Notes under the pieces: model-generated | Told to the model about the DNA's origin: nothing | The model's database searches: none | What the model saw: the letters and a program-made list of their open reading frames with translations, nothing else | Source: a virus | Length of the DNA: 64,000 nucleotides | Virus record (IMG/VR): IMGVR_UViG_3300015202_000004 | Coordinates: 129,980 to 193,979 of that record | Strand: one strand, 5' to 3' | Made by a program: the position numbers and the translations under genes | Shown: positions 1 through 64,000 of the stretch, in pieces | Layout: every line of letters begins with the position of its first letter | How positions within the stretch are numbered: the stretch's first letter is position 1

Positions 1-511
1 GCTTTTTCCACTTGATTTTGAAGCTAGTCGATTCGATGCCGCCGAACATTTGTGCATTAGAATGGATTTCGCAAAGGGCCGTCAACAGAAGAGAAGCTGC
101 CTCTTTTCGTTTCGCAAATTCTTCAATATCCTCACTTTTCAGTGTATGACAGTCCATGTCCATTCGGATAAGATTTGCAATAAGATTTGAGTCTTCTGAT
201 TCATCCGAACATTCTTTCCATCGAAGGTAAGAAGCTTCGGCATGGTTTGGAAAATGCTGCTTGCCTTCTTCATCAATTGTTCGACAGAACGGTTTACCAC
301 AATCATGGTAGATTTGGTAAATCTGGAGGATATTGAAAGGCAGAAGGTTAGCTTTGATTTTTGGGTCTTGAATCCAATCAGACAACCTCCATTCTTTTGA
401 GAGAGGTGCGTCGGGTTCGGTTAAATACCCATATAAGTCATCGAACCATTCAAACACGCTTTGCCCGTGTTGGAACATATTCATGTCTTCAAATTGAAAA
501 CACGTTAGCAT
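1..511 (-). CDS. HD-domain phosphohydrolase (runs off window start)
   Basis: Manual translation, absent from the ORF track: MLTCFQFEDMNMFQHGQSV...YQIYHDCGKPFCRTIDEEGKQHFPNHAE...MDMDCH, with an HD-GK motif. Confidence 0.7.
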   Translation of the reverse strand, partial: MLTCFQFEDMNMFQHGQSVFEWFDDLYGYLTEPDAPLSKEWRLSDWIQDPKIKANLLPFNILQIYQIYHDCGKPFCRTIDEEGKQHFPNHAEASYLRWKECSDESEDSNLIANLIRMDMDCHTLKSEDIEEFAKRKEAASLLLTALCEIHSNAQMFGGIESTSFKIKWKK

Positions 512-533
512 TGGTTCTCTAAGTTTTGTAAAA

Positions 534-848
534 TCAGCCTACAACATTATATTCTTCTTTCTTATATTTTCTTAAAAAGACATTTTCGCCGATAACATTT
601 GAATCTAGTGTATAAGCATTGCCAAATCCTGTAATCCAAAATTCTTCATCTTTAGAATTTTCTTCAATAGAAAATGGCATAATGCAAATTTCAAACATAT
701 CATTTTTTTGTAAAGTGGTAATTTCCCTTAAACTATCACAAGAAAAAGTTATTTTTTCAATTTGAATATCACCATTGTCTAACATAGAAACCTCTTTGCA
801 TAGCGCAACAGGTTTATGTTTTAAAAATAATACAATCTGATTATTCAC
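534..848 (-). CDS. hypothetical protein
   Basis: 104-aa ORF overlapping the upstream gene, same strand as neighbours. Confidence 0.55.
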   Translation of the reverse strand: MNNQIVLFLKHKPVALCKEVSMLDNGDIQIEKITFSCDSLREITTLQKNDMFEICIMPFSIEENSKDEEFWITGFGNAYTLDSNVIGENVFLRKYKKEEYNVVG

Positions 849-1194
849 ATTTATTCTCCCATTGTTGTTTTTCTTGCCATAGCATTTCGTATTGCTTTAA
901 ATGTTCGCGTTTCGAGCGACTTGTGAGATATTCGGTTGCAATAGCCGTTAGTCCTCTATCGTAATCAGGTTCAGCCCATGGCTCAACCTTGATGCCATTC
1001 ATAAGCAAGTGTTCCATTGCTTTGAAAAGTTCGGCTTTATTTTTCACCTGAAGATAAATCAAGTGATTTTGCGTCGGGGTTTCACCAAAGCGCTTACCTG
1101 CTTCTTGAGCGGCATGGCCTGCTTGCACGGCTTGATGAATTTCGGGCATATCAGTACGCACAATTACGTAACTGTAAATAGTTTCTTCTTTCAT
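841..1194 (-). CDS. peptidyl-tRNA hydrolase 2-like protein
   Basis: YVIVRTDM...QAVQAGHAA...EPD...LTAIAT motifs of the Pth2 fold; GAGG SD before ATG at 1194. Confidence 0.75.
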   Translation of the reverse strand: MKEETIYSYVIVRTDMPEIHQAVQAGHAAQEAGKRFGETPTQNHLIYLQVKNKAELFKAMEHLLMNGIKVEPWAEPDYDRGLTAIATEYLTSRSKREHLKQYEMLWQEKQQWENKCE

Positions 1195-1320
1195 TTCTTC
1201 CTCTTTTTGTTCATTAGTGCTTATGTGGGTAGGCAAAAAGAAGAAGTTTAAGGACCGCGATTCTAAGAACGCATTTGATTCACTTTCTTTTGATGTTTTC
1301 ATATTTTTTCATATTTAAAA

Positions 1321-1408
1321 TGGAGGAGAGTCAGGGATTCGAACCCTGGGTCCCTTGCAGGACTTTAGTTTTCAAGACTAACGCAATCGGCCACTCTGCC
1401 AACTCTCC
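1321..1408 (-). tRNA. tRNA-Ser(UGA)
   Basis: Cloverleaf GGAGAGT...TTAGT-CT-TGA-AA-ACTAA, long variable arm, TTCGAAT T-loop, encoded CCA. Confidence 0.95.
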
Positions 1409-1411
1409 AAA

Positions 1412-1600
1412 TTAGATTAAGACTTCAATACCAACGATATTACCGTCTTTATCTTTGTCAATATTACACATGTAAGAAGAACTTGTTTCTTTTACAAATT
1501 CACCTACGGGCAATTCTTTAATTCGGAAATAAAACGCCTCTACGTTAGAAGCGTCAATTTTTTCCCGAGTCATTGACACGACGACTTTTTCTGTATTCAC
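1412..1600 (-). CDS. small DUF2283-like protein
   Basis: C-terminal [15 protein letters not shown] motif. Confidence 0.5.
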
Positions 1601-1635
1601 AATATTATTATACTACTTTCTTCTATTCTTGTCAA

Positions 1636-1884
1636 CTAAAAACTATGGCGTTCTTTCAAGTCCATAATATCTAAATGATTACGAACGTTCTTAGGCGTCA
1701 TAATATTAGCGTGACCTTCAAAAGATTCTATGGTGATGCCAGTATCTTCAACAGCCGTTTGAATTTTGCTTATGATAGCTGCATACCAAGCGCCCGTGCG
1801 AGGAACCATTTTCATTGCTTGAATTAGGTTAGCGATTTCGTATTCATTCAACTCGATGTGTATTTCCATAGCACATCCCTCCAT
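1636..1884 (-). CDS. hypothetical protein
   Basis: ORF with GGAGG SD before an internal ATG. Confidence 0.55.
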   Translation of the reverse strand: MEGCAMEIHIELNEYEIANLIQAMKMVPRTGAWYAAIISKIQTAVEDTGITIESFEGHANIMTPKNVRNHLDIMDLKERHSF

Positions 1885-2152
1885 AGTTTAAAGTTGTAAC
1901 ACTATAAAGTAGATGTTTATGATATAAAAATATCACATTAACGTTTTACTTTCAAGTTCAAAAATATCGTGATTAATTTAAATATTACTAACGGAAAGAA
2001 CAAAATTGACAAAAGCAGATGCCAAACCACTCTTGGATGTGTAACTAAATTATATAAAGATTCATGAACCCTAATGTCACCACTTGACGATGTAGTCAAC
2101 TCAAGTGGACCAAATGCAAAACTTAAAAAAATCAAACAAATTAAAATCGCAA

Positions 2153-2677
2153 TCATTTCATAACCTTTACACAATCGCGAACTTCCATAAGAACTTCGCC
2201 GAGCCAATTTGTACCACGCCAGTTTGCCGGATTATTTACACGGGGGTCATTTACCGCTAATTTAACACCCCAAATAGCATCGTAAGGCGAAGCTTCAACA
2301 AGGTGCTTATCTCCCGTAGAGATAATGTATTTACGTAGTTTTTCATCAGATGTGAATTTTGATAAATTAACATTGAAAACAATATCTTTGGCAACATTGT
2401 TCCACGTTTCAACATCAAAGTTCTTTACAGTTTTACCCAAAGCTTTTTGCCCCGAAGGGTTCGATTCGCGCATGATTTTATCAAACGCTTCCTCGTCATT
2501 AAAGAATAAAGCTTTACCAGCCATCATTCCTTGTTCAGCACAATTTAGTGCCAATTGTTTTCCAAATAACTCAGCACTAAAATTACCAGTCTGATACCAC
2601 TGGGAAAACACGCCTCCGTAGAAGAAGACGTATTTTTCAGTGATTCTTTGGGAATCCAATATTAACCCTTCACGCAA
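2153..2677 (-). CDS. NADAR family protein (YbiA-like)
   Basis: FSQW...AEQGMMAGKA..F.D...KALGK.V...KF...LVEASPYDAIWG...G.NWLGEVLMEVR. Confidence 0.9.
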   Translation of the reverse strand: MREGLILDSQRITEKYVFFYGGVFSQWYQTGNFSAELFGKQLALNCAEQGMMAGKALFFNDEEAFDKIMRESNPSGQKALGKTVKNFDVETWNNVAKDIVFNVNLSKFTSDEKLRKYIISTGDKHLVEASPYDAIWGVKLAVNDPRVNNPANWRGTNWLGEVLMEVRDCVKVMK

Positions 2678-4788
2678 AGAACTTGTTTGATTTGATGCAC
2701 CACTTCAACTAAATCAGATTGAGCCGCCATGACAGCATCAATGTCTTTATAAGCTTGTGGGATTTCGTCTATCACCCCAATATCTTTTCTGCACTCAACA
2801 CCCTTGGTTGCAGCGATTTGGTCTTCAACCGTGAACTGTTTCTTTGCTTGTGTACGCGACATTACTCGTCCTGCCCCGTGGGAACAAGACATGTAAGATT
2901 CAGCGTTTCCAAGACCGCGAACAATGTACGATTTAGTACCCATCGAACCAGGGATAATTCCCATTTCCCCTCGGCCAGCGCGAACCGCACCCTTACGGCT
3001 TACATACATTTCTTCACCGAAGTGAATTTCTGTAGTAACGTAGTTGTGGTGACAGTTGATGACTTCGGTGTCAATGGTGAACGTTGGAAGCTTAAGGCGG
3101 TCCTCACGCATTACTGAAAGCAAACGCTTAAGCATGACTTCACGGTTTGTGGCCGCATAATCTTGTGCCCAAGTCATTGCCTTGACGTAATCCTCGAACG
3201 AATCCGTACCTTCCGATAAGAACGCAAGGTCCTTATCCGGCAAAACTTCGCCACGCTTTTCAAGTTCCGCTTTCGCTTCGTTGATAAAGTATGAACCGAT
3301 TTTGTTACCGATTCCACGCGAACCCGAGTGCAGCATTAACCATACGCGATTTTCTCTGTCGAGACAGAGTTCGATGAAGTGGTTGCCGCCACCAAGGGTA
3401 GCAAGCTGATTGACCGGGTGCTTGTCGTTGACGATTTTTGGATATTTCTCGTCTAACCATTTGAACCCAGCATCAAGGTGCTTCCAGCCTGTTTCAACAA
3501 CAGACGGGACACGAGTATGCATGTTGAATCCAACTGGAACCGTGCGCTCAAAAGCTTCACGGAGAGGTTTTAAATCAGATGGCAAATCTTCGGCCTTCAA
3601 AGAAGTACGAACTGCCGCCATGCCACAATTACCTGTCATAGCAATGTTCCCACCTCGTCGCATTACCCAGTATCCAGATGGCAAAGTAAAACAATAAGCC
3701 CTACCGTCAATCGGAACTACTTCTGTTATTTCTGACTTTGGCACACCAGCCATACCCACCATGGTATTATTATGAGCAAAAACACGATAATCAATGGCAC
3801 CACTGTAATGTTCATCTTGCCGTAAAACCGCTCTATATCCAGATGCAGTAAAAGCATAATGAGCAAAATCAGCAGCTTCTTTAATCCGCGTAAAAAATAC
3901 ACGGTCTTTTATATTCCCGTCCCAATGAAAACATTCATCAGTGAAAATTTTTAATTGCGCTAAAGAAGCTTTCCAAAGCCATTCATATGTTTTTGTAACT
4001 TTTGGCGGTAGAAATCTGAAAGATACATCTTCGCCATAAATTTTTTCTGTATACTTAATTTTTGCGGCATCTAAAAGTTCTTTTGCTTTTTTTGATTTAC
4101 GGGCTTTACGTACCTTTACAACAGCATGATTTTGATGGTCAATATGACCATCTGCTAAAACCATTACCATAACACGCAAATTATCATCTGAGATTTCAAT
4201 TGAATTTGATAAAACTGGTGTAAAAGTAGTCATAAATTCAGCTTTATAACCTTGAACTAAATAGTCATGTGTCCTTTTAAATTGTTCAGCAGTTATAACT
4301 TTTTGAACACGAATCCGGTCGCGGCCAGAAATTTCCCAACACAAAATTGTATGGTCTGGCGATAAAACTTGGTTAATACCATGCTTAGTTTTAAAAGAAT
4401 ATAGTTTATCGTATTCTTTTTTAATATATTCTTTTGGTTTAACAAACTCACCTTGGCCTGTACTCGGGTCATATTGCATAACTGAATCACCGTCTTGATA
4501 TTCTGAAATAAATTTCCATCCATCTTCAGATAAAAATTCTGTTTCCGCATCAACGCAACCGATATCAACGCCAACGATGCTCGGAATTATAACATTCTTG
4601 GTTGCAATTACACTACCAACAGTTGAACCAATTCCGGCGTGTACGTCGGGCATGATTGCTACACCGTGGACGAATGGAAGCAACGCAACGTTTAAAACTT
4701 GCTTACGGGCAGATTCTTCGAAGACTACGCCTTCGACCCAAGCCTTAACAGGCTTACGCCCTGGCCCTTCAATTAATTCATAATTCAT
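2662..4788 (-). CDS. rtcB: RtcB RNA 3'-phosphate/5'-OH ligase, intein-interrupted
   Basis: MPDVHAG, GVDIG/CGM, LGGGNHFIE, HSGSRG, HHNY, RKGA, PGSMG, SHGAGR, DE.P.AYK motifs. Confidence 0.95.
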   Translation of the reverse strand: MNYELIEGPGRKPVKAWVEGVVFEESARKQVLNVALLPFVHGVAIMPDVHAGIGSTVGSVIATKNVIIPSIVGVDIGCVDAETEFLSEDGWKFISEYQDGDSVMQYDPSTGQGEFVKPKEYIKKEYDKLYSFKTKHGINQVLSPDHTILCWEISGRDRIRVQKVITAEQFKRTHDYLVQGYKAEFMTTFTPVLSNSIEISDDNLRVMVMVLADGHIDHQNHAVVKVRKARKSKKAKELLDAAKIKYTEKIYGEDVSFRFLPPKVTKTYEWLWKASLAQLKIFTDECFHWDGNIKDRVFFTRIKEAADFAHYAFTASGYRAVLRQDEHYSGAIDYRVFAHNNTMVGMAGVPKSEITEVVPIDGRAYCFTLPSGYWVMRRGGNIAMTGNCGMAAVRTSLKAEDLPSDLKPLREAFERTVPVGFNMHTRVPSVVETGWKHLDAGFKWLDEKYPKIVNDKHPVNQLATLGGGNHFIELCLDRENRVWLMLHSGSRGIGNKIGSYFINEAKAELEKRGEVLPDKDLAFLSEGTDSFEDYVKAMTWAQDYAATNREVMLKRLLSVMREDRLKLPTFTIDTEVINCHHNYVTTEIHFGEEMYVSRKGAVRAGRGEMGIIPGSMGTKSYIVRGLGNAESYMSCSHGAGRVMSRTQAKKQFTVEDQIAATKGVECRKDIGVIDEIPQAYKDIDAVMAAQSDLVEVVHQIKQVLCVKG
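3628..4557 (-). mobile_element. intein (310 aa) with LAGLIDADG-like endonuclease region
   Basis: Begins CVDAETEFLS, ends ...AMTGN followed by C+1; splits the conserved GVDIGCGM motif; internal VLADG; visibly more AT-rich than the exteins. Confidence 0.9.
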
Positions 4789-4842
4789 AACTTCCTCATT
4801 CTATCACTTTGCCAAACGGTTGTCAATACCTTCGGTAAAAAA

Positions 4843-5178
4843 TCACGCTTCTTTTAGTGTCTGTCTCTTGAGAAGCGCGGCCTTCGGTAATTCCTTGCTG
4901 TTCATTTCGCCGTCCTCATAAACAATTTCATGACCAATCAAACCTTCAATGACTTTAATCATGGAAATATTATCTAAAGCTCCCACCGTTTCGTCGTCCC
5001 ATTCATTATCCAAGTCAAGCCCTTGGTCATACTTTTCTTTTAATAAAGCAATTGCTTCTTCTTTGCTAGAAGCTAATACTTCATAAGTATATGCAAAACA
5101 AGTACTATACCATTCATCAAAAGTTTGATAATCTTTAGTAGGGCTGGCAAGATATCTAGGTGGTCTTTTTTCAGCCAT
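4843..5178 (-). CDS. hypothetical protein
   Basis: 111-aa ORF translationally coupled to the upstream gene. Confidence 0.55.
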   Translation of the reverse strand: MAEKRPPRYLASPTKDYQTFDEWYSTCFAYTYEVLASSKEEAIALLKEKYDQGLDLDNEWDDETVGALDNISMIKVIEGLIGHEIVYEDGEMNSKELPKAALLKRQTLKEA

Positions 5179-5621
5179 TATATTTTTATTTCTATGCCGT
5201 AATCGGCAAGATTTCTGTGCATGAAAACGATTGCATGATTAAAATTATTGCCGATACCACGGGCATCAGAATTCGTGAACGGCACCTTCATTGAAAATTC
5301 CCATTTACCACTCTTCAGAAGCAAGACGTTGATGTATTGCTTAAGGGTACTTAGCTTCTTAAGGATGCGCTCAAAAGATTCATAGAAGTAATCGTTTGGT
5401 GCTTCTACCACAGGTTCGTGGTAAAGCTTCTGGTACATTTTCTTGAAAGCAAGAAAAACAGACGGGCCACTTGACTCTAGAACTTCGTTATTTGTCAAAA
5501 CAAAGACCTTGAAAACGTTATCTTCGAAAATCAAAGTAACATTCTCTTCTCGGTCTACGCCCTCTCGGGTTATAAGTGTTTTGACTAAATCTTCTAAAGT
5601 CAAATGGGTTAAGCTCTTCAC
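5178..5621 (-). CDS. hypothetical protein
   Basis: 147-aa ORF coupled to the Nudix gene. Confidence 0.55.
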   Translation of the reverse strand: MKSLTHLTLEDLVKTLITREGVDREENVTLIFEDNVFKVFVLTNNEVLESSGPSVFLAFKKMYQKLYHEPVVEAPNDYFYESFERILKKLSTLKQYINVLLLKSGKWEFSMKVPFTNSDARGIGNNFNHAIVFMHRNLADYGIEIKI

Positions 5622-6052
5622 TTTGCTTTCTCGGCTACTGCCTTTTTTACTGCTTTTTTGATTGTTTTCAGAAAACCTTCATCAACTTCGTACAAGGGTT
5701 CTGGCAAGGATTCAATATCAAACCATACCCATCCTTCACACTTATGGGGTTCTGTGTTAACGGCTTTCTGTTTACCTTTAACTTTCCCAATATAAAAGAA
5801 AGTAAGATATTGATTGCTCTTGCCTACTTCCTCTGTGAAACCGATATATGACGTTTTTCCAATGTTTAAATCTGTTTCTTCCTTTGTTTCTCGCACGGCT
5901 GTATCCGCGATAAGCTCACCAAATTCATGGTGACCACCAGGAAATTGCCACATACCGTTACCGTGCTTGGCAATTCTTTTGCCCATTAAAACTTGGTTCT
6001 TCTTGTTTATGGCTACACAAGCTACGCCAATTTTAATTTTTCCATTTGCCAT
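5618..6052 (-). CDS. Nudix hydrolase
   Basis: Nudix box GGHHEFGELIADTAVRETKEETDL; EPHKCEGWVWF. Confidence 0.9.
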   Translation of the reverse strand: MANGKIKIGVACVAINKKNQVLMGKRIAKHGNGMWQFPGGHHEFGELIADTAVRETKEETDLNIGKTSYIGFTEEVGKSNQYLTFFYIGKVKGKQKAVNTEPHKCEGWVWFDIESLPEPLYEVDEGFLKTIKKAVKKAVAEKAK

Positions 6053-6266
6053 TAGTGCCTCAGAAGATGAAAAATGCTGTAATAATTATGATGGTAGTAG
6101 TGATGAAATTATAATGATGGTATTAAGAGCTTGAATATAATGGTCGCGACGGCATTCGACAACCAACGAGTATGGTGACCAAAAAATAAGTAAATATACT
6201 TCATGGAACTATGGTATCACATAAGTAATAAAAAAGCAAGAAACCCTTATCGGGCTTCTTTAAAAT

Positions 6267-6354
6267 TGGAGGAAAGCAGAGTAATTGAAACCCACTCCTT
6301 GCAGAGCCAACGATATTCGAAGCCGTGCTGGTACGCCTGTCCAGTTTACTTTCC
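6267..6354 (-). tRNA. tRNA-Ser(CGA), atypical
   Basis: GGAAAGT/GCTTTCC acceptor, TT-CGA-AT loop, long variable arm, TTCAATT T-loop, CCA; mismatches in anticodon and T stems. Confidence 0.8.
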
Positions 6355-6400
6355 ATAAGAATTTTAATTTAAAATGGAGGACTTATAACATTTGAAATAT

Positions 6401-6490
6401 TGGAGGAAGAGGAGCGAGTCGAACGCTCAAGGGCTTTAACACCTCGACAATTTTCTAGATTGCTACCGTCGCCAATCGGCTTGCTCTTCC
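6401..6490 (-). tRNA. tRNA-Ser(AGA)
   Basis: GGAAGAG/CTCTTCC acceptor, GCAAT-CT-AGA-AA-ATTGT, long variable arm, TTCGACT T-loop, CCA. Confidence 0.9.
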
Positions 6491-6779
6491 ATGCTCTATT
6501 TAGTATACCACAAAAACCTCAGAAGTCAAGACCTAAGAATGTTCAACAATTAAATTGGGGGAAATAAATTGAACGAAGTCTATATCTTCAGGCTTTTTTC
6601 CTTCCAAACTTTGAAGGAGCTTGTCGAAATAGGTTTCAGGGTCCTTAAAGATGTAGGTATAGAAAATGCTATCAGTATTTTCTAATGACTTCTTAATACC
6701 TGAATTGTCAAATTCCATATACCAATGACCGTTACTATGAGTTAGCGTTGCGATTGGGTAAGAATTTCCACAGGATAAA

Positions 6780-7814
6780 TCAGGTAGATACTTTATTTGA
6801 TACTTCATTAATCCAAGCCTTATCGTGGGTAATTTTTGTGTCGTAAATGCTAAATTCAATGATGGTCTTATCAACTTCAAATCCTAACTCTTGAATATCC
6901 ATTTTTAGAAATTCAACAACGTTTTCAAAATCTTCTTTATAAGCATCGTATGAACGCAATGTCATCATTATTATATAACGTTTTTTATCAATTCTTTTAA
7001 ACATATTACGGGAAAGATGGGCATCGTATCTAGTAGCTAAATCCTTTAACAATTCAATACTTGGTGGAACTCCATAAGGAATAAAGGCTGCGCCACTTCG
7101 GCAAAGACGTTCCCATTGTAACGATTCTTCAAGCGTCATAGGTTCTTCTACAACAACTGCCAAATGGCTTTCAAAATAACAATCTTTTGGCATTGTTTCT
7201 GGTCCAAATTGACTAGATGGCGCTGCCGGATGCCAAGGCACTGTTTCAATCTTACTTCTAACTACTGAAATTCCCGCTTCAGTCAAAGCCCTGTTTACAC
7301 GCTCTACTTCAGCATATGCTTTCTGATTGTTACCAAATAAAACAGACGAAGTTTGCACATCCTCTAGTAAAACGTTCCCCGCTCTACTTTGAAGGTCCAA
7401 GATAATTGGTTTTACTCCAATTTCATTACAAACTTTTTTGAAATGCTCACATTCAACATTTTCAACAGTAATGTGAATCTCATAAGGGATGTTATCATGG
7501 TTTTTAATAGCGTCTTCTTTAACTTGAAGAGAACGCCACTTAGCAGACTTTTTGACTATCATTGATTCAATTTCGTCAGTTGTAAATCCAACGTCATATG
7601 CACAACTTATAGCACACAAAATTGTATCAACCGCTTCGTTAAGAACTGATTCTCTTTCAACGAATTGATGAATTGCACCTGGCTGATTCGTATAAGCTAA
7701 AACAACCTTGGCTAAATCTCCTGCTTCGTTTGAAGTCTTTAAAGCCTTACCTGTTAGGTCTTTTTTGTCTTCGCTCGAAAGAAATTTTATGTAGTCAAAG
7801 ATTTTTTTATTCAT
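6780..7814 (-). CDS. MazG-like NTP pyrophosphohydrolase domain fused to an unknown C-terminal domain
   Basis: N-terminal KTSNEAGDLAK...NEAVDTI...KKSAKW all-alpha NTP-PPase pattern; C-terminal YEIHITV / YFESHLAV repeats. Confidence 0.55.
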   Translation of the reverse strand: MNKKIFDYIKFLSSEDKKDLTGKALKTSNEAGDLAKVVLAYTNQPGAIHQFVERESVLNEAVDTILCAISCAYDVGFTTDEIESMIVKKSAKWRSLQVKEDAIKNHDNIPYEIHITVENVECEHFKKVCNEIGVKPIILDLQSRAGNVLLEDVQTSSVLFGNNQKAYAEVERVNRALTEAGISVVRSKIETVPWHPAAPSSQFGPETMPKDCYFESHLAVVVEEPMTLEESLQWERLCRSGAAFIPYGVPPSIELLKDLATRYDAHLSRNMFKRIDKKRYIIMMTLRSYDAYKEDFENVVEFLKMDIQELGFEVDKTIIEFSIYDTKITHDKAWINEVSNKVST

Positions 7815-7985
7815 TTAGCTTCCTTGTCTGTTTTTAATTTAGCACGGTCAGATACAATTTTTTCTTCGCAAGCTTTAATGATGAATTCTTCAATAGTCTC
7901 GCGAGTTTTTAAACACGCTTCAAGAATTAAAAGATAAAGTTTACGGTCAATTTCAAGTTGAATAGTTACGTATTTTTTATTTATA

Positions 7986-8267
7986 TTAAACTCGCACGTA
8001 TTCGATGATTTTTACTTCTTTAGGTGCCACTTCAAAACATTGAACATTGCCAACTTCATATTCAAAAGGTCTTTCACCTATCGCATCGCCTGTATTTTTA
8101 CGATAGTCAACCTGATAATATTTATTATCGGGACTTCTAAAAACCATTGTATAAATGTTGGCCCAACGTGTGGAGCCCGTTTCCTTTTCTTCCACCTTGA
8201 TATAATCTTCATTCTCATCCCAAACTATTTCTCTTAATACTCCGGGTGACAATTTAATGGTTGCCAT
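7986..8267 (-). CDS. hypothetical phage protein
   Basis: 93-aa ORF; TRW...VF...YYQVDY...EV.PKEV pattern common in small phage proteins. Confidence 0.6.
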   Translation of the reverse strand: MATIKLSPGVLREIVWDENEDYIKVEEKETGSTRWANIYTMVFRSPDNKYYQVDYRKNTGDAIGERPFEYEVGNVQCFEVAPKEVKIIEYVRV

Positions 8268-8300
8268 CTTTATTCTCTTTTTCTAGAAGGTTAAAAATTT

Positions 8301-8388
8301 TGGTGAGACGAGTGGGACTCGCACCCACGTTGAGGAATTACCCTGTCGGTTTAAAAAACCGCTGCACTCGCTACTTAGCTACCGTCTC
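8301..8388 (-). tRNA. tRNA with Lys(UUU) anticodon and a long variable arm
   Basis: GAGACGG/TCGTCTC-ACCA; CGGT-TT-TTT-AA-ACCG; 17-nt variable region; TGCGAGT T-loop. Confidence 0.75.
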
Positions 8389-8393
8389 ATATT

Positions 8394-8468
8394 TGGTGCG
8401 CCCGGTGGGACTTAAACCCACAACCAATCCGTTAAAAGCGGATTGCTCTATCATTGAGCTACAGGCAC
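8394..8468 (-). tRNA. tRNA-Lys(UUU)
   Basis: GTGCCTG...ATCCG-CT-TTT-AA-CGGAT...TTTAAGT T-loop...ACCA. Confidence 0.9.
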
Positions 8469-8469
8469 A

Positions 8470-8544
8470 TGGTGGATTAGGTGGGTACTGCCCCCACATA
8501 GACTTGCTTAAGAGGCAAGCACATTACTTGTCTGCCACTAATCC
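8470..8544 (-). tRNA. tRNA-Lys(CUU)
   Basis: GGATTAG/CTAATCC-ACCA; CTTGC-CT-CTT-AA-GCAAG; non-canonical GGCAGTA T-loop. Confidence 0.85.
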
Positions 8545-8549
8545 AGAAT

Positions 8550-8921
8550 TTAAAATGTTCCCCAGAATTTTTTACCTGGCAGTTCTTCAGACCAAGCGCT
8601 GTCGAAATAGCAGTTGTCAGATGCCGTTTCAAATAAAGGTGCGATTTCTTCTTTTGTGAATCCTGCTAATCCACAACCAATTTGTGTCACTTGGAATTCT
8701 AATTCAGGATTTAATTTAGCGTAAATAACAAAATCATCTACGTATCGTTTTACATCTTCAACTTCAAGAGAATAAAGTTCCTCGTCTTTTGTAGGAATAG
8801 CATAGCTATTACCATAATGACCGATGCCTTTTCCCAAGATAGCGCCATGTTTTTCACGAGCAACTTTAGCTGCACCCGCACCGTGAACTCCTCGTTTATT
8901 ACTTCCAAAGACAAAAATCAT
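8550..8921 (-). CDS. A1S_2505-like (macrodomain-related) phage protein
   Basis: IFVFGSN..G.HGAGAA...SYAIPT...F.VT.IGCGLAG. Confidence 0.75.
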   Translation of the reverse strand: MIFVFGSNKRGVHGAGAAKVAREKHGAILGKGIGHYGNSYAIPTKDEELYSLEVEDVKRYVDDFVIYAKLNPELEFQVTQIGCGLAGFTKEEIAPLFETASDNCYFDSAWSEELPGKKFWGTF

Positions 8922-9277
8922 TTTGAATAATACTCGTTGCTTTCTTTAATCATTTTAGCTAGCGTCTCGTCGTCAATCATGCCTTCAAAATAATGTTTAA
9001 TTTTATCTTCAGACATTGGTTCTACTTTTGGAAAGTCAGGTTCATTGTCGCCATAAATCCAAATTATTTCACAACCATGACCATCGGATTTTTTGCGTAA
9101 CTTCAACCAATTTTGGATTGGCTGGTCAGTTTTAATGCCCCAGGAAATTTGCCATAAACCGATTGATTCAAAAATTTCAGAAAAAGTATTGCGCCAACCA
9201 AAAGTGCATGGCATCCATGTTTGACAAAAGCAATGGCATTTATTGAAATGTTGTAAGATTTTTTGAAAGTCATTCAT
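8918..9277 (-). CDS. hypothetical protein
   Basis: 119-aa ORF with ATGA-type overlap to the next gene. Confidence 0.5.
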   Translation of the reverse strand: MNDFQKILQHFNKCHCFCQTWMPCTFGWRNTFSEIFESIGLWQISWGIKTDQPIQNWLKLRKKSDGHGCEIIWIYGDNEPDFPKVEPMSEDKIKHYFEGMIDDETLAKMIKESNEYYSK

Positions 9278-9286
9278 AATTTTTAA

Positions 9287-9353
9287 TGCTAGGTATGGGA
9301 TTCGAACCGCATATCTTGTGGCCTTAGCTGTTTTACCGTTAAACTAACCGGGC
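9287..9353 (-). pseudogene. tRNA-like element lacking a normal anticodon arm
   Basis: D-arm GTTT-AACGGTA-AAAC and T-loop TTCGAAT present; acceptor stem has two mismatches; anticodon arm truncated. Confidence 0.6.
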
Positions 9354-9360
9354 ATATTTG

Positions 9361-9434
9361 TCCTGGTGGCGTGACTTGAACACGCGACCCCGAGCTTATA
9401 AAGCCCGCGCTCTAACCAACTGAGCTACACCAGG
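9361..9434 (-). tRNA. tRNA-Ile(UAU)
   Basis: CCTGGTG/CACCAGG acceptor; CGGGC-TT-TAT-AA-GCTCG; TTCAAGT T-loop; CCA not encoded. Confidence 0.9.
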
Positions 9435-9546
9435 ATGACTTTATTATTGTATCACTTTTTTTTATTTAAGTCAAGACCCATTTCGTTATATTTGCACCCT
9501 TGTTTACTCCTATATATAATTAATGCTTTAATATATAGGAGCTTAT

Positions 9547-9836
9547 ATGGGAATTAAATACACCAACCAAGAGTTCGTATCAGCAGTTGAAAATTCATTA
9601 ACAATCGCTGAAGTTTTACGTAAATTAGGTTTGAAACCAATGGGAACAAATTATAAAACTGTAAAAAATACAGTAATTAAATTAGGCTTAGATATTTCAC
9701 ATTATACTGGAAAATCACATGGGAAATCTCGCAGTTTAGGTCCGAAAAAATAGATTTAGAAAAAATTCTTGTTGAAAATAGTACTTACACTAGTTCTTCT
9801 TCTTTGCGAAAAAGATTGATTGATGGGAGTAACTGA
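9547..9836 (+). pseudogene. truncated, frameshifted HNH endonuclease
   Basis: KYT..EF..AV..S.TIAEVLRKLGL...LDISHYTG N-terminus; continues after an A6 run as IDLEKILVENSTYTSSSSLRKRLI, then ends with no HNH core. Confidence 0.65.
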
Positions 9837-10037
9837 CAATGCTATTCGCAAACACATCAAACAAAAAGCCCCACTTCGTTAGAAGCAGGGCTTGATTTAT
9901 ATTTTCTGACTACACTTAATCAGGCAATACAAATCCAAGCCCCGCCCGTTTAGACGAAGATGATATGGATTTCTTTGCTGAAGATAAAATGCTCATGTCT
10001 ATTATTATACTACACTTTCAGAAAAATAGCAATAGGA

Positions 10038-10790
10038 CTATGCTTTTACGGTGAAAATACTTGTTGGGAAGCTGGTTGCGTTGTAAGGCAAGAAAGCCAT
10101 ACCGCTATAGGCCCAAGTATCCGACCAGTTATTCATAACAATAAATGCGCCCTTACTGTTGTCCATGTTTACAAAATGGTCGAGGTAACCAATGATGGAA
10201 ACACAATGGCCTCCAGCAGATGTGGTTCCGGCGCTTTGCAATCTACCATCGTTGCCTGGGTTCATCCATTCGTTTTGCCAATCAATACCAATGACCAAAG
10301 GACCATGCTTGTATATAGCTGTACGCATTAAATTAACGTCAGGATTTACGGTAACGAAGTCCTGGAACAAGAAGTCCTTGTGCTTAATATTATCTTGAAC
10401 TGGACGTAGACATTCTTCGAATTTATCTGTCAAATAAGGCAAATCCTTATCATACACATAAAACTGCTTAACAATATTTAAGCCATCTGATACTTGTAAG
10501 CCGTCATCGGTCTTATCAGTTGGATAATATTCAGATTTAGCAACAGAGAAAATTCCGGTTGCTGAAATAAGGATATCATGACCCTTACGCTTACGGTAGA
10601 AGAATTCAAAAACTTTTTTAACACAGAAAGCAACACAGGTGCCGAAAGGGCCTTGGTCGTCAACGTGTGGGTAAACATAAAAATAATTAACGGATGGAGG
10701 CAACTTGGAAAGCATATTCAAATCAGGCATAAACTTTTCAAAAGTTTCATACAATGGGTCAACTAAACTTTTTAATCCAAATGATTTCAT
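10038..10790 (-). CDS. papain-like (C1) cysteine peptidase
   Basis: DQGPFGTCVAF (catalytic Cys), GGHCVSIIGY (His), MNNWSDTW. Confidence 0.85.
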   Translation of the reverse strand: MKSFGLKSLVDPLYETFEKFMPDLNMLSKLPPSVNYFYVYPHVDDQGPFGTCVAFCVKKVFEFFYRKRKGHDILISATGIFSVAKSEYYPTDKTDDGLQVSDGLNIVKQFYVYDKDLPYLTDKFEECLRPVQDNIKHKDFLFQDFVTVNPDVNLMRTAIYKHGPLVIGIDWQNEWMNPGNDGRLQSAGTTSAGGHCVSIIGYLDHFVNMDNSKGAFIVMNNWSDTWAYSGMAFLPYNATSFPTSIFTVKA

Positions 10791-10863
10791 TATTACTCCT
10801 AATAAATAAAAGAGAAGCAGTTTTTAACTACTCCTCTCTTTATATTAGTACTTAATTTTGATA

Positions 10864-11289
10864 TTAGAACAAACGTGTGGTGACTGAAGCGCCAACGTAC
10901 TTATTGGTACGGCTCTGACCTGGAAGGTCAAGATTCATATTCAAAGATGTACCCGTTTCAACAGTAGCAGAAGTTACTCGGCTAAGGTGCAAGGTTGCGC
11001 CAAGGTCATAAGAATTGGCCGAATAAGCAAGTGCCGGAACACGAATGCTTGTAGAACGGTTCAAATCTGATTCTGCGTAGTCCGCATATACAGAGATATG
11101 CTTGCCAAGGTCGCTAGAAATACGAGCGGAACCTTGAAGTACGTTCGTTTGATTACGAACTAAATTAGCAGTAGATAAATAGCCTGCTGTTACATCAAGA
11201 TGCACAACGGGCTTATCGGCTGCTTTTGCTGGGGTTGAGATTGCAACTACGGCTAAAGCCGCAACTACGATTAATGCCTTGATATTCAT
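10864..11289 (-). CDS. secreted outer-membrane beta-barrel-like protein
   Basis: Signal peptide ending AKA-A, alternating beta-strand pattern, C-terminal Phe (YVGASVTTRLF). Confidence 0.55.
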   Translation of the reverse strand: MNIKALIVVAALAVVAISTPAKAADKPVVHLDVTAGYLSTANLVRNQTNVLQGSARISSDLGKHISVYADYAESDLNRSTSIRVPALAYSANSYDLGATLHLSRVTSATVETGTSLNMNLDLPGQSRTNKYVGASVTTRLF

Positions 11290-11419
11290 ATAAAAATTTT
11301 ACTCCTATTTTTATTGGTATTTAAATGTTGCGGCCATACGTTAGGTGCAGGCCGTAACCTTACATCTAACAGTATAGCACACTCTGGGTTATTTTGTCAA
11401 CCTAGATTGAGGTAATTAA

Positions 11420-13156
11420 TTATCGGGTCAAAACCGGATACAATTCCGCAATTTTTTTGACCGCACTACGCGGGTCGCCTTCGTATGAAGCCATTAGGTC
11501 AAAGATTTTCTCCGACCAGCCACCGATTTGTGCTACACGAGATTCACGGTCAAAGTTTGACGTGTTACCGCCAGTTAGATTGATTTCGTATAGGTAAGGT
11601 GTAGTTTCGCCGTTGGTTGTGCCCTGAACCCACGTTGCATACTTCTTCCATAGCTCGTTCAAGGACTGGCCGTAACCGTAAGAATTGTAGCATTGTGTGT
11701 CCGTGAAATACATAACACGGTTGGTGACAATTCTGTTATTGATTAGATAATCAAGGATTGTCCACGCATTGGTTGACATACCAACCTTGCCAACAAGGTT
11801 GCCAATTGCATTTGCGGTATCAAGAATGTTTGCTGACGGGGTTACCGTATCAAACGTTGTACCGAATGCCGAAGCAATACCATCTTCAGATAGATGACTT
11901 GCCATTGCTGCCATTACAGTAGCAATTTCTTTCATCGTAACTGATGACTTGTCGTTTAGACGCGAGTCCATAGAACCCGAAACGTCTGCCGCGACAAGGG
12001 TACGACCTGTGAATTTTGGAATATTCGAAACCGAGTGGTTAAGAGCAATACTAAGCGCTTGACGTAGTAGAGCCTTTGAATCACCCTTTGCAGGCTGATT
12101 CCACTTCGCGAACATGTCGCGATTCGAGTCCGCATAACTGTAGTATCGTAACGCATACTCTTCGCCCTCGATTGCCTTCATTGCTGAAAGGAATCGGAAT
12201 GGAAGTTGCTTCGACTTCAATACTTCTTCTTTGCTCGTCAACTTCGTAACAACGTCATCCATTGAAATGTCGTTCTTCAAAAAGTTGTTCAAGTTACGAA
12301 GTACGGCCATGTAACCCATGTTAGGTAGTACATACGACCAAGTTTCCTCGGTTGAACCAAACTTCGATATAACAGTTTCCCACGTTGCGTTTGACTCGCG
12401 AACCAATTCCTTTGCTTTCGCATCGAACTTAGTCATCTTCATCAAGGCATCACGAGCCGCCGTCATTGGAAGCAATGACTTGAAAGCAAGGTTGGTCAAT
12501 GGGGCACGGTGACCCGATTCAACAATTACACCCTCTTCAGCAACGCCGCGAAGAATATAGTTGAATAGAGCAGCCTGAACCGCATCCTTCGGCTTTGGGT
12601 GAACCAAACGAAGAACGTCCTTTAGCTTGACCTTTTTGTTGTCCTGGTCGTACTTAACCATGCTGTACTCATTGAATTTGTTGAAAGCAATTTCAAGAGA
12701 CGAACGCAAATTCATTGGTAGCTTATGGTTGCCCTTATTGACATGTAGCCAATAAGCAACTGCTTCGGTGATTTCGTCTGGACGACCGAAAACCTTAGAA
12801 GCCATAAGAGTAACGTCAATAGGATATGCTGCGCTCTTCGATTTGTTCGCATGCATCGCACGGATGCCTTCTACGAATAGAATCATCGGGATGCTACGAA
12901 GGTGCATTTCATTACGCAAGTATGCAGCAAGTTGGAATACAAACGCCGGGTCCTGCTTCGCGATTTTGTTTACAAGCGTGACAATATTAGTGTATTCCGC
13001 GTTAGCAGATACATAAAACTTATCACCCGCTCCGCCGCCAAGTGACGTGGATGCAGTAACGTAAAGCGCTGTTTTGTCATCAAGCGTATAAGCGTTGCCG
13101 CCTGCAAGATTGACCGTGCGTGAGGTATCGACGGCGTTGGTATTAAACTTTGACAT
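11420..13156 (-). CDS. TROVE-domain RNA-binding protein (Ro60/Rsr family) with vWA domain
   Basis: NLAGGNAY, KFY, LAAYLRNEMHLRS, RPDE, LKDVLRLVHPKP, TWE, YMAVLRNLNN, QLPFRFLSA, vWA MIDAS DVSGSM...TD, GWSEKIF. Confidence 0.93.
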   Translation of the reverse strand: MSKFNTNAVDTSRTVNLAGGNAYTLDDKTALYVTASTSLGGGAGDKFYVSANAEYTNIVTLVNKIAKQDPAFVFQLAAYLRNEMHLRSIPMILFVEGIRAMHANKSKSAAYPIDVTLMASKVFGRPDEITEAVAYWLHVNKGNHKLPMNLRSSLEIAFNKFNEYSMVKYDQDNKKVKLKDVLRLVHPKPKDAVQAALFNYILRGVAEEGVIVESGHRAPLTNLAFKSLLPMTAARDALMKMTKFDAKAKELVRESNATWETVISKFGSTEETWSYVLPNMGYMAVLRNLNNFLKNDISMDDVVTKLTSKEEVLKSKQLPFRFLSAMKAIEGEEYALRYYSYADSNRDMFAKWNQPAKGDSKALLRQALSIALNHSVSNIPKFTGRTLVAADVSGSMDSRLNDKSSVTMKEIATVMAAMASHLSEDGIASAFGTTFDTVTPSANILDTANAIGNLVGKVGMSTNAWTILDYLINNRIVTNRVMYFTDTQCYNSYGYGQSLNELWKKYATWVQGTTNGETTPYLYEINLTGGNTSNFDRESRVAQIGGWSEKIFDLMASYEGDPRSAVKKIAELYPVLTR

Positions 13157-13214
13157 TTTATTTCTCTCTCTTCTTTCGTTCTTTCTAGTTCCAGCCTCTA
13201 GTGGGCAAGAATTT

Positions 13215-13244
13215 ATTATATAACAGTTTGTAGGTTCCTGTCAA
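13215..13244 (-). promoter_or_regulatory. sigma70-like promoter of the TROVE gene
   Basis: TTGACA...TATAAT on the minus strand, just downstream of the Y-RNA array terminator. Confidence 0.7.
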
Positions 13245-13254
13245 CCTTTTGGGC

Positions 13255-13284
13255 AAAATAAAAAGCCTGGTGTTTCACCAAGCT
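13255..13284 (-). terminator. intrinsic terminator closing the Y-RNA array
   Basis: AGCTTGGTG-AAA-CACCAGGCT followed by TTTTATTTTG. Confidence 0.75.
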
Positions 13285-13301
13285 CGAAACGTTAATGATT
13301 C

Positions 13302-13453
13302 AATAAAATCTTAAGAGAAGGAGCGAATACAGTATTTTTCGGTGCTACCCTTACACTACATCGGCACATTTGGAACCGACGCCGGGAATCGAACCACGGA
13401 CTCGTTCTTGGATATAGAAGTAACTGGAATTCTATGCAACTTAAGACTTTATT
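13302..13453 (-). ncRNA. Y RNA-like ncRNA 1 (YrlA-type tRNA mimic)
   Basis: Terminal stem; GTTGCA..CAGTTACTTC; T-arm CCGTGGTTCGATTCCCGG, closed acceptor CGTCGGT/GCCGATG, D-arm GTGTAAGGGTAGCAC; 3' ACTG..GC..CTTCTC. Confidence 0.85.
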
Positions 13454-13465
13454 CAATTTTTAAAG

Positions 13466-13611
13466 TTTCGAGAGTAAAAGCGATAACAGTTTAAGTATTT
13501 CTACTGTTAGTTAGTCTTTCGATTAACCCTGCTAGGGTTTGAACCTAGCTCGCAAGTCCTTTTGAAGGATTTGTTTCATTCGAAGTAACTGTTTATCTGT
13601 GCAACTCGAAA
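13466..13611 (-). ncRNA. Y RNA-like ncRNA 2 (divergent tRNA module)
   Basis: TTTCGAG/CTCGAAA stem; GTTGCACAG..CAGTTACTTC; T-arm CTAGGTTCAAACCCTAG; degenerate acceptor and D arm. Confidence 0.75.
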
Positions 13612-13622
13612 TTATTTTTATA

Positions 13623-13754
13623 GACTAAGGAGAAGAAGCAATCTCAGAGATTTTACGTGCTACCACTACACTACGTATCCGAGGATACGCCGGGATTCGA
13701 ACCCGGCCTGGTCTTGTTATATAAGAAGTAACTGAAATTTGTGCAACCTTAGTT
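13623..13754 (-). ncRNA. Y RNA-like ncRNA 3 (YrlA-type tRNA mimic)
   Basis: ACTAAGG/CCTTAGT stem; T-arm CCGGGTTCGAATCCCGG, acceptor CGTATCC/GGATACG, D-arm GTGTAGTGGTAGCAC. Confidence 0.88.
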
Positions 13755-13763
13755 GATTTTTTA

Positions 13764-13909
13764 GTTTAGTGAGAAGAAGCGCTTACGGTCTTTTTGAGAC
13801 TCCTGCTCTACCACTGAGCTATTCAGGCATATGTTGCCCGAAGCGGGATTCGAACACCGCGACCATGAGTGTGTTAATGAAGTATCCGATAAACTGTGCA
13901 ACACCAAAC
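13764..13909 (-). ncRNA. Y RNA-like ncRNA 4 (YrlA-type tRNA mimic)
   Basis: GTTTGGTG/CACTAAAC stem; T-arm GCGGTGTTCGAATCCCGC, acceptor TTCGGGC/GCCTGAA, D-arm GCTCAGTGGTAGAGC. Confidence 0.88.
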
Positions 13910-13933
13910 GTGTTTTTAAACTTTTCCAAAGAA

Positions 13934-14000
13934 CTTGGGAGAAGAAGGCGCGGGCGGAGTTTTTCTTAACATGAAGTATCCGAACGCTGTGCAACCCAAG
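13934..14000 (-). ncRNA. minimal Y RNA-like ncRNA 5 (conserved stem only)
   Basis: CTTGGG/CCCAAG stem with the same GTTGCACAG..CGGATACTTC..GCCTTCTTCTC motifs, but no tRNA module. Confidence 0.75.
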
Positions 14001-14106
14001 GACTTTGTTTAGTTATACATTTTATTCTAGTACAAAGCGCTGAGTTTGCCAACGCTTTTGTAAAGGATTAGCAAACTTTGTTTATTCGCTTGCTTAACTT
14101 TTTCGT

Positions 14107-14135
14107 AGTATATCACATGAAGGGCAACAAGTCAA
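14107..14135 (-). promoter_or_regulatory. sigma70-like promoter of the Y-RNA array
   Basis: TTGACT-N17-TATACT with extended TG. Confidence 0.75.
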
Positions 14136-14140
14136 GGACC

Positions 14141-14395
14141 TTAATACCAACTTTGATTAGAAATTTTTGTCAAAGTCGGTTCACTAGTCGAAATGACTAC
14201 CCTATTATACTCCAGAGGCAGAACTGAATAATTATTGCATACGTCAACTTCTATCATTATAAGCACGTCAAAATTATTAGTTTCTGGCATCTGAATGATG
14301 TTCCCTTGGCAATGAGCGCCACCGTAAATGAAATCTACACGGTCGCCCAGAAAATAAACGCCAGAGGAAGCTTGGTTAAAGGTATCGTAGTGCAT
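14141..14395 (-). CDS. hypothetical protein
   Basis: 84-aa ORF; TATAAT immediately upstream suggests a leaderless start. Confidence 0.45.
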   Translation of the reverse strand: MHYDTFNQASSGVYFLGDRVDFIYGGAHCQGNIIQMPETNNFDVLIMIEVDVCNNYSVLPLEYNRVVISTSEPTLTKISNQSWY

Positions 14396-14685
14396 AATTA
14401 TACCAATCTAAAACAAAAGTCTTTTGTAAAGATATTATGCAAAATATACGATTATGTCTCTACCAAAGTTTTGGAATATTGTTTTTTTCACAATATTTAA
14501 TGATAAGCATCAGTTTTAATTCTTGTCGAGTGCCTTTAAAAGGCATATGAGGTGTTATATTGTTATCATTAAATTCAGTGCCGCTATGAGCATCTTCTAT
14601 ATGACCTAACCAATAGTACTTTTCTGGTTTTCCATTTACGTAAAGACGATACAGGCTAGAATTCTTTTGAAGTTTAAAACTAAAT

Positions 14686-16134
14686 TTAGGTATTGACTTT
14701 TCTGAGTAATCCGTCCGCAACTAAAATCCCCTGAATTGCCGCTTGGTTAAGTCCTCTTGTCCAACCTGAACCGTCGCCTGCAACATATAAATTGTCTACA
14801 ATCGTCATGCTATCGCTGTCAATAGCAACCTTATTACTAAAGAACTTCGCTTCAAGAGCATACATCAAAGTGTAATCCGAGGCAATACCTGGTAAAACAT
14901 TATCCATCGCCTGAAGCATTTCATCAATTGCATACATTTGGCGATATGGAAGGGCCAAAGCAATGTCGCCTGCCACTGCTGAAGAAAGCGATGGGACTAA
15001 TGCACCTTCAGTAATTCGCTTATCGGTACTACGACGACCAGATTTAAAATCGCCATACCGTTGCACAAGAACATTACCACCGGATAACATGTTCGCCATT
15101 TTCGCGAACCCTTCGGCATACCCGTGAGGGTCATTGAAAGGTTCACTAAACGTCTTCGTAACCAAAAGGGCAAAATTGGTGTTCTCAGATTTTTTATCAG
15201 CATATGAATGTCCATTTACCAGTTTAATTCCTGTATCACGATATTCTTCAACCGCGACATAGCCACTATCGCACCAGCAAAATGTTCTCACTTTATCATC
15301 AAACTTAGGTGAACGATAAAGCATTTTAGGCTCGTAAATACCATTCTTCAGAAGCTTTTTGGTAATGACGTTAGGGACTTCTACTCGGACGCCAATATCA
15401 ACTCCATTATTTAGCAACGGAATATTAAAGCTACTCATTGCCTTTCGGAAGAAATGACCACCACTTCTACCAATTGATACTAAAACGTTTTGTGCGGTAT
15501 ACCTGTTGTTGTGAGAGTTGTTGTGCCCATCATCTGCATCAAAATCAGTTCCCAAAATGGTTCGAATATTAAAAGTATCATCAGTATTTTTATCAATAAA
15601 TTCAACTTCTGCATTCAAAACAATCTCAACGCCATTGTCAACAAGATACTTGTACATGATATTCGTTGAGTCCAACATGTTGTCCGTACCTAAGTGACGA
15701 ATGTTATATGTTTCAAGCTCCATGTGGTTGGCTAAGGCCAAAGCTCTCATGTTCAAAGCTTCATCGCCAGGAACAAACATTCGCGATTCAACATCGGCCC
15801 GATGATTTAATGCTTGGCGAATCTTACGCTGTTCTTCCGTGGGCGAATAATCAAGCCACATCTGGTCTTGTTCTTCTAACAATTCTTGGTAACGAGCAAG
15901 CCCGGTTTTTTCATAAATGGTGCCGCCGACCTTGTGAGTCATGTTGACTTTACCGTCGCTATGTGCGCCTGCACCAGCGAAACCTTCGGTCAAGCTATCA
16001 TCTTTACCACCAGAGCGAAGTTCGCCTTTATCCAAGATAATGATGTTTTTGTAGCCATTTCTAACAAGCTTTAACGCGCAAAATAAACCAGAAGGACCAG
16101 CGCCTACAATGGCTAAATCATATACTTTTGACAT
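14686..16134 (-). CDS. NAD(P)/FAD-dependent oxidoreductase
   Basis: IVGAGPSG Rossmann motif, GFAGAGAHSDGK, RHLGTD, DIGVRVE, RTFC, VNGHS, NFALLV, YVAGDGSG. Confidence 0.9.
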   Translation of the reverse strand: MSKVYDLAIVGAGPSGLFCALKLVRNGYKNIIILDKGELRSGGKDDSLTEGFAGAGAHSDGKVNMTHKVGGTIYEKTGLARYQELLEEQDQMWLDYSPTEEQRKIRQALNHRADVESRMFVPGDEALNMRALALANHMELETYNIRHLGTDNMLDSTNIMYKYLVDNGVEIVLNAEVEFIDKNTDDTFNIRTILGTDFDADDGHNNSHNNRYTAQNVLVSIGRSGGHFFRKAMSSFNIPLLNNGVDIGVRVEVPNVITKKLLKNGIYEPKMLYRSPKFDDKVRTFCWCDSGYVAVEEYRDTGIKLVNGHSYADKKSENTNFALLVTKTFSEPFNDPHGYAEGFAKMANMLSGGNVLVQRYGDFKSGRRSTDKRITEGALVPSLSSAVAGDIALALPYRQMYAIDEMLQAMDNVLPGIASDYTLMYALEAKFFSNKVAIDSDSMTIVDNLYVAGDGSGWTRGLNQAAIQGILVADGLLRKVNT

Positions 16135-16490
16135 TATTTTTCTTCACTCTGCAATTTCTGAAATAGGTCGAAAATGCCTTTTTCATACGTCCAGTCGGTT
16201 GAATTAAATATATAATATTGAACCACTGAAATGCCAAGGCGTACTGCTGCATCGGAATGATGCTGACCGTTAATAAGCCAATAAGAACCATCAGGACGCA
16301 TGGCTACAATGCCGCTATTGTAATCTTCTTTATCCCAATGCTTCATGTGGTGTAGAACTTTGTCTTCAATTCGGTTACGCTGATAGTTTTGATGGTCGTT
16401 ATTTAAAATATTGGGGTCAATAGTGATTCTTCTTACGTTATGCACTCCAATATTTAAAGCTTTTGCATAGTAATCGCTTAAATCTTTCAT
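16134..16490 (-). CDS. ParB/Srx-like (DUF6551-like) protein
   Basis: NYQR...VAMRPDGSYWLINGQH. Confidence 0.55.
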   Translation of the reverse strand: MKDLSDYYAKALNIGVHNVRRITIDPNILNNDHQNYQRNRIEDKVLHHMKHWDKEDYNSGIVAMRPDGSYWLINGQHHSDAAVRLGISVVQYYIFNSTDWTYEKGIFDLFQKLQSEEK

Positions 16491-17304
16491 TAATTTCCTA
16501 ATAATTCTTTCTGAATCTTAATCAACAAGTTTTCAATTTGTTGAAATGGCGGGTCTTGTGGTAAGGTTGTCACAAGCATGGCTGCATTGAATCGCTTCAA
16601 TTCTTCGGCCAATACCCCACTTACAAACGTGTCCTTACCGTCTTCGTCTTTGCCCATGACAACTAATTCTTCTAGCTTGTATTTGCCGTTTTTTACATCT
16701 AGCAAGAATTCACGGTCAGGGCGATATACTTCAAGGTTGCCTGTCTCAAGCACTTCGATAGCCATACGATAGATACGAAGGGAATGAGAAATAAATTTTG
16801 TATCGTAGCCAAACTTTTCGATAAGGTTTACTCGACCCGTTTTATTCTTTATTTTGGTAAAAGCAGTTTTGACTTGCTGGAATGCGTAGCCGCCGCAAGT
16901 ATAGCCAATGCGCTTGGAAAGAAACAATTCTTTATTGTCAAGCACTTGTTGAAAGACAGGATGAACAAATTTAACAGTTCGCTTTGGCATCCAAAGCATT
17001 TCCATCGCATGAACATTGTTCTTGAGGGCCAATGTAAACAATTTCGCTAAACTGTAATAACAAATATCTTTACTTTGGTTCTCAATTTGCTCGCAACGGC
17101 CTAACCCAAGTAAATATCTTTCCGGTGAAAAAAAAAAACTCCCCTGATATCTGTGTCACTTGCGGGTGTATCAAGGCCATATGCTTTTGAGCCAGAAATA
17201 ACTGAATATAGACAATTTTTTTCTACGTCAAAGGGTGGTGAATTTAAATCAAAAAATTCAGATTCACTTAATTCTCCAAGGCTTGGCTTGGTTGTATAAT
17301 CCAT
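16490..17304 (-). CDS. RlaP/YcgL-like Pol-beta nucleotidyltransferase, frameshifted at a T11 run
   Basis: N-part GSKAYGLDTPASDTDIRGVF; a shift at 17128-17138 continues as SPERYLLGL...LALKNNVHAMEMLW...GGYA..Q...GYDTKFISHSLR. Confidence 0.8.
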
Positions 17305-18068
17305 TTATAAATTCTTTCTATATGGTGTAACCAATCGTCGTGATTCATTGCCATTTTTGACTTGTTACAACAATAGCAGGAAGAAACGCAATTGTCAAGT
17401 GTATAACCAATAGAATTGTTTTTACGGTCTATTCCGTTATAAAAATATTCCGAACCTGTTTTTGTCACTATTTTATTAGATGGCAACATACCACAATAAT
17501 AACAATTATTTTTAACAAGCTTTTTCATTATTTCATCTGAAAGTTTAAATTCTAAATTACGTTTTTTAGCATTGTAAAGGTAATCTTTTTTTAATCTATT
17601 AAAACCCATTTGTTCTCTATCAGGGTTTGCTCTTATACAACCGCAACCAAATACGCCGTTGTTAGTGACACCGTTTAACCTCTTGTTTTCAATTTTGCCA
17701 CAAATACATTGCACATCGGCCATGACTGTTCTTTTTGAATGACTATGATTTTCGATAGGCATATAGCCAGTTAGTTTTAAAACTGTCCAGTTTTTATAAA
17801 CCTTACCAACATGCCTTAAACTTCTCCAACTAAAAATATCATTACGCTCAAAACTACCAAGCATTGAAGTGTAATGATTTTTATCTTTTGCATAAGCCAA
17901 ACGTTTTTTTTCTTTAATTCCTTCGTTATTTTTTTCTCTGTATTTATTTTGACGTTTTAACGTACACATTTTGCATTCGTGCATTAATTTATTTTTGGAT
18001 TTGCTAAAATAAAATTCACTTGAATTTTTTTCGATTTTACATGTACTACATATTTTCATATTGCACAT
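17268..18068 (-). CDS. free-standing HNH homing endonuclease-like protein
   Basis: CYYCG...YNGIDRKNNSIGYTLDNCVSSC..CNKSK; very AT-rich. Confidence 0.8.
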   Translation of the reverse strand: MCNMKICSTCKIEKNSSEFYFSKSKNKLMHECKMCTLKRQNKYREKNNEGIKEKKRLAYAKDKNHYTSMLGSFERNDIFSWRSLRHVGKVYKNWTVLKLTGYMPIENHSHSKRTVMADVQCICGKIENKRLNGVTNNGVFGCGCIRANPDREQMGFNRLKKDYLYNAKKRNLEFKLSDEIMKKLVKNNCYYCGMLPSNKIVTKTGSEYFYNGIDRKNNSIGYTLDNCVSSCYCCNKSKMAMNHDDWLHHIERIYKWIIQPSQALEN

Positions 18069-18513
18069 CCTTTCTTAAGGATATATGCAATTAAACCGAA
18101 AATATATTTATAAAATATGTAATTTTTTACACGTTTAATTATCTTATCGGATTAGCCACGTTTTTCTTTTTCTCTTCTTAGTCTAACAGACTCTTTGCCC
18201 GTCAAATAGCAATCTACACAGCTATTATTTAGGGGCAGATTCTTAGGCAGATTAACTAAAGCAGCCCTTTCTTCATCAGAAATGGGCCACTTTCCTCTAC
18301 CTTCGCAAATCGTACACTTATCCATAAAATTCTTCTTTCACTATAACATATTTAGGCAAATCAGTCAAATCCGTGGGGTTGCCCAGAACTCCATGATACC
18401 ATATTTTGTATAAGACGAATGTCAAAAAGCTAAAGTTATTTTGAATTTGTTCAACCCATGTTAGCTTTAAACAATAAATACCGTCTTTAATTTCGTACTC
18501 ACTCAAAGGCTTA

Positions 18514-19065
18514 TCAAACACTGGTTACCAATTGGCGAGATTTTAATGTCCTTAAAATCTCTTCGACTATGGTATCAGACGTTGTGATATCAGCCGCAAT
18601 ATTTCTATAAGACACATCATATTCGTCTAACATGGCTTTAATCTTACCATCAATTTGAACGGCACCATCGAAATTTTGATACCGTCCTGATTGCACGTAT
18701 GGCTTGGTTCTTGTGAATAGATAATTTAAATTATCCCACTTACGAAATTCCTCAATCATAGCCGCATTCAAATGAGGACCATTCACATTATAAACAATTG
18801 ACATAATAATTGGTGAATCTGTTAAGATTACATCAACTTTGCCTTGTAATCTTAACAGACGTTGTAATTGTTTTGCAAAGACATAAAATTGATTTTCCAG
18901 GATGTTCATATGGCCTTCCCAGACTTTATCTTTTGCATACTCTGTGACTAATTCACATAGAACGCCTTGCCATTTTAATTTAGCAAAAGTTTCAGCAGCA
19001 ATTGTTGATTTACCTGTGCCTGGTCCTGCAAAGCCATTAACCACGATTGGAGTCTTTAAAATCAT
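18514..19065 (-). CDS. P-loop ATPase/kinase (AAA_28/NadR-like)
   Basis: GPGTGKST Walker A, ELVTEYAKD.VWE, ILTDSP. Confidence 0.8.
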   Translation of the reverse strand: MILKTPIVVNGFAGPGTGKSTIAAETFAKLKWQGVLCELVTEYAKDKVWEGHMNILENQFYVFAKQLQRLLRLQGKVDVILTDSPIIMSIVYNVNGPHLNAAMIEEFRKWDNLNYLFTRTKPYVQSGRYQNFDGAVQIDGKIKAMLDEYDVSYRNIAADITTSDTIVEEILRTLKSRQLVTSV

Positions 19066-19467
19066 TTTATTTTCCTTATACCCAAATTAAATAACATATC
19101 TCCACTTGAATCGCTCGCCTGGAGATATGTTATGAAATTTTGATTACGCTCTTTCGAGAACTGTTTCGAGAACTACGCGAGTAACCGTGACGCCAATTTT
19201 AGCGACCATACGCTCGTTTTCGGAAAGACGACGTTGTGGACGACCGATGCCAATCCACACTTCTGGCATGACCGAGAAGTTGTGTTCCCAGTGTTCCGTT
19301 GTGCTTAACAGAAACTCTAAGAAATCTCTTTGAATGTGATTCATAAAATTATATCCTCCTTCCTATGGAGTTAACAAACTTGATTTAACCAGTATAACAC
19401 ATATAATCGGGCAAGTCAAGTAATTAAAAAAGAGCTATGTATTTTATTACACAAGCTCTTTTCTTTT

Positions 19468-20310
19468 TCAACCCTGGTTTTGTTCTCTTTTTTTATCTGC
19501 TAGAATCCTTCGGAAATTCGCTTCGGAAGCTGGACTTCCTGGTGATTCAAAAACTTTTCTATCACCAAGTCGCATAACTCGGTGCTTGCCACCCCAAGGA
19601 ACAATCGAACCAAAAGCCCCACCACCGTCCAAACTGTAAACCTGCGGGTTACCATGGTCATTGTGATGGTGTGACATAGGATTGTGACCGTGGAGAATTG
19701 TACCTAAATGGCCTTGATAGCTTCGCTGCCAATAAGGGTGTTCTTCAGATTCCTCTGGCTGAAAACCATTAGGAGAAGGATGAAAACGTCGAATCAACAT
19801 TTTATCCGGCTCTTGCTCATTCATTTCATGGTAAGGATTAACTCCGCCATGAACGATGTGTCCTTTACCTTGCGAGTCTTCAAACGGTAAATATAACGGG
19901 TAATTACCCATTTCAGTCGTATGCCGAATGTAGTCGTCCCCTAGCTGGTTCTTGGTATCAGCCATTTCGTGGGTTAGATTTTGAGGAATCTTCTTGCCTG
20001 TTGCCGCCGCATTAATCATATGCTGGCCGTAACGATGATGCGCCCAATCATGGTTGCCCAAGATAGAAGAAACACCGTACTGCTTCATAAAATCAAGGGT
20101 TTCCTTGGATTGGTGTCCACGGTCAATATTGTCCCCAACGCTAAAAATACGCTGCTTATCTGGATTCCAGTTAGCAGCCTTAAGAGCGCCCTTGACTCCA
20201 TCCAAATCACCATGCGGGTCACCTATTACTAAATCATTATCAGTAGGGATAACATCGAATGCCGTTGGGGGTCGAGGAGATTGTAATAACTTGGGAGTTT
20301 TCTTCGCCAT
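19468..20310 (-). CDS. calcineurin-like metallophosphoesterase (PPP/ApaH-like)
   Basis: GDPHG, GDNIDRG, GNHD, HGG, HGH, LDGG. Confidence 0.9.
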   Translation of the reverse strand: MAKKTPKLLQSPRPPTAFDVIPTDNDLVIGDPHGDLDGVKGALKAANWNPDKQRIFSVGDNIDRGHQSKETLDFMKQYGVSSILGNHDWAHHRYGQHMINAAATGKKIPQNLTHEMADTKNQLGDDYIRHTTEMGNYPLYLPFEDSQGKGHIVHGGVNPYHEMNEQEPDKMLIRRFHPSPNGFQPEESEEHPYWQRSYQGHLGTILHGHNPMSHHHNDHGNPQVYSLDGGGAFGSIVPWGGKHRVMRLGDRKVFESPGSPASEANFRRILADKKREQNQG

Positions 20311-20855
20311 GGCTTACCTTTTATAGCAATAAATTTATTCTTTGTCAATACCCTTGCTAGTTTTTGTTTTAGTGAAAGGGTTATAATAAACAATATTAAA
20401 GAAAGCTTCTTTATTACCATGTTCGCGCATAATTGCAAATAAATTTTCCAATTTATCGAGTTGCAACTTTTCCGGTGACCATGAACCCACTTCATTTTTA
20501 AAGAATACAGATTTTTTTTCTTGTTTACAAGTATATCCATAAACTTCAATCTCGAATTTCTCAACTTTTAAACTTAAAAATTGCTCAAACATACCATATA
20601 AAGTAGTGTAAGTATTTTTATCTGAAAATTCGATTCTAAAATTGGAAACTTCACCTGGTTTTAACATTTTGCTAGACTTTCTTTATTGCTGTTTTCTATA
20701 TTATAGTTTAATTTTATTCTTTGTTTGTATCTTTTTCCCCGAACACTTACGTGCAAAAACGGCAATGAGCGCGGCTTTCATGAATGATGAACGCCGTGAG
20801 TGAAACAGTAGCGCCCACGCATATCGCGCGGCACCGTTGCCTCGGATGCTGGTGT

Positions 20856-21329
20856 CTACGCTTCTGTGAGGTCCTGCACCATGCAATCACCATCGCACGA
20901 ATCATCTGGACGATGTAGGCACCGCGCTTCCGTGGATGCGTCCCGCATTTCTTCGCCCGTTACAGCGCGTATCAAACCGCAATCACCACAGCGGCGCACC
21001 CATTTCCCAACATCGCTTCTCCACGTTTTATGAGCGCACTTCTCGGGCGTCTGCGCTTCCGTGGATACGGATGTTCGGTCGCAATTACATCCCGCAATTT
21101 CACAGTAGACGAGTTCATCGGCGTGTGGCGTTTGATGACCACAGTCGAGACACTTCTCGGGCGTGGCTATGACGGGGCCGTCGCACCAGTCGCATTCAAA
21201 GTCGGGGGGCGGTCTTGTCGGTCGTCCGCCTTCTTGAATCGAAAGCTGATGTAGTCCAAAAAGACCATGTTCGCACGTTGGCTTCGTGCTTAGGGTCGGG
21301 ACTACGCTATCATCCATGACGTTGCTCAT
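20856..21329 (-). CDS. Cys/His-rich hypothetical protein
   Basis: Multiple CxxC motifs; locally GC-rich DNA. Confidence 0.5.
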   Translation of the reverse strand: MSNVMDDSVVPTLSTKPTCEHGLFGLHQLSIQEGGRPTRPPPDFECDWCDGPVIATPEKCLDCGHQTPHADELVYCEIAGCNCDRTSVSTEAQTPEKCAHKTWRSDVGKWVRRCGDCGLIRAVTGEEMRDASTEARCLHRPDDSCDGDCMVQDLTEA

Positions 21330-21508
21330 TATCGTACTAGCAGGCCAGGAACCTGGGAGGTAGAAATCTGTCGTCCTTGTGCATCAAACGTTCCACGAGA
21401 ATCCATAAAACCAAGCATATTCCCATTTGGGGAATAAACACCTTCTTGATTTCCCTGTGGGCGGGTCGTGGCAAGTAATTGGTTGGAGTTATTACGAATG
21501 TCCATGCA

Positions 21509-22309
21509 CTAAGTATAGCATTCTTCTTCTTCTTTGTCAATACCCACTAGTAATTCTGCGCGTTCTTCATCGGTAGGGAAACGTTTATTTAATTTATAAA
21601 AATTTATAGATGCTTCCCAACGCTTTTCTTCTTGAATTTCTCGCGGATTTTTAATCTTGTTTTCTTCGCAAGGATTTTCAGTGAACATAATTTCATAGAC
21701 ATTTATGAATTGCTTTTCTTCTTCAGTTTTATCTTTCTTATCATGAAGTTTTGACCAAACCTTATGAGCATCCCGATATATTTCCCAATTAGCTAAACGA
21801 CGTTCTTTTTCTTCTTCAGAATAAGAATTCCATAATTCATTGAATTCATTAAATCCTTTAACAACATTTTTTGAGTTTAAACTTAACCATCCTTGGTCAG
21901 GGCATTCAAAAGAAGCAGGAAAATCTTTATATTTCATTCCGCGTTTATATTCGCGGGTGCGGAAAAATTTAAAGCCACAACCGCATGGTCCTAAATAACC
22001 ACCAATGCGATAATCATCGTTATCATCTGAAATACCGAGATAACGCGCAGCATGTTTTTCTTCGTTCCAGCCATACTTTCCTTTAGGCCCTGTATTATCT
22101 AAATCAGAAATACGGCGACCTTCTTCTACATTCCAATTGGCAGCATATAAACAAAAAACATCAATGATTGGTCCTTTGCCATCATCAATTTCACCCATGT
22201 CCATATATGTGCCACGGATAATAGAATCGTCAGGAAGTAAAAGAACAATCTTTTGCCCTTCCGCAATCCCACGACCAGATAAACAAGACCGCCAAGAGAA
22301 ACTTCCCAT
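21509..22309 (-). CDS. hypothetical phage protein
   Basis: 266-aa ORF; MGSFSW...CPDQGW pattern. Confidence 0.6.
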   Translation of the reverse strand: MGSFSWRSCLSGRGIAEGQKIVLLLPDDSIIRGTYMDMGEIDDGKGPIIDVFCLYAANWNVEEGRRISDLDNTGPKGKYGWNEEKHAARYLGISDDNDDYRIGGYLGPCGCGFKFFRTREYKRGMKYKDFPASFECPDQGWLSLNSKNVVKGFNEFNELWNSYSEEEKERRLANWEIYRDAHKVWSKLHDKKDKTEEEKQFINVYEIMFTENPCEENKIKNPREIQEEKRWEASINFYKLNKRFPTDEERAELLVGIDKEEEECYT

Positions 22310-22560
22310 AAATGAATTATATCAGTTGGCGGTCTTTTTGTCAATACATTAAATTGCGCGATTTAAGTTCTGTTACTAAATTTTGAACTTCAATTCTAGG
22401 GCTTATTGTTCGACACACTAAAGCATCAGCAACTTTGCGAGCAACAAAATCAGAAATCGAATCGGTAATTTGAGAAGCATATTTAACAGAATCACGGTTC
22501 ATCATATTCGCAATTATATTTAATTTAGTGTAATCCTGTGGAGAAATCTTTCGAAATTCT

Positions 22561-22929
22561 TCAAGCATTATTTTCTGATTTTTGAAGGTCTTCCAATTCC
22601 TTCTTTAATTTTGCAATTTTTGTTGCTTTAGTATCTTTATTTTTTTCTAAACGCTTTTTTTGTGCCAATATTCGTGCATTTTCTTTTTTCTTTTCTTCAG
22701 CACTAATATCGGCTACATAAGCAGCTACAGTTGTAAAAATAAATTTTTCCTGGTCTGGTAATTGTTCAACCAAAATAAAATCGTAATTACCATTTCTTTG
22801 AGCCTTTGTTAAAAGCACAAAAGTTTCGTTATCGACTTCGGCAAATTCAGTAACACGCTCAATAATTTTTTGATAATCATCATTTGAATCATAATAACCA
22901 CTAAATCGTAAAATCGCTACTTTATGCAT
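22561..22929 (-). CDS. hypothetical protein with C-terminal coiled coil
   Basis: 122-aa ORF overlapping neighbours. Confidence 0.55.
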   Translation of the reverse strand: MHKVAILRFSGYYDSNDDYQKIIERVTEFAEVDNETFVLLTKAQRNGNYDFILVEQLPDQEKFIFTTVAAYVADISAEEKKKENARILAQKKRLEKNKDTKATKIAKLKKELEDLQKSENNA

Positions 22930-23468
22930 TTACTTTTCTTTCTTTCCTTCAAATTTATTCCATTTCTGTCCATAAATTTTTCATCTTTATAAGGCAATTC
23001 AATAAGCTGCGAGTAATACAGTTTATTCCATTTGGCATCATCTAATGCATGATGAATATTTGTTTGAATAGGCTTAACGTGCTTAACTTTCATTTCAGCA
23101 AGTTGTTTTAAGTCAAAACACCAATGCGGAAAATGTTTTGGTAAATCAATCATTCTGCCAAATAACTGCGCCAAAACAACCCAATCATATGAAGAGCAGT
23201 ATGCAACAAATTCAGGTTTGTTACCCACAAAAGCGAGAATTTCTTCTCTAATCTGTGCGCGAGGCTTCCAAGCATCCGGTTCAACCCGAACACCATCTAC
23301 AGTCAAGTGATTCAAGACATTTTCGACAACCCAAGGAACAGCTTTGGAGGCATCAAATTCCGTACTCACAGCGTAGTATTCGCGACCTAGCTCGCTGACA
23401 ATACCAATGCTAACGAGTTCAATCGTTTTGCCGTCCTCAATAAATTCCGTGTCGAAGAAGTATTTCAT
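22917..23468 (-). CDS. DEDD 3'-5' exoribonuclease (RNase AS/Rv2179c-like)
   Basis: YFFDTEFIEDG..IELVSIGIV...YDWVVL.QLFG.MIDLP...HHALDDAKW. Confidence 0.9.
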   Translation of the reverse strand: MKYFFDTEFIEDGKTIELVSIGIVSELGREYYAVSTEFDASKAVPWVVENVLNHLTVDGVRVEPDAWKPRAQIREEILAFVGNKPEFVAYCSSYDWVVLAQLFGRMIDLPKHFPHWCFDLKQLAEMKVKHVKPIQTNIHHALDDAKWNKLYYSQLIELPYKDEKFMDRNGINLKERKKSKCIK

Positions 23469-23497
23469 AACAAACGAATTATACCACAGTTCAATAA

Positions 23498-25066
23498 TTA
23501 AATCAAGCGTAATCCTGATTTAGATAAAGAATCCGTAAATAGAGCAGCCTGGTGTGTCATTTTATTGACATACTGAAGGGCTTCTTCTGGGTTTGTTATG
23601 CGACCATCAAGCTGGGCCTGGTAAACATCCTTTAGGATATTACCCATCGCTGGCCCTGGTTTAATTCCAATTTGAGTCAATGATTTGCCGTTGATAAAAG
23701 GTTGCGGAGGTGCTTGATTCACACCTAGTCGTTTAGCCGTATCATGCAAGTTTCTGTGGTTGTTTGCCATGCCATTATGTTTTGAGTCCATAACGTGCAT
23801 TAAGTTATCAATACTTTCTGGTGCTACATGAGAAGACAAATTACGTGCAGTTGCATCGCTTGGTTCAGCATCATTTGCATGTGGCGAATCTAAGCCATTC
23901 TTCAAAGATATAACGCGCTTGCGGATATTTGCTGGCATGCCAACTCTATCTAAGAAGCTTGCGACATTCTCTTTAGGCATATCGTGTGTCAATGAGGAAA
24001 AGAACAAAGCGTTTTTATCTTCGTTAGAAAAACTTTTGTCTCCCTGTAATTTCTTAGCCATATTGTCAACAGTTGCCATCTTTTCAGGTGTCAACTCCAA
24101 CTCGGGGTAATGTTTAATCCAATCCGTATCCTGTAAGACCTTTAGGCCCTTGGAAGGGATATGGCTCTTTTCAGCCAATTTTTGCCATTCTGTCATAACA
24201 CGGTCTTTGGACAATGTTGGATATTCATGAGAAATTTGCTTACTCATTTCAGCCGTGCCAGGGTCCATGTCCATTCCCATGCGACCAGCCAATTGCATGC
24301 CTCTTAACACACGCAAGGGGTCTTCTTTGTACTTCTCGCTTGTCGCTCTTAAAGTCTTATTCTTTAAATCGTCCAAGCCATTAAAATGGTCATGAATCTG
24401 TCCCGTGTGAGGGTCTTGCATCATGGAGTTAATAGTAAAATCACGACGCGAAGCAGCTTCCTGTTGCGTCATATCAGGGTCCGGTTGTACTTGAAAACCT
24501 TTGTGCCCTTGGCCTTCTTTATTTTCTCTACGAGGCAAGCTGAAGTCATAGTCTTGTCCATCTGGTGTTTTTAATTTTGTAACACCAAAAGATGAACCCA
24601 CAGTATTAACTTCGCCATGTGGTTTTAAAGTTTCTGCAACCTGGTCAGGATGCATTCCGTAAACTTCAACGTCTTTATCTTTTGAATCTTTACCTAATGC
24701 CCAATCGCGTGGGTATCCGCCAACTAAGAAAGGCTTGCCGCCCTTGGCCGTAATGTCGTTCATAATAGATGAAAAAGCAGGACCATGGTCAGGCTTGATA
24801 GAACCTACATGCGTAGAGTTATCAGGAATACTATGAACTGGCCCGGCAATTGGCTCAAACAAGTTAGAATGCGGTTCAAAATCTGCTTTAGTACCATGAT
24901 GTTGTGTCCCTTGAAAAGAATGTTTTCCAATATAAGTGCCTTCATCAGTAGAAGCTTCTTGTGATGGCATAGCAGGCGCTACAGCAGGTGCTTTTGGCAT
25001 TGCTGGAACATCGCTCGCACTCTTAACAAGAATCTTATTACTAATGAATTTTACTACTTTTTTCAT
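23498..25066 (-). CDS. cca: class II tRNA nucleotidyltransferase (CCA-adding enzyme) with N-terminal extension
   Basis: VGGYPRD...DKDVE, RRDFTINSM, EDPLRVLRG, G.KPGP..G.IL. Confidence 0.9.
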   Translation of the reverse strand: MKKVVKFISNKILVKSASDVPAMPKAPAVAPAMPSQEASTDEGTYIGKHSFQGTQHHGTKADFEPHSNLFEPIAGPVHSIPDNSTHVGSIKPDHGPAFSSIMNDITAKGGKPFLVGGYPRDWALGKDSKDKDVEVYGMHPDQVAETLKPHGEVNTVGSSFGVTKLKTPDGQDYDFSLPRRENKEGQGHKGFQVQPDPDMTQQEAASRRDFTINSMMQDPHTGQIHDHFNGLDDLKNKTLRATSEKYKEDPLRVLRGMQLAGRMGMDMDPGTAEMSKQISHEYPTLSKDRVMTEWQKLAEKSHIPSKGLKVLQDTDWIKHYPELELTPEKMATVDNMAKKLQGDKSFSNEDKNALFFSSLTHDMPKENVASFLDRVGMPANIRKRVISLKNGLDSPHANDAEPSDATARNLSSHVAPESIDNLMHVMDSKHNGMANNHRNLHDTAKRLGVNQAPPQPFINGKSLTQIGIKPGPAMGNILKDVYQAQLDGRITNPEEALQYVNKMTHQAALFTDSLSKSGLRLI

Positions 25067-26010
25067 ATTGATGAATCTTCGAACAACTTATGATGTAAGA
25101 GAATAAAAGAAGGTAACTGAATGATTTGTTCGGCTGCTTGACCGACTGGATGCTGCGACATTCTACCGATATACTTCATGAGAATAGACGCAAGAACTTC
25201 GTATGATTTTTGTGCCAATGGAATATTGTTTTTGCCGATGACCTTCATGAAGTCGCTAAGAGCGCTCATGAATTCGCCCATCTGTGGGTCCATAAGGTTT
25301 CTTGCTTCTTCTAAGAATCTGTCGCCAATGTTTGCCAAGGTTTCAGTCTGTGACTTTTCTTCTTCTTCGTCTACTTCTGGTGAAGCCAATTCAGGCTTAT
25401 ACTTTGAAGGGTCGAAATCGAACAAAGGCTCAAGCTTGTTCCAATGGTAATAGAAATCGTTATCGAATTTGTTGGCAATACGAGGCTTACCGGATTCACG
25501 AAGCAATTCGGTAGCAATGCGATATTTCTTTGCAATGCTACGGCCCATTGAACGAACACGGTCAGCACTTGACTGAGTTAAGAGTTTATCGAAAGATTCA
25601 GGCTTGACAGAATACTTAGGGTCCAAACTATAAACAGCCATATTATCTAGCTTCGATTTAAGAATAAACTTCTTGAAGCGGTCAACTAAAAGTTTGCCTG
25701 CCTCAGTAAATTCAAACCCATCATAAAGTTTTGTTGCAGAATTCTTGCGGTCAAAGTCTTCCTTCCACAAGTTATAACTGGCTTTACCGGAGTCTTCTTT
25801 AGGCAAAGTTGAGAATTCAGCATTACTAACATCGCCAGGATTCTTGCCACGGAAGGCACGAGGAATCCAAATTCTATTGTCTTTCGAACGCAAGAACAAA
25901 TGATGACCATCCTGGTTAATAGTCCAATAACCATCTGCACCATCGTGATGAACAACGTTGGCCTGTGGCGGAACATGAGCTATGCGAGTAATGTTAGTAG
26001 TAAATCTCAT
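25063..26010 (-). CDS. hypothetical protein (possible virion-internal protein)
   Basis: 315-aa Cys-free ORF overlapping cca. Confidence 0.65.
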   Translation of the reverse strand: MRFTTNITRIAHVPPQANVVHHDGADGYWTINQDGHHLFLRSKDNRIWIPRAFRGKNPGDVSNAEFSTLPKEDSGKASYNLWKEDFDRKNSATKLYDGFEFTEAGKLLVDRFKKFILKSKLDNMAVYSLDPKYSVKPESFDKLLTQSSADRVRSMGRSIAKKYRIATELLRESGKPRIANKFDNDFYYHWNKLEPLFDFDPSKYKPELASPEVDEEEEKSQTETLANIGDRFLEEARNLMDPQMGEFMSALSDFMKVIGKNNIPLAQKSYEVLASILMKYIGRMSQHPVGQAAEQIIQLPSFILLHHKLFEDSSI

Positions 26011-26077
26011 AATATCTCCAGTAGAATTTACGTATCAATAAGTAAAATACTGTAGCTTCCTCTTATTGTAGCACCTA

Positions 26078-26212
26078 AACTAAATGCCCCAAGGAATTAA
26101 CCCTGGGGCACATAGTTTCACGGGTTCCAGAACTAGCTTCGTTAGAAGCTTTCACGCTTTGCTACGAGGAAACCTTGAGGGTCTTCCCAAGCGTATAGCC
26201 CGTCTCAGGCTC
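26078..26212 (-). ncRNA. candidate structured small RNA
   Basis: TTGTCA-N17-TACAAT promoter (26218-26246); nested stems; terminator TGCCCCAGGG/CCTTGGGGCA; no ORF. Confidence 0.55.
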
Positions 26213-26229
26213 TTTATATTGTAGCACAA

Positions 26230-27006
26230 TTAGCTTGCTTTGACAAGCCCTTTGCTCTTATTTTTTGTCATAGGTAGAAATTGGTCAGCATTCTTAATGA
26301 TTTTCTGAACCGATTTTTCAAGGACTACTTTTTGCAAAGCAAGGTCATAACTATCGACCATAGAATCATAATCGAATGAAGAAGGAATGCTATCCGTGAT
26401 AACCTTCATACCTTTGCGGACAACGGTGGTTACATCGGGAAGTTCAAGCGTAGGTTTAGGACGCCGAATATCAGAAAAGGGAAGGTGGAGAAGCACCAGG
26501 CCGTCGCCATCTGGGACAATTGCCGCCAGCGTTTCACGACCGTTCTGAAGGGAATATTTACCCATCAAAACCTTGTTGCCCCGAAGCATAGCATCAAGAA
26601 GCGCCGCATAGGTAAGGCCGCTTGAATATCCGTCGTTAACAAGATGGTACTTCTTGTAAGATTCGGTAAGTAAATCAGAAACTTCAGAATCTCTCACCAT
26701 CGCAACGGTAACAAAATTCTTAAAAGTTTCCAGCTTCATGTTTTCAATATCTTCATCGGTAATTTCCAGAACTGTGTCGCCATCGCGGTAAACACGCTTG
26801 ACACTTTCAAGATTACCATGAGTTTCGCAATTGCGGGGTTGGAGCGCTGGTGCCAAGCAATCGGGACAGGCGTTATTCAGACCCGAACCGGGAGTATCTG
26901 AAGAGGAGACGTACAGTTTGACGTTCATCGTTAGAATCGGGCTGATTGAAACCTTGATTGTTCCCGATGAACGCCCAACCGTGGTGGACTTAGAAGCTTG
27001 TGACAA
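26230..27006 (-). CDS. ku: Ku-like DNA end-binding protein
   Basis: SGTI.V....VKLY, LEITDEDIENM, Y.L...Y.AL..AM......MGK......E.LAAI.P...GLVL..L pattern of prokaryotic/phage Ku. Confidence 0.7.
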   Translation of the reverse strand: MSQASKSTTVGRSSGTIKVSISPILTMNVKLYVSSSDTPGSGLNNACPDCLAPALQPRNCETHGNLESVKRVYRDGDTVLEITDEDIENMKLETFKNFVTVAMVRDSEVSDLLTESYKKYHLVNDGYSSGLTYAALLDAMLRGNKVLMGKYSLQNGRETLAAIVPDGDGLVLLHLPFSDIRRPKPTLELPDVTTVVRKGMKVITDSIPSSFDYDSMVDSYDLALQKVVLEKSVQKIIKNADQFLPMTKNKSKGLVKAS

Positions 27007-27077
27007 CGGTTACTCTTTCTGCGGATTTTGAATCCGACTTGAGTCGGATTATAACACGGAAACAAGCGAATGTCAAG

Positions 27078-27941
27078 CTATTTCTTTTTCTTTGTACTAG
27101 CTTTTTTGGCTTTAGGTATTCTTGGGTCGGTGATTGGTTCAAGCTCTTCCTTAATAGACTCAGGAACTGGTTTCAATTCTGGCACAATACCTAATGAACG
27201 ATTTTGTACAGGCTTGAAATTAGCCTTGGCGTATGCTAGGGCAACCTTGGAAACCATGAAGTGACGCTGAACGTCTGTTTCATCAAATTCCGTCACGCCA
27301 ATACCATCTTCATCTTTTAAGATATTGATGGCATGCATGAAGCCGGATTCAACGTTTGATGGCAAGTCGATTTGGGTATGGTCACCCGTCACAAGAACCT
27401 TTGAATTCTGCCCCATGCGAGTCAAGAACATGTGTGTTTGACCGATAGTAGCGTTCTGAGCTTCGTCTAAAATCATCATGGCGTTTTCGTAGGTTCTACC
27501 ACGGGTAAAAGCTAGAGGAATAATTTGGATTTTCTTATCCGTAATATATGCTTCGAAAACTGCTGAACCCAAATGCTTTTCAAGAATATCAAGCACTGGA
27601 GCATTGTAAGGATTTGTTTTGTCTCTAATATCACCCGGCAAGAAACCTAATCTTTCGCCAGCTTCAACAATTGGGCGTGTAACAATCATCGTTTCGACTT
27701 CGCCATATAGCAAAGACTGTAGAGCTAAAGTTACCAAGCAATATGTTTTGCCTGTACCGGCGACACCTTTAGCAAAGATTATATGATTATCATTAAATTG
27801 TTCAACTAATTGTTTCTGGTTATCTGTTCTTGGTTGAAACTCCAAGTGAATTGTCTTAGGTTTTAAACGTAGCTTAGGAGCATCGTAAGAAACTTCTTGA
27901 ACGTTCTTAGGTTTGTTTGGGCGAGGGCGCTTTGTTGACAT
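27078..27941 (-). CDS. phoH: PhoH-like ATPase
   Basis: GVAGTGKT, TRPIVEAGERLGFLPGD, RGRT, LDEAQN, LTRMG, GD.TQIDL, VQRH. Confidence 0.95.
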   Translation of the reverse strand: MSTKRPRPNKPKNVQEVSYDAPKLRLKPKTIHLEFQPRTDNQKQLVEQFNDNHIIFAKGVAGTGKTYCLVTLALQSLLYGEVETMIVTRPIVEAGERLGFLPGDIRDKTNPYNAPVLDILEKHLGSAVFEAYITDKKIQIIPLAFTRGRTYENAMMILDEAQNATIGQTHMFLTRMGQNSKVLVTGDHTQIDLPSNVESGFMHAINILKDEDGIGVTEFDETDVQRHFMVSKVALAYAKANFKPVQNRSLGIVPELKPVPESIKEELEPITDPRIPKAKKASTKKKK

Positions 27942-28221
27942 ATATAAAAATCCTTTTAAGACTTTACAGTTAGTGTCTGGAAAATAAAAAAAGCCATGGC
28001 TAAACTAAACTTGCCATAGGCTTCAAAAAGACATTTTTCGGGTAAGGTGTCGCATAGGATGTGTGTTTTACCTTCCGTCAGAATGCCAGGTATTTATACA
28101 TATATAATGCTGAGTTAAGTGGATTATATTACAAAGTTTTGGAAACTATTAGAAAGTGTTGACAAAGAATTCCGAGTGTGATATACTTAATTGAATGTTA
28201 ACTAATCCCAGGAGAGTTTAG

Positions 28222-28758
28222 ATGCAACAGAGAGTCGTCGTAGAGACAAAAGTCGATTTTAAAGAGATTAAATCAGGACTGTTTAATGACAAGCCAGCTA
28301 ACGCTGTATTGCTGCTTCCGGTCAATGCTTACATTAAAAGCAATGGCAAAGCGGTCATGGCAATGGGCTGTGCGCTTGTGGCTAAAGCTCGTTTTAAAGG
28401 TATTGACGCTAACTGGGGTAGTGCGCTTGAGGCCCAAGGGCGTCGGCGAGGAAATTATGGCCTTTATAAAACCGAAGCAGTAGGCAATCGACCCGCTATT
28501 ATCTGGCAAAAACCAAAAGACCCTATCATCGTCGCTTTCCCAACCCAATGGGAGTTTAACAAGAAAGCGGACCTGTCTCTTATAGAACGGTCCCTTTCTG
28601 ACGTTCTAGCCATGGCAGACCATTATAAATGGTCAAATATTTATCTGCCTGCAATTGGAACTGGATGCGGTCAACGTTCTTGGAAAACCGAAATTAAGCC
28701 AATTCTTATAGATTATTTAGATAATCGTTTTACCGTTTGTCATTTGGGCAATTTTTAA
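28222..28758 (+). CDS. macrodomain-like (ADP-ribose-related) protein
   Basis: PVN...G.AVMAMG.AL..K.RF...IVAFPT...ADL.LIE.S...LPAIGTGCG..SW. Confidence 0.75.
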   Translation: MQQRVVVETKVDFKEIKSGLFNDKPANAVLLLPVNAYIKSNGKAVMAMGCALVAKARFKGIDANWGSALEAQGRRRGNYGLYKTEAVGNRPAIIWQKPKDPIIVAFPTQWEFNKKADLSLIERSLSDVLAMADHYKWSNIYLPAIGTGCGQRSWKTEIKPILIDYLDNRFTVCHLGNF

Positions 28759-29370
28759 AATATTTTGCATCAAATTATAAAAATCTTTCTCTGAACAATT
28801 ACCTTTCATTGTATTGATTTTAAAACAGCACCAAACTAAATTCTCTTTAACATAACCTTTTTCAGGTTCAAGCTTATCTAAAGACAAGCTATTCTCTAAA
28901 GGTTTTCCTTGTTTTTGATTAAAAACCATTTCTTTTTTTGTATAATAACATAATCCATTTTGTTTTTCATATAAATTTAAAAGATAATCAACATCAATGT
29001 CTGAAGTGACAACGCTTTTATTTCTCCAAGTTGAAATTCTTTCTTGAATATGTTGTTTAATAGTCATATTTTCAAGATTTTTTCGCTTATATTCTTGCCA
29101 GGTTGCTCTTGGAATATTTGCATACTCACAAGGATTACACCAAGAATTATAACATTTAAGAATTTGCCTAGAATCTGCTTTACTTCTGTAATTTTTTATT
29201 TTAAATTTATCAATAGGTAAAATTTTCTTACATTTGCTACATTTTTTTTCTTTAATAATTTCTTTTATCTTTATCATTCTGTGCCCGTAAGCAAACCTTC
29301 TTGGACGCCCATTTTCGCTTTTTTCTGGTATTATCGTTCCACAGTTGCATTCACAATATTTTGTTTCCAT
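28717..29370 (-). CDS. HNH homing endonuclease-like protein
   Basis: CECNCG N-terminus; QNGLCYY...SLDKLEPEKGYVKENLVWCC..INTMK. Confidence 0.8.
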   Translation of the reverse strand: METKYCECNCGTIIPEKSENGRPRRFAYGHRMIKIKEIIKEKKCSKCKKILPIDKFKIKNYRSKADSRQILKCYNSWCNPCEYANIPRATWQEYKRKNLENMTIKQHIQERISTWRNKSVVTSDIDVDYLLNLYEKQNGLCYYTKKEMVFNQKQGKPLENSLSLDKLEPEKGYVKENLVWCCFKINTMKGNCSEKDFYNLMQNILKIAQMTNGKTII

Positions 29371-29498
29371 TAAAAATCTCCTTGACTTTTTAACAAGACA
29401 AGGGTATAATAGTTGGGATATGTAATAGCGTAACATTACCATAGCTACAAACGAAGCTAAGTTGAATAATGTGTTATCATGAAGGGTAGAGATATTTT

Positions 29499-29744
29499 AT
29501 GAAATTAGTCATTGAAGTCCACGATTTCGAAAACAAGCCTCCAGAAATACAGGAAGTATGGGAGCTTATTAACGGTGTCGCTAAACGAACCTTTGGAATT
29601 TCTGAAGATGATTTAAGCACCAAAGTAAATCTAAAAGACGAAAATGGCGCAAAGCTAACCCCTAAAGATGGCGAAGAATTCTTGCACTCGCTTTATGAAA
29701 AGATGAACCGTTCAACTTTTGTAACTGCTAGATTCGAGAACTAA
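29499..29744 (+). CDS. hypothetical protein
   Basis: 81-aa ORF directly upstream of the kinase gene. Confidence 0.55.
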   Translation: MKLVIEVHDFENKPPEIQEVWELINGVAKRTFGISEDDLSTKVNLKDENGAKLTPKDGEEFLHSLYEKMNRSTFVTARFEN

Positions 29745-29746
29745 TC

Positions 29747-30724
29747 ATGCGATTAATTTCTAATAAAATATTTTTAAATTTGCGTCGTGTGGCTTCGGCT
29801 GTACCGCGTCCTGACACTCCTTTTACTAATCCTACAGATAATCCTTACCATGACATGGAAACGCCGGATTCACACGCTTTCGGGCAAGAGAACCCAGCTA
29901 AGATGGTAAGAACACCTCATGCAGAGACACATGTTAATTCTGTTCATGAAGTTCATTATCCAAGTGGGCAAAAAGGCTATTTTAAACCAGGAGTCCATGG
30001 ACTTAAAGAGTCTGCGGTTCACCAAATTGGTAATCTATTAGGAATTGCAAACGATAGTAAATCAACGGATAAACTATTAATGCCTACGGTTATGCGAAAC
30101 CATCCCGACTATGATAACCATAATATTCCTAATCCATCGGCTCCTCGTATAGGTTCCGTAATGCAAGCTGCTCCTGGCGAAAGTCACATGCTAAACAATA
30201 CGCCTGATAAAATCCAAAATTATAAAAATTACCACGAAATGGCATTACTCGATGCTTTGACGGGTAATATGGACAGGCATCCAGAAAATGTTATGGCAGA
30301 CCACAAGAATAAGAAAATTCATGGTATCGACCATAGCGAAGCATTTGATTACGACAATCATACGTTTGACCCCACCGACACTCTTGGTGGCGTTCAACAT
30401 GCGAATAGATTACCACATAATACACCATTGCCACCACAGATGCTAGAACGTTTGAGAAGTTTACCTAACAGTGATTTTCATGAGGTTTTAGATAAAATGA
30501 TGTTTCATCCTACAATGGTTGATAAGATGCAGAATCCAGGCACCGTTACCTTGCCGAGTGGGAAAGTTAAAAACAAAGCAAAGCCATTGGTATCAGGATT
30601 CGCAAATACTAGAAAACATTTTGATAACATGTTGAACCTCGCCCGTAAGTCTAATACCTTCGGCGAGCTTCGAGATAATTATAACAATCACTATAATCCA
30701 ACAGGCGCACAGCCTGATTTTTAA
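29747..30724 (+). CDS. PI3/4-kinase-like (HipA/CtkA-type) protein kinase
   Basis: YFKP, E.A.....LLG, D.L.GN.DRH..N, IDHS.AF. Confidence 0.8.
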   Translation: MRLISNKIFLNLRRVASAVPRPDTPFTNPTDNPYHDMETPDSHAFGQENPAKMVRTPHAETHVNSVHEVHYPSGQKGYFKPGVHGLKESAVHQIGNLLGIANDSKSTDKLLMPTVMRNHPDYDNHNIPNPSAPRIGSVMQAAPGESHMLNNTPDKIQNYKNYHEMALLDALTGNMDRHPENVMADHKNKKIHGIDHSEAFDYDNHTFDPTDTLGGVQHANRLPHNTPLPPQMLERLRSLPNSDFHEVLDKMMFHPTMVDKMQNPGTVTLPSGKVKNKAKPLVSGFANTRKHFDNMLNLARKSNTFGELRDNYNNHYNPTGAQPDF

Positions 30725-30738
30725 GGGGACCTTCCTAA

Positions 30739-30897
30739 ATGAGCGACAAAGTAGAAATTTACTGCTTCAAGTGTAGAGCTAAGACAGAAGCAAAAGATTT
30801 GACACCAGTGACCATGAAAAATGGTAAATCAGCCACCTCCGCCCTATGCACAGTATGCAACGGCAAAGTTTTCAAAATCGGAAAATCAGTCAAATAA
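30739..30897 (+). CDS. DUF5679-like small zinc-ribbon protein (52 aa)
   Basis: Manual translation MSDKVEIYCFKCRAK...VTMKNGKSATSALCTVCNGKVFKIG; GGGGA SD; followed by a terminator at 30901-30927. Confidence 0.75.
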   Translation: MSDKVEIYCFKCRAKTEAKDLTPVTMKNGKSATSALCTVCNGKVFKIGKSVK

Positions 30898-30969
30898 CAT
30901 AAAACCCGCCTCACAGCGGGTTTTTTTATAGGTATTGACATAATAAGATATTTGTGGTAGAATGATTTT

Positions 30970-31452
30970 ATGCCACGCGACAATCAAAGAAGCATTCTTT
31001 ATAAGTGGGAAGACCGAGTTGTAGCACATCACTCGCCCACAGAGTTAACTTTGGACGAATGCCAAGCTCTTGTAAACGACGCCTCTAGTGGCTTTCCAAT
31101 AAAGCCACCGGAGATTAAAGCAGGGCGTTCCAAGAAGCAGGCTTATGGTGATTACCAATTCATCACCTTGCCTCCATGGTCGCGACGACGACACATCGTG
31201 CTGCATGAACTTGCTCATGCACTGGTTGGCAGGTTCTCCCCGCGAGCAACGATTCAAGGGCATGGACCTGAATTTGTAAGCGTCTACATTTATTTGCTCC
31301 ACCACTATGAGGGTTTTTCTTATAGTGATTTATTCCGCAGCATTTCTGAATATAATTTAAAATGGTCCGACAGTCGATTAATTCCACGCTTCCAACATGA
31401 TTTCAAACCATCACAAAGTCTCGTGGCATCTAATCAATTGATTACCTATTGA
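30970..31452 (+). CDS. HExxH metallopeptidase (SprT/TIGR04338-like)
   Basis: RDNQRSILY.WE, IVLHELAH, GHGPEF. Confidence 0.8.
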   Translation: MPRDNQRSILYKWEDRVVAHHSPTELTLDECQALVNDASSGFPIKPPEIKAGRSKKQAYGDYQFITLPPWSRRRHIVLHELAHALVGRFSPRATIQGHGPEFVSVYIYLLHHYEGFSYSDLFRSISEYNLKWSDSRLIPRFQHDFKPSQSLVASNQLITY

Positions 31453-31480
31453 CAGGTGTGGTAAGATAATAGAATAACAC

Positions 31481-32086
31481 TTGCCTACCAAAGGTTTTAA
31501 ATTGATTACAAGGAATCAAACTCGCGACTTTCAAAAGCGACGAGTTTATGGATGGGCACAAGATTATGTCCTTTCAGTTGACCACAGTTGTTTAGACATT
31601 ATCGCCTGTCAAAGAATTGGCGAAGATGTTTTACGGTGCTATGGCATCAAAAGAACGCTTCCAATTAAAACATTTGTTGCAAAGAAAATGCGCGGCATAT
31701 ACAAGCCAGATTTCACCATTAAGTTAACTGATAAGGGGAAAATGCGACCTATCGTTTTACACGAAGTTGCACACGCTCTAACAAGATTTTATTATGGTTA
31801 TTCAGTTCCATCGCATGGTAAAGAGTTTATGGGATTTTTCATGATTCTGTTGAATAAATGGAGTCGCATCCCCATGAGCGAATTAAAGCGAACGGCTACT
31901 CTAGAGCAAATTGAATTTGTTGACCCAAAGTATATGATGAAGCCAAAATCGGTTATGCGTCCGCGAGAACAATTAAGAAACGAATACGAAGTAAAAGCCT
32001 TACCTAATTTTATTCCAGAAAATGTTCAATTTCATTTAATCCCTGGAAAATACGGCGGATACAAAGGGCAGTTTTTCAAGTTCTAA
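31481..32086 (+). CDS. HExxH metallopeptidase paralogue
   Basis: RDFQKRRVY, IVLHEVAH, SHGKEF. Confidence 0.8.
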   Translation: MPTKGFKLITRNQTRDFQKRRVYGWAQDYVLSVDHSCLDIIACQRIGEDVLRCYGIKRTLPIKTFVAKKMRGIYKPDFTIKLTDKGKMRPIVLHEVAHALTRFYYGYSVPSHGKEFMGFFMILLNKWSRIPMSELKRTATLEQIEFVDPKYMMKPKSVMRPREQLRNEYEVKALPNFIPENVQFHLIPGKYGGYKGQFFKF

Positions 32087-32136
32087 ACTCTTGACAGATG
32101 TGTTATAATGTAGTTGAAATAAATAGAGGATTAAAA

Positions 32137-32709
32137 ATGAAATACTACACATCTGATTTGCATCTAAATCATGCGAATCTAATTACATTCAATATACCTA
32201 CCAGAAAATTTAAAAACATTCAGGAGCATAATGCGTTTGTTACTACGCGCTGGAATACAATTGTCAATTGGGACGATGAAGTTTATTGTCTTGGAGATTT
32301 TGCCCTAGGACCACCTGAAGATATTCCAAGTTATGTCAACCAATTAAACGGTATAAAACACCTTATCACAGGTAACCACGATTGGGGAAAGGAAGAATAT
32401 CATGAACAGGCTGCTTGGGAATCCATTCAGAAACAACTTCATATCATCGACGGTGAGTATAAAGTTTGGCTCGCCCATATGCCCCTCCAGAAAGCTCCTG
32501 ACAAGCGAGGCTACGAACGTCCAATCCCACTTGAGGATTACGACATTTGTCTAGGCGGGCACGTTCACGGAAAATATTTCGTCAACGATTGTAGCTCCAT
32601 CAACGTAGGAGTAGACGTAAACGATTTTTACCCAAAAACACTAGAACAATTATTAGAAAAAGCTTCGACTTCTGAAATGGAAGACTCCTCAAAGTTCTAC
32701 CCGGTATAG
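32137..32709 (+). CDS. calcineurin-like phosphoesterase
   Basis: TSDLHLNH, LGDF, GNHD, H.P, GHVH, NVGVD; GAGGA SD. Confidence 0.9.
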   Translation: MKYYTSDLHLNHANLITFNIPTRKFKNIQEHNAFVTTRWNTIVNWDDEVYCLGDFALGPPEDIPSYVNQLNGIKHLITGNHDWGKEEYHEQAAWESIQKQLHIIDGEYKVWLAHMPLQKAPDKRGYERPIPLEDYDICLGGHVHGKYFVNDCSSINVGVDVNDFYPKTLEQLLEKASTSEMEDSSKFYPV

Positions 32710-32710
32710 A

Positions 32711-32752
32711 AAAACCACGGTTGCCGAAGGCTCAACCGTGGTTCTTTTTTTT
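32711..32752. terminator. bidirectional intrinsic terminator
   Basis: AACCACGGTTG/CAACCGTGGTT stem with A and T tails between convergent genes. Confidence 0.75.
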
Positions 32753-33362
32753 ATGCTGACAGTAGTTCAGAATTTACAAATGTACCTTTTTTAGAAAAAT
32801 AAGCTCTAGACTTGTCTTCCGTACACTTAACACAACGACTTAGACCATCGGTAGGAGCGCGGCAAGTAATGCACAGCTTGGCCTCTCGGCGCTCTTTAGT
32901 CTTAATTTTTTGCCAGTTTCGGGCATATTCAAGACACTCTTTGCAACGCGACTTGCCCTCCAGGGCATCTTTAAGCTTACAACGATTACATACCATTTTG
33001 GGGCTTTTCCTTCATGGACGTTAGTATATCATGTAACGGCCAGCTTGTCAATACCTAGATAACCCCATCTTCAATAAGGAGAAAAACAAGCTCGTCAAGG
33101 TTCGTGTCAAGCAAGTGACCATGCGTGGCTAAAATTTCTTTAACCCATAATTCGGCCACGATATGTTTGGCTTGCTCGACAGAAAAGGCTTCCATGTAAT
33201 TATATATAACACAAAAACTTTTTGTAGTCAATATAGTCGGACCAGGTGATTCCTGGTCCTCTCAATCATCCCATAAAAAATTTTCTTATTCAAGGAGGAA
33301 CACTCTTTGAAGGCACAGAAGGGGCAGCAAACCAAGCTGCCAGAAACACACGGGAGAAATTT

Positions 33363-33719
33363 ATGGCTGTCGCAGAACCTGAGAAAAAACCAAGCTTAAA
33401 CGGAGTCGCTTCCCACGTTGAAACCGCACCACCCAAACGTAGAAAAAGTAAAGGGCGCGTAACGGTCACCCGCAAAGCCGGGGCCTCTTGCAATATTTGC
33501 AAGAGTAAATTCAAAGGCCAACACGGTGTCGCCGTCCACAAACAACGGATGCACAACGGCTCTGCCAAGGAAGAAACGCCTACGCGCAATACCGCTCTGA
33601 AAAAGTACGAAAAACTGCGTAAGCTTTGGCTTACCAAAGCAAGCACGGCCTCGGACCCGAAGGTAAGCGCAACGATATTCGAATGCCTGCTTGACCTGAA
33701 TAGCGAATTTACTAGGTAG
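33363..33719 (+). CDS. C2H2 zinc-finger protein
   Basis: CNICKSKFKGQHGVAVHKQRMH; GGAG SD before the ATG at 33363. Confidence 0.6.
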   Translation: MAVAEPEKKPSLNGVASHVETAPPKRRKSKGRVTVTRKAGASCNICKSKFKGQHGVAVHKQRMHNGSAKEETPTRNTALKKYEKLRKLWLTKASTASDPKVSATIFECLLDLNSEFTR

Positions 33720-34065
33720 AAGCCTTCTTAATAGGCTTTTTATAACGCTTTAGTGCGATTGCAAGGCGGTAGTTCTTCATGTTCAATTGTCCTTGCGTCA
33801 CGCCTTCGGCTTCACAATCTGAACAGTATAAATATTCATCAATTATTTTTACACGCTTATTGTCTTTTTCAACAATCAATAAGCTTGACTTTTCGATGAC
33901 AGTAAAGTTTTTACATTCCTGGCATTGGATGGTGCCGCGCAGGACGTAAAGAGACGCCCTTGCACAAGCAGCACAAATGGGTTGTTCAATACCCCAATCA
34001 TACAAATTAAACGCGCTATCGCCGCATTGGGGGCAAACGACAGCGTAAACGTAATCAAATAGCAT
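33712..34065 (-). CDS. Cys-rich zinc-ribbon protein
   Basis: Four CxxC pairs. Confidence 0.5.
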   Translation of the reverse strand: MLFDYVYAVVCPQCGDSAFNLYDWGIEQPICAACARASLYVLRGTIQCQECKNFTVIEKSSLLIVEKDNKRVKIIDEYLYCSDCEAEGVTQGQLNMKNYRLAIALKRYKKPIKKAST

Positions 34066-34118
34066 TATTCTTATATTGTAGTTTAATAACCCTTGACTTG
34101 ATGTGATATAATACTTGC

Positions 34119-34460
34119 ATGGCTGAATACACGGTTCCTGAAATTAGTATGGGTGCGACGATATATTATGGCTCAGATTCATACCCCTACACGATTGTTG
34201 AGGTGTCCCTGAATGATAAAGCATTTGTAATGCAATCTGATTTTCACACCTTGAAACAAGTGTCAAAGTTCCCCGTAGTGCCAAACCAACCGCAAATCGC
34301 AGTGCAAATTTCGCTCGTAGAGCCTGTTTTCACGCCCAATCCTGATGGTAACCTTATCCAAGTTCGTTGGTCTGACAAAGATGTTTATTGGAAAGTTGTT
34401 AAATCACAAACTTGGGTCACAATTGGATTCCGCCGTTTTTACCAAAGTCTTGATTTTTAG
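34119..34460 (+). CDS. hypothetical phage protein
   Basis: GAT..YGSD.YPYTI.EV...IG.RR.Y..DF pattern; own promoter. Confidence 0.6.
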   Translation: MAEYTVPEISMGATIYYGSDSYPYTIVEVSLNDKAFVMQSDFHTLKQVSKFPVVPNQPQIAVQISLVEPVFTPNPDGNLIQVRWSDKDVYWKVVKSQTWVTIGFRRFYQSLDF

Positions 34461-35445
34461 GAGTTTTTATGTGCCAACCGTCGTTCGAACGCGCAGTGAT
34501 AGCGGTCAATCAATTTATCAAACACAACATGCTTTCTGAAGCCCAGACTTCTTTAATCTTAGTACAGCGGTATATGGATTCGACTCCGCTCAACCAACAA
34601 ATTTTCCAAGACATTCAACTACGTATAAACCAAAAAATAGCAGAGAATAATTAATCCTTTTCCACCTCTTTTATTTATATATTTGATTACTTATATCATT
34701 ACTTAATCTATTTGTCAATAGGGTACTTGACATTTATCTTAAACTATGATAATATACTGGAAATGAAAACTTTAGTAGTTTATGGTTCTAGTGACAATAT
34801 TATTACTGCCACTGGTATTCCTGGTGGTAACGAATTTTATTCTTCTAATCCAAATAACAATAATGCTATTCAAGCAGCCCTTTCGGTTGGCGGAAAAGTT
34901 GTTATTTTAGCCCTCTACTGGAATGGCGTTTGGTCTTTTTCTATCAGTCAAATTGATGAAAATGTTCCGCTACCCGCTGATTGGGCTATTCGGCTTGCAC
35001 CGCATCGAAATGGCTATTCGATGGAAGTTCAAATGGATGTGCCTGATGATACTGCGCTATCAGAAATTAAACTAAATGGCTAAAGTAACTGCTGAAGCTA
35101 ATGTTAGCTACAAAGAACTGGGTTATATTATTAACCCGATTACTCGAAATGGCCCTTATGACCCTGTTGGTTACCCTCAAGAAAATATTATTGAATTGCC
35201 TATGGGCGCTCAAATTTCTGGAGCCAAAAGCCAAAATGACTGGTCAAAATTCAATACGCCTGACGACGTAATTCGCATTTATGCCTTGGTTCCATTGACC
35301 GTACACAATGAAATTCCTACCGTTACAGAAAAACGATTAATTTACGTTTTTCCAACAGGCGGAATAATCAATGTCCCCAGCGATGCCGAAAAAATTACAA
35401 TTGTCAAAGAAGGAAATGGAAGTTTAATATATCATATTTATGCTT

Positions 35446-36174
35446 CTAAATAGTTATTTTTAAAAATTTTAAGATTTTAATCATATTATCAATATTCATA
35501 CTTCCTTTCGCTGTATTACAATTTTTACAGCAAGGAATACAATTTTCAAAAACATAACCTTTGGAATTATCAATCCTATCAATTCCGTTGTATATATAAA
35601 TTCCATTACAATAGTTTTGTTTTGAAATCTGTTTAGGTTCAATTGCACAATAAAAACAATTTTGTAATGTTAAATTTTTAAATTGTTCAACAGTTAATCG
35701 AAAATCAATTTTTCTTATTTTAGATTTGCTTTGATATTTATTGTATAGAAGATTCATAGCAGCTTCACTATAAGGTAATTTTAATAAACAACCGCAAGAT
35801 TTAATTGATAAAGATTTTAAATGCTGCAATCTACATTCAAAAATTTCTCCGCAATAACATTTGACTCTTGCCTTTGTATTTGTTGTTCTTTTTAATCTAT
35901 CATGAATAACGAAACACTCCAAAACTTCGCAGTTACTATATTTTTTTCCGATTTCATTTATTCTTTTATTTAAATGTCTTTGTGAAGTTCTTTGGCGTTG
36001 TAAACATCCACAAGACTTTACATTCCCTGCTACTAAATTACCTGGGAAAACTTCAGTTGTTTGGCCGCAATCGCATTTGCATGACCATTTGCTTAAATTA
36101 TTTTTATCTTTAATTAAGTTTAAAACGGTTAAATTTCCAAATTTTTCCCCGGTTAAATCTGTTATTTTTCTCAT
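35446..36174 (-). CDS. HNH homing endonuclease-like protein
   Basis: DLTGEKFG.LTV..C.CDCG..SCGC repeats; CFYC..YNGIDRIDNSKGY..NC.PCC..CN.AK. Confidence 0.85.
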   Translation of the reverse strand: MRKITDLTGEKFGNLTVLNLIKDKNNLSKWSCKCDCGQTTEVFPGNLVAGNVKSCGCLQRQRTSQRHLNKRINEIGKKYSNCEVLECFVIHDRLKRTTNTKARVKCYCGEIFECRLQHLKSLSIKSCGCLLKLPYSEAAMNLLYNKYQSKSKIRKIDFRLTVEQFKNLTLQNCFYCAIEPKQISKQNYCNGIYIYNGIDRIDNSKGYVFENCIPCCKNCNTAKGSMNIDNMIKILKFLKITI

Positions 36175-36257
36175 AGTTTATATACCATATCCATTAAAAA
36201 AGTTGACAAAATCTTGTCTATATGTTATAATATAAATATGACTAGGAAAGTAACAAA

Positions 36258-37373
36258 ATGAAGACGACTTTTGCACCACTTTATCACCTTGGTAAAAACA
36301 AAGCTTTATACTCCTACAATATTTGGTCGGAGGGCAATAAGGTTTATAGTGATACGGGCCAGGTAAACGGTCAACGTGTTACTTCTGTTATTACCGTTAC
36401 CCCCAAGAATGATGGTAAAGCCAATGCTACTACGGCAGAAGAGCAGGCTGTTAAAGAGGCTAAGGCAAAACATAAACACAAGCTTGACCGCAAATATTCA
36501 TTGACACCCGAGAAGGCAAGCGAAGAAGAAATTGCCCCGATGCTTGCACAGGTGTTCGAGAAGCGTAAGAACAAGAATGTTTATTATCCAGCAGATTTCC
36601 AACCAAAACTTGACGGCGTTCGAGCATTGGCGCAGTGCGATGGTGAGAATGTAATTCTTACTTCACGCGGATATCAAGAATGGACCGAAGTCACACATAT
36701 TAATAATGAATTAAAAGCAGTACTAGGCAAAGGTGATATTCTTGACGGCGAGCTTTATATTCATGGCGTCGGTTTCCAAACTCTTGTCAGTTGGGTGAAG
36801 CGCAAGCAACCTGAAACAATGCGAATTGAATATCATGTTTATGACATGCCTTCCCACGATGGCGAAGATTCCTTGGCATGGTCCGAACGCAAGGCTAATC
36901 TTGAAAAGTTTTTCAAATCAAACCCTAATCTAAAACATGTTAAGTATGTACCAAGTAAGACGGTCAGCAGTGAAGCCGATGTTCTTACAGCACATGACCA
37001 GGCAGTTGCAGATGGCTACGAAGGTGGCATTGTTCGTTTACAAAATGGCCTTTACAATTACGGCTACCGTTCCTACGATTTGCTTAAAGTAAAAAGCTTT
37101 GACGACGCTGAATTCACGGTAACAGGAGTCACAAACGGCGTTGGCAAGTTCGTAAATTGTGCAATCTGGATTTGCAAAACCGAAAAAGGTCAGGAATTCC
37201 GAGTTACACCTAAGACTACGCAGGTGGAAAAAGAACTGTTCTTAAAGAATTCAAAAGACTATATTGGCAAGCAATTAACCGTTGCCTATTTCGGTAAGAC
37301 CGATGATGGAATCCCTCGTTTCCCAGTGGGCGTTAAGTTTCGTCCCACTGAAGATATTCAAAAGAAAAAATGA
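36258..37373 (+). CDS. ATP-dependent DNA ligase
   Basis: PMLA, QPKLDGVR (active-site Lys), LDGELY, YD, EGGIVR, LLKVK, OB domain ending PRFP. Confidence 0.92.
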   Translation: MKTTFAPLYHLGKNKALYSYNIWSEGNKVYSDTGQVNGQRVTSVITVTPKNDGKANATTAEEQAVKEAKAKHKHKLDRKYSLTPEKASEEEIAPMLAQVFEKRKNKNVYYPADFQPKLDGVRALAQCDGENVILTSRGYQEWTEVTHINNELKAVLGKGDILDGELYIHGVGFQTLVSWVKRKQPETMRIEYHVYDMPSHDGEDSLAWSERKANLEKFFKSNPNLKHVKYVPSKTVSSEADVLTAHDQAVADGYEGGIVRLQNGLYNYGYRSYDLLKVKSFDDAEFTVTGVTNGVGKFVNCAIWICKTEKGQEFRVTPKTTQVEKELFLKNSKDYIGKQLTVAYFGKTDDGIPRFPVGVKFRPTEDIQKKK

Positions 37374-37677
37374 AATTTACCTTTGAAAAAATAAAAGCAG
37401 GCGGAAATCGTTATCCTGGAAACATTTATTATAATTTAAAAATAGACCGCAAGACTACAAAATATATAATTGAATTTATTTCGACGTATAATTGTTTTAA
37501 TGTTTTTTTTGCCAAAAATAAATTTAAAAATAAATTTAATTGGACTAAATGGACACCAGAATCTGCTTGGGTTGTAATTTATAGAGACTTGAAAAGTCTT
37601 GAAAAAGCAAAAATTAAGGCTTTTGAATCATTTGCAAAAGAAAACGAAGAGATTCTGAATTAACCAGAAAGAAAAAA

Positions 37678-38115
37678 ATGATTAACAAAATAGAAGCAGC
37701 ATATCAAAGGTTACTTAGAGCAAAATGGTATCAACCTTTCTATGCCAAATTCCTTTTTTACACAGCAACCTTCTTGCCACTTTTAGCGTTAATGTTTTAC
37801 ACTCTAACAAATAATTTTACAACTCATGTTGATTTGTTTTTTTATGCAGTTTTAGGCATTAGCGCTATTGGTGGTTTAATGATTGCTGCTTCATCGCATA
37901 ACGCTCAATTATATCGTCTGTGCAGAGAAGCTAAAGAAGACGTTATTCAAAATATTCGCGTTGGCTATGCCGTGGAACGAGCGGCCAACAAAGCAAGCGA
38001 TACGATTCATGACTTAACCATCAGAACGTATGTACCAAGCAAATGGCGCTTTTTAGATATGGAAACGAATCAGCTTTGGAGATTCGAAGATGGCAAGATG
38101 AAAAGCGATAATTAA
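37678..38115 (+). CDS. membrane protein
   Basis: Two hydrophobic helices. Confidence 0.55.
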   Translation: MINKIEAAYQRLLRAKWYQPFYAKFLFYTATFLPLLALMFYTLTNNFTTHVDLFFYAVLGISAIGGLMIAASSHNAQLYRLCREAKEDVIQNIRVGYAVERAANKASDTIHDLTIRTYVPSKWRFLDMETNQLWRFEDGKMKSDN

Positions 38116-38141
38116 TTACAAGTTTAGACTAGAATAATGGT

Positions 38142-38786
38142 ATGAGTATATTTAAGTGGATTGACAATTGGTTCGGTAAAGCTTCCTTTGAAGAATTCAA
38201 AAATTCTGAAGCAGAGGCTTTTTCTGCACAACTACAGGCAAAATCCGTAGAGTTATTTTACTTGCGGACAAATATTTATAATATCACCGATGCAATTTGT
38301 AATGACTATAAAAGAATTCATCAAGAAATTCAGACGGCTAGGGCCAATGATGTTCCTATCGAAGAATTACAAATAAATCTTGGCGAACGCGAAGCCATTG
38401 GTCGCATTCTGAAGATGCTACAAGGCCATGAAGACACTTCGGTAATCATCAGCAATGCGTTTTACGAAGTAAATTCTACTGCTATGGATGTGAAGACGGT
38501 TGACAACCACCAATATACCCGCCAGGAAATATTAGCTTGGATTATTAACGAAATCATGATTATCATTGGGTGTTCCGAAGAAGACCTGGACACTAATCTT
38601 AATGAAATTGAAAAACTAGATTTGTCCGATGACTTGGGTCTTGATTCACTAGATTTAGTCGAGCTTCTAATGGCCGCAGAATCGAATTATGGCATAGATA
38701 TTGCTAACGAAGCAGCAGTTACCGTCAAAACGGTTGAACAAGCAATAGACTTAATAATTATAGCCACCGCGATAGAGCGTGGATAA
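38142..38786 (+). CDS. protein with C-terminal acyl carrier protein domain
   Basis: DDLGLDSLDLVELLMAAE..YGIDI.......KTV phosphopantetheine-site motif. Confidence 0.8.
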   Translation: MSIFKWIDNWFGKASFEEFKNSEAEAFSAQLQAKSVELFYLRTNIYNITDAICNDYKRIHQEIQTARANDVPIEELQINLGEREAIGRILKMLQGHEDTSVIISNAFYEVNSTAMDVKTVDNHQYTRQEILAWIINEIMIIIGCSEEDLDTNLNEIEKLDLSDDLGLDSLDLVELLMAAESNYGIDIANEAAVTVKTVEQAIDLIIIATAIERG

Positions 38787-39181
38787 AAAAAGAAAGGCCG
38801 ATGCGAATCGGCCTTTTTTGTTGGCATTATAATCCATGATATGATTAATCCGAAAAATATTAAAGCAAAAATTATATCTATTACCAAACCTTACGTTTTG
38901 TTGGGTCAAAGAAATATACAGTCGGCGCAAATGTATAATTTGTGCCTGTTGTTGTGTTAGATATTACGCTGCCATATGATGTTGCGTTTTGTTCTGAAGC
39001 GCAATGATAGCAACTAGTTTTAACCTCTACAAGGCAGTATGCGCCTGGTGGTAGGCCATCATAATTTGAGGTATATCCTCTACCGCCACAATGGTAACAT
39101 GGATATGCGCGAAAAGACGCCTGTCTATAACGACAGCACGCCAATTCACAAGGATGGTTATTATGGTACATTTACTACTCC

Positions 39182-40762
39182 TTAGTAGCGAAACCCATTC
39201 CGGCGACGACTGTTGTTTTCCCACAGCGCCTTGATTTGTGCGCCGATTGGGTCAGACACGAGTTCTGCAATCAATTCGTCTTTGGTGATTTCCTTGACAG
39301 GGGCATGGGCACCGGGCAATTGTTTGTTCAATTGGTCAGCAACACTCTTGGCATACGCCATGTGTTCTTCGGTAACGCTGCCGTTATTAAAGCAACGAAT
39401 CTCTTGGACTTCCCACTTCTCGTTTTTCTTCGCTTCTTCCATTTTAATACGTTCGGCTTCAGAAAGTGACGACGGGTAATTGTTATTGTGATTATAACGG
39501 TTATTGTAGTCTTCGCGAATCGCAATGTACGCTAGGAATCCGCCCTTGTTCTCGGGAGTATGGTCTTCGTGGTAAAGCGCATGCGCTCGACCGTTGACCA
39601 TGTTGTCTTCATAGCTACCGTAACGACTGATGCAGCACGAATACCAATCAGAAAGATTCGGGAAGGTCATGGAGTCGGCCCAAACCGTTTTGGGATTCCA
39701 AATGAAGTTGTTTTCTGGCGTCTTCTCGTCAATGACGTTCTTCAGCACCGGAGGTTTATATGTGCTATTTAGATGCTTCTTGTTTTGACGATAGATACTT
39801 TGGAACTTGACCGAATAATTTGCAGCCTTTTCAACTTCTTTTGCATTTAAAAGATTCAGGCCAACAATTTCGAGAGCATCCAAACCGGAGTTTGAAAGAC
39901 TGTTCAGTGCAAGCGACATACGTTCGGATTTGGGGCACCGTGCAAGATACTCTACGACCGCTTCAAAGTTTTCAGAATCGGTCCAATCATTATGCTTCAA
40001 CATAAGTGATTCGTAGAATGTGCCGCGAACCTGAGTTACGAACGGACCCCATTGCTTCTTACTGCTCCAGCCACGCGAAACAAAATTCATCAAATCGTCA
40101 AACGTTAATTGGTTCCAGTAACGAATGGAGTTAAGCTTCTCGGGGACTTCGCCATTCTCAACGTCCTTATGAACGCTATCTTTAACGTACCATTTGCCCT
40201 TGGTGCCATTGGTCTTCGCACCCTTCTTCAGAAGAGCGGAAAGCCACCACTGGTAGTAGGACTTGATAGTTCCGATGGAAAAATTCTCAATCGAAACAAC
40301 CTTCCAGAAATCATCTGGAACATTGCGCCACTTAAGCTTGCCACGGCTTTCCCACAGACCCGAAGACTTTAGCTTCTGAGCCATTAGAAGGGTAGCTTGG
40401 TCTACATATTCTCCCTTGCGAATCTTATCGACCTGGGACTTTTGAATGATAAATTTTGATACCTGATTAATATCGGTATACTGTCCAGGGATGATGATAC
40501 GGTCTTCTTGTGACTTATAATAATAACGATAGCGTGGAACCAGTTCGATTACCAGTCCATTTGGATGCCCAAGGACGCGAAGACGACGACCTTGCTCAAG
40601 GTTATCTACTTCAAGAAGATTGACCTTGACGGTCTTCTCGCCAGCCTTGGTGTACTTGACTTCATCGACGGACGACGAATTGATACTGAAAGATTTCGTA
40701 TCTAGTACAACCGGGACTTCGACGGGGGCAGTGACTTCTTCAATCATTGTTGACATGCACAC
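39182..40762 (-). CDS. large protein with PcfJ-like C-terminus
   Basis: CCISRYGSY...WEVQEIRCFNN; own promoter at about 40765-40795. Confidence 0.5.
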   Translation of the reverse strand: MCMSTMIEEVTAPVEVPVVLDTKSFSINSSSVDEVKYTKAGEKTVKVNLLEVDNLEQGRRLRVLGHPNGLVIELVPRYRYYYKSQEDRIIIPGQYTDINQVSKFIIQKSQVDKIRKGEYVDQATLLMAQKLKSSGLWESRGKLKWRNVPDDFWKVVSIENFSIGTIKSYYQWWLSALLKKGAKTNGTKGKWYVKDSVHKDVENGEVPEKLNSIRYWNQLTFDDLMNFVSRGWSSKKQWGPFVTQVRGTFYESLMLKHNDWTDSENFEAVVEYLARCPKSERMSLALNSLSNSGLDALEIVGLNLLNAKEVEKAANYSVKFQSIYRQNKKHLNSTYKPPVLKNVIDEKTPENNFIWNPKTVWADSMTFPNLSDWYSCCISRYGSYEDNMVNGRAHALYHEDHTPENKGGFLAYIAIREDYNNRYNHNNNYPSSLSEAERIKMEEAKKNEKWEVQEIRCFNNGSVTEEHMAYAKSVADQLNKQLPGAHAPVKEITKDELIAELVSDPIGAQIKALWENNSRRRNGFRY

Positions 40763-40895
40763 ACTATATCAAATCCGAACCTGGAAGTCAATACCCTACG
40801 GATATATTTTAAGTAATTGATTTATTACCTTATATAGACGAATAAAGCGCAGGGTTGGTATTGACAGAGCTACACTTTTATGTTACTATCACTAT

Positions 40896-41594
40896 ATGGC
40901 TAACCGAAGCCGAAGTGCGGCTAACAAAATGAGCGCGATATTAAGACGGGATGGCCCCTATTGTAGCCTGTGTGGTTATTATGTGGTAGGCATATCGCGA
41001 ACGGTTGACCATATCGTAGAGAAGCGTAACGAAGGAGGCGATGAAATCGAAAACCTTCGGATGGCGCACCAGGCTTGCAACCAAGCTCGGGACTCTCATT
41101 ATACCCTTGATAAAAATATGACCATTGAATACCTCCAGGCACTTAAAGACCTGACGACGCGACTGAATGAATTGAACGCCCCATGGCGCTTCTTGAACGT
41201 TCCCGACAATGAGAAGCGTGATTTTGAAATCGAAATTAAGGCCAACTCCAACGACTTTGACAAAATCAGTAACCTTGGCAAAATTATCACCGGAGAAATG
41301 AATCACCTTTGGGGTTCGTTTATAAAAATATCGGTACTTAGTGATGATTCGGTATCCATCAGGACTCTACCTCTTGTTGAAAGCATTGAATTCTATCCAA
41401 CGGACGTTCTTCGTAAAGGCATTCAAATGTCAAACGAACAAAAGGGTAAAAGCGAGTTCGTTCGAGCGGTTCGACATATGCTTTGGACTTACTTGAATGA
41501 ACATGAAAACGAAATTTACCGAAAAATTTCCCGTTCTGATATGTTTCGGAATGCAGAAGGAAATCTACTAAATCTTGCAGAAATAAATGCATAA
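40896..41594 (+). CDS. HNH endonuclease domain protein
   Basis: RDG..C.LCG...TVDHI.....GG.D..ENLR.AH..CN. Confidence 0.8.
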   Translation: MANRSRSAANKMSAILRRDGPYCSLCGYYVVGISRTVDHIVEKRNEGGDEIENLRMAHQACNQARDSHYTLDKNMTIEYLQALKDLTTRLNELNAPWRFLNVPDNEKRDFEIEIKANSNDFDKISNLGKIITGEMNHLWGSFIKISVLSDDSVSIRTLPLVESIEFYPTDVLRKGIQMSNEQKGKSEFVRAVRHMLWTYLNEHENEIYRKISRSDMFRNAEGNLLNLAEINA

Positions 41595-41611
41595 GAAAGG
41601 ATGAAATATAT

Positions 41612-42079
41612 TTGAATTTACTAACACAAGCAATCATCATGGCTGCGACGGCATTCGATGAAATGAATGACCGTAGTGGCAATCCCATGATACTACACGC
41701 CATGCGAGTATCAGCCCGTGGAAAAACGATTGACGAGCAAATTGTCGGCGCTTTACACGACTTGGTTGAAGATACTCCGATTACTTTAGAAAAATTATCC
41801 GAAGTTTTTCCACAGCATATTGTAGAGACAGTGGATAAACTTTCAAGGCGAGACGGTGAGACATACAAGGAATTTATCAAAAGAATCAGCGAACACGAAC
41901 TGGCAACCCAGTGCAAGTTAAATGATTTAGCGGATAATCTTGGACGAGTAAGCAACCTTCCACCCGATGAAGGCAATGGTCTAAAGAAAAGGTATTTGCA
42001 GGCTCGCGCTTCTCTTGGTCAAACTTTGACAGAAGAAGAATCAGCCTGGTTAAAAAAATTCCTTTACGGACTAAAATGA
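41612..42079 (+). CDS. HD-domain (p)ppGpp hydrolase-like protein
   Basis: D.SG.P.ILH..RV, ALHDLVEDT, KL.DL.DN. Confidence 0.8.
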   Translation: MNLLTQAIIMAATAFDEMNDRSGNPMILHAMRVSARGKTIDEQIVGALHDLVEDTPITLEKLSEVFPQHIVETVDKLSRRDGETYKEFIKRISEHELATQCKLNDLADNLGRVSNLPPDEGNGLKKRYLQARASLGQTLTEEESAWLKKFLYGLK

Positions 42080-42125
42080 TAAAGACTCGTGTTTACGAGT
42101 CTTTATTTTATAAAGAGATTATGAT

Positions 42126-42464
42126 ATGGATATCAAGTTGTACGGAAACAATGTCAAGATAGGTATAGGGAAGTTCTTTAAGCCATTAGAAGAAAAATGG
42201 TTTGCACTTCCGTCGCCACTTCGGTTGGCTATGCTTAACTTTATGTCTTATTTTATAATCACAATCAATTTCAGAGCAGTTGCCGAAGCAAATTACCTTT
42301 GGACATTTATTACCGATATCATACTCGCTTGCCTTGGCTTTACCGTATTGAAACATATTCAAGAAGCAAATAGTAAATTCGAAATGATTTGTTATGCCAT
42401 CGGCGGAGCAATTGGAGCGCAAATAGCAATCTTTACTACTCTACATGCTTTATTAAAACATTAA
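42126..42464 (+). CDS. membrane protein
   Basis: Three hydrophobic segments; INFRAVA...GGAIGA. Confidence 0.55.
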   Translation: MDIKLYGNNVKIGIGKFFKPLEEKWFALPSPLRLAMLNFMSYFIITINFRAVAEANYLWTFITDIILACLGFTVLKHIQEANSKFEMICYAIGGAIGAQIAIFTTLHALLKH

Positions 42465-43222
42465 AGATTTTTATCAAAAGTAACTGATTTAAAAACATTT
42501 TTATTAGCGTCAGTAATTGGCGCTATTTTTACATTGGCAACTACATCAGAATTTTTTGTCTCAGAATCAAATTTTTCTTCTGGCTCATTTTTTAGATGAG
42601 TAAGATAATTATAAGAAGACTCAGTATATTGTGGTGAAATCATTGGCATTTTTCTTGCCCTCGCATTTGCATATCTCATGCTTAACTCCTGCATGTAACT
42701 TATTTCTGGCTCAGGTTCTGGTTCATAAACTTCTTCCTGTTGCTTCTCTTGTTTTTCGTTTGGTATAAAATCAACAGGATATATATGCCCAATTTGATAT
42801 GGAGTAGGTTCATATGTTTGATATGGTTCGATAGGGTCAACATTTATAAATCGGCGTCCAATACTTTGATACAATAAACTAGTTTGAATTGGATTAGCCA
42901 TAGATTCAGCTAATGCTTGACGCTCCGATTCTGTCGAAAGAGTCTGTTCAAGATTTATCAATCTTTGTTCTTGAGTTAAATCATTTCTTGGCCCAGGCAT
43001 TCTCAAAATAGAATCAGCCAATAAATGTCTAGCAGTTTCTGTATTTCTATATTCTGCTAAAATTCGTTCGCGTTCTTCTAAAGTCATAAGAAGGGCAGGT
43101 ATTTTCCCAGGTTCTTCAGGCATGATATATCTAATCCCTATGTTATCAAAATAAACTTTAAAAGACATGATAAGATTATAGCTTATGGACGCAATATTAT
43201 ACCACGTATATCTTTGATGCAC
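42461..43222 (-). CDS. hypothetical protein with a capsid-N-terminus-like segment (start uncertain)
   Basis: RQALAESMANPIQTSLLYQSIGRRFINVDPI. Confidence 0.45.
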   Translation of the reverse strand: MHQRYTWYNIASISYNLIMSFKVYFDNIGIRYIMPEEPGKIPALLMTLEERERILAEYRNTETARHLLADSILRMPGPRNDLTQEQRLINLEQTLSTESERQALAESMANPIQTSLLYQSIGRRFINVDPIEPYQTYEPTPYQIGHIYPVDFIPNEKQEKQQEEVYEPEPEPEISYMQELSMRYANARARKMPMISPQYTESSYNYLTHLKNEPEEKFDSETKNSDVVANVKIAPITDANKNVFKSVTFDKNL

Positions 43223-43301
43223 AAGCTACCTTCTAAAAGAGATTTCAAAAAAATTTTTAATAGGTATTGACTTTCTATATTCGATGTGATATAACTAGGG
43301 T

Positions 43302-44186
43302 ATGAAAGTTATCGACCAAATCAAGCCCAAGGACTTTGATACGATTAGCCAACAGATTCACAAGCTGTCGGCATTGACCAACGACAATGCTACCAGTTCG
43401 GTTGAAGCCGCGAACTATGCCGCCATCATTCAGAAGCTGCTTTGGAAGCATAATTTAACGCTAGACCAACTCGCGCCCCGTGCCGATGGTCGCAAGAAAT
43501 CCGCCGATTATAAGAAGGAAGATTTTACACTCGGCGTTGTCGCAAACGACCTGAAGCAATGGAAGATTAATTTGTTCGGTGCAATTGCCGAGAATAACTT
43601 CTGCAAAGTCTACAACTACACAAACAGTGAGTACGTCGTGGTCATTGGTGAAGATGACAATATTGTCGCAGTGAAGCAAATGTATGCATATCTCGAATAC
43701 GAAATTCGTTCACTGGGACGAAATGCATATAAGGTGAATCCGAATCGCGCTTACCACTCACAAATGGAGGCTCGTGTTTGGAAAGGTTCCTTCCGTGACG
43801 GCGCAGTAGGCACCGTTCGTCAACGCCTTGCTGCACAACGTACCGAGGACATTGAAGAAACGAACGTTGAACATAAGAAAAAGATTGCCCTTGAAACCGG
43901 AGTCAACGAAGAAGTCGCAATGGGCAACGCAGGTTCAGCCTTGGTAATTCAAAAAGACAAAGACATGATGGAAGCAGTTTACGAATTCTACCCTTCCCTG
44001 CGACCAACACCGCCGAGCGAAGATGAAGACGGCGGAACGGCCCAAGTCAAGTATAGCAAGCGTCGGGGTCGGCCTCGTGGTTCGGGCCAGTACAATAGGG
44101 CGGCGTACTGGCAGGGCGTCGAAGCAGGAAAATCGGTTAGACTTCAGAAGGAAGTTTCTGGTAGCCGAACGGCACTCAACAAGTAA
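43302..44186 (+). CDS. DUF2786-domain protein
   Basis: I.KL.AL.......EA......IQKLL.KHNL; W...L...IA.NNFC; SFRDG; AY.QG..AG. Confidence 0.75.
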   Translation: MKVIDQIKPKDFDTISQQIHKLSALTNDNATSSVEAANYAAIIQKLLWKHNLTLDQLAPRADGRKKSADYKKEDFTLGVVANDLKQWKINLFGAIAENNFCKVYNYTNSEYVVVIGEDDNIVAVKQMYAYLEYEIRSLGRNAYKVNPNRAYHSQMEARVWKGSFRDGAVGTVRQRLAAQRTEDIEETNVEHKKKIALETGVNEEVAMGNAGSALVIQKDKDMMEAVYEFYPSLRPTPPSEDEDGGTAQVKYSKRRGRPRGSGQYNRAAYWQGVEAGKSVRLQKEVSGSRTALNK

Positions 44187-44270
44187 CTAAAAAGACCAGT
44201 CGGAAGACTGGTCATTTTTTTGGTATTGACATTCGTATAATTTTCTGCTACTATAAACGAGAGGAATTAT

Positions 44271-44888
44271 ATGAAGCAAGACTATAACAAAATTAAAACG
44301 GCAATTCGATACTGGATGCACGGACGCGATTATCATCTTGCACTAAAGGCTATGGAGTTTGGATTAAAGCATCATACAGGTTTTCGCAAAGATGGAATCA
44401 CGCCGGAATTCCAACATCAAGTTTCGCAAGCTAATTTTGCTCGCACCCTTAACCTCATGTATCCAAATGAAACACTTGCAACGATTTTTCTGCATGATGT
44501 AGTAGAAGATTACGCCGTAAGCATCCATGAGATTGAACAAAAATTTGGTATCCAGGTTTCGAAAGCCGTTGAGCTAATGACGAATGCCTACCCGGATGGT
44601 ACGCCAAAGCCAATTGAGATTTATTATGCAAATATGAGCAATGATGCAATCGCAAGCATTGCCAAGGGATGCGACCGTATGCATAATCACCAAAGTATGC
44701 CAGGCGTTTATGCGATTGAAAAAATGCTTCGAAAAATCAACGAAACGAACGAATATATTCTGCCTATGCTGAAAACTGCAAGGAAGACTTTCACCGAACA
44801 AGAACCAGCTTACATGAATATTCGCCATATCTTGCAAATACAATCTGAAATGGTAGAAGCTATTTCGGATGTGCTAAAACGGTCATAA
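44271..44888 (+). CDS. HD-domain RelA/SpoT-hydrolase-like protein
   Basis: HTG.RKDG.TP...HQV, FLHDVVED, K..DRMHN. Confidence 0.8.
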   Translation: MKQDYNKIKTAIRYWMHGRDYHLALKAMEFGLKHHTGFRKDGITPEFQHQVSQANFARTLNLMYPNETLATIFLHDVVEDYAVSIHEIEQKFGIQVSKAVELMTNAYPDGTPKPIEIYYANMSNDAIASIAKGCDRMHNHQSMPGVYAIEKMLRKINETNEYILPMLKTARKTFTEQEPAYMNIRHILQIQSEMVEAISDVLKRS

Positions 44889-44932
44889 AAAACATTTGAC
44901 CTATTGACAAATCATTAATTAAATGGTATAAT

Positions 44933-45643
44933 ATGCACATGAAGCTTTACCATGGCACCAGCATGCAAGCCTTACCAAAGATTTTAAAGAATGGAATCCG
45001 TCCTCGTAGCGAAGAAATCGTTGGTAATTGGGAAGAGTTTCCATCAAAAACTGGTTACGTTTATCTAACTGTCGCCTACGCTTTATATTTCGCAATCACG
45101 GCAACCAAGGAAGATAAGAATGATGAAAGAAAATTTGTCATTGTAGAAATTGAAAGCGACCACCTGCGGCAGAATCGCTTGTGCCCCGACGAAGATTTTA
45201 TCGGACAAGTGCGTTCGCACCAAGAAGAAATCAGTTTGAAGAAAGCGACCGAAGAATGCAATCCGCTTGACTATCGGACTCATTGGAAGCTTAGTTTAGA
45301 AAAAATGGGCAATTGTTGTTACTACGGTAAGGTGCCAGTCACGGCAATCACCCGATACGCAATAATAGACACAAAAATTAACTGGAAACTGACCTTCCTT
45401 GGATTAGACCCAACCATCAGCATTATGAATTTTCGATTAATGTCAAAAAAGTACACTTCCCTAATCAGCCATATTTTTGACGGCACAGAAATTTACGATG
45501 AACAAGCCTTGTTTCAGCCATGGAAAGACATTGATGATGTGCCAGGTTTAGAATTTGCAAATAAAATGTTCGCAGATGCAAAAGCTTTTCAAAAAGAAAT
45601 GCAAGACCTTCGTGGTTCAAGTATTCAAGTATTTAAGTATTGA
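44933..45643 (+). CDS. possible ADP-ribosyltransferase-fold protein
   Basis: LYHGTS...IL..GI.P...VYLT...A pattern. Confidence 0.5.
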   Translation: MHMKLYHGTSMQALPKILKNGIRPRSEEIVGNWEEFPSKTGYVYLTVAYALYFAITATKEDKNDERKFVIVEIESDHLRQNRLCPDEDFIGQVRSHQEEISLKKATEECNPLDYRTHWKLSLEKMGNCCYYGKVPVTAITRYAIIDTKINWKLTFLGLDPTISIMNFRLMSKKYTSLISHIFDGTEIYDEQALFQPWKDIDDVPGLEFANKMFADAKAFQKEMQDLRGSSIQVFKY

Positions 45644-46646
45644 AGTGGTTGACGTAATTAATTAACTGTGGTATAATAAATAGGGAGTTATTAACGCAAA
45701 GAAAGGAAATTAATAATGTACGATATAGTGTATTTCTTTAAAACCATTGGAAAATACTGGTTTTATTACCCTATCATGGATAAAATTTCAGGAGTTAGGG
45801 AGCGTACTTACATGGAGCGAAATCCCGAAGGTCGGATTACACCTGACACATGGGGAAACCCCAAGTATACCTTTACCCAGCAAGTTGTGCAAAAAGCTAA
45901 AATTTTAGGTATTGACTTAAGCAACAAAATATGGTAACATGAAAACATGTTACCGAAAGGTTTTGAATATCGCCGAAAGAACAACAACATTTTCACTAGA
46001 AATAGTGCTAATGCTTGGTGGCTTTACTTCGATAATCAAAACACCTGGCTCTGTATCGTTTACACTGGCAGAGATTATCGCTACGAAATTGACCGACAAA
46101 TCTGTTGCTATAGCAAATTAGAGCTAGCACAAGAAGAATTGATTCAAGACTACCTAGAATTTTGCCAAGATGATTGAAAGGAGTACAAATGCAAGAAGCC
46201 GGGAATACTGATGACGCCAATCAAGCCATGTTTGATTCACCTATTAAACATACTGAGCAAGAGCAAAATGAGGTTTAAAAACCTCTTTTTTGTTATATAA
46301 GTCAGCAAATAAGAATATCATACTTATATATTCTTTTAAGGGTCATCAAATGATTAAAAATCCATTACAAATCGTCCCCAAGATAACAAAGTTGCCTACT
46401 CAGCATTCTTTTCCACTGATTTGGGAAATTAGAATTCATTTGGCAACTATCATATTGTTAAGTATCTTGTCTATCGTTTGTGTTTACAGCGGTTTATCTA
46501 GTGGCATTCCAATTGCCATTTTAGGTTCTGTCCCGGCTATGCTTTATGCATATCACGCCTGGTTTAAGATGGAAGAAATACTTAAGAAACTCCCTTAACA
46601 GACTAGATGGCTTAGTACTATAATTATTTAGTTAAAGGAAGTAATT

Positions 46647-47705
46647 ATGGCTGACTGGAAAGTTATCGCGGATAAGATTGTTTCATTTCCCCACCCTGGT
46701 GCAGATAAGTTGATGCTCGGGAAGGTTGGCTCATTCCAAGTAGTTGTTGGCAAATCAAACGAATATCAAAATGATGACATTGTAATTTTTGCTCCCGAAA
46801 AATCAATTTTACCTGATGAAATCAAGGGTAACTATTGCAACACCGATACGGGTTTGTCGTATCTAAGTGGACCCGACCATAACCGTGTAAAACGTGTCCG
46901 TCTTCGGGGCGAATATTCCGAAGGCGTAACTCTTTCTCGCGAATGGGTTGTATCTAAATTAGGATTAAATTCAATCAATGACATTCCATTGAACGAAGAC
47001 CTATCCGAAAAATTAGATATCAAAAAATTCGAGCCACCTATCCCATTTAACATGGCTGGACAACTTGAACGTATCGAAGGTATCTCTTTCCAGCGTCAGC
47101 ATGACGTTGAGCAGTTCCGTTTGTATAATTCGGAGTTGGTCGAAGGCGAAGATGTAATCGTGACAGAAAAAGTTCACGGTTCACAATTTGTTACTATTCG
47201 TAACGTCGAAGGCAAATGGTACGTTACCTCAAAAGGCATTGGCAAAGACGGTTTAGCCATTGTAGAATCTGAAGGGAACCTATACTGGCAGGCTCTTAAA
47301 AACTCTAGTCTTATGGACCTGGACATTTTTACCAAAGATACGGTCAACGAATATCAAATTTTTGGTGAAGTAATCCCTTGTCAAAAGGGATATTCTTACG
47401 GTCAAACCAAAGCGACCGTTAAAGTTTTTCGGTTTTTAGTAAATGGTCAAGACTATACTTTTGGTGAAGCGTCAATTTTTCTTGGTAAAGAAAACATGGT
47501 CCCGGTGCTTTACGAAGGACCTTACTCTGTTGACAAGATGGTTGAATTATCTAAAGGAATGGAAACCCTTTCTGGCAAGCAAGCCCATATTCGCGAAGGC
47601 GTTGTAGTTGCACCAGCAGTTCCACGTCAAAGCAAAGAGGGTTTTATGTTACTTTTGAAGGTAATAAACCCACGTTATAAGGACTCGGAAGAATCATTTT
47701 CGTAG
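46647..47705 (+). CDS. RNA ligase, Rnl2/DRB0094 family with N-terminal OB fold
   Basis: HPGADKL, RLRGEYSEG, TEKVHG, FGEV, VPVLY.GP, REGVVV, KVIN..Y. Confidence 0.9.
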   Translation: MADWKVIADKIVSFPHPGADKLMLGKVGSFQVVVGKSNEYQNDDIVIFAPEKSILPDEIKGNYCNTDTGLSYLSGPDHNRVKRVRLRGEYSEGVTLSREWVVSKLGLNSINDIPLNEDLSEKLDIKKFEPPIPFNMAGQLERIEGISFQRQHDVEQFRLYNSELVEGEDVIVTEKVHGSQFVTIRNVEGKWYVTSKGIGKDGLAIVESEGNLYWQALKNSSLMDLDIFTKDTVNEYQIFGEVIPCQKGYSYGQTKATVKVFRFLVNGQDYTFGEASIFLGKENMVPVLYEGPYSVDKMVELSKGMETLSGKQAHIREGVVVAPAVPRQSKEGFMLLLKVINPRYKDSEESFS

Positions 47706-48899
47706 TTAAAAAACCACCTTGCATTTAGTTGCGGGTGGTTTTTAATTACCTTGACTTTTGACCCAATGATATGGTAATATAATTAAATGAACGAGCGTAA
47801 GAAAAATCTAATCGACAAGCTAGAAATATGCCTCCTTTCAGTCGAAAATACTATTTTTAATAATAAACTTTCGATGCACAAGAAGATGGATGAAGATATT
47901 TTAAAGATTTGTAAAGCAACTTTACAAATTAACGAAAACATTTATACGCAAGTAAACTCTTTCATTGCGAATTTAAGTGACGACATTAATTCCGACTACG
48001 ATTTACTAGAACGCAATGTTGATAACATGGTTGAATCAGCCATTTCACAAGAAGGTGTTTCGCGCCGTTTCGTTCAAAAACTCTACCTCGAAGAAGGAAA
48101 AAATGGCTAAAACTGTTGCACCGTGCGTTGGTCCAAGCAAGTGTTCATGTAAAGATACTGTAAACTGTAAATTCGAAGAAGGCAAAAATACCATGTTATG
48201 CCCTGGCGATGTTAAGCACGGAGTAATGCTTCGTATGGTAACAGCAACGATTGACGGCTTAACAGTGGAAACGTACTCTTGCATGCAAAAAAAATGCGAT
48301 AGAGAGACGATTGTCTACTCGGGCGGGAAAGACTTGAACTTCAAAATCAGAAACCATTATGGCGTGAAATGATAGCATATTTAATTTTGCTTGTGAAGTC
48401 TGCGAGAGCTTCCATTGCTATTAACAAAGGGGAATGGGCAAAGGCCAGCCGAATTCTCGGATACGAAATTGGGCCAAGCATTCTACCAACAGGACAGGAA
48501 TAATAATGCAGGATTTATGTACGGACCCAACCCATTCAACCACTAGAGCTTTTATGGAACAACTAGGAATTTCAAGATTGTTAGTTTGTGCAGATTGCGG
48601 TAAAAAAGTAGACCGTAAAGACCCAAAGTGGGAATATACTTGCGACCAATGCAAGTGCAGTGCCAAGGCGCACGGCGAGACAATTTATACATTGTGTCAA
48701 CAGTGTAAAACATGTGGGTTCTACGTAGGTAAGTTCAGCGAAGGCTAATGTTATATCTAAATTTGATGGATATACTATTCCATCAACGATTCTCGGATGT
48801 TCTGCTGGCGTCGGAACAAAGGAAGTCACAGGTATAGTTGGCAATCAGCGATTGAAGTTGCTTTACAAAGAGTTACCAAGTAAAATTTATAAAGAAAGT

Positions 48900-49150
48900 A
48901 AAAAAAGACTACCGTTAAGTAGTCTTTTTTCATGACCTGCCTATCTTATTTACAGCAATAAGCTCCCAGTCATACGTTGTACCCCGCAACAGCTTTCTCG
49001 GAAGGCTAATCCGATTGCCGTAACACTGTGCCGAAGAAGTTTAGGGGATACTCTGTAAAAGCCTATCCCTATTCCGCGCCCCTCTCCATGGATGACGGCC
49101 TTCTACCGCCCAACAGTTTCCCGCACTTCAACGAGGGTTGGCCTTGACGT
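48900..49150 (-). ncRNA. orphan structured ncRNA A (about 250 nt)
   Basis: TTGACA-N17-TAGATT promoter (49157-49185); several hairpins; terminator at 48900-48930; no credible ORF. Confidence 0.6.
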
Positions 49151-49206
49151 TCCATTAATCTACCATAAGAATTGACTTGTGTCAAGCCTTGTGATATAAT
49201 AAATTT

Positions 49207-49425
49207 ATGAAAGTTCTCGGCAAAATTTTTAGTAGTATCTGCACCCTATTCTTTTCATTTCTAACAAATGCTGCCATTTCTGCCGCACAGTCTTCTTATA
49301 AGCATGGTCTTCATCAAGTGCGTACTGAGTTTTATCTAATCGCGGCAGGATTAAGCGCATTGTTCCTCTTTATGTCTATCGCAACTTTCTTTCTAAACAG
49401 TGTTGACAAACAAGTCAAAGTGTAG
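49207..49425 (+). CDS. small membrane protein
   Basis: Two hydrophobic segments; leaderless after TTGACT-N17-TATAAT. Confidence 0.55.
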   Translation: MKVLGKIFSSICTLFFSFLTNAAISAAQSSYKHGLHQVRTEFYLIAAGLSALFLFMSIATFFLNSVDKQVKV

Positions 49426-49436
49426 TACAATAAATG

Positions 49437-49752
49437 AGTTGGAAGTATCGAGCTTCCTTCATGGGTATGGCTGAATCCAAATAATGCTAAGGCTGGTTTG
49501 GTAAAGCGATATAATAATCTACAAGCAACTTAGCCCAACGGACAAGTGTCAGCGGGAAGTTAGTTGTTCCCTTCATTGTAAGAAGGGGAGGATAGCGTGA
49601 CAACGAAGGTAACTTTGTGGGTAACGTGGGTAAACAAAACCTGTTATAGACCAAGTAGGAAAGACGTTCTTGTTGACTCTTAGCCCGAAAGTAAAGGTAG
49701 ACAATCCTTTTATCCGCTTAAAACTCCCAAGTAGAAATACAAGGGAGTTTTT
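49437..49752 (+). ncRNA. orphan structured ncRNA B (about 315 nt)
   Basis: TTGACA-N17-TACAAT promoter; hairpins; terminator AAAACTCCC/GGGAGTTTT; no sense ORF. Confidence 0.65.
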
Positions 49753-49842
49753 TGTTTTTCCACAGCTTATTGTGGAAAACTTGTGCATAAAAACTTTTCC
49801 TCAAACCCATTGACTTTCTACTCGAAATACGCTATACTAATC

Positions 49843-50155
49843 GAGTCAGTAATGACAGGTTCGTCCGAAACGAGAACCTTGCCTTCCTGGGAATAAGTGT
49901 GAGACTTTCACAGTCAATAGACATGTACGTCCAGATGGAAAAAGTAGCAAACCCAACTCGCGAAGTTCGGACTGTCGTGAGAGGTATGGATAACACCTAT
50001 ACGTTGCTGGCTCTAGGCTTATATAACAAGGTTTTGAAAAGAACCGCCTAACCAGAACTAAAACAATCCGTCCAGTTGGTAGAGTTGGGACTCGTGAAAA
50101 GATAAACTACCGCAAATAACCCTTGATAGCGCAATCTATCAGGGGTTATTTGTTT
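49843..50155 (+). ncRNA. orphan structured ncRNA C (about 310 nt)
   Basis: TTGACT-N17-TATACT promoter; long-range stems and GNRA loops; terminator CAAATAACCTTGATAG/CTATCAGGGGTTATTTG. Confidence 0.65.
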
Positions 50156-50194
50156 CCCTTGACGTTTCCAACGTTTTATGGTAATATATAACGA

Positions 50195-50422
50195 ATGAGT
50201 AAGATTTTCGAGGTGACGATACACGAGTTACAATGTCCAAAATGCAAAGGTGTCGGCAAGCGACCAAAGAATGTAACGTCTGGCGGTTTAATTATTTTAC
50301 CAGATTGTAAACTGTGCAACGGCCTTGGGCATGTAGATAAAAAACGTATAAATAAATTTGAACGTAATCAAAGGAACAAATTCGGCAACCTTATTAAATT
50401 GTGGAAGGCAGCATTCAAGTGA
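50195..50422 (+). CDS. DnaJ-type zinc-finger small protein
   Basis: CPKCKGVG...CKLCNGLG. Confidence 0.6.
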   Translation: MSKIFEVTIHELQCPKCKGVGKRPKNVTSGGLIILPDCKLCNGLGHVDKKRINKFERNQRNKFGNLIKLWKAAFK

Positions 50423-50733
50423 ATTTTAATCTATCAGTTATGGACCGTGTTCATGGTGATTTTTCGCATGACTGGGATGCCAATGACCCTGTTCAAGTTT
50501 CCAATGCCCGTGAAATGTTTAATAATCTTAAAAAATTAGGCTACATGGTTTATGAAACTAAGAAGCTTGCTAAGGGTGGCGGCGTAACACATGAAGCCAT
50601 TCACAATTTTGATGCCCTGTGTAGTTCATACGTCTATCAAGAGCCAAAACCTGAACAAGGCGAAGGATTTTTAAAGAAAGTTGCAAATGTGGCGCGTCAA
50701 TTGACGGCGCACCCACCTGTCGCAGGCGGTTAA
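50401..50733 (+). CDS. small protein ending in Gly-Gly
   Basis: VMD..GD....WD..DP.QV..AR..F..L...GY...PPVAGG. Confidence 0.6.
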   Translation: MEGSIQVNFNLSVMDRVHGDFSHDWDANDPVQVSNAREMFNNLKKLGYMVYETKKLAKGGGVTHEAIHNFDALCSSYVYQEPKPEQGEGFLKKVANVARQLTAHPPVAGG

Positions 50734-52044
50734 ATGGTTGCATTATACCAAGCGCATATCGAAAAAGTAGCAGAATTTTTAAATTGTAAATTAGATTTAA
50801 AGCCGGGTCAACGTGGTATGATGTTTGTGGAATATGAACCGCCCACGATTCAAGGCCCTGTTATTGATGAATTTCCTGGTGGCGTTTTTCAATCGGCTCA
50901 AATCAAATATATCACGGTGTTGCATGAACTTGGTCATGTATTCCATGGGCATACCCAAGGCCGACCGCCTTTCGAGAATAAAACCTATTATTTTGATAAT
51001 GGGGTTCTTAAAAGCGAGGCTGAAGCATGGGATTATGCCATGCAAAATTGCATTGACGAATTTGAGCCTAGTACACTTCGGTTTATGCGCCAGTGTTTTA
51101 GTTCATATATTAAATCGGCAAAACAACGCGGCAATCGAAAAGGTCCAATAGATGACCCTGGTCGTGATTTTGTTGAATTTATTTATGACAAGCCTACTCC
51201 TTACGTTGTTTCCGTCTATGAAAAAATGGGTGGAGATAAGCTTGACGTTTTACTTTATACCCATGATGAAGACATAGAATGCAACCACGACCATAACGAC
51301 ATGGTTCTAGCAGCGAAGTATCAAGGGCGTAAGAAAGTATTTCGACGCACAATTCTTTCATATAGCTTTCCGTTGAAAGAAGATGGTAGTCGCGAGGCAG
51401 ACTGGATGGCGCCTTTTGAAGCGGGGCACCTTGCAACACAAGAAGAATTAGCCGAGGTGCGTAAGCAAGATGTTATCAAATATGTTCCTTTGCTTCTCAA
51501 AGAAAGAAAAGGGCGTAAATTACTACGCAAAAATATTGATGACAAGCAATGGGAAGAATACCTGAGAACAGGCTATTTTCACGTTAATTATAACGGTAAA
51601 CGCTATTTGATTTATGGTTACTACGGCGTCCAAGAAATGGATAAATTCGAACGTAGAGTCGTTTCTTATTGCTTACACGGGAAATCGCTTGATTTGCCAC
51701 AATCAGATGTTTTGTTGATTCAAAAATTAATGATTGAGACACAATTTGAAGAATTTGAAAAGCAAGCCCATATAACACATCACATTCATCGCGAAAAAGT
51801 TGTAACTTTTGACCCTTCGGCACATGTTAGTCTTTTGGGGGAAATTAAAAATATCCAGTTAAAAAACTACGAAAATTTGGTAAGAGCAGAGCAAGAATTC
51901 GATGAGCATGAAACTCGGGAACAAAAACTACTCGCAACATGGTCAGAAGCTTTTATAGAGAACAACGTCACCGATGAAGAAGAACAAGTTGTTCTTCCAA
52001 ATTCTATTGCCACTAATAAATTTGTCAAATACAGAGGAGAATAA
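50734..52044 (+). CDS. HExxH-domain multidomain protein
   Basis: VLHELGH...EAEAW.YA; C-terminal QWEEY...GYF.V...YCLH....LP.SDVLL.QKL.IE. Confidence 0.65.
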   Translation: MVALYQAHIEKVAEFLNCKLDLKPGQRGMMFVEYEPPTIQGPVIDEFPGGVFQSAQIKYITVLHELGHVFHGHTQGRPPFENKTYYFDNGVLKSEAEAWDYAMQNCIDEFEPSTLRFMRQCFSSYIKSAKQRGNRKGPIDDPGRDFVEFIYDKPTPYVVSVYEKMGGDKLDVLLYTHDEDIECNHDHNDMVLAAKYQGRKKVFRRTILSYSFPLKEDGSREADWMAPFEAGHLATQEELAEVRKQDVIKYVPLLLKERKGRKLLRKNIDDKQWEEYLRTGYFHVNYNGKRYLIYGYYGVQEMDKFERRVVSYCLHGKSLDLPQSDVLLIQKLMIETQFEEFEKQAHITHHIHREKVVTFDPSAHVSLLGEIKNIQLKNYENLVRAEQEFDEHETREQKLLATWSEAFIENNVTDEEEQVVLPNSIATNKFVKYRGE

Positions 52045-52473
52045 ATATGACATGCACACAATGCGACGGCCACAAAATTATCCGAACAGTAGTTCCTGCG
52101 CGAGCAGCAGGCTTTTTAGATGGAGTATGCGCCCGTTGCAATGGTACGGGAATGGAGCCTGATGGCATTAAAAGCTTGCCTACTCTCAACATTGAGCAGT
52201 TACGTCCTCACATTGGCGAACTCAATTGGATTCTTAAAGATTATGGCATTTCAATCGAAGCGACAGTCGATGATAACACGGGCGAAGTTGAAATGATTGA
52301 CAATATGCCAAATATTCGCATTGGATTTCCTCACCGTTGGGCCGGAAGCATCGTTTAGGTATTGACAAAAGTTCTTTTGATTATCTATTGACATGTAATC
52401 AAATACCTGTTATACTTGGTAAGTAAATAACACTATGGCTCATTTGAAGCCAGCACCCACTAGGAAATAAAAA

Positions 52474-53001
52474 TTGAGTACCAGCGCAATTGCAGAGTTA
52501 GAGCCCGAAACAATGCTCGATAATACTGCTCCTGTCGAAGTAGCAGTAGCCCCAGTCAGCGAAGAAGTAGTAGTAAAACGTTCCAAAGGTCGTCCAAATA
52601 TTCATCCGTTTGCAGGTCGCACGTATCTTCTTAAGAACGAGCTTAAGCTTGCTATGCAAGACAAAGAAGCCTTCGTTTCACTGATGAAAGAAACCTATCC
52701 GGTTAGCGATGAACGCAAGAAAGCACTTGGCACGGTTGTTAATGCGCCAAGCGAATTGTCTTTCACAATTCATGGTCCCATTCGCAATGTAATTGAACAA
52801 TTGCATAAGTTGCGCGGAATCTATGGCGACAAAGCCAAGATTAACATTTCCAAAGAACGTATGGTCGCACCGACCAGCGCCTTGTACTTGAAGCCCATTC
52901 AAGAAGTCATTGGTGAACGCAAAGGTAAATCAGTGTACAAACGTATTTTTGAAGAATATCGTTCAGACACTATTTACGGCTACGTCGTTGTTGCCATCTG
53001 A
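52474..53001 (+). CDS. hypothetical protein
   Basis: 175-aa ORF with AGGA SD and upstream promoters. Confidence 0.6.
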   Translation: MSTSAIAELEPETMLDNTAPVEVAVAPVSEEVVVKRSKGRPNIHPFAGRTYLLKNELKLAMQDKEAFVSLMKETYPVSDERKKALGTVVNAPSELSFTIHGPIRNVIEQLHKLRGIYGDKAKINISKERMVAPTSALYLKPIQEVIGERKGKSVYKRIFEEYRSDTIYGYVVVAI

Positions 53002-53440
53002 GACTAAATCCCATCCACGTCAACGTACAATCAGGTGGTCAGTAAATAAAAGAGGTTGCTTTGTAGTAACTTCTCATAAAACAGATGATAGCGGTTATGC
53101 TGTGGGCATGCGTAAAGGAAAACACGTAAAGCTACACCGTTATCTATATGAAGTCAGAAATGGCCCTTTAAAAGCAGGCTTAGTATTACTTCATGAATGT
53201 GACAACCGATTGTGCGTTAACCCAGGTCATCTAACCCCTGGTACTCACCAGGAAAACATGAATGATATGGTAAATAAAGGCCGTTCAGCCAAAGGTGAGA
53301 GAGTCGCTTCGTCAAAATTAACTAAAGCGCAAGTTGCAGTTATTAGACGAAGTAAACTTTCCACATTAGAACTGGCACAAAAGTTCAAAGTGCATCGTTC
53401 GACCATAGATAGGGTAAAAAATCGAACCCACTGGACATAA
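52910..53440 (+). CDS. HNH endonuclease (start uncertain)
   Basis: HRYLYE...LH.CDN..CVNP.HL..GT...N..DM..KGR, C-terminal HTH. Confidence 0.85.
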   Translation: MVNAKVNQCTNVFLKNIVQTLFTATSLLPSETKSHPRQRTIRWSVNKRGCFVVTSHKTDDSGYAVGMRKGKHVKLHRYLYEVRNGPLKAGLVLLHECDNRLCVNPGHLTPGTHQENMNDMVNKGRSAKGERVASSKLTKAQVAVIRRSKLSTLELAQKFKVHRSTIDRVKNRTHWT

Positions 53441-53771
53441 TTTAATCACTATGGTATAATGGACTCATGAAAACATCATGGGTCCATTTTCTTTTCGGTC
53501 TTACCTTGATTTTGCCTCATACTGGTGAAATTCTAGAGGGTCCACCGACCAAAGAAACTCGATTGGTCCAAGTTTGCCAGACCTTAGTGAATACCGATAA
53601 GCTTGCACAAGTGATTGGCAATGCTAATTTAGCGATTGAACGACAGAAGTGGAATCTAACTCATCGTGGAATTGCTGCAATTAATTTAAATACTCGGGTC
53701 TGCGTAACAAATGAGCCGCGTCCAACTTGGACACCTTTGCCAAAAACAACACCTCCTCCTGGTTCAAACGG

Positions 53772-54503
53772 TTACCGTTTCCCAGGGTGATTTTTTATTC
53801 TAGTCAGCCATTTGTTCCATTCTTCAAAACGAAAAGAGCCTTTTGCTTTATTGCACATTGAGCAGCATGGCGCAACATTTGATGCTGTATATCCTTCGTT
53901 ATTGTTTTTTCTATCAATTCCATTTAAGAAATTTTCGCGATAATATCCACAATAAAAACATTCTTTTCGAACCAATTCAAAAAACAAAGATTCAATGGTA
54001 AAAATTAAATTTCTTTTTTTAGCACTATAAATATATCTTTTCAGTGGACAATCATCGTGACCTGATTTTGAAATTATATTTAATCCAAACCAAGACAGTT
54101 TATGATTAGATTTACAAAAAGAACAATATTTTTGTTTATTTGTACAATTCAAAATTTGACAATCATGATTTTTGTTTGCTTCTTTAAGTTGACCAGCAAA
54201 ATTTTTATATAAATTTGAATGGCATTTTTTACATATAGTATAATGACCATTTTTATTTAATTTTTTAATAGGAAAAAAAGATAAAAATTTTTTAGTATTG
54301 CATTTTGAACATAAGCGTTCAACTTCATGACATAAATTTGAGCATAAATGTTCCGGTAAAAAACAACTGTTGCACAAAGAATAGCTTAAGTCTTTAAATC
54401 TCGATTTAACATCTTCATTTACTCTATTGCATTTATCACAAACAATATGAATGTATTTAACGTTTTGTTTTTTATTAAATTTATAATATTCTTCGATAAA
54501 CAT
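53772..54503 (-). CDS. HNH homing endonuclease-like protein
   Basis: CFYCG...NGIDRKNNNEGY...NV.PCC.MCN.AK; very AT-rich. Confidence 0.8.
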   Translation of the reverse strand: MFIEEYYKFNKKQNVKYIHIVCDKCNRVNEDVKSRFKDLSYSLCNSCFLPEHLCSNLCHEVERLCSKCNTKKFLSFFPIKKLNKNGHYTICKKCHSNLYKNFAGQLKEANKNHDCQILNCTNKQKYCSFCKSNHKLSWFGLNIISKSGHDDCPLKRYIYSAKKRNLIFTIESLFFELVRKECFYCGYYRENFLNGIDRKNNNEGYTASNVAPCCSMCNKAKGSFRFEEWNKWLTRIKNHPGKR

Positions 54504-54563
54504 AAAAATATCCTCGCACAGTACCTAACAATACATATGCGAGGATAAATTGTTTTGCAGCAA

Positions 54564-55088
54564 TTATTTTGTTGCGTAAAGTGCTACTCGTGCCATTCCG
54601 CCCATGCCTATAGCTGTTTTAGCAGCATAAGATAGGTCAATGATTCGTCCACCAGTGAAAGGTCCACGGTCAACAATTTTAACTAAAACACTTTTTAAAT
54701 TTGCTAAATTAACTACTTTTACAATTGTGCCAAACGGTAAATACCTATTGGCAGCAACCATGTCATAAGTATTAAATCTAACACCGCTTGCCGTTCTTGC
54801 GCCTTGGAACCCGTCGCCGAGCCCATACCATGATGCAATTCCGGTGGTGATGTATGCCATAGGTCTGGTTACCACTTTTAGTGGGTCAAAACGATGGTTT
54901 ATCTTGCGTTTCTTTTTCTTTTTCGTCTTTTTCAAGTCGAATTTTTCTAAGAAACTGAACCTACTAGCATCGCTAATAGGAACTGTTAGCGCATTGTGAT
55001 TAACTAATTGGGCACTAGCATTACTTCCTTGTAATACCATTGCGAACAATGTTGCTGTCACAACAAACTTTTTGATGATTTTTGTCAT
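54564..55088 (-). CDS. rlpA: RlpA-like lytic transglycosylase (DPBB domain), secreted
   Basis: GIASWYG..F.G..TASG.......AA.R.LPFGT.V.V.N......V...DRGPF...RIIDLS; signal peptide; AGGAG SD. Confidence 0.9.
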   Translation of the reverse strand: MTKIIKKFVVTATLFAMVLQGSNASAQLVNHNALTVPISDASRFSFLEKFDLKKTKKKKKRKINHRFDPLKVVTRPMAYITTGIASWYGLGDGFQGARTASGVRFNTYDMVAANRYLPFGTIVKVVNLANLKSVLVKIVDRGPFTGGRIIDLSYAAKTAIGMGGMARVALYATK

Positions 55089-57309
55089 TAAAGATTTCTC
55101 CTTTCTTGCCAAAACTCAACCCCATCTTATTATATTAGTACATGGCTGTCAACTTGACAAAATTATGAATATGTGCATAGCATTTTATATTACTTGAACC
55201 CTAATTGAAAGTCGTTATCAGGTGTGGGTCATGAAGCCTTCTTCGTCTTACAGGGCATTTTTTGAGCGTAAGCCAGGGCCTGTGAATAATGTGTATAAGA
55301 TTTTTGTCGCAGTATATTGACTTTGAATTTATCAAAGGGTAATATAGGGGTATCACTAATTGCCGCCCAAGGAGGCCGGATAGATGAACTCAGTTCGCCC
55401 AGTGTTTTCCATCACGTCTCACCTGAACGGAAAAATATACGAACTAATTCAGACGGACGCCAACAGTGGTCAGGGTAAACAGGTTCTACAAATAGCCACG
55501 AATGATGAAAAATACTTTCAGGCGCAAATTCCTGGGCGATTTACAGAATTCGTCATTGACCAGTCAAACCCTAGCCAGACCTACAAAGAGGCGGTTATGG
55601 AACTTTGTCAAGCCGTCGCTAAGGGAATAGAAATAAACGCCCTGGACGCGGCGCAGACACAATGGAATAATGGCGAACAACGAACTACGAACGGGCTTCT
55701 TTCCCATAGCAATAGCCGAAGTAGTCCGTCTTCCTCAAATAATAATCAGTTAGAAGTAAGGCAACTTGTCACTTGAGCCCTGCGTAAGCTGATTTTAAGA
55801 GCCCCAAGCAATTGGGGCTCTTTTTTATTGCTTGACAGGCAGGGCAATAAGTGATATAATAAAAATCATGAGCGTATATTCAAAAGTAATTTCAGAAGCA
55901 ACAAGCGTGAAGAACGTTCACGAGCTTGAGGAGATTGAAGAAATGATTCGAGGAATGTTTTCTACTACCTTGGACCATTTCACCAAAGCTGAATTGACGC
56001 GCATGGCTATTGAAGTGAATAGCATTCGCCTTTCGCCCGAATATCAAGAAGAAATTTCAGTTGCATAATGAACGAAAAGGAAGTGCGGGAAGCCAATCGG
56101 CTACGACGCAGCCTTAATAAGCAGAAGCACTTTAAGTGCCCGTTGTGCTTCCATGGGAAGCCGGGTCACGCAGGGAAAACTTGTATTGCTCCCGTTGAAA
56201 GCGAAAAATGTGGTTGCTTAGGTATTGACAAACGCTCATAGTTATGCTATATTATATACATGCTGCCAGATAAATATCCGGTATTTACTTTTAAAAAGTC
56301 AAATTCAACCAATCCACTTGGTTTCCGTTGGCTTCTTCAGCGTGAATATCTCTATGTAAACAACAGCCGAACATATTGGCATGTTTCGTTTTATGATAAT
56401 GTTGGCGAATCAGAAAGAGAATATGAAATAAATGCTATTAGCCGACGTTCATTATATCGTTCACTTGATGTGGCAAAGCAACACTTGATTATTGACTATT
56501 TAAAATACTACTGTCCAACAATCTTAAAAGAATTAGAAAACGAGGGGTTTGTGCCCCTGCCGTTCGAACATGATGAAATCGGCAAAGCAATCTCATAAAC
56601 AAATACCAATAGGTATTGACAAACGTCAAGGAGTATGGTAATATAAAAGCATGTCAAGATTCAATCGTCGTCCGACCCGTCGCTTTTCTAGACTCCTAGA
56701 TGGAATCGGAGCAGCCCTTATTACACTGGGAGCCCTTGCTCTCGGAATGCTTCCAGCAGTTGTCTATCTAGTCATTGGAGCCATTCTTTTTGGCTACAAC
56801 ATGTGGGCATACTTCGGTCTTCTTCTTCCTTGGTATTTGAATGCAGTTGGCGGCGTTATCGCCCCGTTGAACTTCGTGTTCGCATTCATTGCTTACGTCA
56901 TAATTAATTTCGCCCACCATGCCGCACCAATTATTCACTAATCACTAAATCAAAAGGAAAACAATATGCTTACACCAAATCAGGTTAATACCCATTTTAA
57001 CCTTGCTCAGGTAATCCTTGGCCTTACCGTGGTCCTTCTGTTCGTCGGACTGTATTTGAACAGCAACCTCATTATAGACTTGGCCCTTGGAATCAACATT
57101 TTCGTCGGTCTGCTCTTTCTTGTGTCAATTAATGCGTCAAATATTAAATTCCAATTTGAATTGATGCAGACGATTATGAAACAATCCAAGGAACACGCTT
57201 TGACAACGACTAACGCAATTTCAATAAAATAATTATTCACCTAGTTGGTAAAAAATAATACAAAAAAACAGCTTGACAATCCAAAAAAATGTAGTATAGT
57301 AGATGGTGA

Positions 57310-58137
57310 ATGCAAAAAGTAATTTATCACGGAAAATGTTCAGATGGATTTACTGGAGCGTGGGTTCTTAAGCAGGCTTACCCAGACGCAGAATTCTACG
57401 AAGGAATTTATCAAGAACCGCCTCCAGACGTGACCGACCGAGACGTAGTATTAGTAGACTTTTCTTACAAGCGGGAAATCATTGAAAAAATGTTGGAGTC
57501 TTGTAAGTCGTTGTTAATCTTGGACCACCACGTATCTGCCGAGGCGGATTTAAAAGATTTAAACCATCTAAAATTAAAGATGGTTTTCAACATGAAACTG
57601 TCTGGAGCAGGCGTTGCTTGGCAATATTATTTCCCAAACAAACGTGTCCCGGTACTTGTTCAGTATATCCAAGACCGAGATTTATGGGCAAATAAGCTTC
57701 CGCAAACTAAAGAAGTGGCTGCTTACATCTTCTCATTAGAGCAATCATTCGATTTATGGGATAAAATGGCCCAAATCGAAAGTTTTGAAGACGGTAAATT
57801 TCAAAACATTGTTGAACAAGGGGTTACCCTCGTCCGCAAGCAAGACAAAGATGTAAAACAACTTGTAGAATTAATGCAGCGTTCGATGAATATTGGCGGG
57901 CATGAAGTCCCAGTTGCAAATATTCCCCACACAATGGCCTCCGAAGCGGGACAATTGATGGCAAAAGGAAATAAATTTGCCGCAAATTATTGGGATACCG
58001 CCGATGGTCGTATCTTCTCCTTACGGTCGGAACCAGGTGGAATGGACGTTTCAATTATCGCCGCGAATTATGGTGGCGGTGGGCATAAACATGCCGCAGG
58101 ATTCCGTATGCCCCTTGGTTGGGAAGGCGAAGTTTAG
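57310..58137 (+). CDS. DHH/DHHA1 phosphoesterase
   Basis: YHG.C.DG, VDFS, LDHH, SGA, QDRDLW, SLRS, GGGGHKHAAGF. Confidence 0.9.
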   Translation: MQKVIYHGKCSDGFTGAWVLKQAYPDAEFYEGIYQEPPPDVTDRDVVLVDFSYKREIIEKMLESCKSLLILDHHVSAEADLKDLNHLKLKMVFNMKLSGAGVAWQYYFPNKRVPVLVQYIQDRDLWANKLPQTKEVAAYIFSLEQSFDLWDKMAQIESFEDGKFQNIVEQGVTLVRKQDKDVKQLVELMQRSMNIGGHEVPVANIPHTMASEAGQLMAKGNKFAANYWDTADGRIFSLRSEPGGMDVSIIAANYGGGGHKHAAGFRMPLGWEGEV

Positions 58138-59291
58138 GTATTGACAAAAACAAGCGAACAAGGTATAGTAAACACATGGGATATAACACTGTCGTAACAA
58201 TTATCAATGATAATTTTTCAGCCATCGAAAGTAATCCAGAGGGCTTCGTTGAGGCCATCCGTGAAGGAATGAACAATAAGGATTCTTCGGAATTACTGGT
58301 TCGTTTTAAAGATTCGAACCTAGGCCGAACGGTTGGGAAAGTCATGCAAGCCGCACATGCTGATGAAACCCAAGTTGTTGTCGTGGGCCGTAATACTGCC
58401 AATCGCGTTCTTTCGGAATATTACCTCGGCATGGAGCCTGAGCAAATTCTTCGTCGCCTTGCAGACAAGCTTGGATTCACAGTTTCAAAGAAACAGAAAG
58501 TAATTTAATATGAAAATTCATCTAGACTTTATTATTGGAATCATTGTCTTCTTCGTGACTCTGGTTCAATCACACGACCTTGTTTCATCGCTAATTTGGG
58601 GCGTTGGTTCTTTCTTAGTAGTTGACATTTTTCTGTTGCTTTTGACAGGCGTTATTTTCACCGTCATCGGTTTTATTAAAGTTCGTGAAGACCAGAAAAA
58701 AAACTCAAACCTTCAGAACACGCCTTAAGAAGGTATTGACATTGAATGACTTTTGTGGTAGTATAAATACATGGCAAAAGCATTCTCGGTACTGAAAGTA
58801 AAAGATAACACGGAAGCCGCAGTTCTCCAAGTTTGTTTGGAAAACTACTTCTCTAGTTCTCTTGGCAATCCCCTTTATCGCAATTCAGCCCGTCATATGC
58901 TGAAGCGATTAAATCGGGAGTTGGAAAAGTAATGAAAGCACAAAAAGTCGGTACCATTACTTGGGAGCCTGCTGATGAAGATGACGTTCAATTATACACC
59001 AACAGCGAAGACGTATCTCGTTTTGAAGCTGAATTGGATGACAGCGATTCTTACCATGACCAGAGTTTTGAAGAAATGATTATGGGCAAGTACGCCGAAT
59101 TCCATGATTGTTGCCCTGATTGTGCCAATTATATTGATGCTCGTACCATGCGTTGCAGTTGCAAACTTTGGGACCGAAATATTGACTAAATTAGAGAGAC
59201 AGGTCTTCCTGTTTGGTAATTAAAAGCTTTTATAATAGTTGACAAAAAAACTTGTTCTGCTATACTAAGTAAGTGAAAACACACTCTCTCT

Positions 59292-60422
59292 TTGAAAGGA
59301 ACTTTTATCAAAAATCTATCTTTGGTTGTAGCCAGTCTTCTTTTAGCCGTTAGTCTTTCGGCTTGCGGTAGTGGAAGTGGTGCAAGTGGTTCTTTACTTA
59401 CTCCAACCGTTCCCGTAGTGCCTATAACGGCGCAACATGCCTCGGTTTCACTTTCCTTTATCGTTCCTCAAAATGATTCTCAAGCTTCCCCGATTCTTTC
59501 CAAATCATCCAATCGAACGACCAAGTTCGTTTCACCGGGCCAAAATAACTTCACCCTTATTGTTGACGGCATTAAAGTTTTAAATGCCGCTGTTATTTCA
59601 CCGGCGCTTGCCAATACCACCTCTAGTCCTGACGGCAACACAAAAGTAACCGTGACTTACGCCGGGGCGGGTAACTACTACACGTATACGGTTGGAATTG
59701 ATACGCTAGCCGGAACACATCGCGTAGGTGTAGAAATTCTTGGAAATAAGCCGCAAATTATTCTTTCCGAAGCACAAAATGTGTATACGCTTCAACCAGG
59801 AGCTAATCCTCCTGCAACTCTTACCTTGAAGGGCGTAATTTCAACGGGTTATATCGAATGCGGTAATGGACCAGTAAATAGTACAAATTGCTCCAGTTCA
59901 TTCGTAGCAGATACAACGTTTGGAACGGGCGGCGTTTACACCTTGACAGCCATTGGTGCAGATTATGATGGATTTCCAATCGCTTCGCAACCTGGGATTT
60001 CATTTGACAATGGCGGTTTTACAGTAGTTGAAACGGATACTAATGCCGTTCTTCGACTAACGCAAAATTCACCTTTCACAGTCCCTGGAACACAATTGAC
60101 AGGCCCAAGCGGCGGCTATTATGTAGCGCAAACTGCACGATATGGTCAGCCGTTCCAAGCACGTTGTCTTAAAACAGGCTCTACGGTTTTAGCATTACAA
60201 AATGTAGCAACAGGACCAAATGACCCGCTTGTTGGTGAAACATATGTCACCTATGACCCTTCGACTGGTGGAACGACTGGTAATTATCCTGGTGCCGGAA
60301 TTTTACGTCAAGGTGATAAAACTCCTGGCAATCCGAACTATCACAATGGTTCCAATCCAAATGCAGTTACGAATTTATTGTCCGTATCTTGCACACCTAA
60401 TCTACAACTGCTAATCAACTAA
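59292..60422 (+). CDS. lipoprotein, Gly/Thr/Ser-rich beta protein
   Basis: Lipobox LSAC after a hydrophobic signal, then GSGSG. Confidence 0.75.
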   Translation: MKGTFIKNLSLVVASLLLAVSLSACGSGSGASGSLLTPTVPVVPITAQHASVSLSFIVPQNDSQASPILSKSSNRTTKFVSPGQNNFTLIVDGIKVLNAAVISPALANTTSSPDGNTKVTVTYAGAGNYYTYTVGIDTLAGTHRVGVEILGNKPQIILSEAQNVYTLQPGANPPATLTLKGVISTGYIECGNGPVNSTNCSSSFVADTTFGTGGVYTLTAIGADYDGFPIASQPGISFDNGGFTVVETDTNAVLRLTQNSPFTVPGTQLTGPSGGYYVAQTARYGQPFQARCLKTGSTVLALQNVATGPNDPLVGETYVTYDPSTGGTTGNYPGAGILRQGDKTPGNPNYHNGSNPNAVTNLLSVSCTPNLQLLIN

Positions 60423-61060
60423 TTAGCAATAAAACAATGGCGACGAAGCGCTTCTATCGAAAGGTAGAGGCACTTTTTTAAAAAAGAAAAGATGGATAAA
60501 GTGGAAGAAACACCCTGCCTTAAATGCGGTAAAAAAACTTTGATTATCGAAATGCGTCTCACTACTAAACCTATGGGAACGTATTCAATTGCCGGGGTAC
60601 AGCCTAAAGTTATGGCATCTGAATGGCCGTGGCTTAAATGTATTAATTGTGGAATCGAATCAGCAGCAAAAGAATGAAACAAAAATTCCGCCTTATTTAC
60701 GCTATAATGCTTTTAATGATTATCAACGTTTACGTTATTATACATAATATCATTTATCTTCAAAGTTTACATAAGTGAAAAAATTTAGATTCCGAATAAA
60801 AGCCAGTCCAGAATTTGACGGGTGGATTCTTTACGAAAATGGCAAAATAACAAATACAAGAATTTTTTCAGTGGGTGATTTATTTTATTTTCACCCAAAC
60901 GAAGATACAACTGAAATGAATGACGGCGGTTGGTCGATAGACAGTGAAACACTGGAAACAGCCAAACAAAGAGCCGTAGAATTTTATGTCTCACAAAAAT
61001 ACCCTGAGACAATAATCTAAGGGTATTGACATTTGATTTAACAGGGTGTATAATTAATTC

Positions 61061-62182
61061 ATGGCAAACAAAGAGGCACGTAAAGCCCTTGAAGAAGCGC
61101 AAGAAAAGCGTTCTTCTTTGCTTAACAATCTGTTGAAAACAGTCAAGCCCGAGCATATTGCCCAGCGTCAGCCCAAAAAGAAAACAAACGTTCAACTTTA
61201 CGGTTTAATGCGTTTGGGTACTCATGCGAACCACGAAGTTCGTTCTTTGGAAAGTTATATCTCCAAGTCCTACAATTTGGAAAAACAGAAGCTTGGCTTA
61301 GTAAAACACTTGTACGTCAAATACTCAGTGCCAAATTTCATGTACGACTTGTTCACGGATACGAACAAAAATCATCCATACTTTGGTTATCAATGGTTCT
61401 TCTGTCTTACACAAGGGGGTAGCTTCCAGAAATTAGTCAAAGATATTTTGACAAAAAAAGAATGTATTTCTTTCTTGGAAACGCCTGATGGATACAACTT
61501 CCAACGAGCATTTTGGTTCGCAAAATTGAAGAATCAAGCGATTTCTCCAAAGATTATTTCAAGTTTGCTTTTCACGAAAGACTTCTTTTCCCGTGCCGAG
61601 CCCACCGCAACAAACGTGGAGTGTTACGCACATGTTATTGAATTCTACGCTAAATATCATACCGAAATGGATGACTTGACCTTTGATGAAGTCACTGATT
61701 TCATCTATTATAAAATCGGGAACGATGCCGCCTTCACGTTGCGTGGCCGAACGTTGAATTCCATCAAAATGTTGTCCAATGAATGGCATAACTTGATGCA
61801 AAAAGCAAAGTATGGCAGCAAGGTGACATGGGATGGTAAGCTTCTCGCACCGTGGTATTATGAAAACAAAGAGGCGATGTGGGAAATCTTCGAGCTAAAG
61901 TCAAATCACGATTTGATTAAAGAAGGGCGTAAGCAAAAACATTGCGTTTCTTACTATGTCACCCAGTGCGTTGAAGGGCGTTGCAACATTTTCTCCTTGC
62001 GTAAGCATAACCCGGATACGTTAGTGGAAAATGAAAAGTCTCGTATCACCATGGAAATGCGTCAAAGTTCAATTGTTCAAATTCGCGGGAGTCAGAATCG
62101 TCAGGCAAACGGCGAAGAAATACGTATTATTCAGAAATTCGCAGATAAACAAGGGTTCCAAATCACGTCCCGAAGCTGGTAG
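61061..62182 (+). CDS. PcfJ-like domain protein
   Basis: L..EG..Q.HCV..Y...C..G...IFSLR...TME......VQIRG..N. Confidence 0.8.
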   Translation: MANKEARKALEEAQEKRSSLLNNLLKTVKPEHIAQRQPKKKTNVQLYGLMRLGTHANHEVRSLESYISKSYNLEKQKLGLVKHLYVKYSVPNFMYDLFTDTNKNHPYFGYQWFFCLTQGGSFQKLVKDILTKKECISFLETPDGYNFQRAFWFAKLKNQAISPKIISSLLFTKDFFSRAEPTATNVECYAHVIEFYAKYHTEMDDLTFDEVTDFIYYKIGNDAAFTLRGRTLNSIKMLSNEWHNLMQKAKYGSKVTWDGKLLAPWYYENKEAMWEIFELKSNHDLIKEGRKQKHCVSYYVTQCVEGRCNIFSLRKHNPDTLVENEKSRITMEMRQSSIVQIRGSQNRQANGEEIRIIQKFADKQGFQITSRSW

Positions 62183-64000
62183 GTATTGACTTTTCGATTA
62201 TTCTGTGGTAAGATATAGAGTATGAGACAGTATGACGAAGTACACGATTATATATCGGCAAGCGAAGCAAAAATCGACCTTGCGTGTACTTTTTCGTCAT
62301 TCAAGCAAGCCCTTCGCAATTTCTTCTGGCTGACGTTCTTTGGTGAACGTGGCATGAACGCAAAAATTAAAGAAATAATCGACGCAGAGTTGTTTGCCGA
62401 ACAAGAAGAATTCAAGCGTAACCATATTGCTGAGAAGTCACCCGGCGTGTATGTTTATTACGATTATACTCATATTAAAGAAGGTGCGACGATTCTTTAC
62501 AAGAAGATTCTGCATACCGATGTATCTCCGTTAGTTGCAATGATTCAACTTTTCAAAAAGCATCGTAAAGCAGATTACATTACTTTGCACATTAATAGTG
62601 AGACGCACATTATGGGTCAGCGAGTAGGGAATAAAATTAATGTTCATTCCAAGGACATGAAATATAAATCTTCTATTCTATTGACAAACGATTAGTTTTC
62701 TGTTATAATCTAATTATGACAAAGTTTACGACTGTATCAGGTAGCCATTATACGTTGGATACCGTCAATAAAAAATGGTATCGCCCTTCTAACGAAAACT
62801 CGTTAAGTGTCCGCACAAGCGGTGGTGATTATACGGTGGTCAGCGAAATTAAAGTTGGTGAACCTGTGATAATTGTGTGCCCGCCCCTTGTTGAGCAAGC
62901 GCTTGCCCGATTCATTACCACAAGCGAAGTCGCAATGATTCATGAGGAAGCAAATGTTTAATTGGCTTTCAAAAATTTTCAAGCCAAAGAAGAAAATCAT
63001 TAAAGTAAAGATTCCTTATTGGTCTTTTGTCGATAATGGCGTGACCCTTACTAATCATTACCACATTCGTCAACTGTCTTCAGTAGGATATAAATTAGGC
63101 GGCGGCGTCGATACCCCAACTTTGTGTGGTATTCATCAAGGTACTTATTTTGATGTTAAAACACCTGTGATTGAAGTGAATCTTTCACAAGCTTGTAAAA
63201 ATTGTGTCAAAGAATATCGCTTGCTTCCAAATACTTAAAATTAGGTATTGACATATAACCGTTTGTATGGTAAGATAAACACATGAAAACAACTGAACCA
63301 ACTGAACCAACACTTTTTGACCGCACGATTCCTGATAATAGCCCTGGTCTTTTGCCTGATTATGTTTTTCGAGCAATCGAACATTCCAAGGGCCTAAGTA
63401 TTCATGAATTGGAAACTCATTTCACGCCTCGTTATTTTAGTGAAAACGAAGTGGCATGTATGTTGTACGACCTAGTTAATGAAGGCAAAGTTGAAGCCGT
63501 TCCTCGTGGTTATCCGCTTGGGCCTCTCTACTTTGTGAAAGGAATCAGCAAGCACTAATGTTAAATTGGTGGACTGACCTAGTTGATTCTTTCAATCGAA
63601 AGATAGAAGGAGACAATAAGCGTTACGAGGATAAATTGAAATCTGAATATCTGGAAAGAACAAAACGTCATGCTAAATTTATACATATGTATTTAAAAGA
63701 TAATTATCCTGATTGTTCTGAAGAATTTAGAAATGGATTTGCCGAAGCAATCACAAATATTCGCCGACCAGGAATTGGCATGGGCGCGTATCGTTTCATG
63801 CAGCCTTTAACAAAGAAACTTCTTGGTTTTTCTGCCTACAAAGATTTCAATGTGACAAAGTAATTGAGTATTGACTTTCATTAGTTTTTATGGTACAATA
63901 AATCTACTATGACAAAGAACAATGACATTATGTATTTCGACTCTATTTATTCAATTGATTTGATAATCCTTACTCGTGGTGATTTGTCTTCTTCAACAAT

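What the first reader, a model, noticed from the sequence alone, without database searches (positions are those of the whole stretch)
49403..49752. Orphan ncRNA B, about 315 nt, possibly related to large phage RNAs
A near-consensus promoter, purine-rich linkers, hairpins (GGAAG/CTTCC, CCCTTC/GAAGGG), a strong terminator and no sense ORF. Segments such as TTTGTGGGTAAC and AATAATCT recall ROOL/GOLLD-class large phage ncRNAs. That resemblance is from memory and unverified, and this RNA is much shorter than those.
Basis: partly seen in the sequence, partly recalled or inferred. Interest (0 to 1): 0.7.

Follow-up and report, generated by a model that had tools for sequence, protein, structure and literature searches.

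The report
Conserved knotted RNA of glacier phage
An uncultured large phage from glacier ice carries a stand-alone gene for a roughly 300-base RNA with no sizeable reading frame; its predicted many-branched, knotted fold is kept by matching base changes in a distant relative, it fits no catalogued RNA family (it is not ROOL or GOLLD), and it likely acts as a stable scaffold or decoy for RNA-handling proteins.

Summary
The unit is real. It has a TTGACA-17-TACAAT promoter (49403-49431), about 283 nt without a contained sense ORF, and a terminator hairpin (49720-49751), in a 194-kb phage with 46 tRNAs, tmRNA, Ro60, RtcB and an RNA ligase. Contigs from four ice metatranscriptome runs (one sample) cover it as a separate piece, three starting at 49447-49448. 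One homologue was found, in a syntenic phage whose proteins are mostly 30-65% identical. It has its own promoter and terminator, 45% identity, and lies beside a homologue of the neighbouring RNA C. Folded independently, 40 of 74 confident pairs of the homologue recur in B (null mean 8.5, 0 of 250 reach it). A 7-bp pseudoknot carries two compensatory changes (null 2 of 2000). The ROOL/GOLLD link is not supported: the ROOL model finds a true ROOL (130 bits) but nothing in either phage, GOLLD gives nothing at B, and the two recalled words are absent from the homologue. raiA, RNase P and group I models also fail. Verdict: a new, rare family of orphan structured phage RNA; function untested, most likely a trans-acting scaffold or decoy. 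Limits: two sequences, one RNA sample, no strand data.

The parts
49403..49431 (+). sigma-70-type promoter (TTGACA-17-TACAAT); predicted start about 49437-49438
   Evidence: the homologue has TTGACA-17-TATAAT at the same distance from the RNA
49437..49719 (+). body of RNA B, about 283 nt, up to the terminator
   Evidence: RNA-library contigs span 49447-49731 in total, present in 4 of 4 runs of one sample; homologue of 291 nt, 125 of 278 aligned letters identical; strand inferred from promoter, terminator and conserved fold
49437..49445 (+). conserved 5' word GTTG(G/A)AAG; its first 5 nt may pair with 49674-49678 (tentative second pseudoknot PK2)
   Evidence: pairs possible in both copies with one-sided changes only; weak energy, -1.3 and -2.7 kcal/mol
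49463..49715 (+). P1, long-range closing helix 49463-49467 with 49711-49715, enclosing the multi-way junction
   Evidence: 5 of 5 pairs in both copies, 1 double and 2 single changes; pair probability 0.16-0.43 in B and 0.5-0.62 in the homologue
49470..49507 (+). P2 hairpin: two stems around an A-rich internal loop, 13-nt apical loop 49483-49495
   Evidence: probability 0.84-0.98 in each copy folded alone; 6 of 8 pairs changed on both sides
49486..49684 (+). PK1 pseudoknot (or kissing contact): loop bases 49486-49492 with 49678-49684
   Evidence: longest stem shared on a sequence-only alignment: 7 bp, 6 Watson-Crick in both copies, 2 compensatory changes; null 26 of 600 anywhere, 2 of 2000 for this loop
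49527..49561 (+). P3 hairpin capped by an AAGU loop within the conserved word ACGG(A/G)CAAGTG (49538-49548)
   Evidence: probability 0.98-1.0 in the homologue but 0 in B's unknotted ensemble, where a rival helix set wins; found in register by the homologue-only models; variant C49536T keeps the pair as U-G, as in the homologue
49569..49587 (+).
   Evidence: probability 1.0 in B and 0.91-0.95 in the homologue; 5 of 6 pairs changed on both sides
49595..49627 (+). P5 hairpin with GNRA loop (GUAA here, GUGA in the homologue)
   Evidence: upper stem probability 0.91-1.0 in both copies; DNA variant G49605A turns G-U into A-U, the homologue's pair (one low-depth contig)
49628..49642 (+). P6, variable hairpin
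   Evidence: probability about 0.6 in B; register in the homologue uncertain
49652..49689 (+). conserved junction words CAAGTAGG(A/G)AA (from 49652), ACTCTT (49676-49681) and CCGAA (49685-49689); weak P7
   Evidence: identical in both copies; unpaired columns 61 of 111 identical, paired columns 45 of 107
49693..49710 (+). P8 hairpin
   Evidence: probability 0.6-0.88 in B and 0.96-1.0 in the homologue; 3 of 5 pairs changed on both sides
49720..49759 (+). intrinsic terminator hairpin capped by GUA-GAAA-UAC, then T run
   Evidence: probability 0.95-1.0 in both copies; same 10-nt cap in the homologue's terminator
49810..50155 (+). neighbouring unit C (promoter 49810-49838, RNA about 49845-50155); a different sequence, kept next to B in the relative
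   Evidence: RNA contigs 49853-50122 in 4 of 4 runs; homologue at nhmmer E 5.7e-8; no similarity to B

Best explanation
Window 49437-49755 is a stand-alone phage gene whose likely product is a non-coding RNA of about 285-315 nt, predicted to fold into a multi-way junction closed by a long-range helix and locked by a pseudoknot, and it likely works in trans as a stable scaffold or decoy that binds a protein of the RNA-processing or translation machinery during infection. Shown: promoter, terminator, lack of a contained ORF, a syntenic homologue, compensatory changes in the helices, and separate contigs in RNA libraries. Inferred: transcription from this promoter and the strand (contigs give neither); that the RNA is abundant and stable; that the conserved unpaired words form a tertiary core and binding surface while the helices serve as struts. 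Untested: any partner or effect. Confidence that it is a real conserved structured ncRNA is about 0.9; in the scaffold or decoy mechanism about 0.45.
For: (1) Homologue B2 in phage record G003: own TTGACA-17-TATAAT promoter, 291 nt, own terminator. It lies next to a C homologue, and a homologue of the 175-aa ORF lies about 2.8 kb downstream on the same strand in both phages. (2) Test not fitted to a hand alignment: 40 of 74 pairs that B2 forms alone at p>=0.8 have a counterpart in B folded alone (tolerance 4 nt); null mean 8.5, max 33, 0 of 250; at tolerance 2 nt, 29 against 4.3. (3) PK1 has two compensatory changes. (4) A model of B2's sequence with hand-picked helices finds B as the only non-self hit in 67 kb, 22.6 bits, E 6.6e-6; on that fitted alignment 23 of 54 pairs change on both sides. 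(5) Both natural variants listed inside B keep a pair and match B2's pair type. (6) RNA libraries: all 10 contigs laid on 47000-52500 lie inside units A, B or C. B contigs start at 49447, 49447, 49448 and 49472 and end at 49690-49731, whereas DNA contigs bridge the B-C gap (X7 49510-49867, X13 49610-49861). (7) For action in trans: the terminator forms at p>=0.95 in both copies and the downstream genes differ. (8) For a protein-binding role: unpaired positions are more conserved than paired ones (55% against 42%), antisense matches in the phage genome are not in excess, and the phage carries a large RNA-handling kit.
Against: Only two distinct sequences, so covariation has no depth. Local sequence similarity of B to B2 is marginal (6 of 300 shuffles reach it). 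A model with B2's automatically computed structure found B only weakly (9 bits, rank 2 of 59). A simple count of shared stems with compensatory changes was not significant (38 of 300). In B the conserved nested model is 10.5 kcal/mol above the minimum-energy fold (-67.7 against -78.2); PK1 recovers only about 7. P3 and P7 have zero probability in B's unknotted ensemble. All RNA runs are one sample of one study, were picked with this stretch, give no strand or level, and may hold DNA. No partner protein is suggested by gene context: the RNA ligase gene 1.7 kb away is not near B2 in the relative.
Confidence: 0.45

Rival explanations
1. It works like ROOL, GOLLD or OLE without being related to them: copies of the RNA assemble into an RNA-only oligomer through GNRA loops, A-minor contacts and a kissing form of PK1.
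For: Phage with a large tRNA set. GNRA loops in P5 and in the terminator cap of both copies. PK1 covariation cannot tell an intramolecular from an intermolecular contact. Such assemblies are described for ROOL, GOLLD and OLE (PMC12286853).
Against: Half the length of ROOL (average 581 nt). No self-complementary 6-mer in B. B lies about 40 kb from the nearest tRNA gene in this genome.
Confidence: 0.17
2. It is an undescribed ribozyme that acts on other RNAs, for example in maturation or repair of the phage's tRNAs or Y-like RNAs, with the conserved words around the pseudoknot forming the active site.
For: Conserved unpaired words cluster near PK1 and the possible PK2. The phage encodes 46 tRNAs, tmRNA, RtcB, a CCA-adding enzyme and an RNA ligase.
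Against: RNase P type A model: no match in 3 of 3 records, control rings above cut-off in 8 of 14. Group I model: no match at B. No Rfam ribozyme at E<=10. Single RNA contigs run through most of the body (up to 49447-49731), which does not suggest efficient self-cleavage.
Confidence: 0.12
3. It is a base-pairing regulator or a guide RNA for a nuclease, or half of a two-piece RNA together with C.
For: Stand-alone small RNA gene; B and C stay adjacent in both phages although their orientation differs.
Against: Antisense exact matches in the phage genome do not exceed chance (20 against 25 expected at 11 nt). Shared B-C duplexes are not beyond the null (4 stems of 6 bp; 11 of 100 permutations reach that). 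No Cas, IscB, TnpB or reverse transcriptase family among the ORFs scanned (107, 29, 17; genome 87% complete; short ORFs mostly not scanned). Host targets could not be tested because the host is unknown.
Confidence: 0.12
4. It is a cis-acting leader (riboswitch or attenuator) for what lies downstream.
For: It ends in a terminator. In the relative a 228-aa ORF follows directly, and that copy holds a second AAAAACTCT that could offer an alternative pairing.
Against: Here the next element is RNA C with its own promoter. Downstream genes are unrelated. The terminator forms at p>=0.95 in both copies and no antiterminator is conserved in position (by inspection).
Confidence: 0.05
5. It is a highly diverged, shortened member of ROOL, GOLLD or raiA.
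For: The ROOL consensus holds AAuAAuCC. raiA also has a hairpin with an A-rich internal loop whose apical loop makes a 6-bp pseudoknot (PMC12968392).
Against: No model match; no similarity to a real ROOL (283 of 300 shuffles score as well); the recalled words are not conserved; topology differs from raiA.
Confidence: 0.04
6. It is non-functional spacer DNA, or a gene for a small antisense peptide.
For: Fold z-score without the terminator is only -1.97; antisense ORFs of 55 and 71 aa overlap; the strand is not measured.
Against: Conserved fold with compensatory changes at 45% identity; no matching peptide in the homologue's frames; + strand promoter and terminator in both copies.
Confidence: 0.05

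Closest known systems
ROOL RNA (Rfam RF03087) and GOLLD RNA (RF02032)
   Same: Phage-encoded, non-coding, multi-junction fold with pseudoknot(s), genome rich in tRNAs, function unknown (PMC5737381 passages; PMC12286853 part 1 and passages).
   Different: B is about 285-315 nt against an average of 581 nt (ROOL) and often over 800 nt (GOLLD); no model or sequence match; not beside tRNA genes in this genome; oligomerisation untested.
raiA motif RNA (RF03072)
   Same: Mid-sized trans-acting orphan RNA; hairpin with an A-rich asymmetric internal loop whose apical loop forms a 6-bp pseudoknot in a compact core (PMC12968392 parts 1 and 3; PMC10861870 passages).
   Different: raiA is bacterial, about 200 nt, closed by a 5'-3' P1, with the PK1 partner between P5 and P6. 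In B the partner lies about 190 nt downstream after five hairpins and the 5' 26 nt lie outside the closing helix. No model match in 3 of 3 records (no control above cut-off).
Abundant intergenic lncRNAs of Staphylococcus phage K (lnc001, lnc002)
   Same: Highly transcribed orphan non-coding RNAs of a large tailed phage (PMC9241854 passages).
   Different: Those are 635 and 1154 nt and flank tRNA genes; no blastn similarity of B to any of 50,697 phage records beyond 22-37 nt chance hits.
Bacterial Y RNAs (YrlA type) bound by Ro60
   Same: This phage encodes a TROVE/Ro60 protein.
   Different: The tRNA-like repeats that look like Y RNAs lie directly upstream of Ro60, about 35 kb from B; B has no tRNA-like module.

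Membership tests
ROOL (RF03087) | match to the covariance model | tested here: not met
   0 matches at E<=10 in G000, G003, G004; positive control pMP118 scored 130.4 bits in the same call
ROOL (RF03087) | length about 580 nt with six junctions and three pseudoknots | tested here: not met
   283 nt to the terminator, one junction, one supported and one tentative pseudoknot
ROOL (RF03087) | recalled words are conserved motif elements of B | tested here: not met
   absent from the B homologue and from the real ROOL tested
ROOL / GOLLD | RNA-only multimeric cage | not testable with these tools
   needs mass photometry or cryo-EM
ROOL / GOLLD | often located near tRNA islands | tested here: inconclusive
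   about 40 kb from the nearest tRNA here; in the relative a tRNA-Ala lies about 0.95 kb from B2, beyond C2
GOLLD (RF02032) | match to the covariance model (conserved 3' domain) | tested here: not met
   best 9.3 bits at C1:98516 in G000 and 5.8 bits in G004, none at B or B2; cut-off 150; no positive control above cut-off was available
raiA (RF03072) | match to the covariance model | tested here: not met
   0 of 3 records at E<=10; controls rang only below cut-off; not in the E-value scans
raiA (RF03072) | 5'-3' closing P1 and PK1 partner between P5 and P6 | tested here: not met
   B's topology differs
RNase P RNA type A (RF00010) | match to the covariance model | tested here: not met
   0 of 3 records; control above cut-off in 8 of 14 genomes
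Group I intron (RF00028) | catalytic core match and position inside a gene | tested here: not met
   one 8-bit hit far from B; control above cut-off in 2 of 14; B is a stand-alone unit
Any Rfam 15 family (4227) | score at gathering threshold or convincing E-value | tested here: not met
   window: only tRNAs; 48800-50250: 8 sub-threshold hits, best E 0.18, none over the body of B; homologue region: 2 hits at E 6.4 and 9.6
Orphan structured phage ncRNA (as a kind) | structure conserved by compensatory changes | tested here: met
   two sequences only
Orphan structured phage ncRNA (as a kind) | expressed as a discrete RNA | tested here: inconclusive
   separate contigs with coinciding starts in 4 runs of one sample; no strand, no level

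The most novel reading that the evidence does not exclude
B is a new double-pseudoknot RNA machine: a trans-acting ribozyme or RNA-only assembly that, with its co-conserved neighbour C, serves a phage RNA maturation and repair pathway (46 tRNAs, tmRNA, a Y-like RNA array with Ro60, RtcB, RNA ligase, CCA-adding enzyme). At under 300 nt it would be small enough for direct biochemistry and cryo-EM.
Probability: 0.15. Interest if true: 0.85.

Novelty: new variant of a known kind. Interest (0 to 1): 0.56.

Why it matters
What large structured phage RNAs do is an open question. B is a separate, compact family with a defined 5' end, terminator and testable fold, found with a second unrelated RNA that has stayed beside it while the phage proteins drifted to mostly 30-65% identity. 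Two natural sequences can be transcribed in vitro now for probing, oligomer tests and cryo-EM. Interest is tempered because the family is rare (two sequences), the host is unknown, and other notes of this scan describe several comparable orphan phage RNAs.

Tried and rejected
Homologue searches that found nothing new. blastn of B in 50,697 phage records: 6 short chance hits. The B2-C2 region in phages: 44 records, one 27-nt chance match. A-B-C in 72,556 plasmids: 4 terminator-like hits. No paralogue in the own genome. Pattern scans: 21 loci, none homologous; 120 loci of about 310 estimated, scan cut short, none homologous by nhmmer (these were not re-scored with the covariance model); 4 loci, 1 being G003; metagenomes 76 loci, 2 scoring the same as B2 (one shown identical); 20 loci, 1 being G003; C pattern 4 loci, 1 being G003. 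The two-sequence model R3 found 0 in 99 loci, only B and B2 in 47 sources, 1 of 23 records, G003 itself (4 handles not held), and 0 of 151 genomes drawn around a MAG that holds a related tail-sheath contig (no positive control, and a bin does not show the host). Neighbour proteins (436 aa, RNA ligase) retrieved no viral loci. Closer relatives exist as proteins (tail sheath 50-79% identity, 27 hits) but their ncRNA regions could not be reached. RNA runs show no contigs over the ORFs of 47000-52500, including the 72-aa ORF inside the stretch used to pick the runs; lack of cover in contig data is not evidence, so the chance figures are not relied on. The minimum-energy fold of B (long helices 49540-49551 with 49597-49602 and 49669-49674) was set aside because it is not kept in register in B2. 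The hand-registered count (63 of 67 pairs in both copies, 29 double changes) and one search are fitted to the structure and are descriptive only. C's nested fold was not conserved beyond the null (4 of 28; 69 of 150). The protein atlas gave no usable hit for the syntenic 175-aa ORF. Literature searches returned no paper that appears from title and abstract to describe this RNA; subscription papers are missing from the library, and the candidate RNA lists in supplements (for example PMC8040213, seen as a listing only) were not checked.

Full report
Setting. The window is the last 64 kb of a 193,979-base linear virus record, 87% complete. It encodes a tail sheath, baseplate proteins, DNA polymerase, 46 tRNA genes, a tmRNA, a TROVE/Ro60 protein, RtcB, a tRNA nucleotidyltransferase and an RNA ligase. 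The runs that hold the stretch are ice and glacier metagenomes, and four DNA runs from four studies laid on it at 99% identity or better in 35 of 36 contigs. Around the finding lie three units without a contained ORF, each with a promoter-like site and a terminator-like hairpin: A (minus strand, about 49152 to 48895), B (the finding) and C (about 49845-50155), with a 72-aa ORF between A and B.

Observation. No sense ORF of 40 aa or more is contained; a 47-aa ORF crosses the terminator and two antisense ORFs overlap. B folds better than shuffles at z -3.12 with the terminator but only -1.97 without it. Rfam has no match at gathering level and only chance-level hits at E<=10, none over the body of B.

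RNA data. Four metatranscriptome runs, all one sample of one study, were laid on 47000-52500. All 10 contigs fall inside A, B or C. B is covered in 4 of 4 runs, with starts at 49447, 49447, 49448 and 49472 and ends at 49690-49731. C is covered in 4 of 4, with starts at 49853, 49853, 49854 and 49871, and an adapter directly before 49853 in one. A is covered in 2 of 4. DNA contigs from other samples bridge the B-C gap. The commonest starts lie 8-11 nt after the predicted start sites for both B and C, which fits the loss of 5' ends in standard cDNA library making (recalled knowledge). These contigs give no strand and no level, the runs were picked with this stretch, and DNA may be present, so this is a good hint of discrete RNAs and not proof.

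Finding a homologue. Direct searches failed. A tail-sheath alignment retrieved related virus records. One of them, G003, gave a short hit that proved to be a homologue of C (nhmmer E 5.7e-8) with a homologue of B on the opposite strand just beside it (E 6e-4). This B2 has its own TTGACA-17-TATAAT promoter, runs 291 nt and ends in a terminator with the same GUA-GAAA-UAC cap. G003 and G004 appear to be overlapping pieces of one phage that is syntenic with this one at mostly 30-65% protein identity. A homologue of the 175-aa ORF lies about 2.8 kb downstream of B and of B2 on the same strand. B and B2 share 125 of 278 aligned letters; on local alignment alone that is marginal (6 of 300 shuffles), so homology rests on position, layout, shared words and fold together. 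No third sequence was found in any scan.

Structure. Folded separately, B and B2 give hairpins P2, P4, P5 and P8 at matching places with probabilities mostly above 0.85, and a weaker closing helix P1. In a test that uses only a sequence alignment, 40 of B2's 74 confident pairs have a counterpart in B; with identical columns held and the rest of B permuted the mean is 8.5, the maximum 33, and 0 of 250 reach 40. The longest stem shared by both is not nested: the P2 loop (49486-49492) pairs with 49678-49684, 7 bp with two compensatory changes. A stem of that quality arises anywhere in 26 of 600 nulls and from this loop in 2 of 2000. A second pseudoknot from the 5' end to 49674-49678 is possible in both copies but weak. 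A covariance model of B2's sequence with its automatic fold found B only weakly (9 bits); with hand-picked helices it found B alone at 22.6 bits, E 6.6e-6, and 23 of 54 pairs change on both sides on that fitted alignment. P3 is certain in B2 but loses to a rival fold in B's unknotted ensemble; the conserved model costs 10.5 kcal/mol against the minimum, of which PK1 returns about 7. The two variants listed within B (C49536T in the RNA sample, G49605A in one DNA run) each keep a pair and match B2's pair. Unpaired columns are more conserved than paired ones (61 of 111 against 45 of 107).

How it likely works. A constitutive terminator, unrelated downstream genes and an own promoter point to an RNA acting in trans. 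Freely covarying helices with fixed junction words point to a shape-dependent function. No excess of antisense matches, no B-C duplex beyond chance and no guide-using nuclease or reverse transcriptase among the ORFs scanned argue against a pairing or guide role. I commit to a stable folded scaffold or decoy for a protein of the RNA-processing or translation machinery (0.45), ahead of an RNA-only oligomer (0.17), a new ribozyme (0.12), a pairing or guide RNA (0.12), a cis leader (0.05), non-function (0.05) and a remote ROOL, GOLLD or raiA member (0.04). None of these functions was tested.

Comparison with known families. The ROOL model scores a real ROOL at 130.4 bits and nothing in the three phage records. 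The B model finds nothing above 4.3 bits in that ROOL locus, and B is no closer to it than shuffles. GOLLD, raiA, RNase P and group I models give nothing at B (GOLLD and raiA lacked a control above cut-off). B may behave like these orphan RNAs but is not a member of them.

Papers seen: PMC12286853 part 1 of 9 and passages; PMC12968392 parts 1 and 3 of 6; passages of PMC10861870, PMC5737381 and PMC9241854; PMC4201824 and PMC8040213 as search listings only. No supplements were read; unlisted candidate RNAs there could include this family. Six searches showed no paper on it. The labels 'YrlA-type', 'GNRA' and 'sigma-70-type' for features seen by eye rest on my own knowledge. Earlier notes of this scan had no sequence look-alike but describe several comparable orphan phage RNAs, which I could not test.

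Verdict. Observation confirmed; a real, rare, structurally conserved phage ncRNA family outside Rfam; ROOL/GOLLD relationship not supported; function unknown to experiment. Interest 0.56.

Noticed in passing
window 49810-50155 (+), unit C; homologue L050:1343-1601 (+): Second orphan RNA, better conserved in sequence than B (135 of 262 letters; nhmmer E 5.7e-8), covered in 4 of 4 RNA runs. Invariant GUCCGA and UCGGAC could pair, as a pseudoknot from the 5' hairpin loop. Its nested fold was not conserved beyond the null. In the relative it runs about 150 nt longer before a terminator-like hairpin.
   Followed up: partly
window about 49152 to 48895 (-), unit A: Third ORF-free promoter-to-terminator unit; low-depth RNA contigs in 2 of 4 runs; folds no better than shuffles; no homologue found in G001, G003 or G004.
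   Followed up: partly
window about 13330-14010 (-), upstream of the TROVE/Ro60 gene 11420-13156: About six tandem units of roughly 110-120 nt, each with GTTGCA..TACTTC, most with a T-arm-like then a D-arm-like segment, and GCTTCTTCTC; looks like an array of permuted tRNA-like (YrlA-type) Y RNAs (by eye; label recalled). Not called by ARAGORN or Rfam.
   Followed up: no
window 49536: C reads T in all four RNA runs (one sample) but C in the two DNA runs covering it; probably a strain difference, editing not excluded.
   Followed up: partly
L050 about 1860-1925 (+): A short tRNA-like element (acceptor-like stem, T-arm, 3' CCA) behind its own promoter just after C2 in the related phage; not called by ARAGORN.
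   Followed up: no
L027:10071-10497 (-); G000 C1 about 103,100-103,500: Phage-encoded tmRNA, 68.1 bits, missed by ARAGORN.
   Followed up: no
G000 C1:129778-129853 (-), just before the window: tRNA with CTA anticodon (called tRNA-Pyl by ARAGORN), a possible amber suppressor.
   Followed up: no
window 2662-4788 (-): RtcB of 708 aa split into two matched stretches by an insert that hits families also seen in other intein-prone phage genes; likely an intein.
   Followed up: no
window 49732-49741, 13495-13504; L183:3258; L191:7556: The 10-mer GTAGAAATAC occurs only twice in this genome (B terminator and the Y-like array) and twice in the fetched related-phage records.
   Followed up: no
window 13157-13760, 18069-18513, 19066-19467, 55113-55383: Other gaps of 270-600 nt free of ORFs of 70 aa or more, not examined for RNA genes apart from the first.
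   Followed up: no

Follow-up and report, generated by a model that had tools for sequence, protein, structure and literature searches.

A conserved structured non-coding RNA of a myophage found in ice and glacier metagenomes: a candidate RNA-only particle

Does a region of a few hundred nucleotides, bounded by a promoter and a terminator-like hairpin in the genome of an uncultured phage, encode a genuine structured RNA, and if so, what could such an RNA do? The window, by which we mean the whole 64,000-nt stretch of DNA that was analysed, makes up the final 64 kb of a virus record of 193,979 bp (G000), a myophage that is 87% complete according to CheckV and is present in ice and glacier metagenomes. 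This phage encodes a tail sheath, a baseplate, a DNA polymerase and 46 tRNA calls; no cultured relative came to light, and the top tail-sheath hits in a set of 50,697 phage records share 28-32% identity. A previous sequence-only reading had described an orphan, multi-stem, free-standing RNA with GNRA loops, hereafter RNA C, and this description is borne out by its homologues, by the match of a covariance model and by the lack of any Rfam match, all of which are presented below. Our study indicates that RNA C is almost certainly a conserved structured non-coding RNA; its existence as a real, structured RNA is well supported, and it is probably expressed. Table 1 includes the positions of its parts and of the genes and RNA units considered here.

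Table 1. Positions, in window coordinates, of RNA C, its helices, the two neighbouring RNA units and selected phage genes.
Feature	Position	Strand	Remarks
RNA C, structured body	49845..50111	+	267 nt; start inferred from promoter
Sigma70-type promoter TTGACT-17-TATACT	49810..49838	+	promoter scan, 10/12
Terminator-like hairpin	50112..50155	+	17-18 bp, short U-rich tail (hairpin 50112-50153); not conserved
P1, 4-bp GNRA hairpin	49845..49856	+	1/4 pairs double-changed; 100% of cells paired (sequence-only alignment)
P2, loop 49864-49868 UCCGA	49857..49879	+	predicted partner P4 loop (PK1); PK1 invariant
P3, long stem, apical P3b 49903-49915	49887..49934	+	double-changed pairs: P3 2/5, P3b 1/3
P4, hairpin, loop 49966-49971 KUCGGA	49957..49981	+	4/9 double-changed
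P5, variable hairpin	49984..50002	+	4/6 double-changed, hand-chosen register
P6, most conserved domain	50003..50058	+	comparison, covariance model
P8, 3' hairpin	50078..50111	+	loop holds PK2 partner 50094-50099; 4/5 double-changed, hand register
RNA B, neighbouring unit	49436..49755	+	promoter 49403-49431; contigs 49447-49731 in 4/4 RNA runs
RNA A, neighbouring unit	48930..49152	-	strand inferred from promoter and terminator; contigs 48939-49136 in 2/4 RNA runs
RtcB	2662-4788		708 aa; long insertion, perhaps an intein
Ro60/TROVE gene	11420-13156	-	
Metallophosphatase	19468-20310		
tRNA nucleotidyltransferase	23498-25066		
RNA ligase	46647-47705		
ORF with conserved KGRP-x-x-H stretch	52474-53001	+	175 aa; steady neighbour of RNA C

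The promoter that the sequence-only reading had proposed was recovered by the promoter scan, and a promoter is present upstream of both homologues of RNA C as well, with the same spacing to P1: in all three sequences, P1 begins 7 nt past the -10 box, and the -35 box lies 17 nt upstream of that box. The proposed length of about 310 nt includes the terminator, and the structured body is correspondingly shorter. A hairpin does exist where a 16-bp terminator had been placed, and it is slightly longer than was thought, but it is absent from the output of the terminator scan and unconserved in both homologues. Four DNA runs contain no variants within RNA C. A 50-aa ORF (49899-50051) lies inside it, and its frame is interrupted in both homologues by a TGA that sits three codons ahead of the conserved core (L029:1489-1491 and L061:568-570). 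We also considered one hexamer of RNA C as a mimic of the -10 box, and dropped this role because the hexamer is not kept in the homologues.

Special attention was given to the search for homologues. Related phage records were reached through a tail-sheath alignment, which succeeded where queries with neighbouring proteins retrieved no loci in viral contigs; the sheath of one of these records, G003, is 50% identical. Judged by the tail sheath, the phage has 27 close relatives. In G003, a 23-nt blastn match turned out to be a full-length homologue (L029:1341-1601). A metagenome pattern scan gave seven loci, of which two are copies of the L029 sequence, two are copies of a third sequence (L061 and L063) and three are unrelated coding sequences. 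True matches per pattern scan amounted to 1/1, 1/2, 4/7 and 1/3, with 0 in GTDB genomes, and additional pattern scans and alignment searches yielded no further distinct sequences. The family is thus made up of three distinct sequences, RNA C (G000), L029 (G003) and L061/L063, all of them from one phage clade. Their pairwise identities in the MAFFT alignment are 50%, 53% and 67%, the homologues being 50-53% identical to RNA C. Six other loci (L057, L058, L060, L064, L065 and L067) were rejected, since the rest of the RNA is missing from them and their best model score is E 2.5.

We then relied on a covariance model, R1, that covers the P4-P6 part and was built from the two homologues without RNA C. 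R1 detects RNA C at 66.6 bits (E 8.9e-17), the next match in 592 kb having an E value of 1.2. It found no second copy in G000, G003, G004 or 39.5 of the 40.4 kb of G001, and no match in 13 distant records, in a scan that carried no positive control. The records G003 and G004 overlap by ~46 kb at 99.99-100% and together represent ~250 kb of one phage that is syntenic with G000; among the 280 predicted ORFs of G000, 86 match G004 and 21 match G003. An alignment search (A4) recovered only G003 in viral contigs and no match in genomes, and blastn against 50,697 phage records and 72,556 plasmids returned just short chance matches. An Rfam scan had been suggested for this locus together with a covariation analysis, and both were run. 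At the gathering score, Rfam 15, whose models were all covered (among them manA, ROOL, GOLLD, raiA, OLE, riboswitches and ribozymes, to the extent that it contains them), reports only six tRNAs in the window and no family over RNA C; with E values up to 10, the best match over the body has E 5.6 and nothing is credible, while the homologues reach E 1.2 at best. A His-leader match (E 0.18) depends on the terminator hairpin, outside the body. Literature searches brought up no description of RNA C, and a fragment of it could sit among the candidates of PMC10690425, which are at most 151 nt in the part of that article available. On these searches, RNA C constitutes a new family within the ornate phage ncRNAs of unknown function and belongs to no Rfam family.

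Single-sequence folding of RNA C is not beyond chance (z of -0.75 for 49840-50115 and -1.29 for 49845-50112, reaching -3.82 only once the terminator is added), so that the structure rests on the homologues. Their comparison leads to a chain of seven hairpins with two GNRA loops and two predicted loop-loop pairings. Several of the pairings that were visible by eye have a place in this chain: GTCA-GTAA-TGAC is P1, CTGG..TAGGC/GCCTA..CCAG is present and is its most conserved part, and GGTTTT-GAAA-AGAACC is present too. For AGGTTC/GAACCT the complementarity exists, but the homologues prefer a register that leaves a 2-nt bulge and closes a loop of 7 nt. The hairpins P3, P4, P5 and P8 and both loop-loop pairings had previously gone unnoticed. 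The loop of P1 reads GUAA, GCGA and GUGA across the three sequences, and both tetraloops remain GNRA in all three despite changes in their letters. An A-rich linker separates P3 from P4. The P6 domain is built of stacked stems with a 3x1 internal loop, together with a single strand of 11 nt (50019-50029) and a hairpin capped by a GNRA loop (50030-50045); in its core, two invariant short stems flank the 3x1 loop. As for the loop-loop pairings, the five pairs of PK1 are all invariant in the three sequences (duplex of -9.8 kcal/mol), whereas PK2, predicted between the P3b loop (49906-49911) and the P8 loop, has 3/6 pairs double-changed in the hand register, these compensatory changes falling in three adjacent pairs. 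Since PK1 and the inner P6 stems never vary, they are without covariation support.

The covariation analysis was carried out with three alignments. In the hand register, 192 of 199 cells are paired and 29 of 67 pairs are double-changed, compared with 32-43% and at most three double changes in slid controls. It is important to note that this register was set on the same three sequences on which it is scored, and for this reason two further checks were made, with a sequence-only alignment and with a model-fitted one. In the sequence-only alignment, 79.7% of cells are paired and 20/61 pairs are double-changed (slid controls at most 45% and 6), and none of 500 shuffles is as good. The weak spots there are P3b (56% of cells), PK2 (67%) and P8 (47%); P3b and PK2 are poor because the MAFFT alignment is off by one, and on this unfitted alignment P8 and PK2 are not recovered. 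The model-fitted alignment of P4-P6 has 94.4% of cells paired and 10/24 double changes, and the model, built without RNA C, put the P4 stem in a nearly identical register. In seven helices, all 12 pairs at which RNA C differs on both sides from both homologues still pair, for which the nominal chance of 6e-6 is optimistic because it relies on the hand register.

Two long-range helices that had been proposed fare less well in this comparison. The CGAGTC/GACTCG helix is unlikely: the four pairs that can be counted hold in 67% of cells with no double change, the first three letters of CGAGTC precede the inferred start, and the other three are used by P1. The 8-bp helix CCCAACTC/GAGTTGGG holds in 70% of cells on the unfitted alignment, with 3/8 pairs double-changed, but it overlaps the base of P4, which is better supported, and the edge of P8, so it may be an alternative conformer or chance. 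Counterparts of 4-5 bp are possible in both homologues. Shuffling yields a perfect 8-bp helix in 29% of 3000 cases, and both long-range helices jointly are matched by 24 of 500 shuffles. Two further elements were left outside the chain: a third pseudoknot, between the P5 loop and the linker after P6, is compatible with both homologues though not, in the same register, with RNA C, and a 3' H-type helix, P7, has all four pairs changed, lacks a spacer in RNA C and was excluded from the totals. The 11-nt strand of P6 carries an 8-nt self-complementary run whose self-duplex is worth just -3.2 to -4.2 kcal/mol, and cofolding at 37 C uses this strand in RNA C and in neither homologue. The same 11 nt also occur in a repeat upstream of Ro60 (13724, minus strand) and at 46300, with ~0.4 copies expected; a meaning for these extra copies was rejected, as the G004 repeats lack the strand, and they were treated as chance.

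Contigs from four of four RNA runs, all from a single ice metatranscriptome sample, cover RNA C from 49853 to 50122; the cluster of three RNAs that had been proposed is likewise seen in RNA, with units C and B in all four runs and unit A in two. Within 41001-59000 (18 kb), RNA-run contigs cover units A, B and C alone and no ORF, with the proviso that the runs were picked through the stretch 48900-50200, so that cover there is by choice, and that contigs of one sample convey no strand, ends or level. All 10 pieces from RNA runs lie entirely within the three promoter-terminator units, compared with three of nine pieces from four DNA runs, which argues against DNA carry-over; a random piece within 48900-50200 is expected to fall wholly inside units A-C 4-31% of the time. 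One RNA-run contig is unbroken across 49853-50114, an observation with which partial cleavage would still be compatible. At position 49536, in RNA B, all four RNA runs have T where the window has C, and the DNA runs X7 and X20 cover this position with no change listed; the difference is either a strain variant or editing.

No homologues of RNA A or RNA B were found in G001, G003 or G004, nor beside the homologues of RNA C. Of the island's RNAs, RNA C is therefore the only one present at all three loci examined. We had presumed RNA B to resemble a c-di-AMP riboswitch and RNA A to resemble group I introns, and neither resemblance has Rfam support. The link with the RNA ligase gene that the sequence-only reading had drawn does not hold up: in G003 the ligase lies ~49 kb from the homologue, so the link is not conserved. 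Both homologues of RNA C sit among other non-coding elements, none of them detectably akin to RNAs A or B. Beside the G003 homologue there is a different, strongly folding 295-nt orphan element (L043:7266-7560, minus strand; -91.8 kcal/mol, computed without a shuffle control), for which G000 holds no match. A 45-nt hairpin stands 3' of the RNA C homologue in G003 (L043:8071-8115) and in L063 (964-1008), 93% identical between them, and is missing from L061, which is near-identical to L063. We also observed a 61-nt mini tRNA-like element (L055:3358-3418, plus strand) with its own promoter-like site and a CCA end; its match to the tmRNA model (E 1.3e-7) is confined to the ends of that model, and it has a G-U at the third acceptor position.

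Regarding the protein-coding surroundings, the ORF at 52474-53001 and the RNA are separated by 2-3.3 kb in the window, in G003 and in L063. This ORF has no Pfam, PHROG or Atlas match, and its structural model (pLDDT 77) retrieves only common folds, with a best Z of 5.9; as it has no clear fold, no protein partner is proposed for RNA C. A 436-aa ORF (50734-52044, plus strand) has an HExxH word and no Pfam or PHROG match. Elsewhere in the window, RtcB, the tRNA nucleotidyltransferase, the RNA ligase and the metallophosphatase make up an RNA-repair set, and three tRNA-like repeats precede Ro60 (window 11420-13890, minus strand), those at 13657-13889 being YrlA-like; the YrlA model matches twice here, weakly and short of the gathering score (E 1.4e-4 and 3.2e-4); G004 also has a Ro60 gene with similar upstream repeats. 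Just ahead of the window lies an ARAGORN tRNA call whose anticodon is CUA (G000:C1:129778-129853, minus strand), a possible suppressor tRNA in a phage in which TAG ends 20 of 133 long ORFs.

What, then, does RNA C resemble? The comparisons that follow draw on the accessible parts of the sources cited. ROOL and GOLLD assemble into nanocages, which kissing loops and A-minor contacts hold together (10.1101/2024.12.08.627333), and like RNA C they are phage ncRNAs of unknown function, with pseudoknots, GNRA/A-minor contacts and covarying kissing loops (10.1101/2024.12.08.627333, PMC5737381). They differ in size and architecture: ROOL averages 581 nt and has six multistem junctions (PMC5737381), whereas RNA C is under half that length and is modelled without an enclosing multistem junction, and many GOLLD RNAs exceed 800 nt, compared with the 267 nt of RNA C, which has no Rfam match. 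In phages, ROOL and GOLLD are often near tRNA genes; for RNA C, the distance to the closest tRNA call is ~40 kb in the window and ~0.55 kb in G003. The manA RNA (RF01745) is also phage-associated and similar in size; its cages are built from an RNA of <200 nt by way of two kissing-loop interfaces together with a GNRA contact, the interfaces giving pentamers and a 60-mer (10.64898/2026.07.01.735769). manA is, however, shorter and often found in 5' UTRs, while RNA C is free-standing, its assembly is only predicted, and it has no match to this family at E up to 10. The orphan RNAs ARRPOF and EGFOA reach ~255 nt and assemble as dimers or trimers (PMC12990946; 10.64898/2026.07.01.735769), but RNA C matches neither in Rfam, and the available text does not describe them as phage RNAs. 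The covarying complementary loops by which RNA-only oligomers are recognised are found in PK2 (3/6 pairs), with PK1 invariant, among three sequences. Palindromic pairing is a known dimer motif (PMC12990946).

Other relatives are more distant. The phage encodes Ro60, and the P2 loop recalls the GGUCCGA contact of Ro60 given in PMC4201824; the accessible part of that article places YrlA RNAs within 4 kb of Ro60 and on the same strand, whereas RNA C is ~37 kb off and on the other strand. The GNCGAA motif near the 5' end is absent in RNA C and L029 and is only internal in L061, and for a tRNA-like domain the T-arm word appears in one of three sequences, with no tRNA call in RNA C. The long ncRNAs of the staphylococcal phages K and vB_SauM-515A1 are likewise phage ncRNAs of unknown function and are well expressed, as far as the available part of PMC10383478 goes; no sequence similarity of RNA C to them was found among 50,697 phage records. 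RNase P RNA was rejected, since the region I/V words (helix P4 of RNase P) are missing and there is no Rfam match; the likeness noted at first in RNA C proved to be its own P4 kissing loop. tmRNA was rejected too: ARAGORN finds none in G000, G001, G003 or G004, and the reading frame is unconserved.

Our preferred explanation, to which we give a probability of roughly 40%, is that RNA C forms a compact RNA-only particle, probably oligomeric like ROOL, GOLLD and manA, that displays the invariant P6 internal loop to a partner. A free-standing RNA with conserved tertiary contacts and without an adjacent partner gene resembles the protein-free assembling phage RNAs. The host sigma70 polymerase would transcribe RNA C from 49845; the P2 and P3b loops would pair with those of P4 and P8, respectively, and the two GNRA loops would dock onto helices. 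Separate molecules could be joined by one or both loop-loop contacts or by the 8-nt self-complementary strand of P6. The folded RNA would be stable and would build up in infected cells, where the displayed P6 loop would bind or decoy a host or phage partner, so that RNA C would act as a scaffold or decoy during infection. In a bolder version, which we consider doubtful, both loop pairings would be intermolecular and the P6 strand would cross-link the molecules into a protein-free ring or cage that shields phage tRNAs or traps a host RNA-damaging defence enzyme, and RNA C would be the founder of a new self-assembling phage RNA family.

The conservation centred on P6 is also what would be expected of a monomeric decoy or aptamer, in which intramolecular loop contacts brace P6 and P6 soaks up a defence protein, a nuclease or a nucleotide signal. 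The linkers of 16-22 nt would permit an intramolecular PK1, and the RtcB, RNA ligase, tRNA nucleotidyltransferase and Ro60 genes of the phage, along with its 46 tRNA calls, suggest pressure by host RNA-damaging defences. Nevertheless, no partner gene adjoins RNA C, the T-arm word is missing from two of three sequences, there are no repeated GGA loops and no Rfam aptamer family matches, and we regard this possibility as rather unlikely. The invariant letters of P6 would equally suit a catalytic or a ligand site, and a new ribozyme class whose active site is P6, and whose substrate is either the RNA itself or phage tRNA precursors, would agree with a phage rich in tRNAs and with the two pseudoknot-type contacts and invariant core typical of catalytic RNAs by the criteria in the available part of PMC5737381. 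Against this option, which the sequence-only reading had raised, no known ribozyme core was found in Rfam or in a word scan: Rfam gives no ribozyme match at E up to 10, and, save for a loose RNase P word in L061, none of the three sequences contains the short core words of hammerhead, RNase P or group I RNAs. On these grounds, we rejected the known self-cleaving and group I ribozymes, and the unbroken RNA contig also speaks against cleavage, partial cleavage apart; a new class therefore seems unlikely.

The remaining explanations are weaker still. The prohead RNA of phage phi29 forms a ring by intermolecular loop pairing, and a virion or packaging RNA of this kind is conceivable, given that the two complementary loop pairs could chain molecules and that RNA C keeps a fixed syntenic position near the ORF at 52474-53001 in the three of three loci long enough to show it. 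Yet RNA C lies outside the structural region of this contractile-tailed phage, has a host-type promoter and matches no Rfam family, which makes a packaging role improbable; phi29 prohead RNA is among the RNAs named in the accessible part of PMC12990946. Even less probable is that RNA C acts in cis, as a leader or riboswitch of the gene downstream of it (50195). The terminator-like hairpin directly 3' of P8 and a possible switch through the alternative 8-bp helix could be cited in favour, but the downstream ORF has its own promoter-like site (50159-50187), the non-coding elements that come after the homologues vary, even from L061 to L063, and the divergence of downstream sequence and terminator speaks against it. 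In template RNAs, a scaffold keeps a conserved single strand exposed, a layout that the 11-nt P6 strand fits. It is nevertheless very improbable that RNA C serves an enzyme encoded elsewhere, be it a reverse transcriptase or a nuclease, as template or scaffold, as RVT_1 is found in none of three incomplete records (G000, G003 and G004; 78-87% complete) and no enzyme gene adjoins any of the three RNAs; with no adjacent reverse transcriptase in three of three cases, a retron or DRT ncRNA was rejected. Finally, a small mRNA for the 50-aa ORF or a functionless spacer, for which one could invoke the existence of the ORF in the window and the unremarkable single-sequence folding, is hardly credible given the TGA in the frame of both homologues and compensatory changes that fit structure rather than coding.

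We therefore return to the RNA-only particle as our leading reading. ROOL, GOLLD and manA form striking RNA-only assemblies of open function, and RNA C represents an unrelated and much shorter family. Three natural sequence variants of it exist, its contacts are defined well enough to be disrupted and restored, and there is a sign that it is expressed in the environment. Related phages bear other, different orphan RNAs beside RNA C, which makes this uncultured clade a likely source of new folds. If the self-assembling cage were true, the changing RNA islands of the clade would be an arsenal of RNA-only counter-defence devices.
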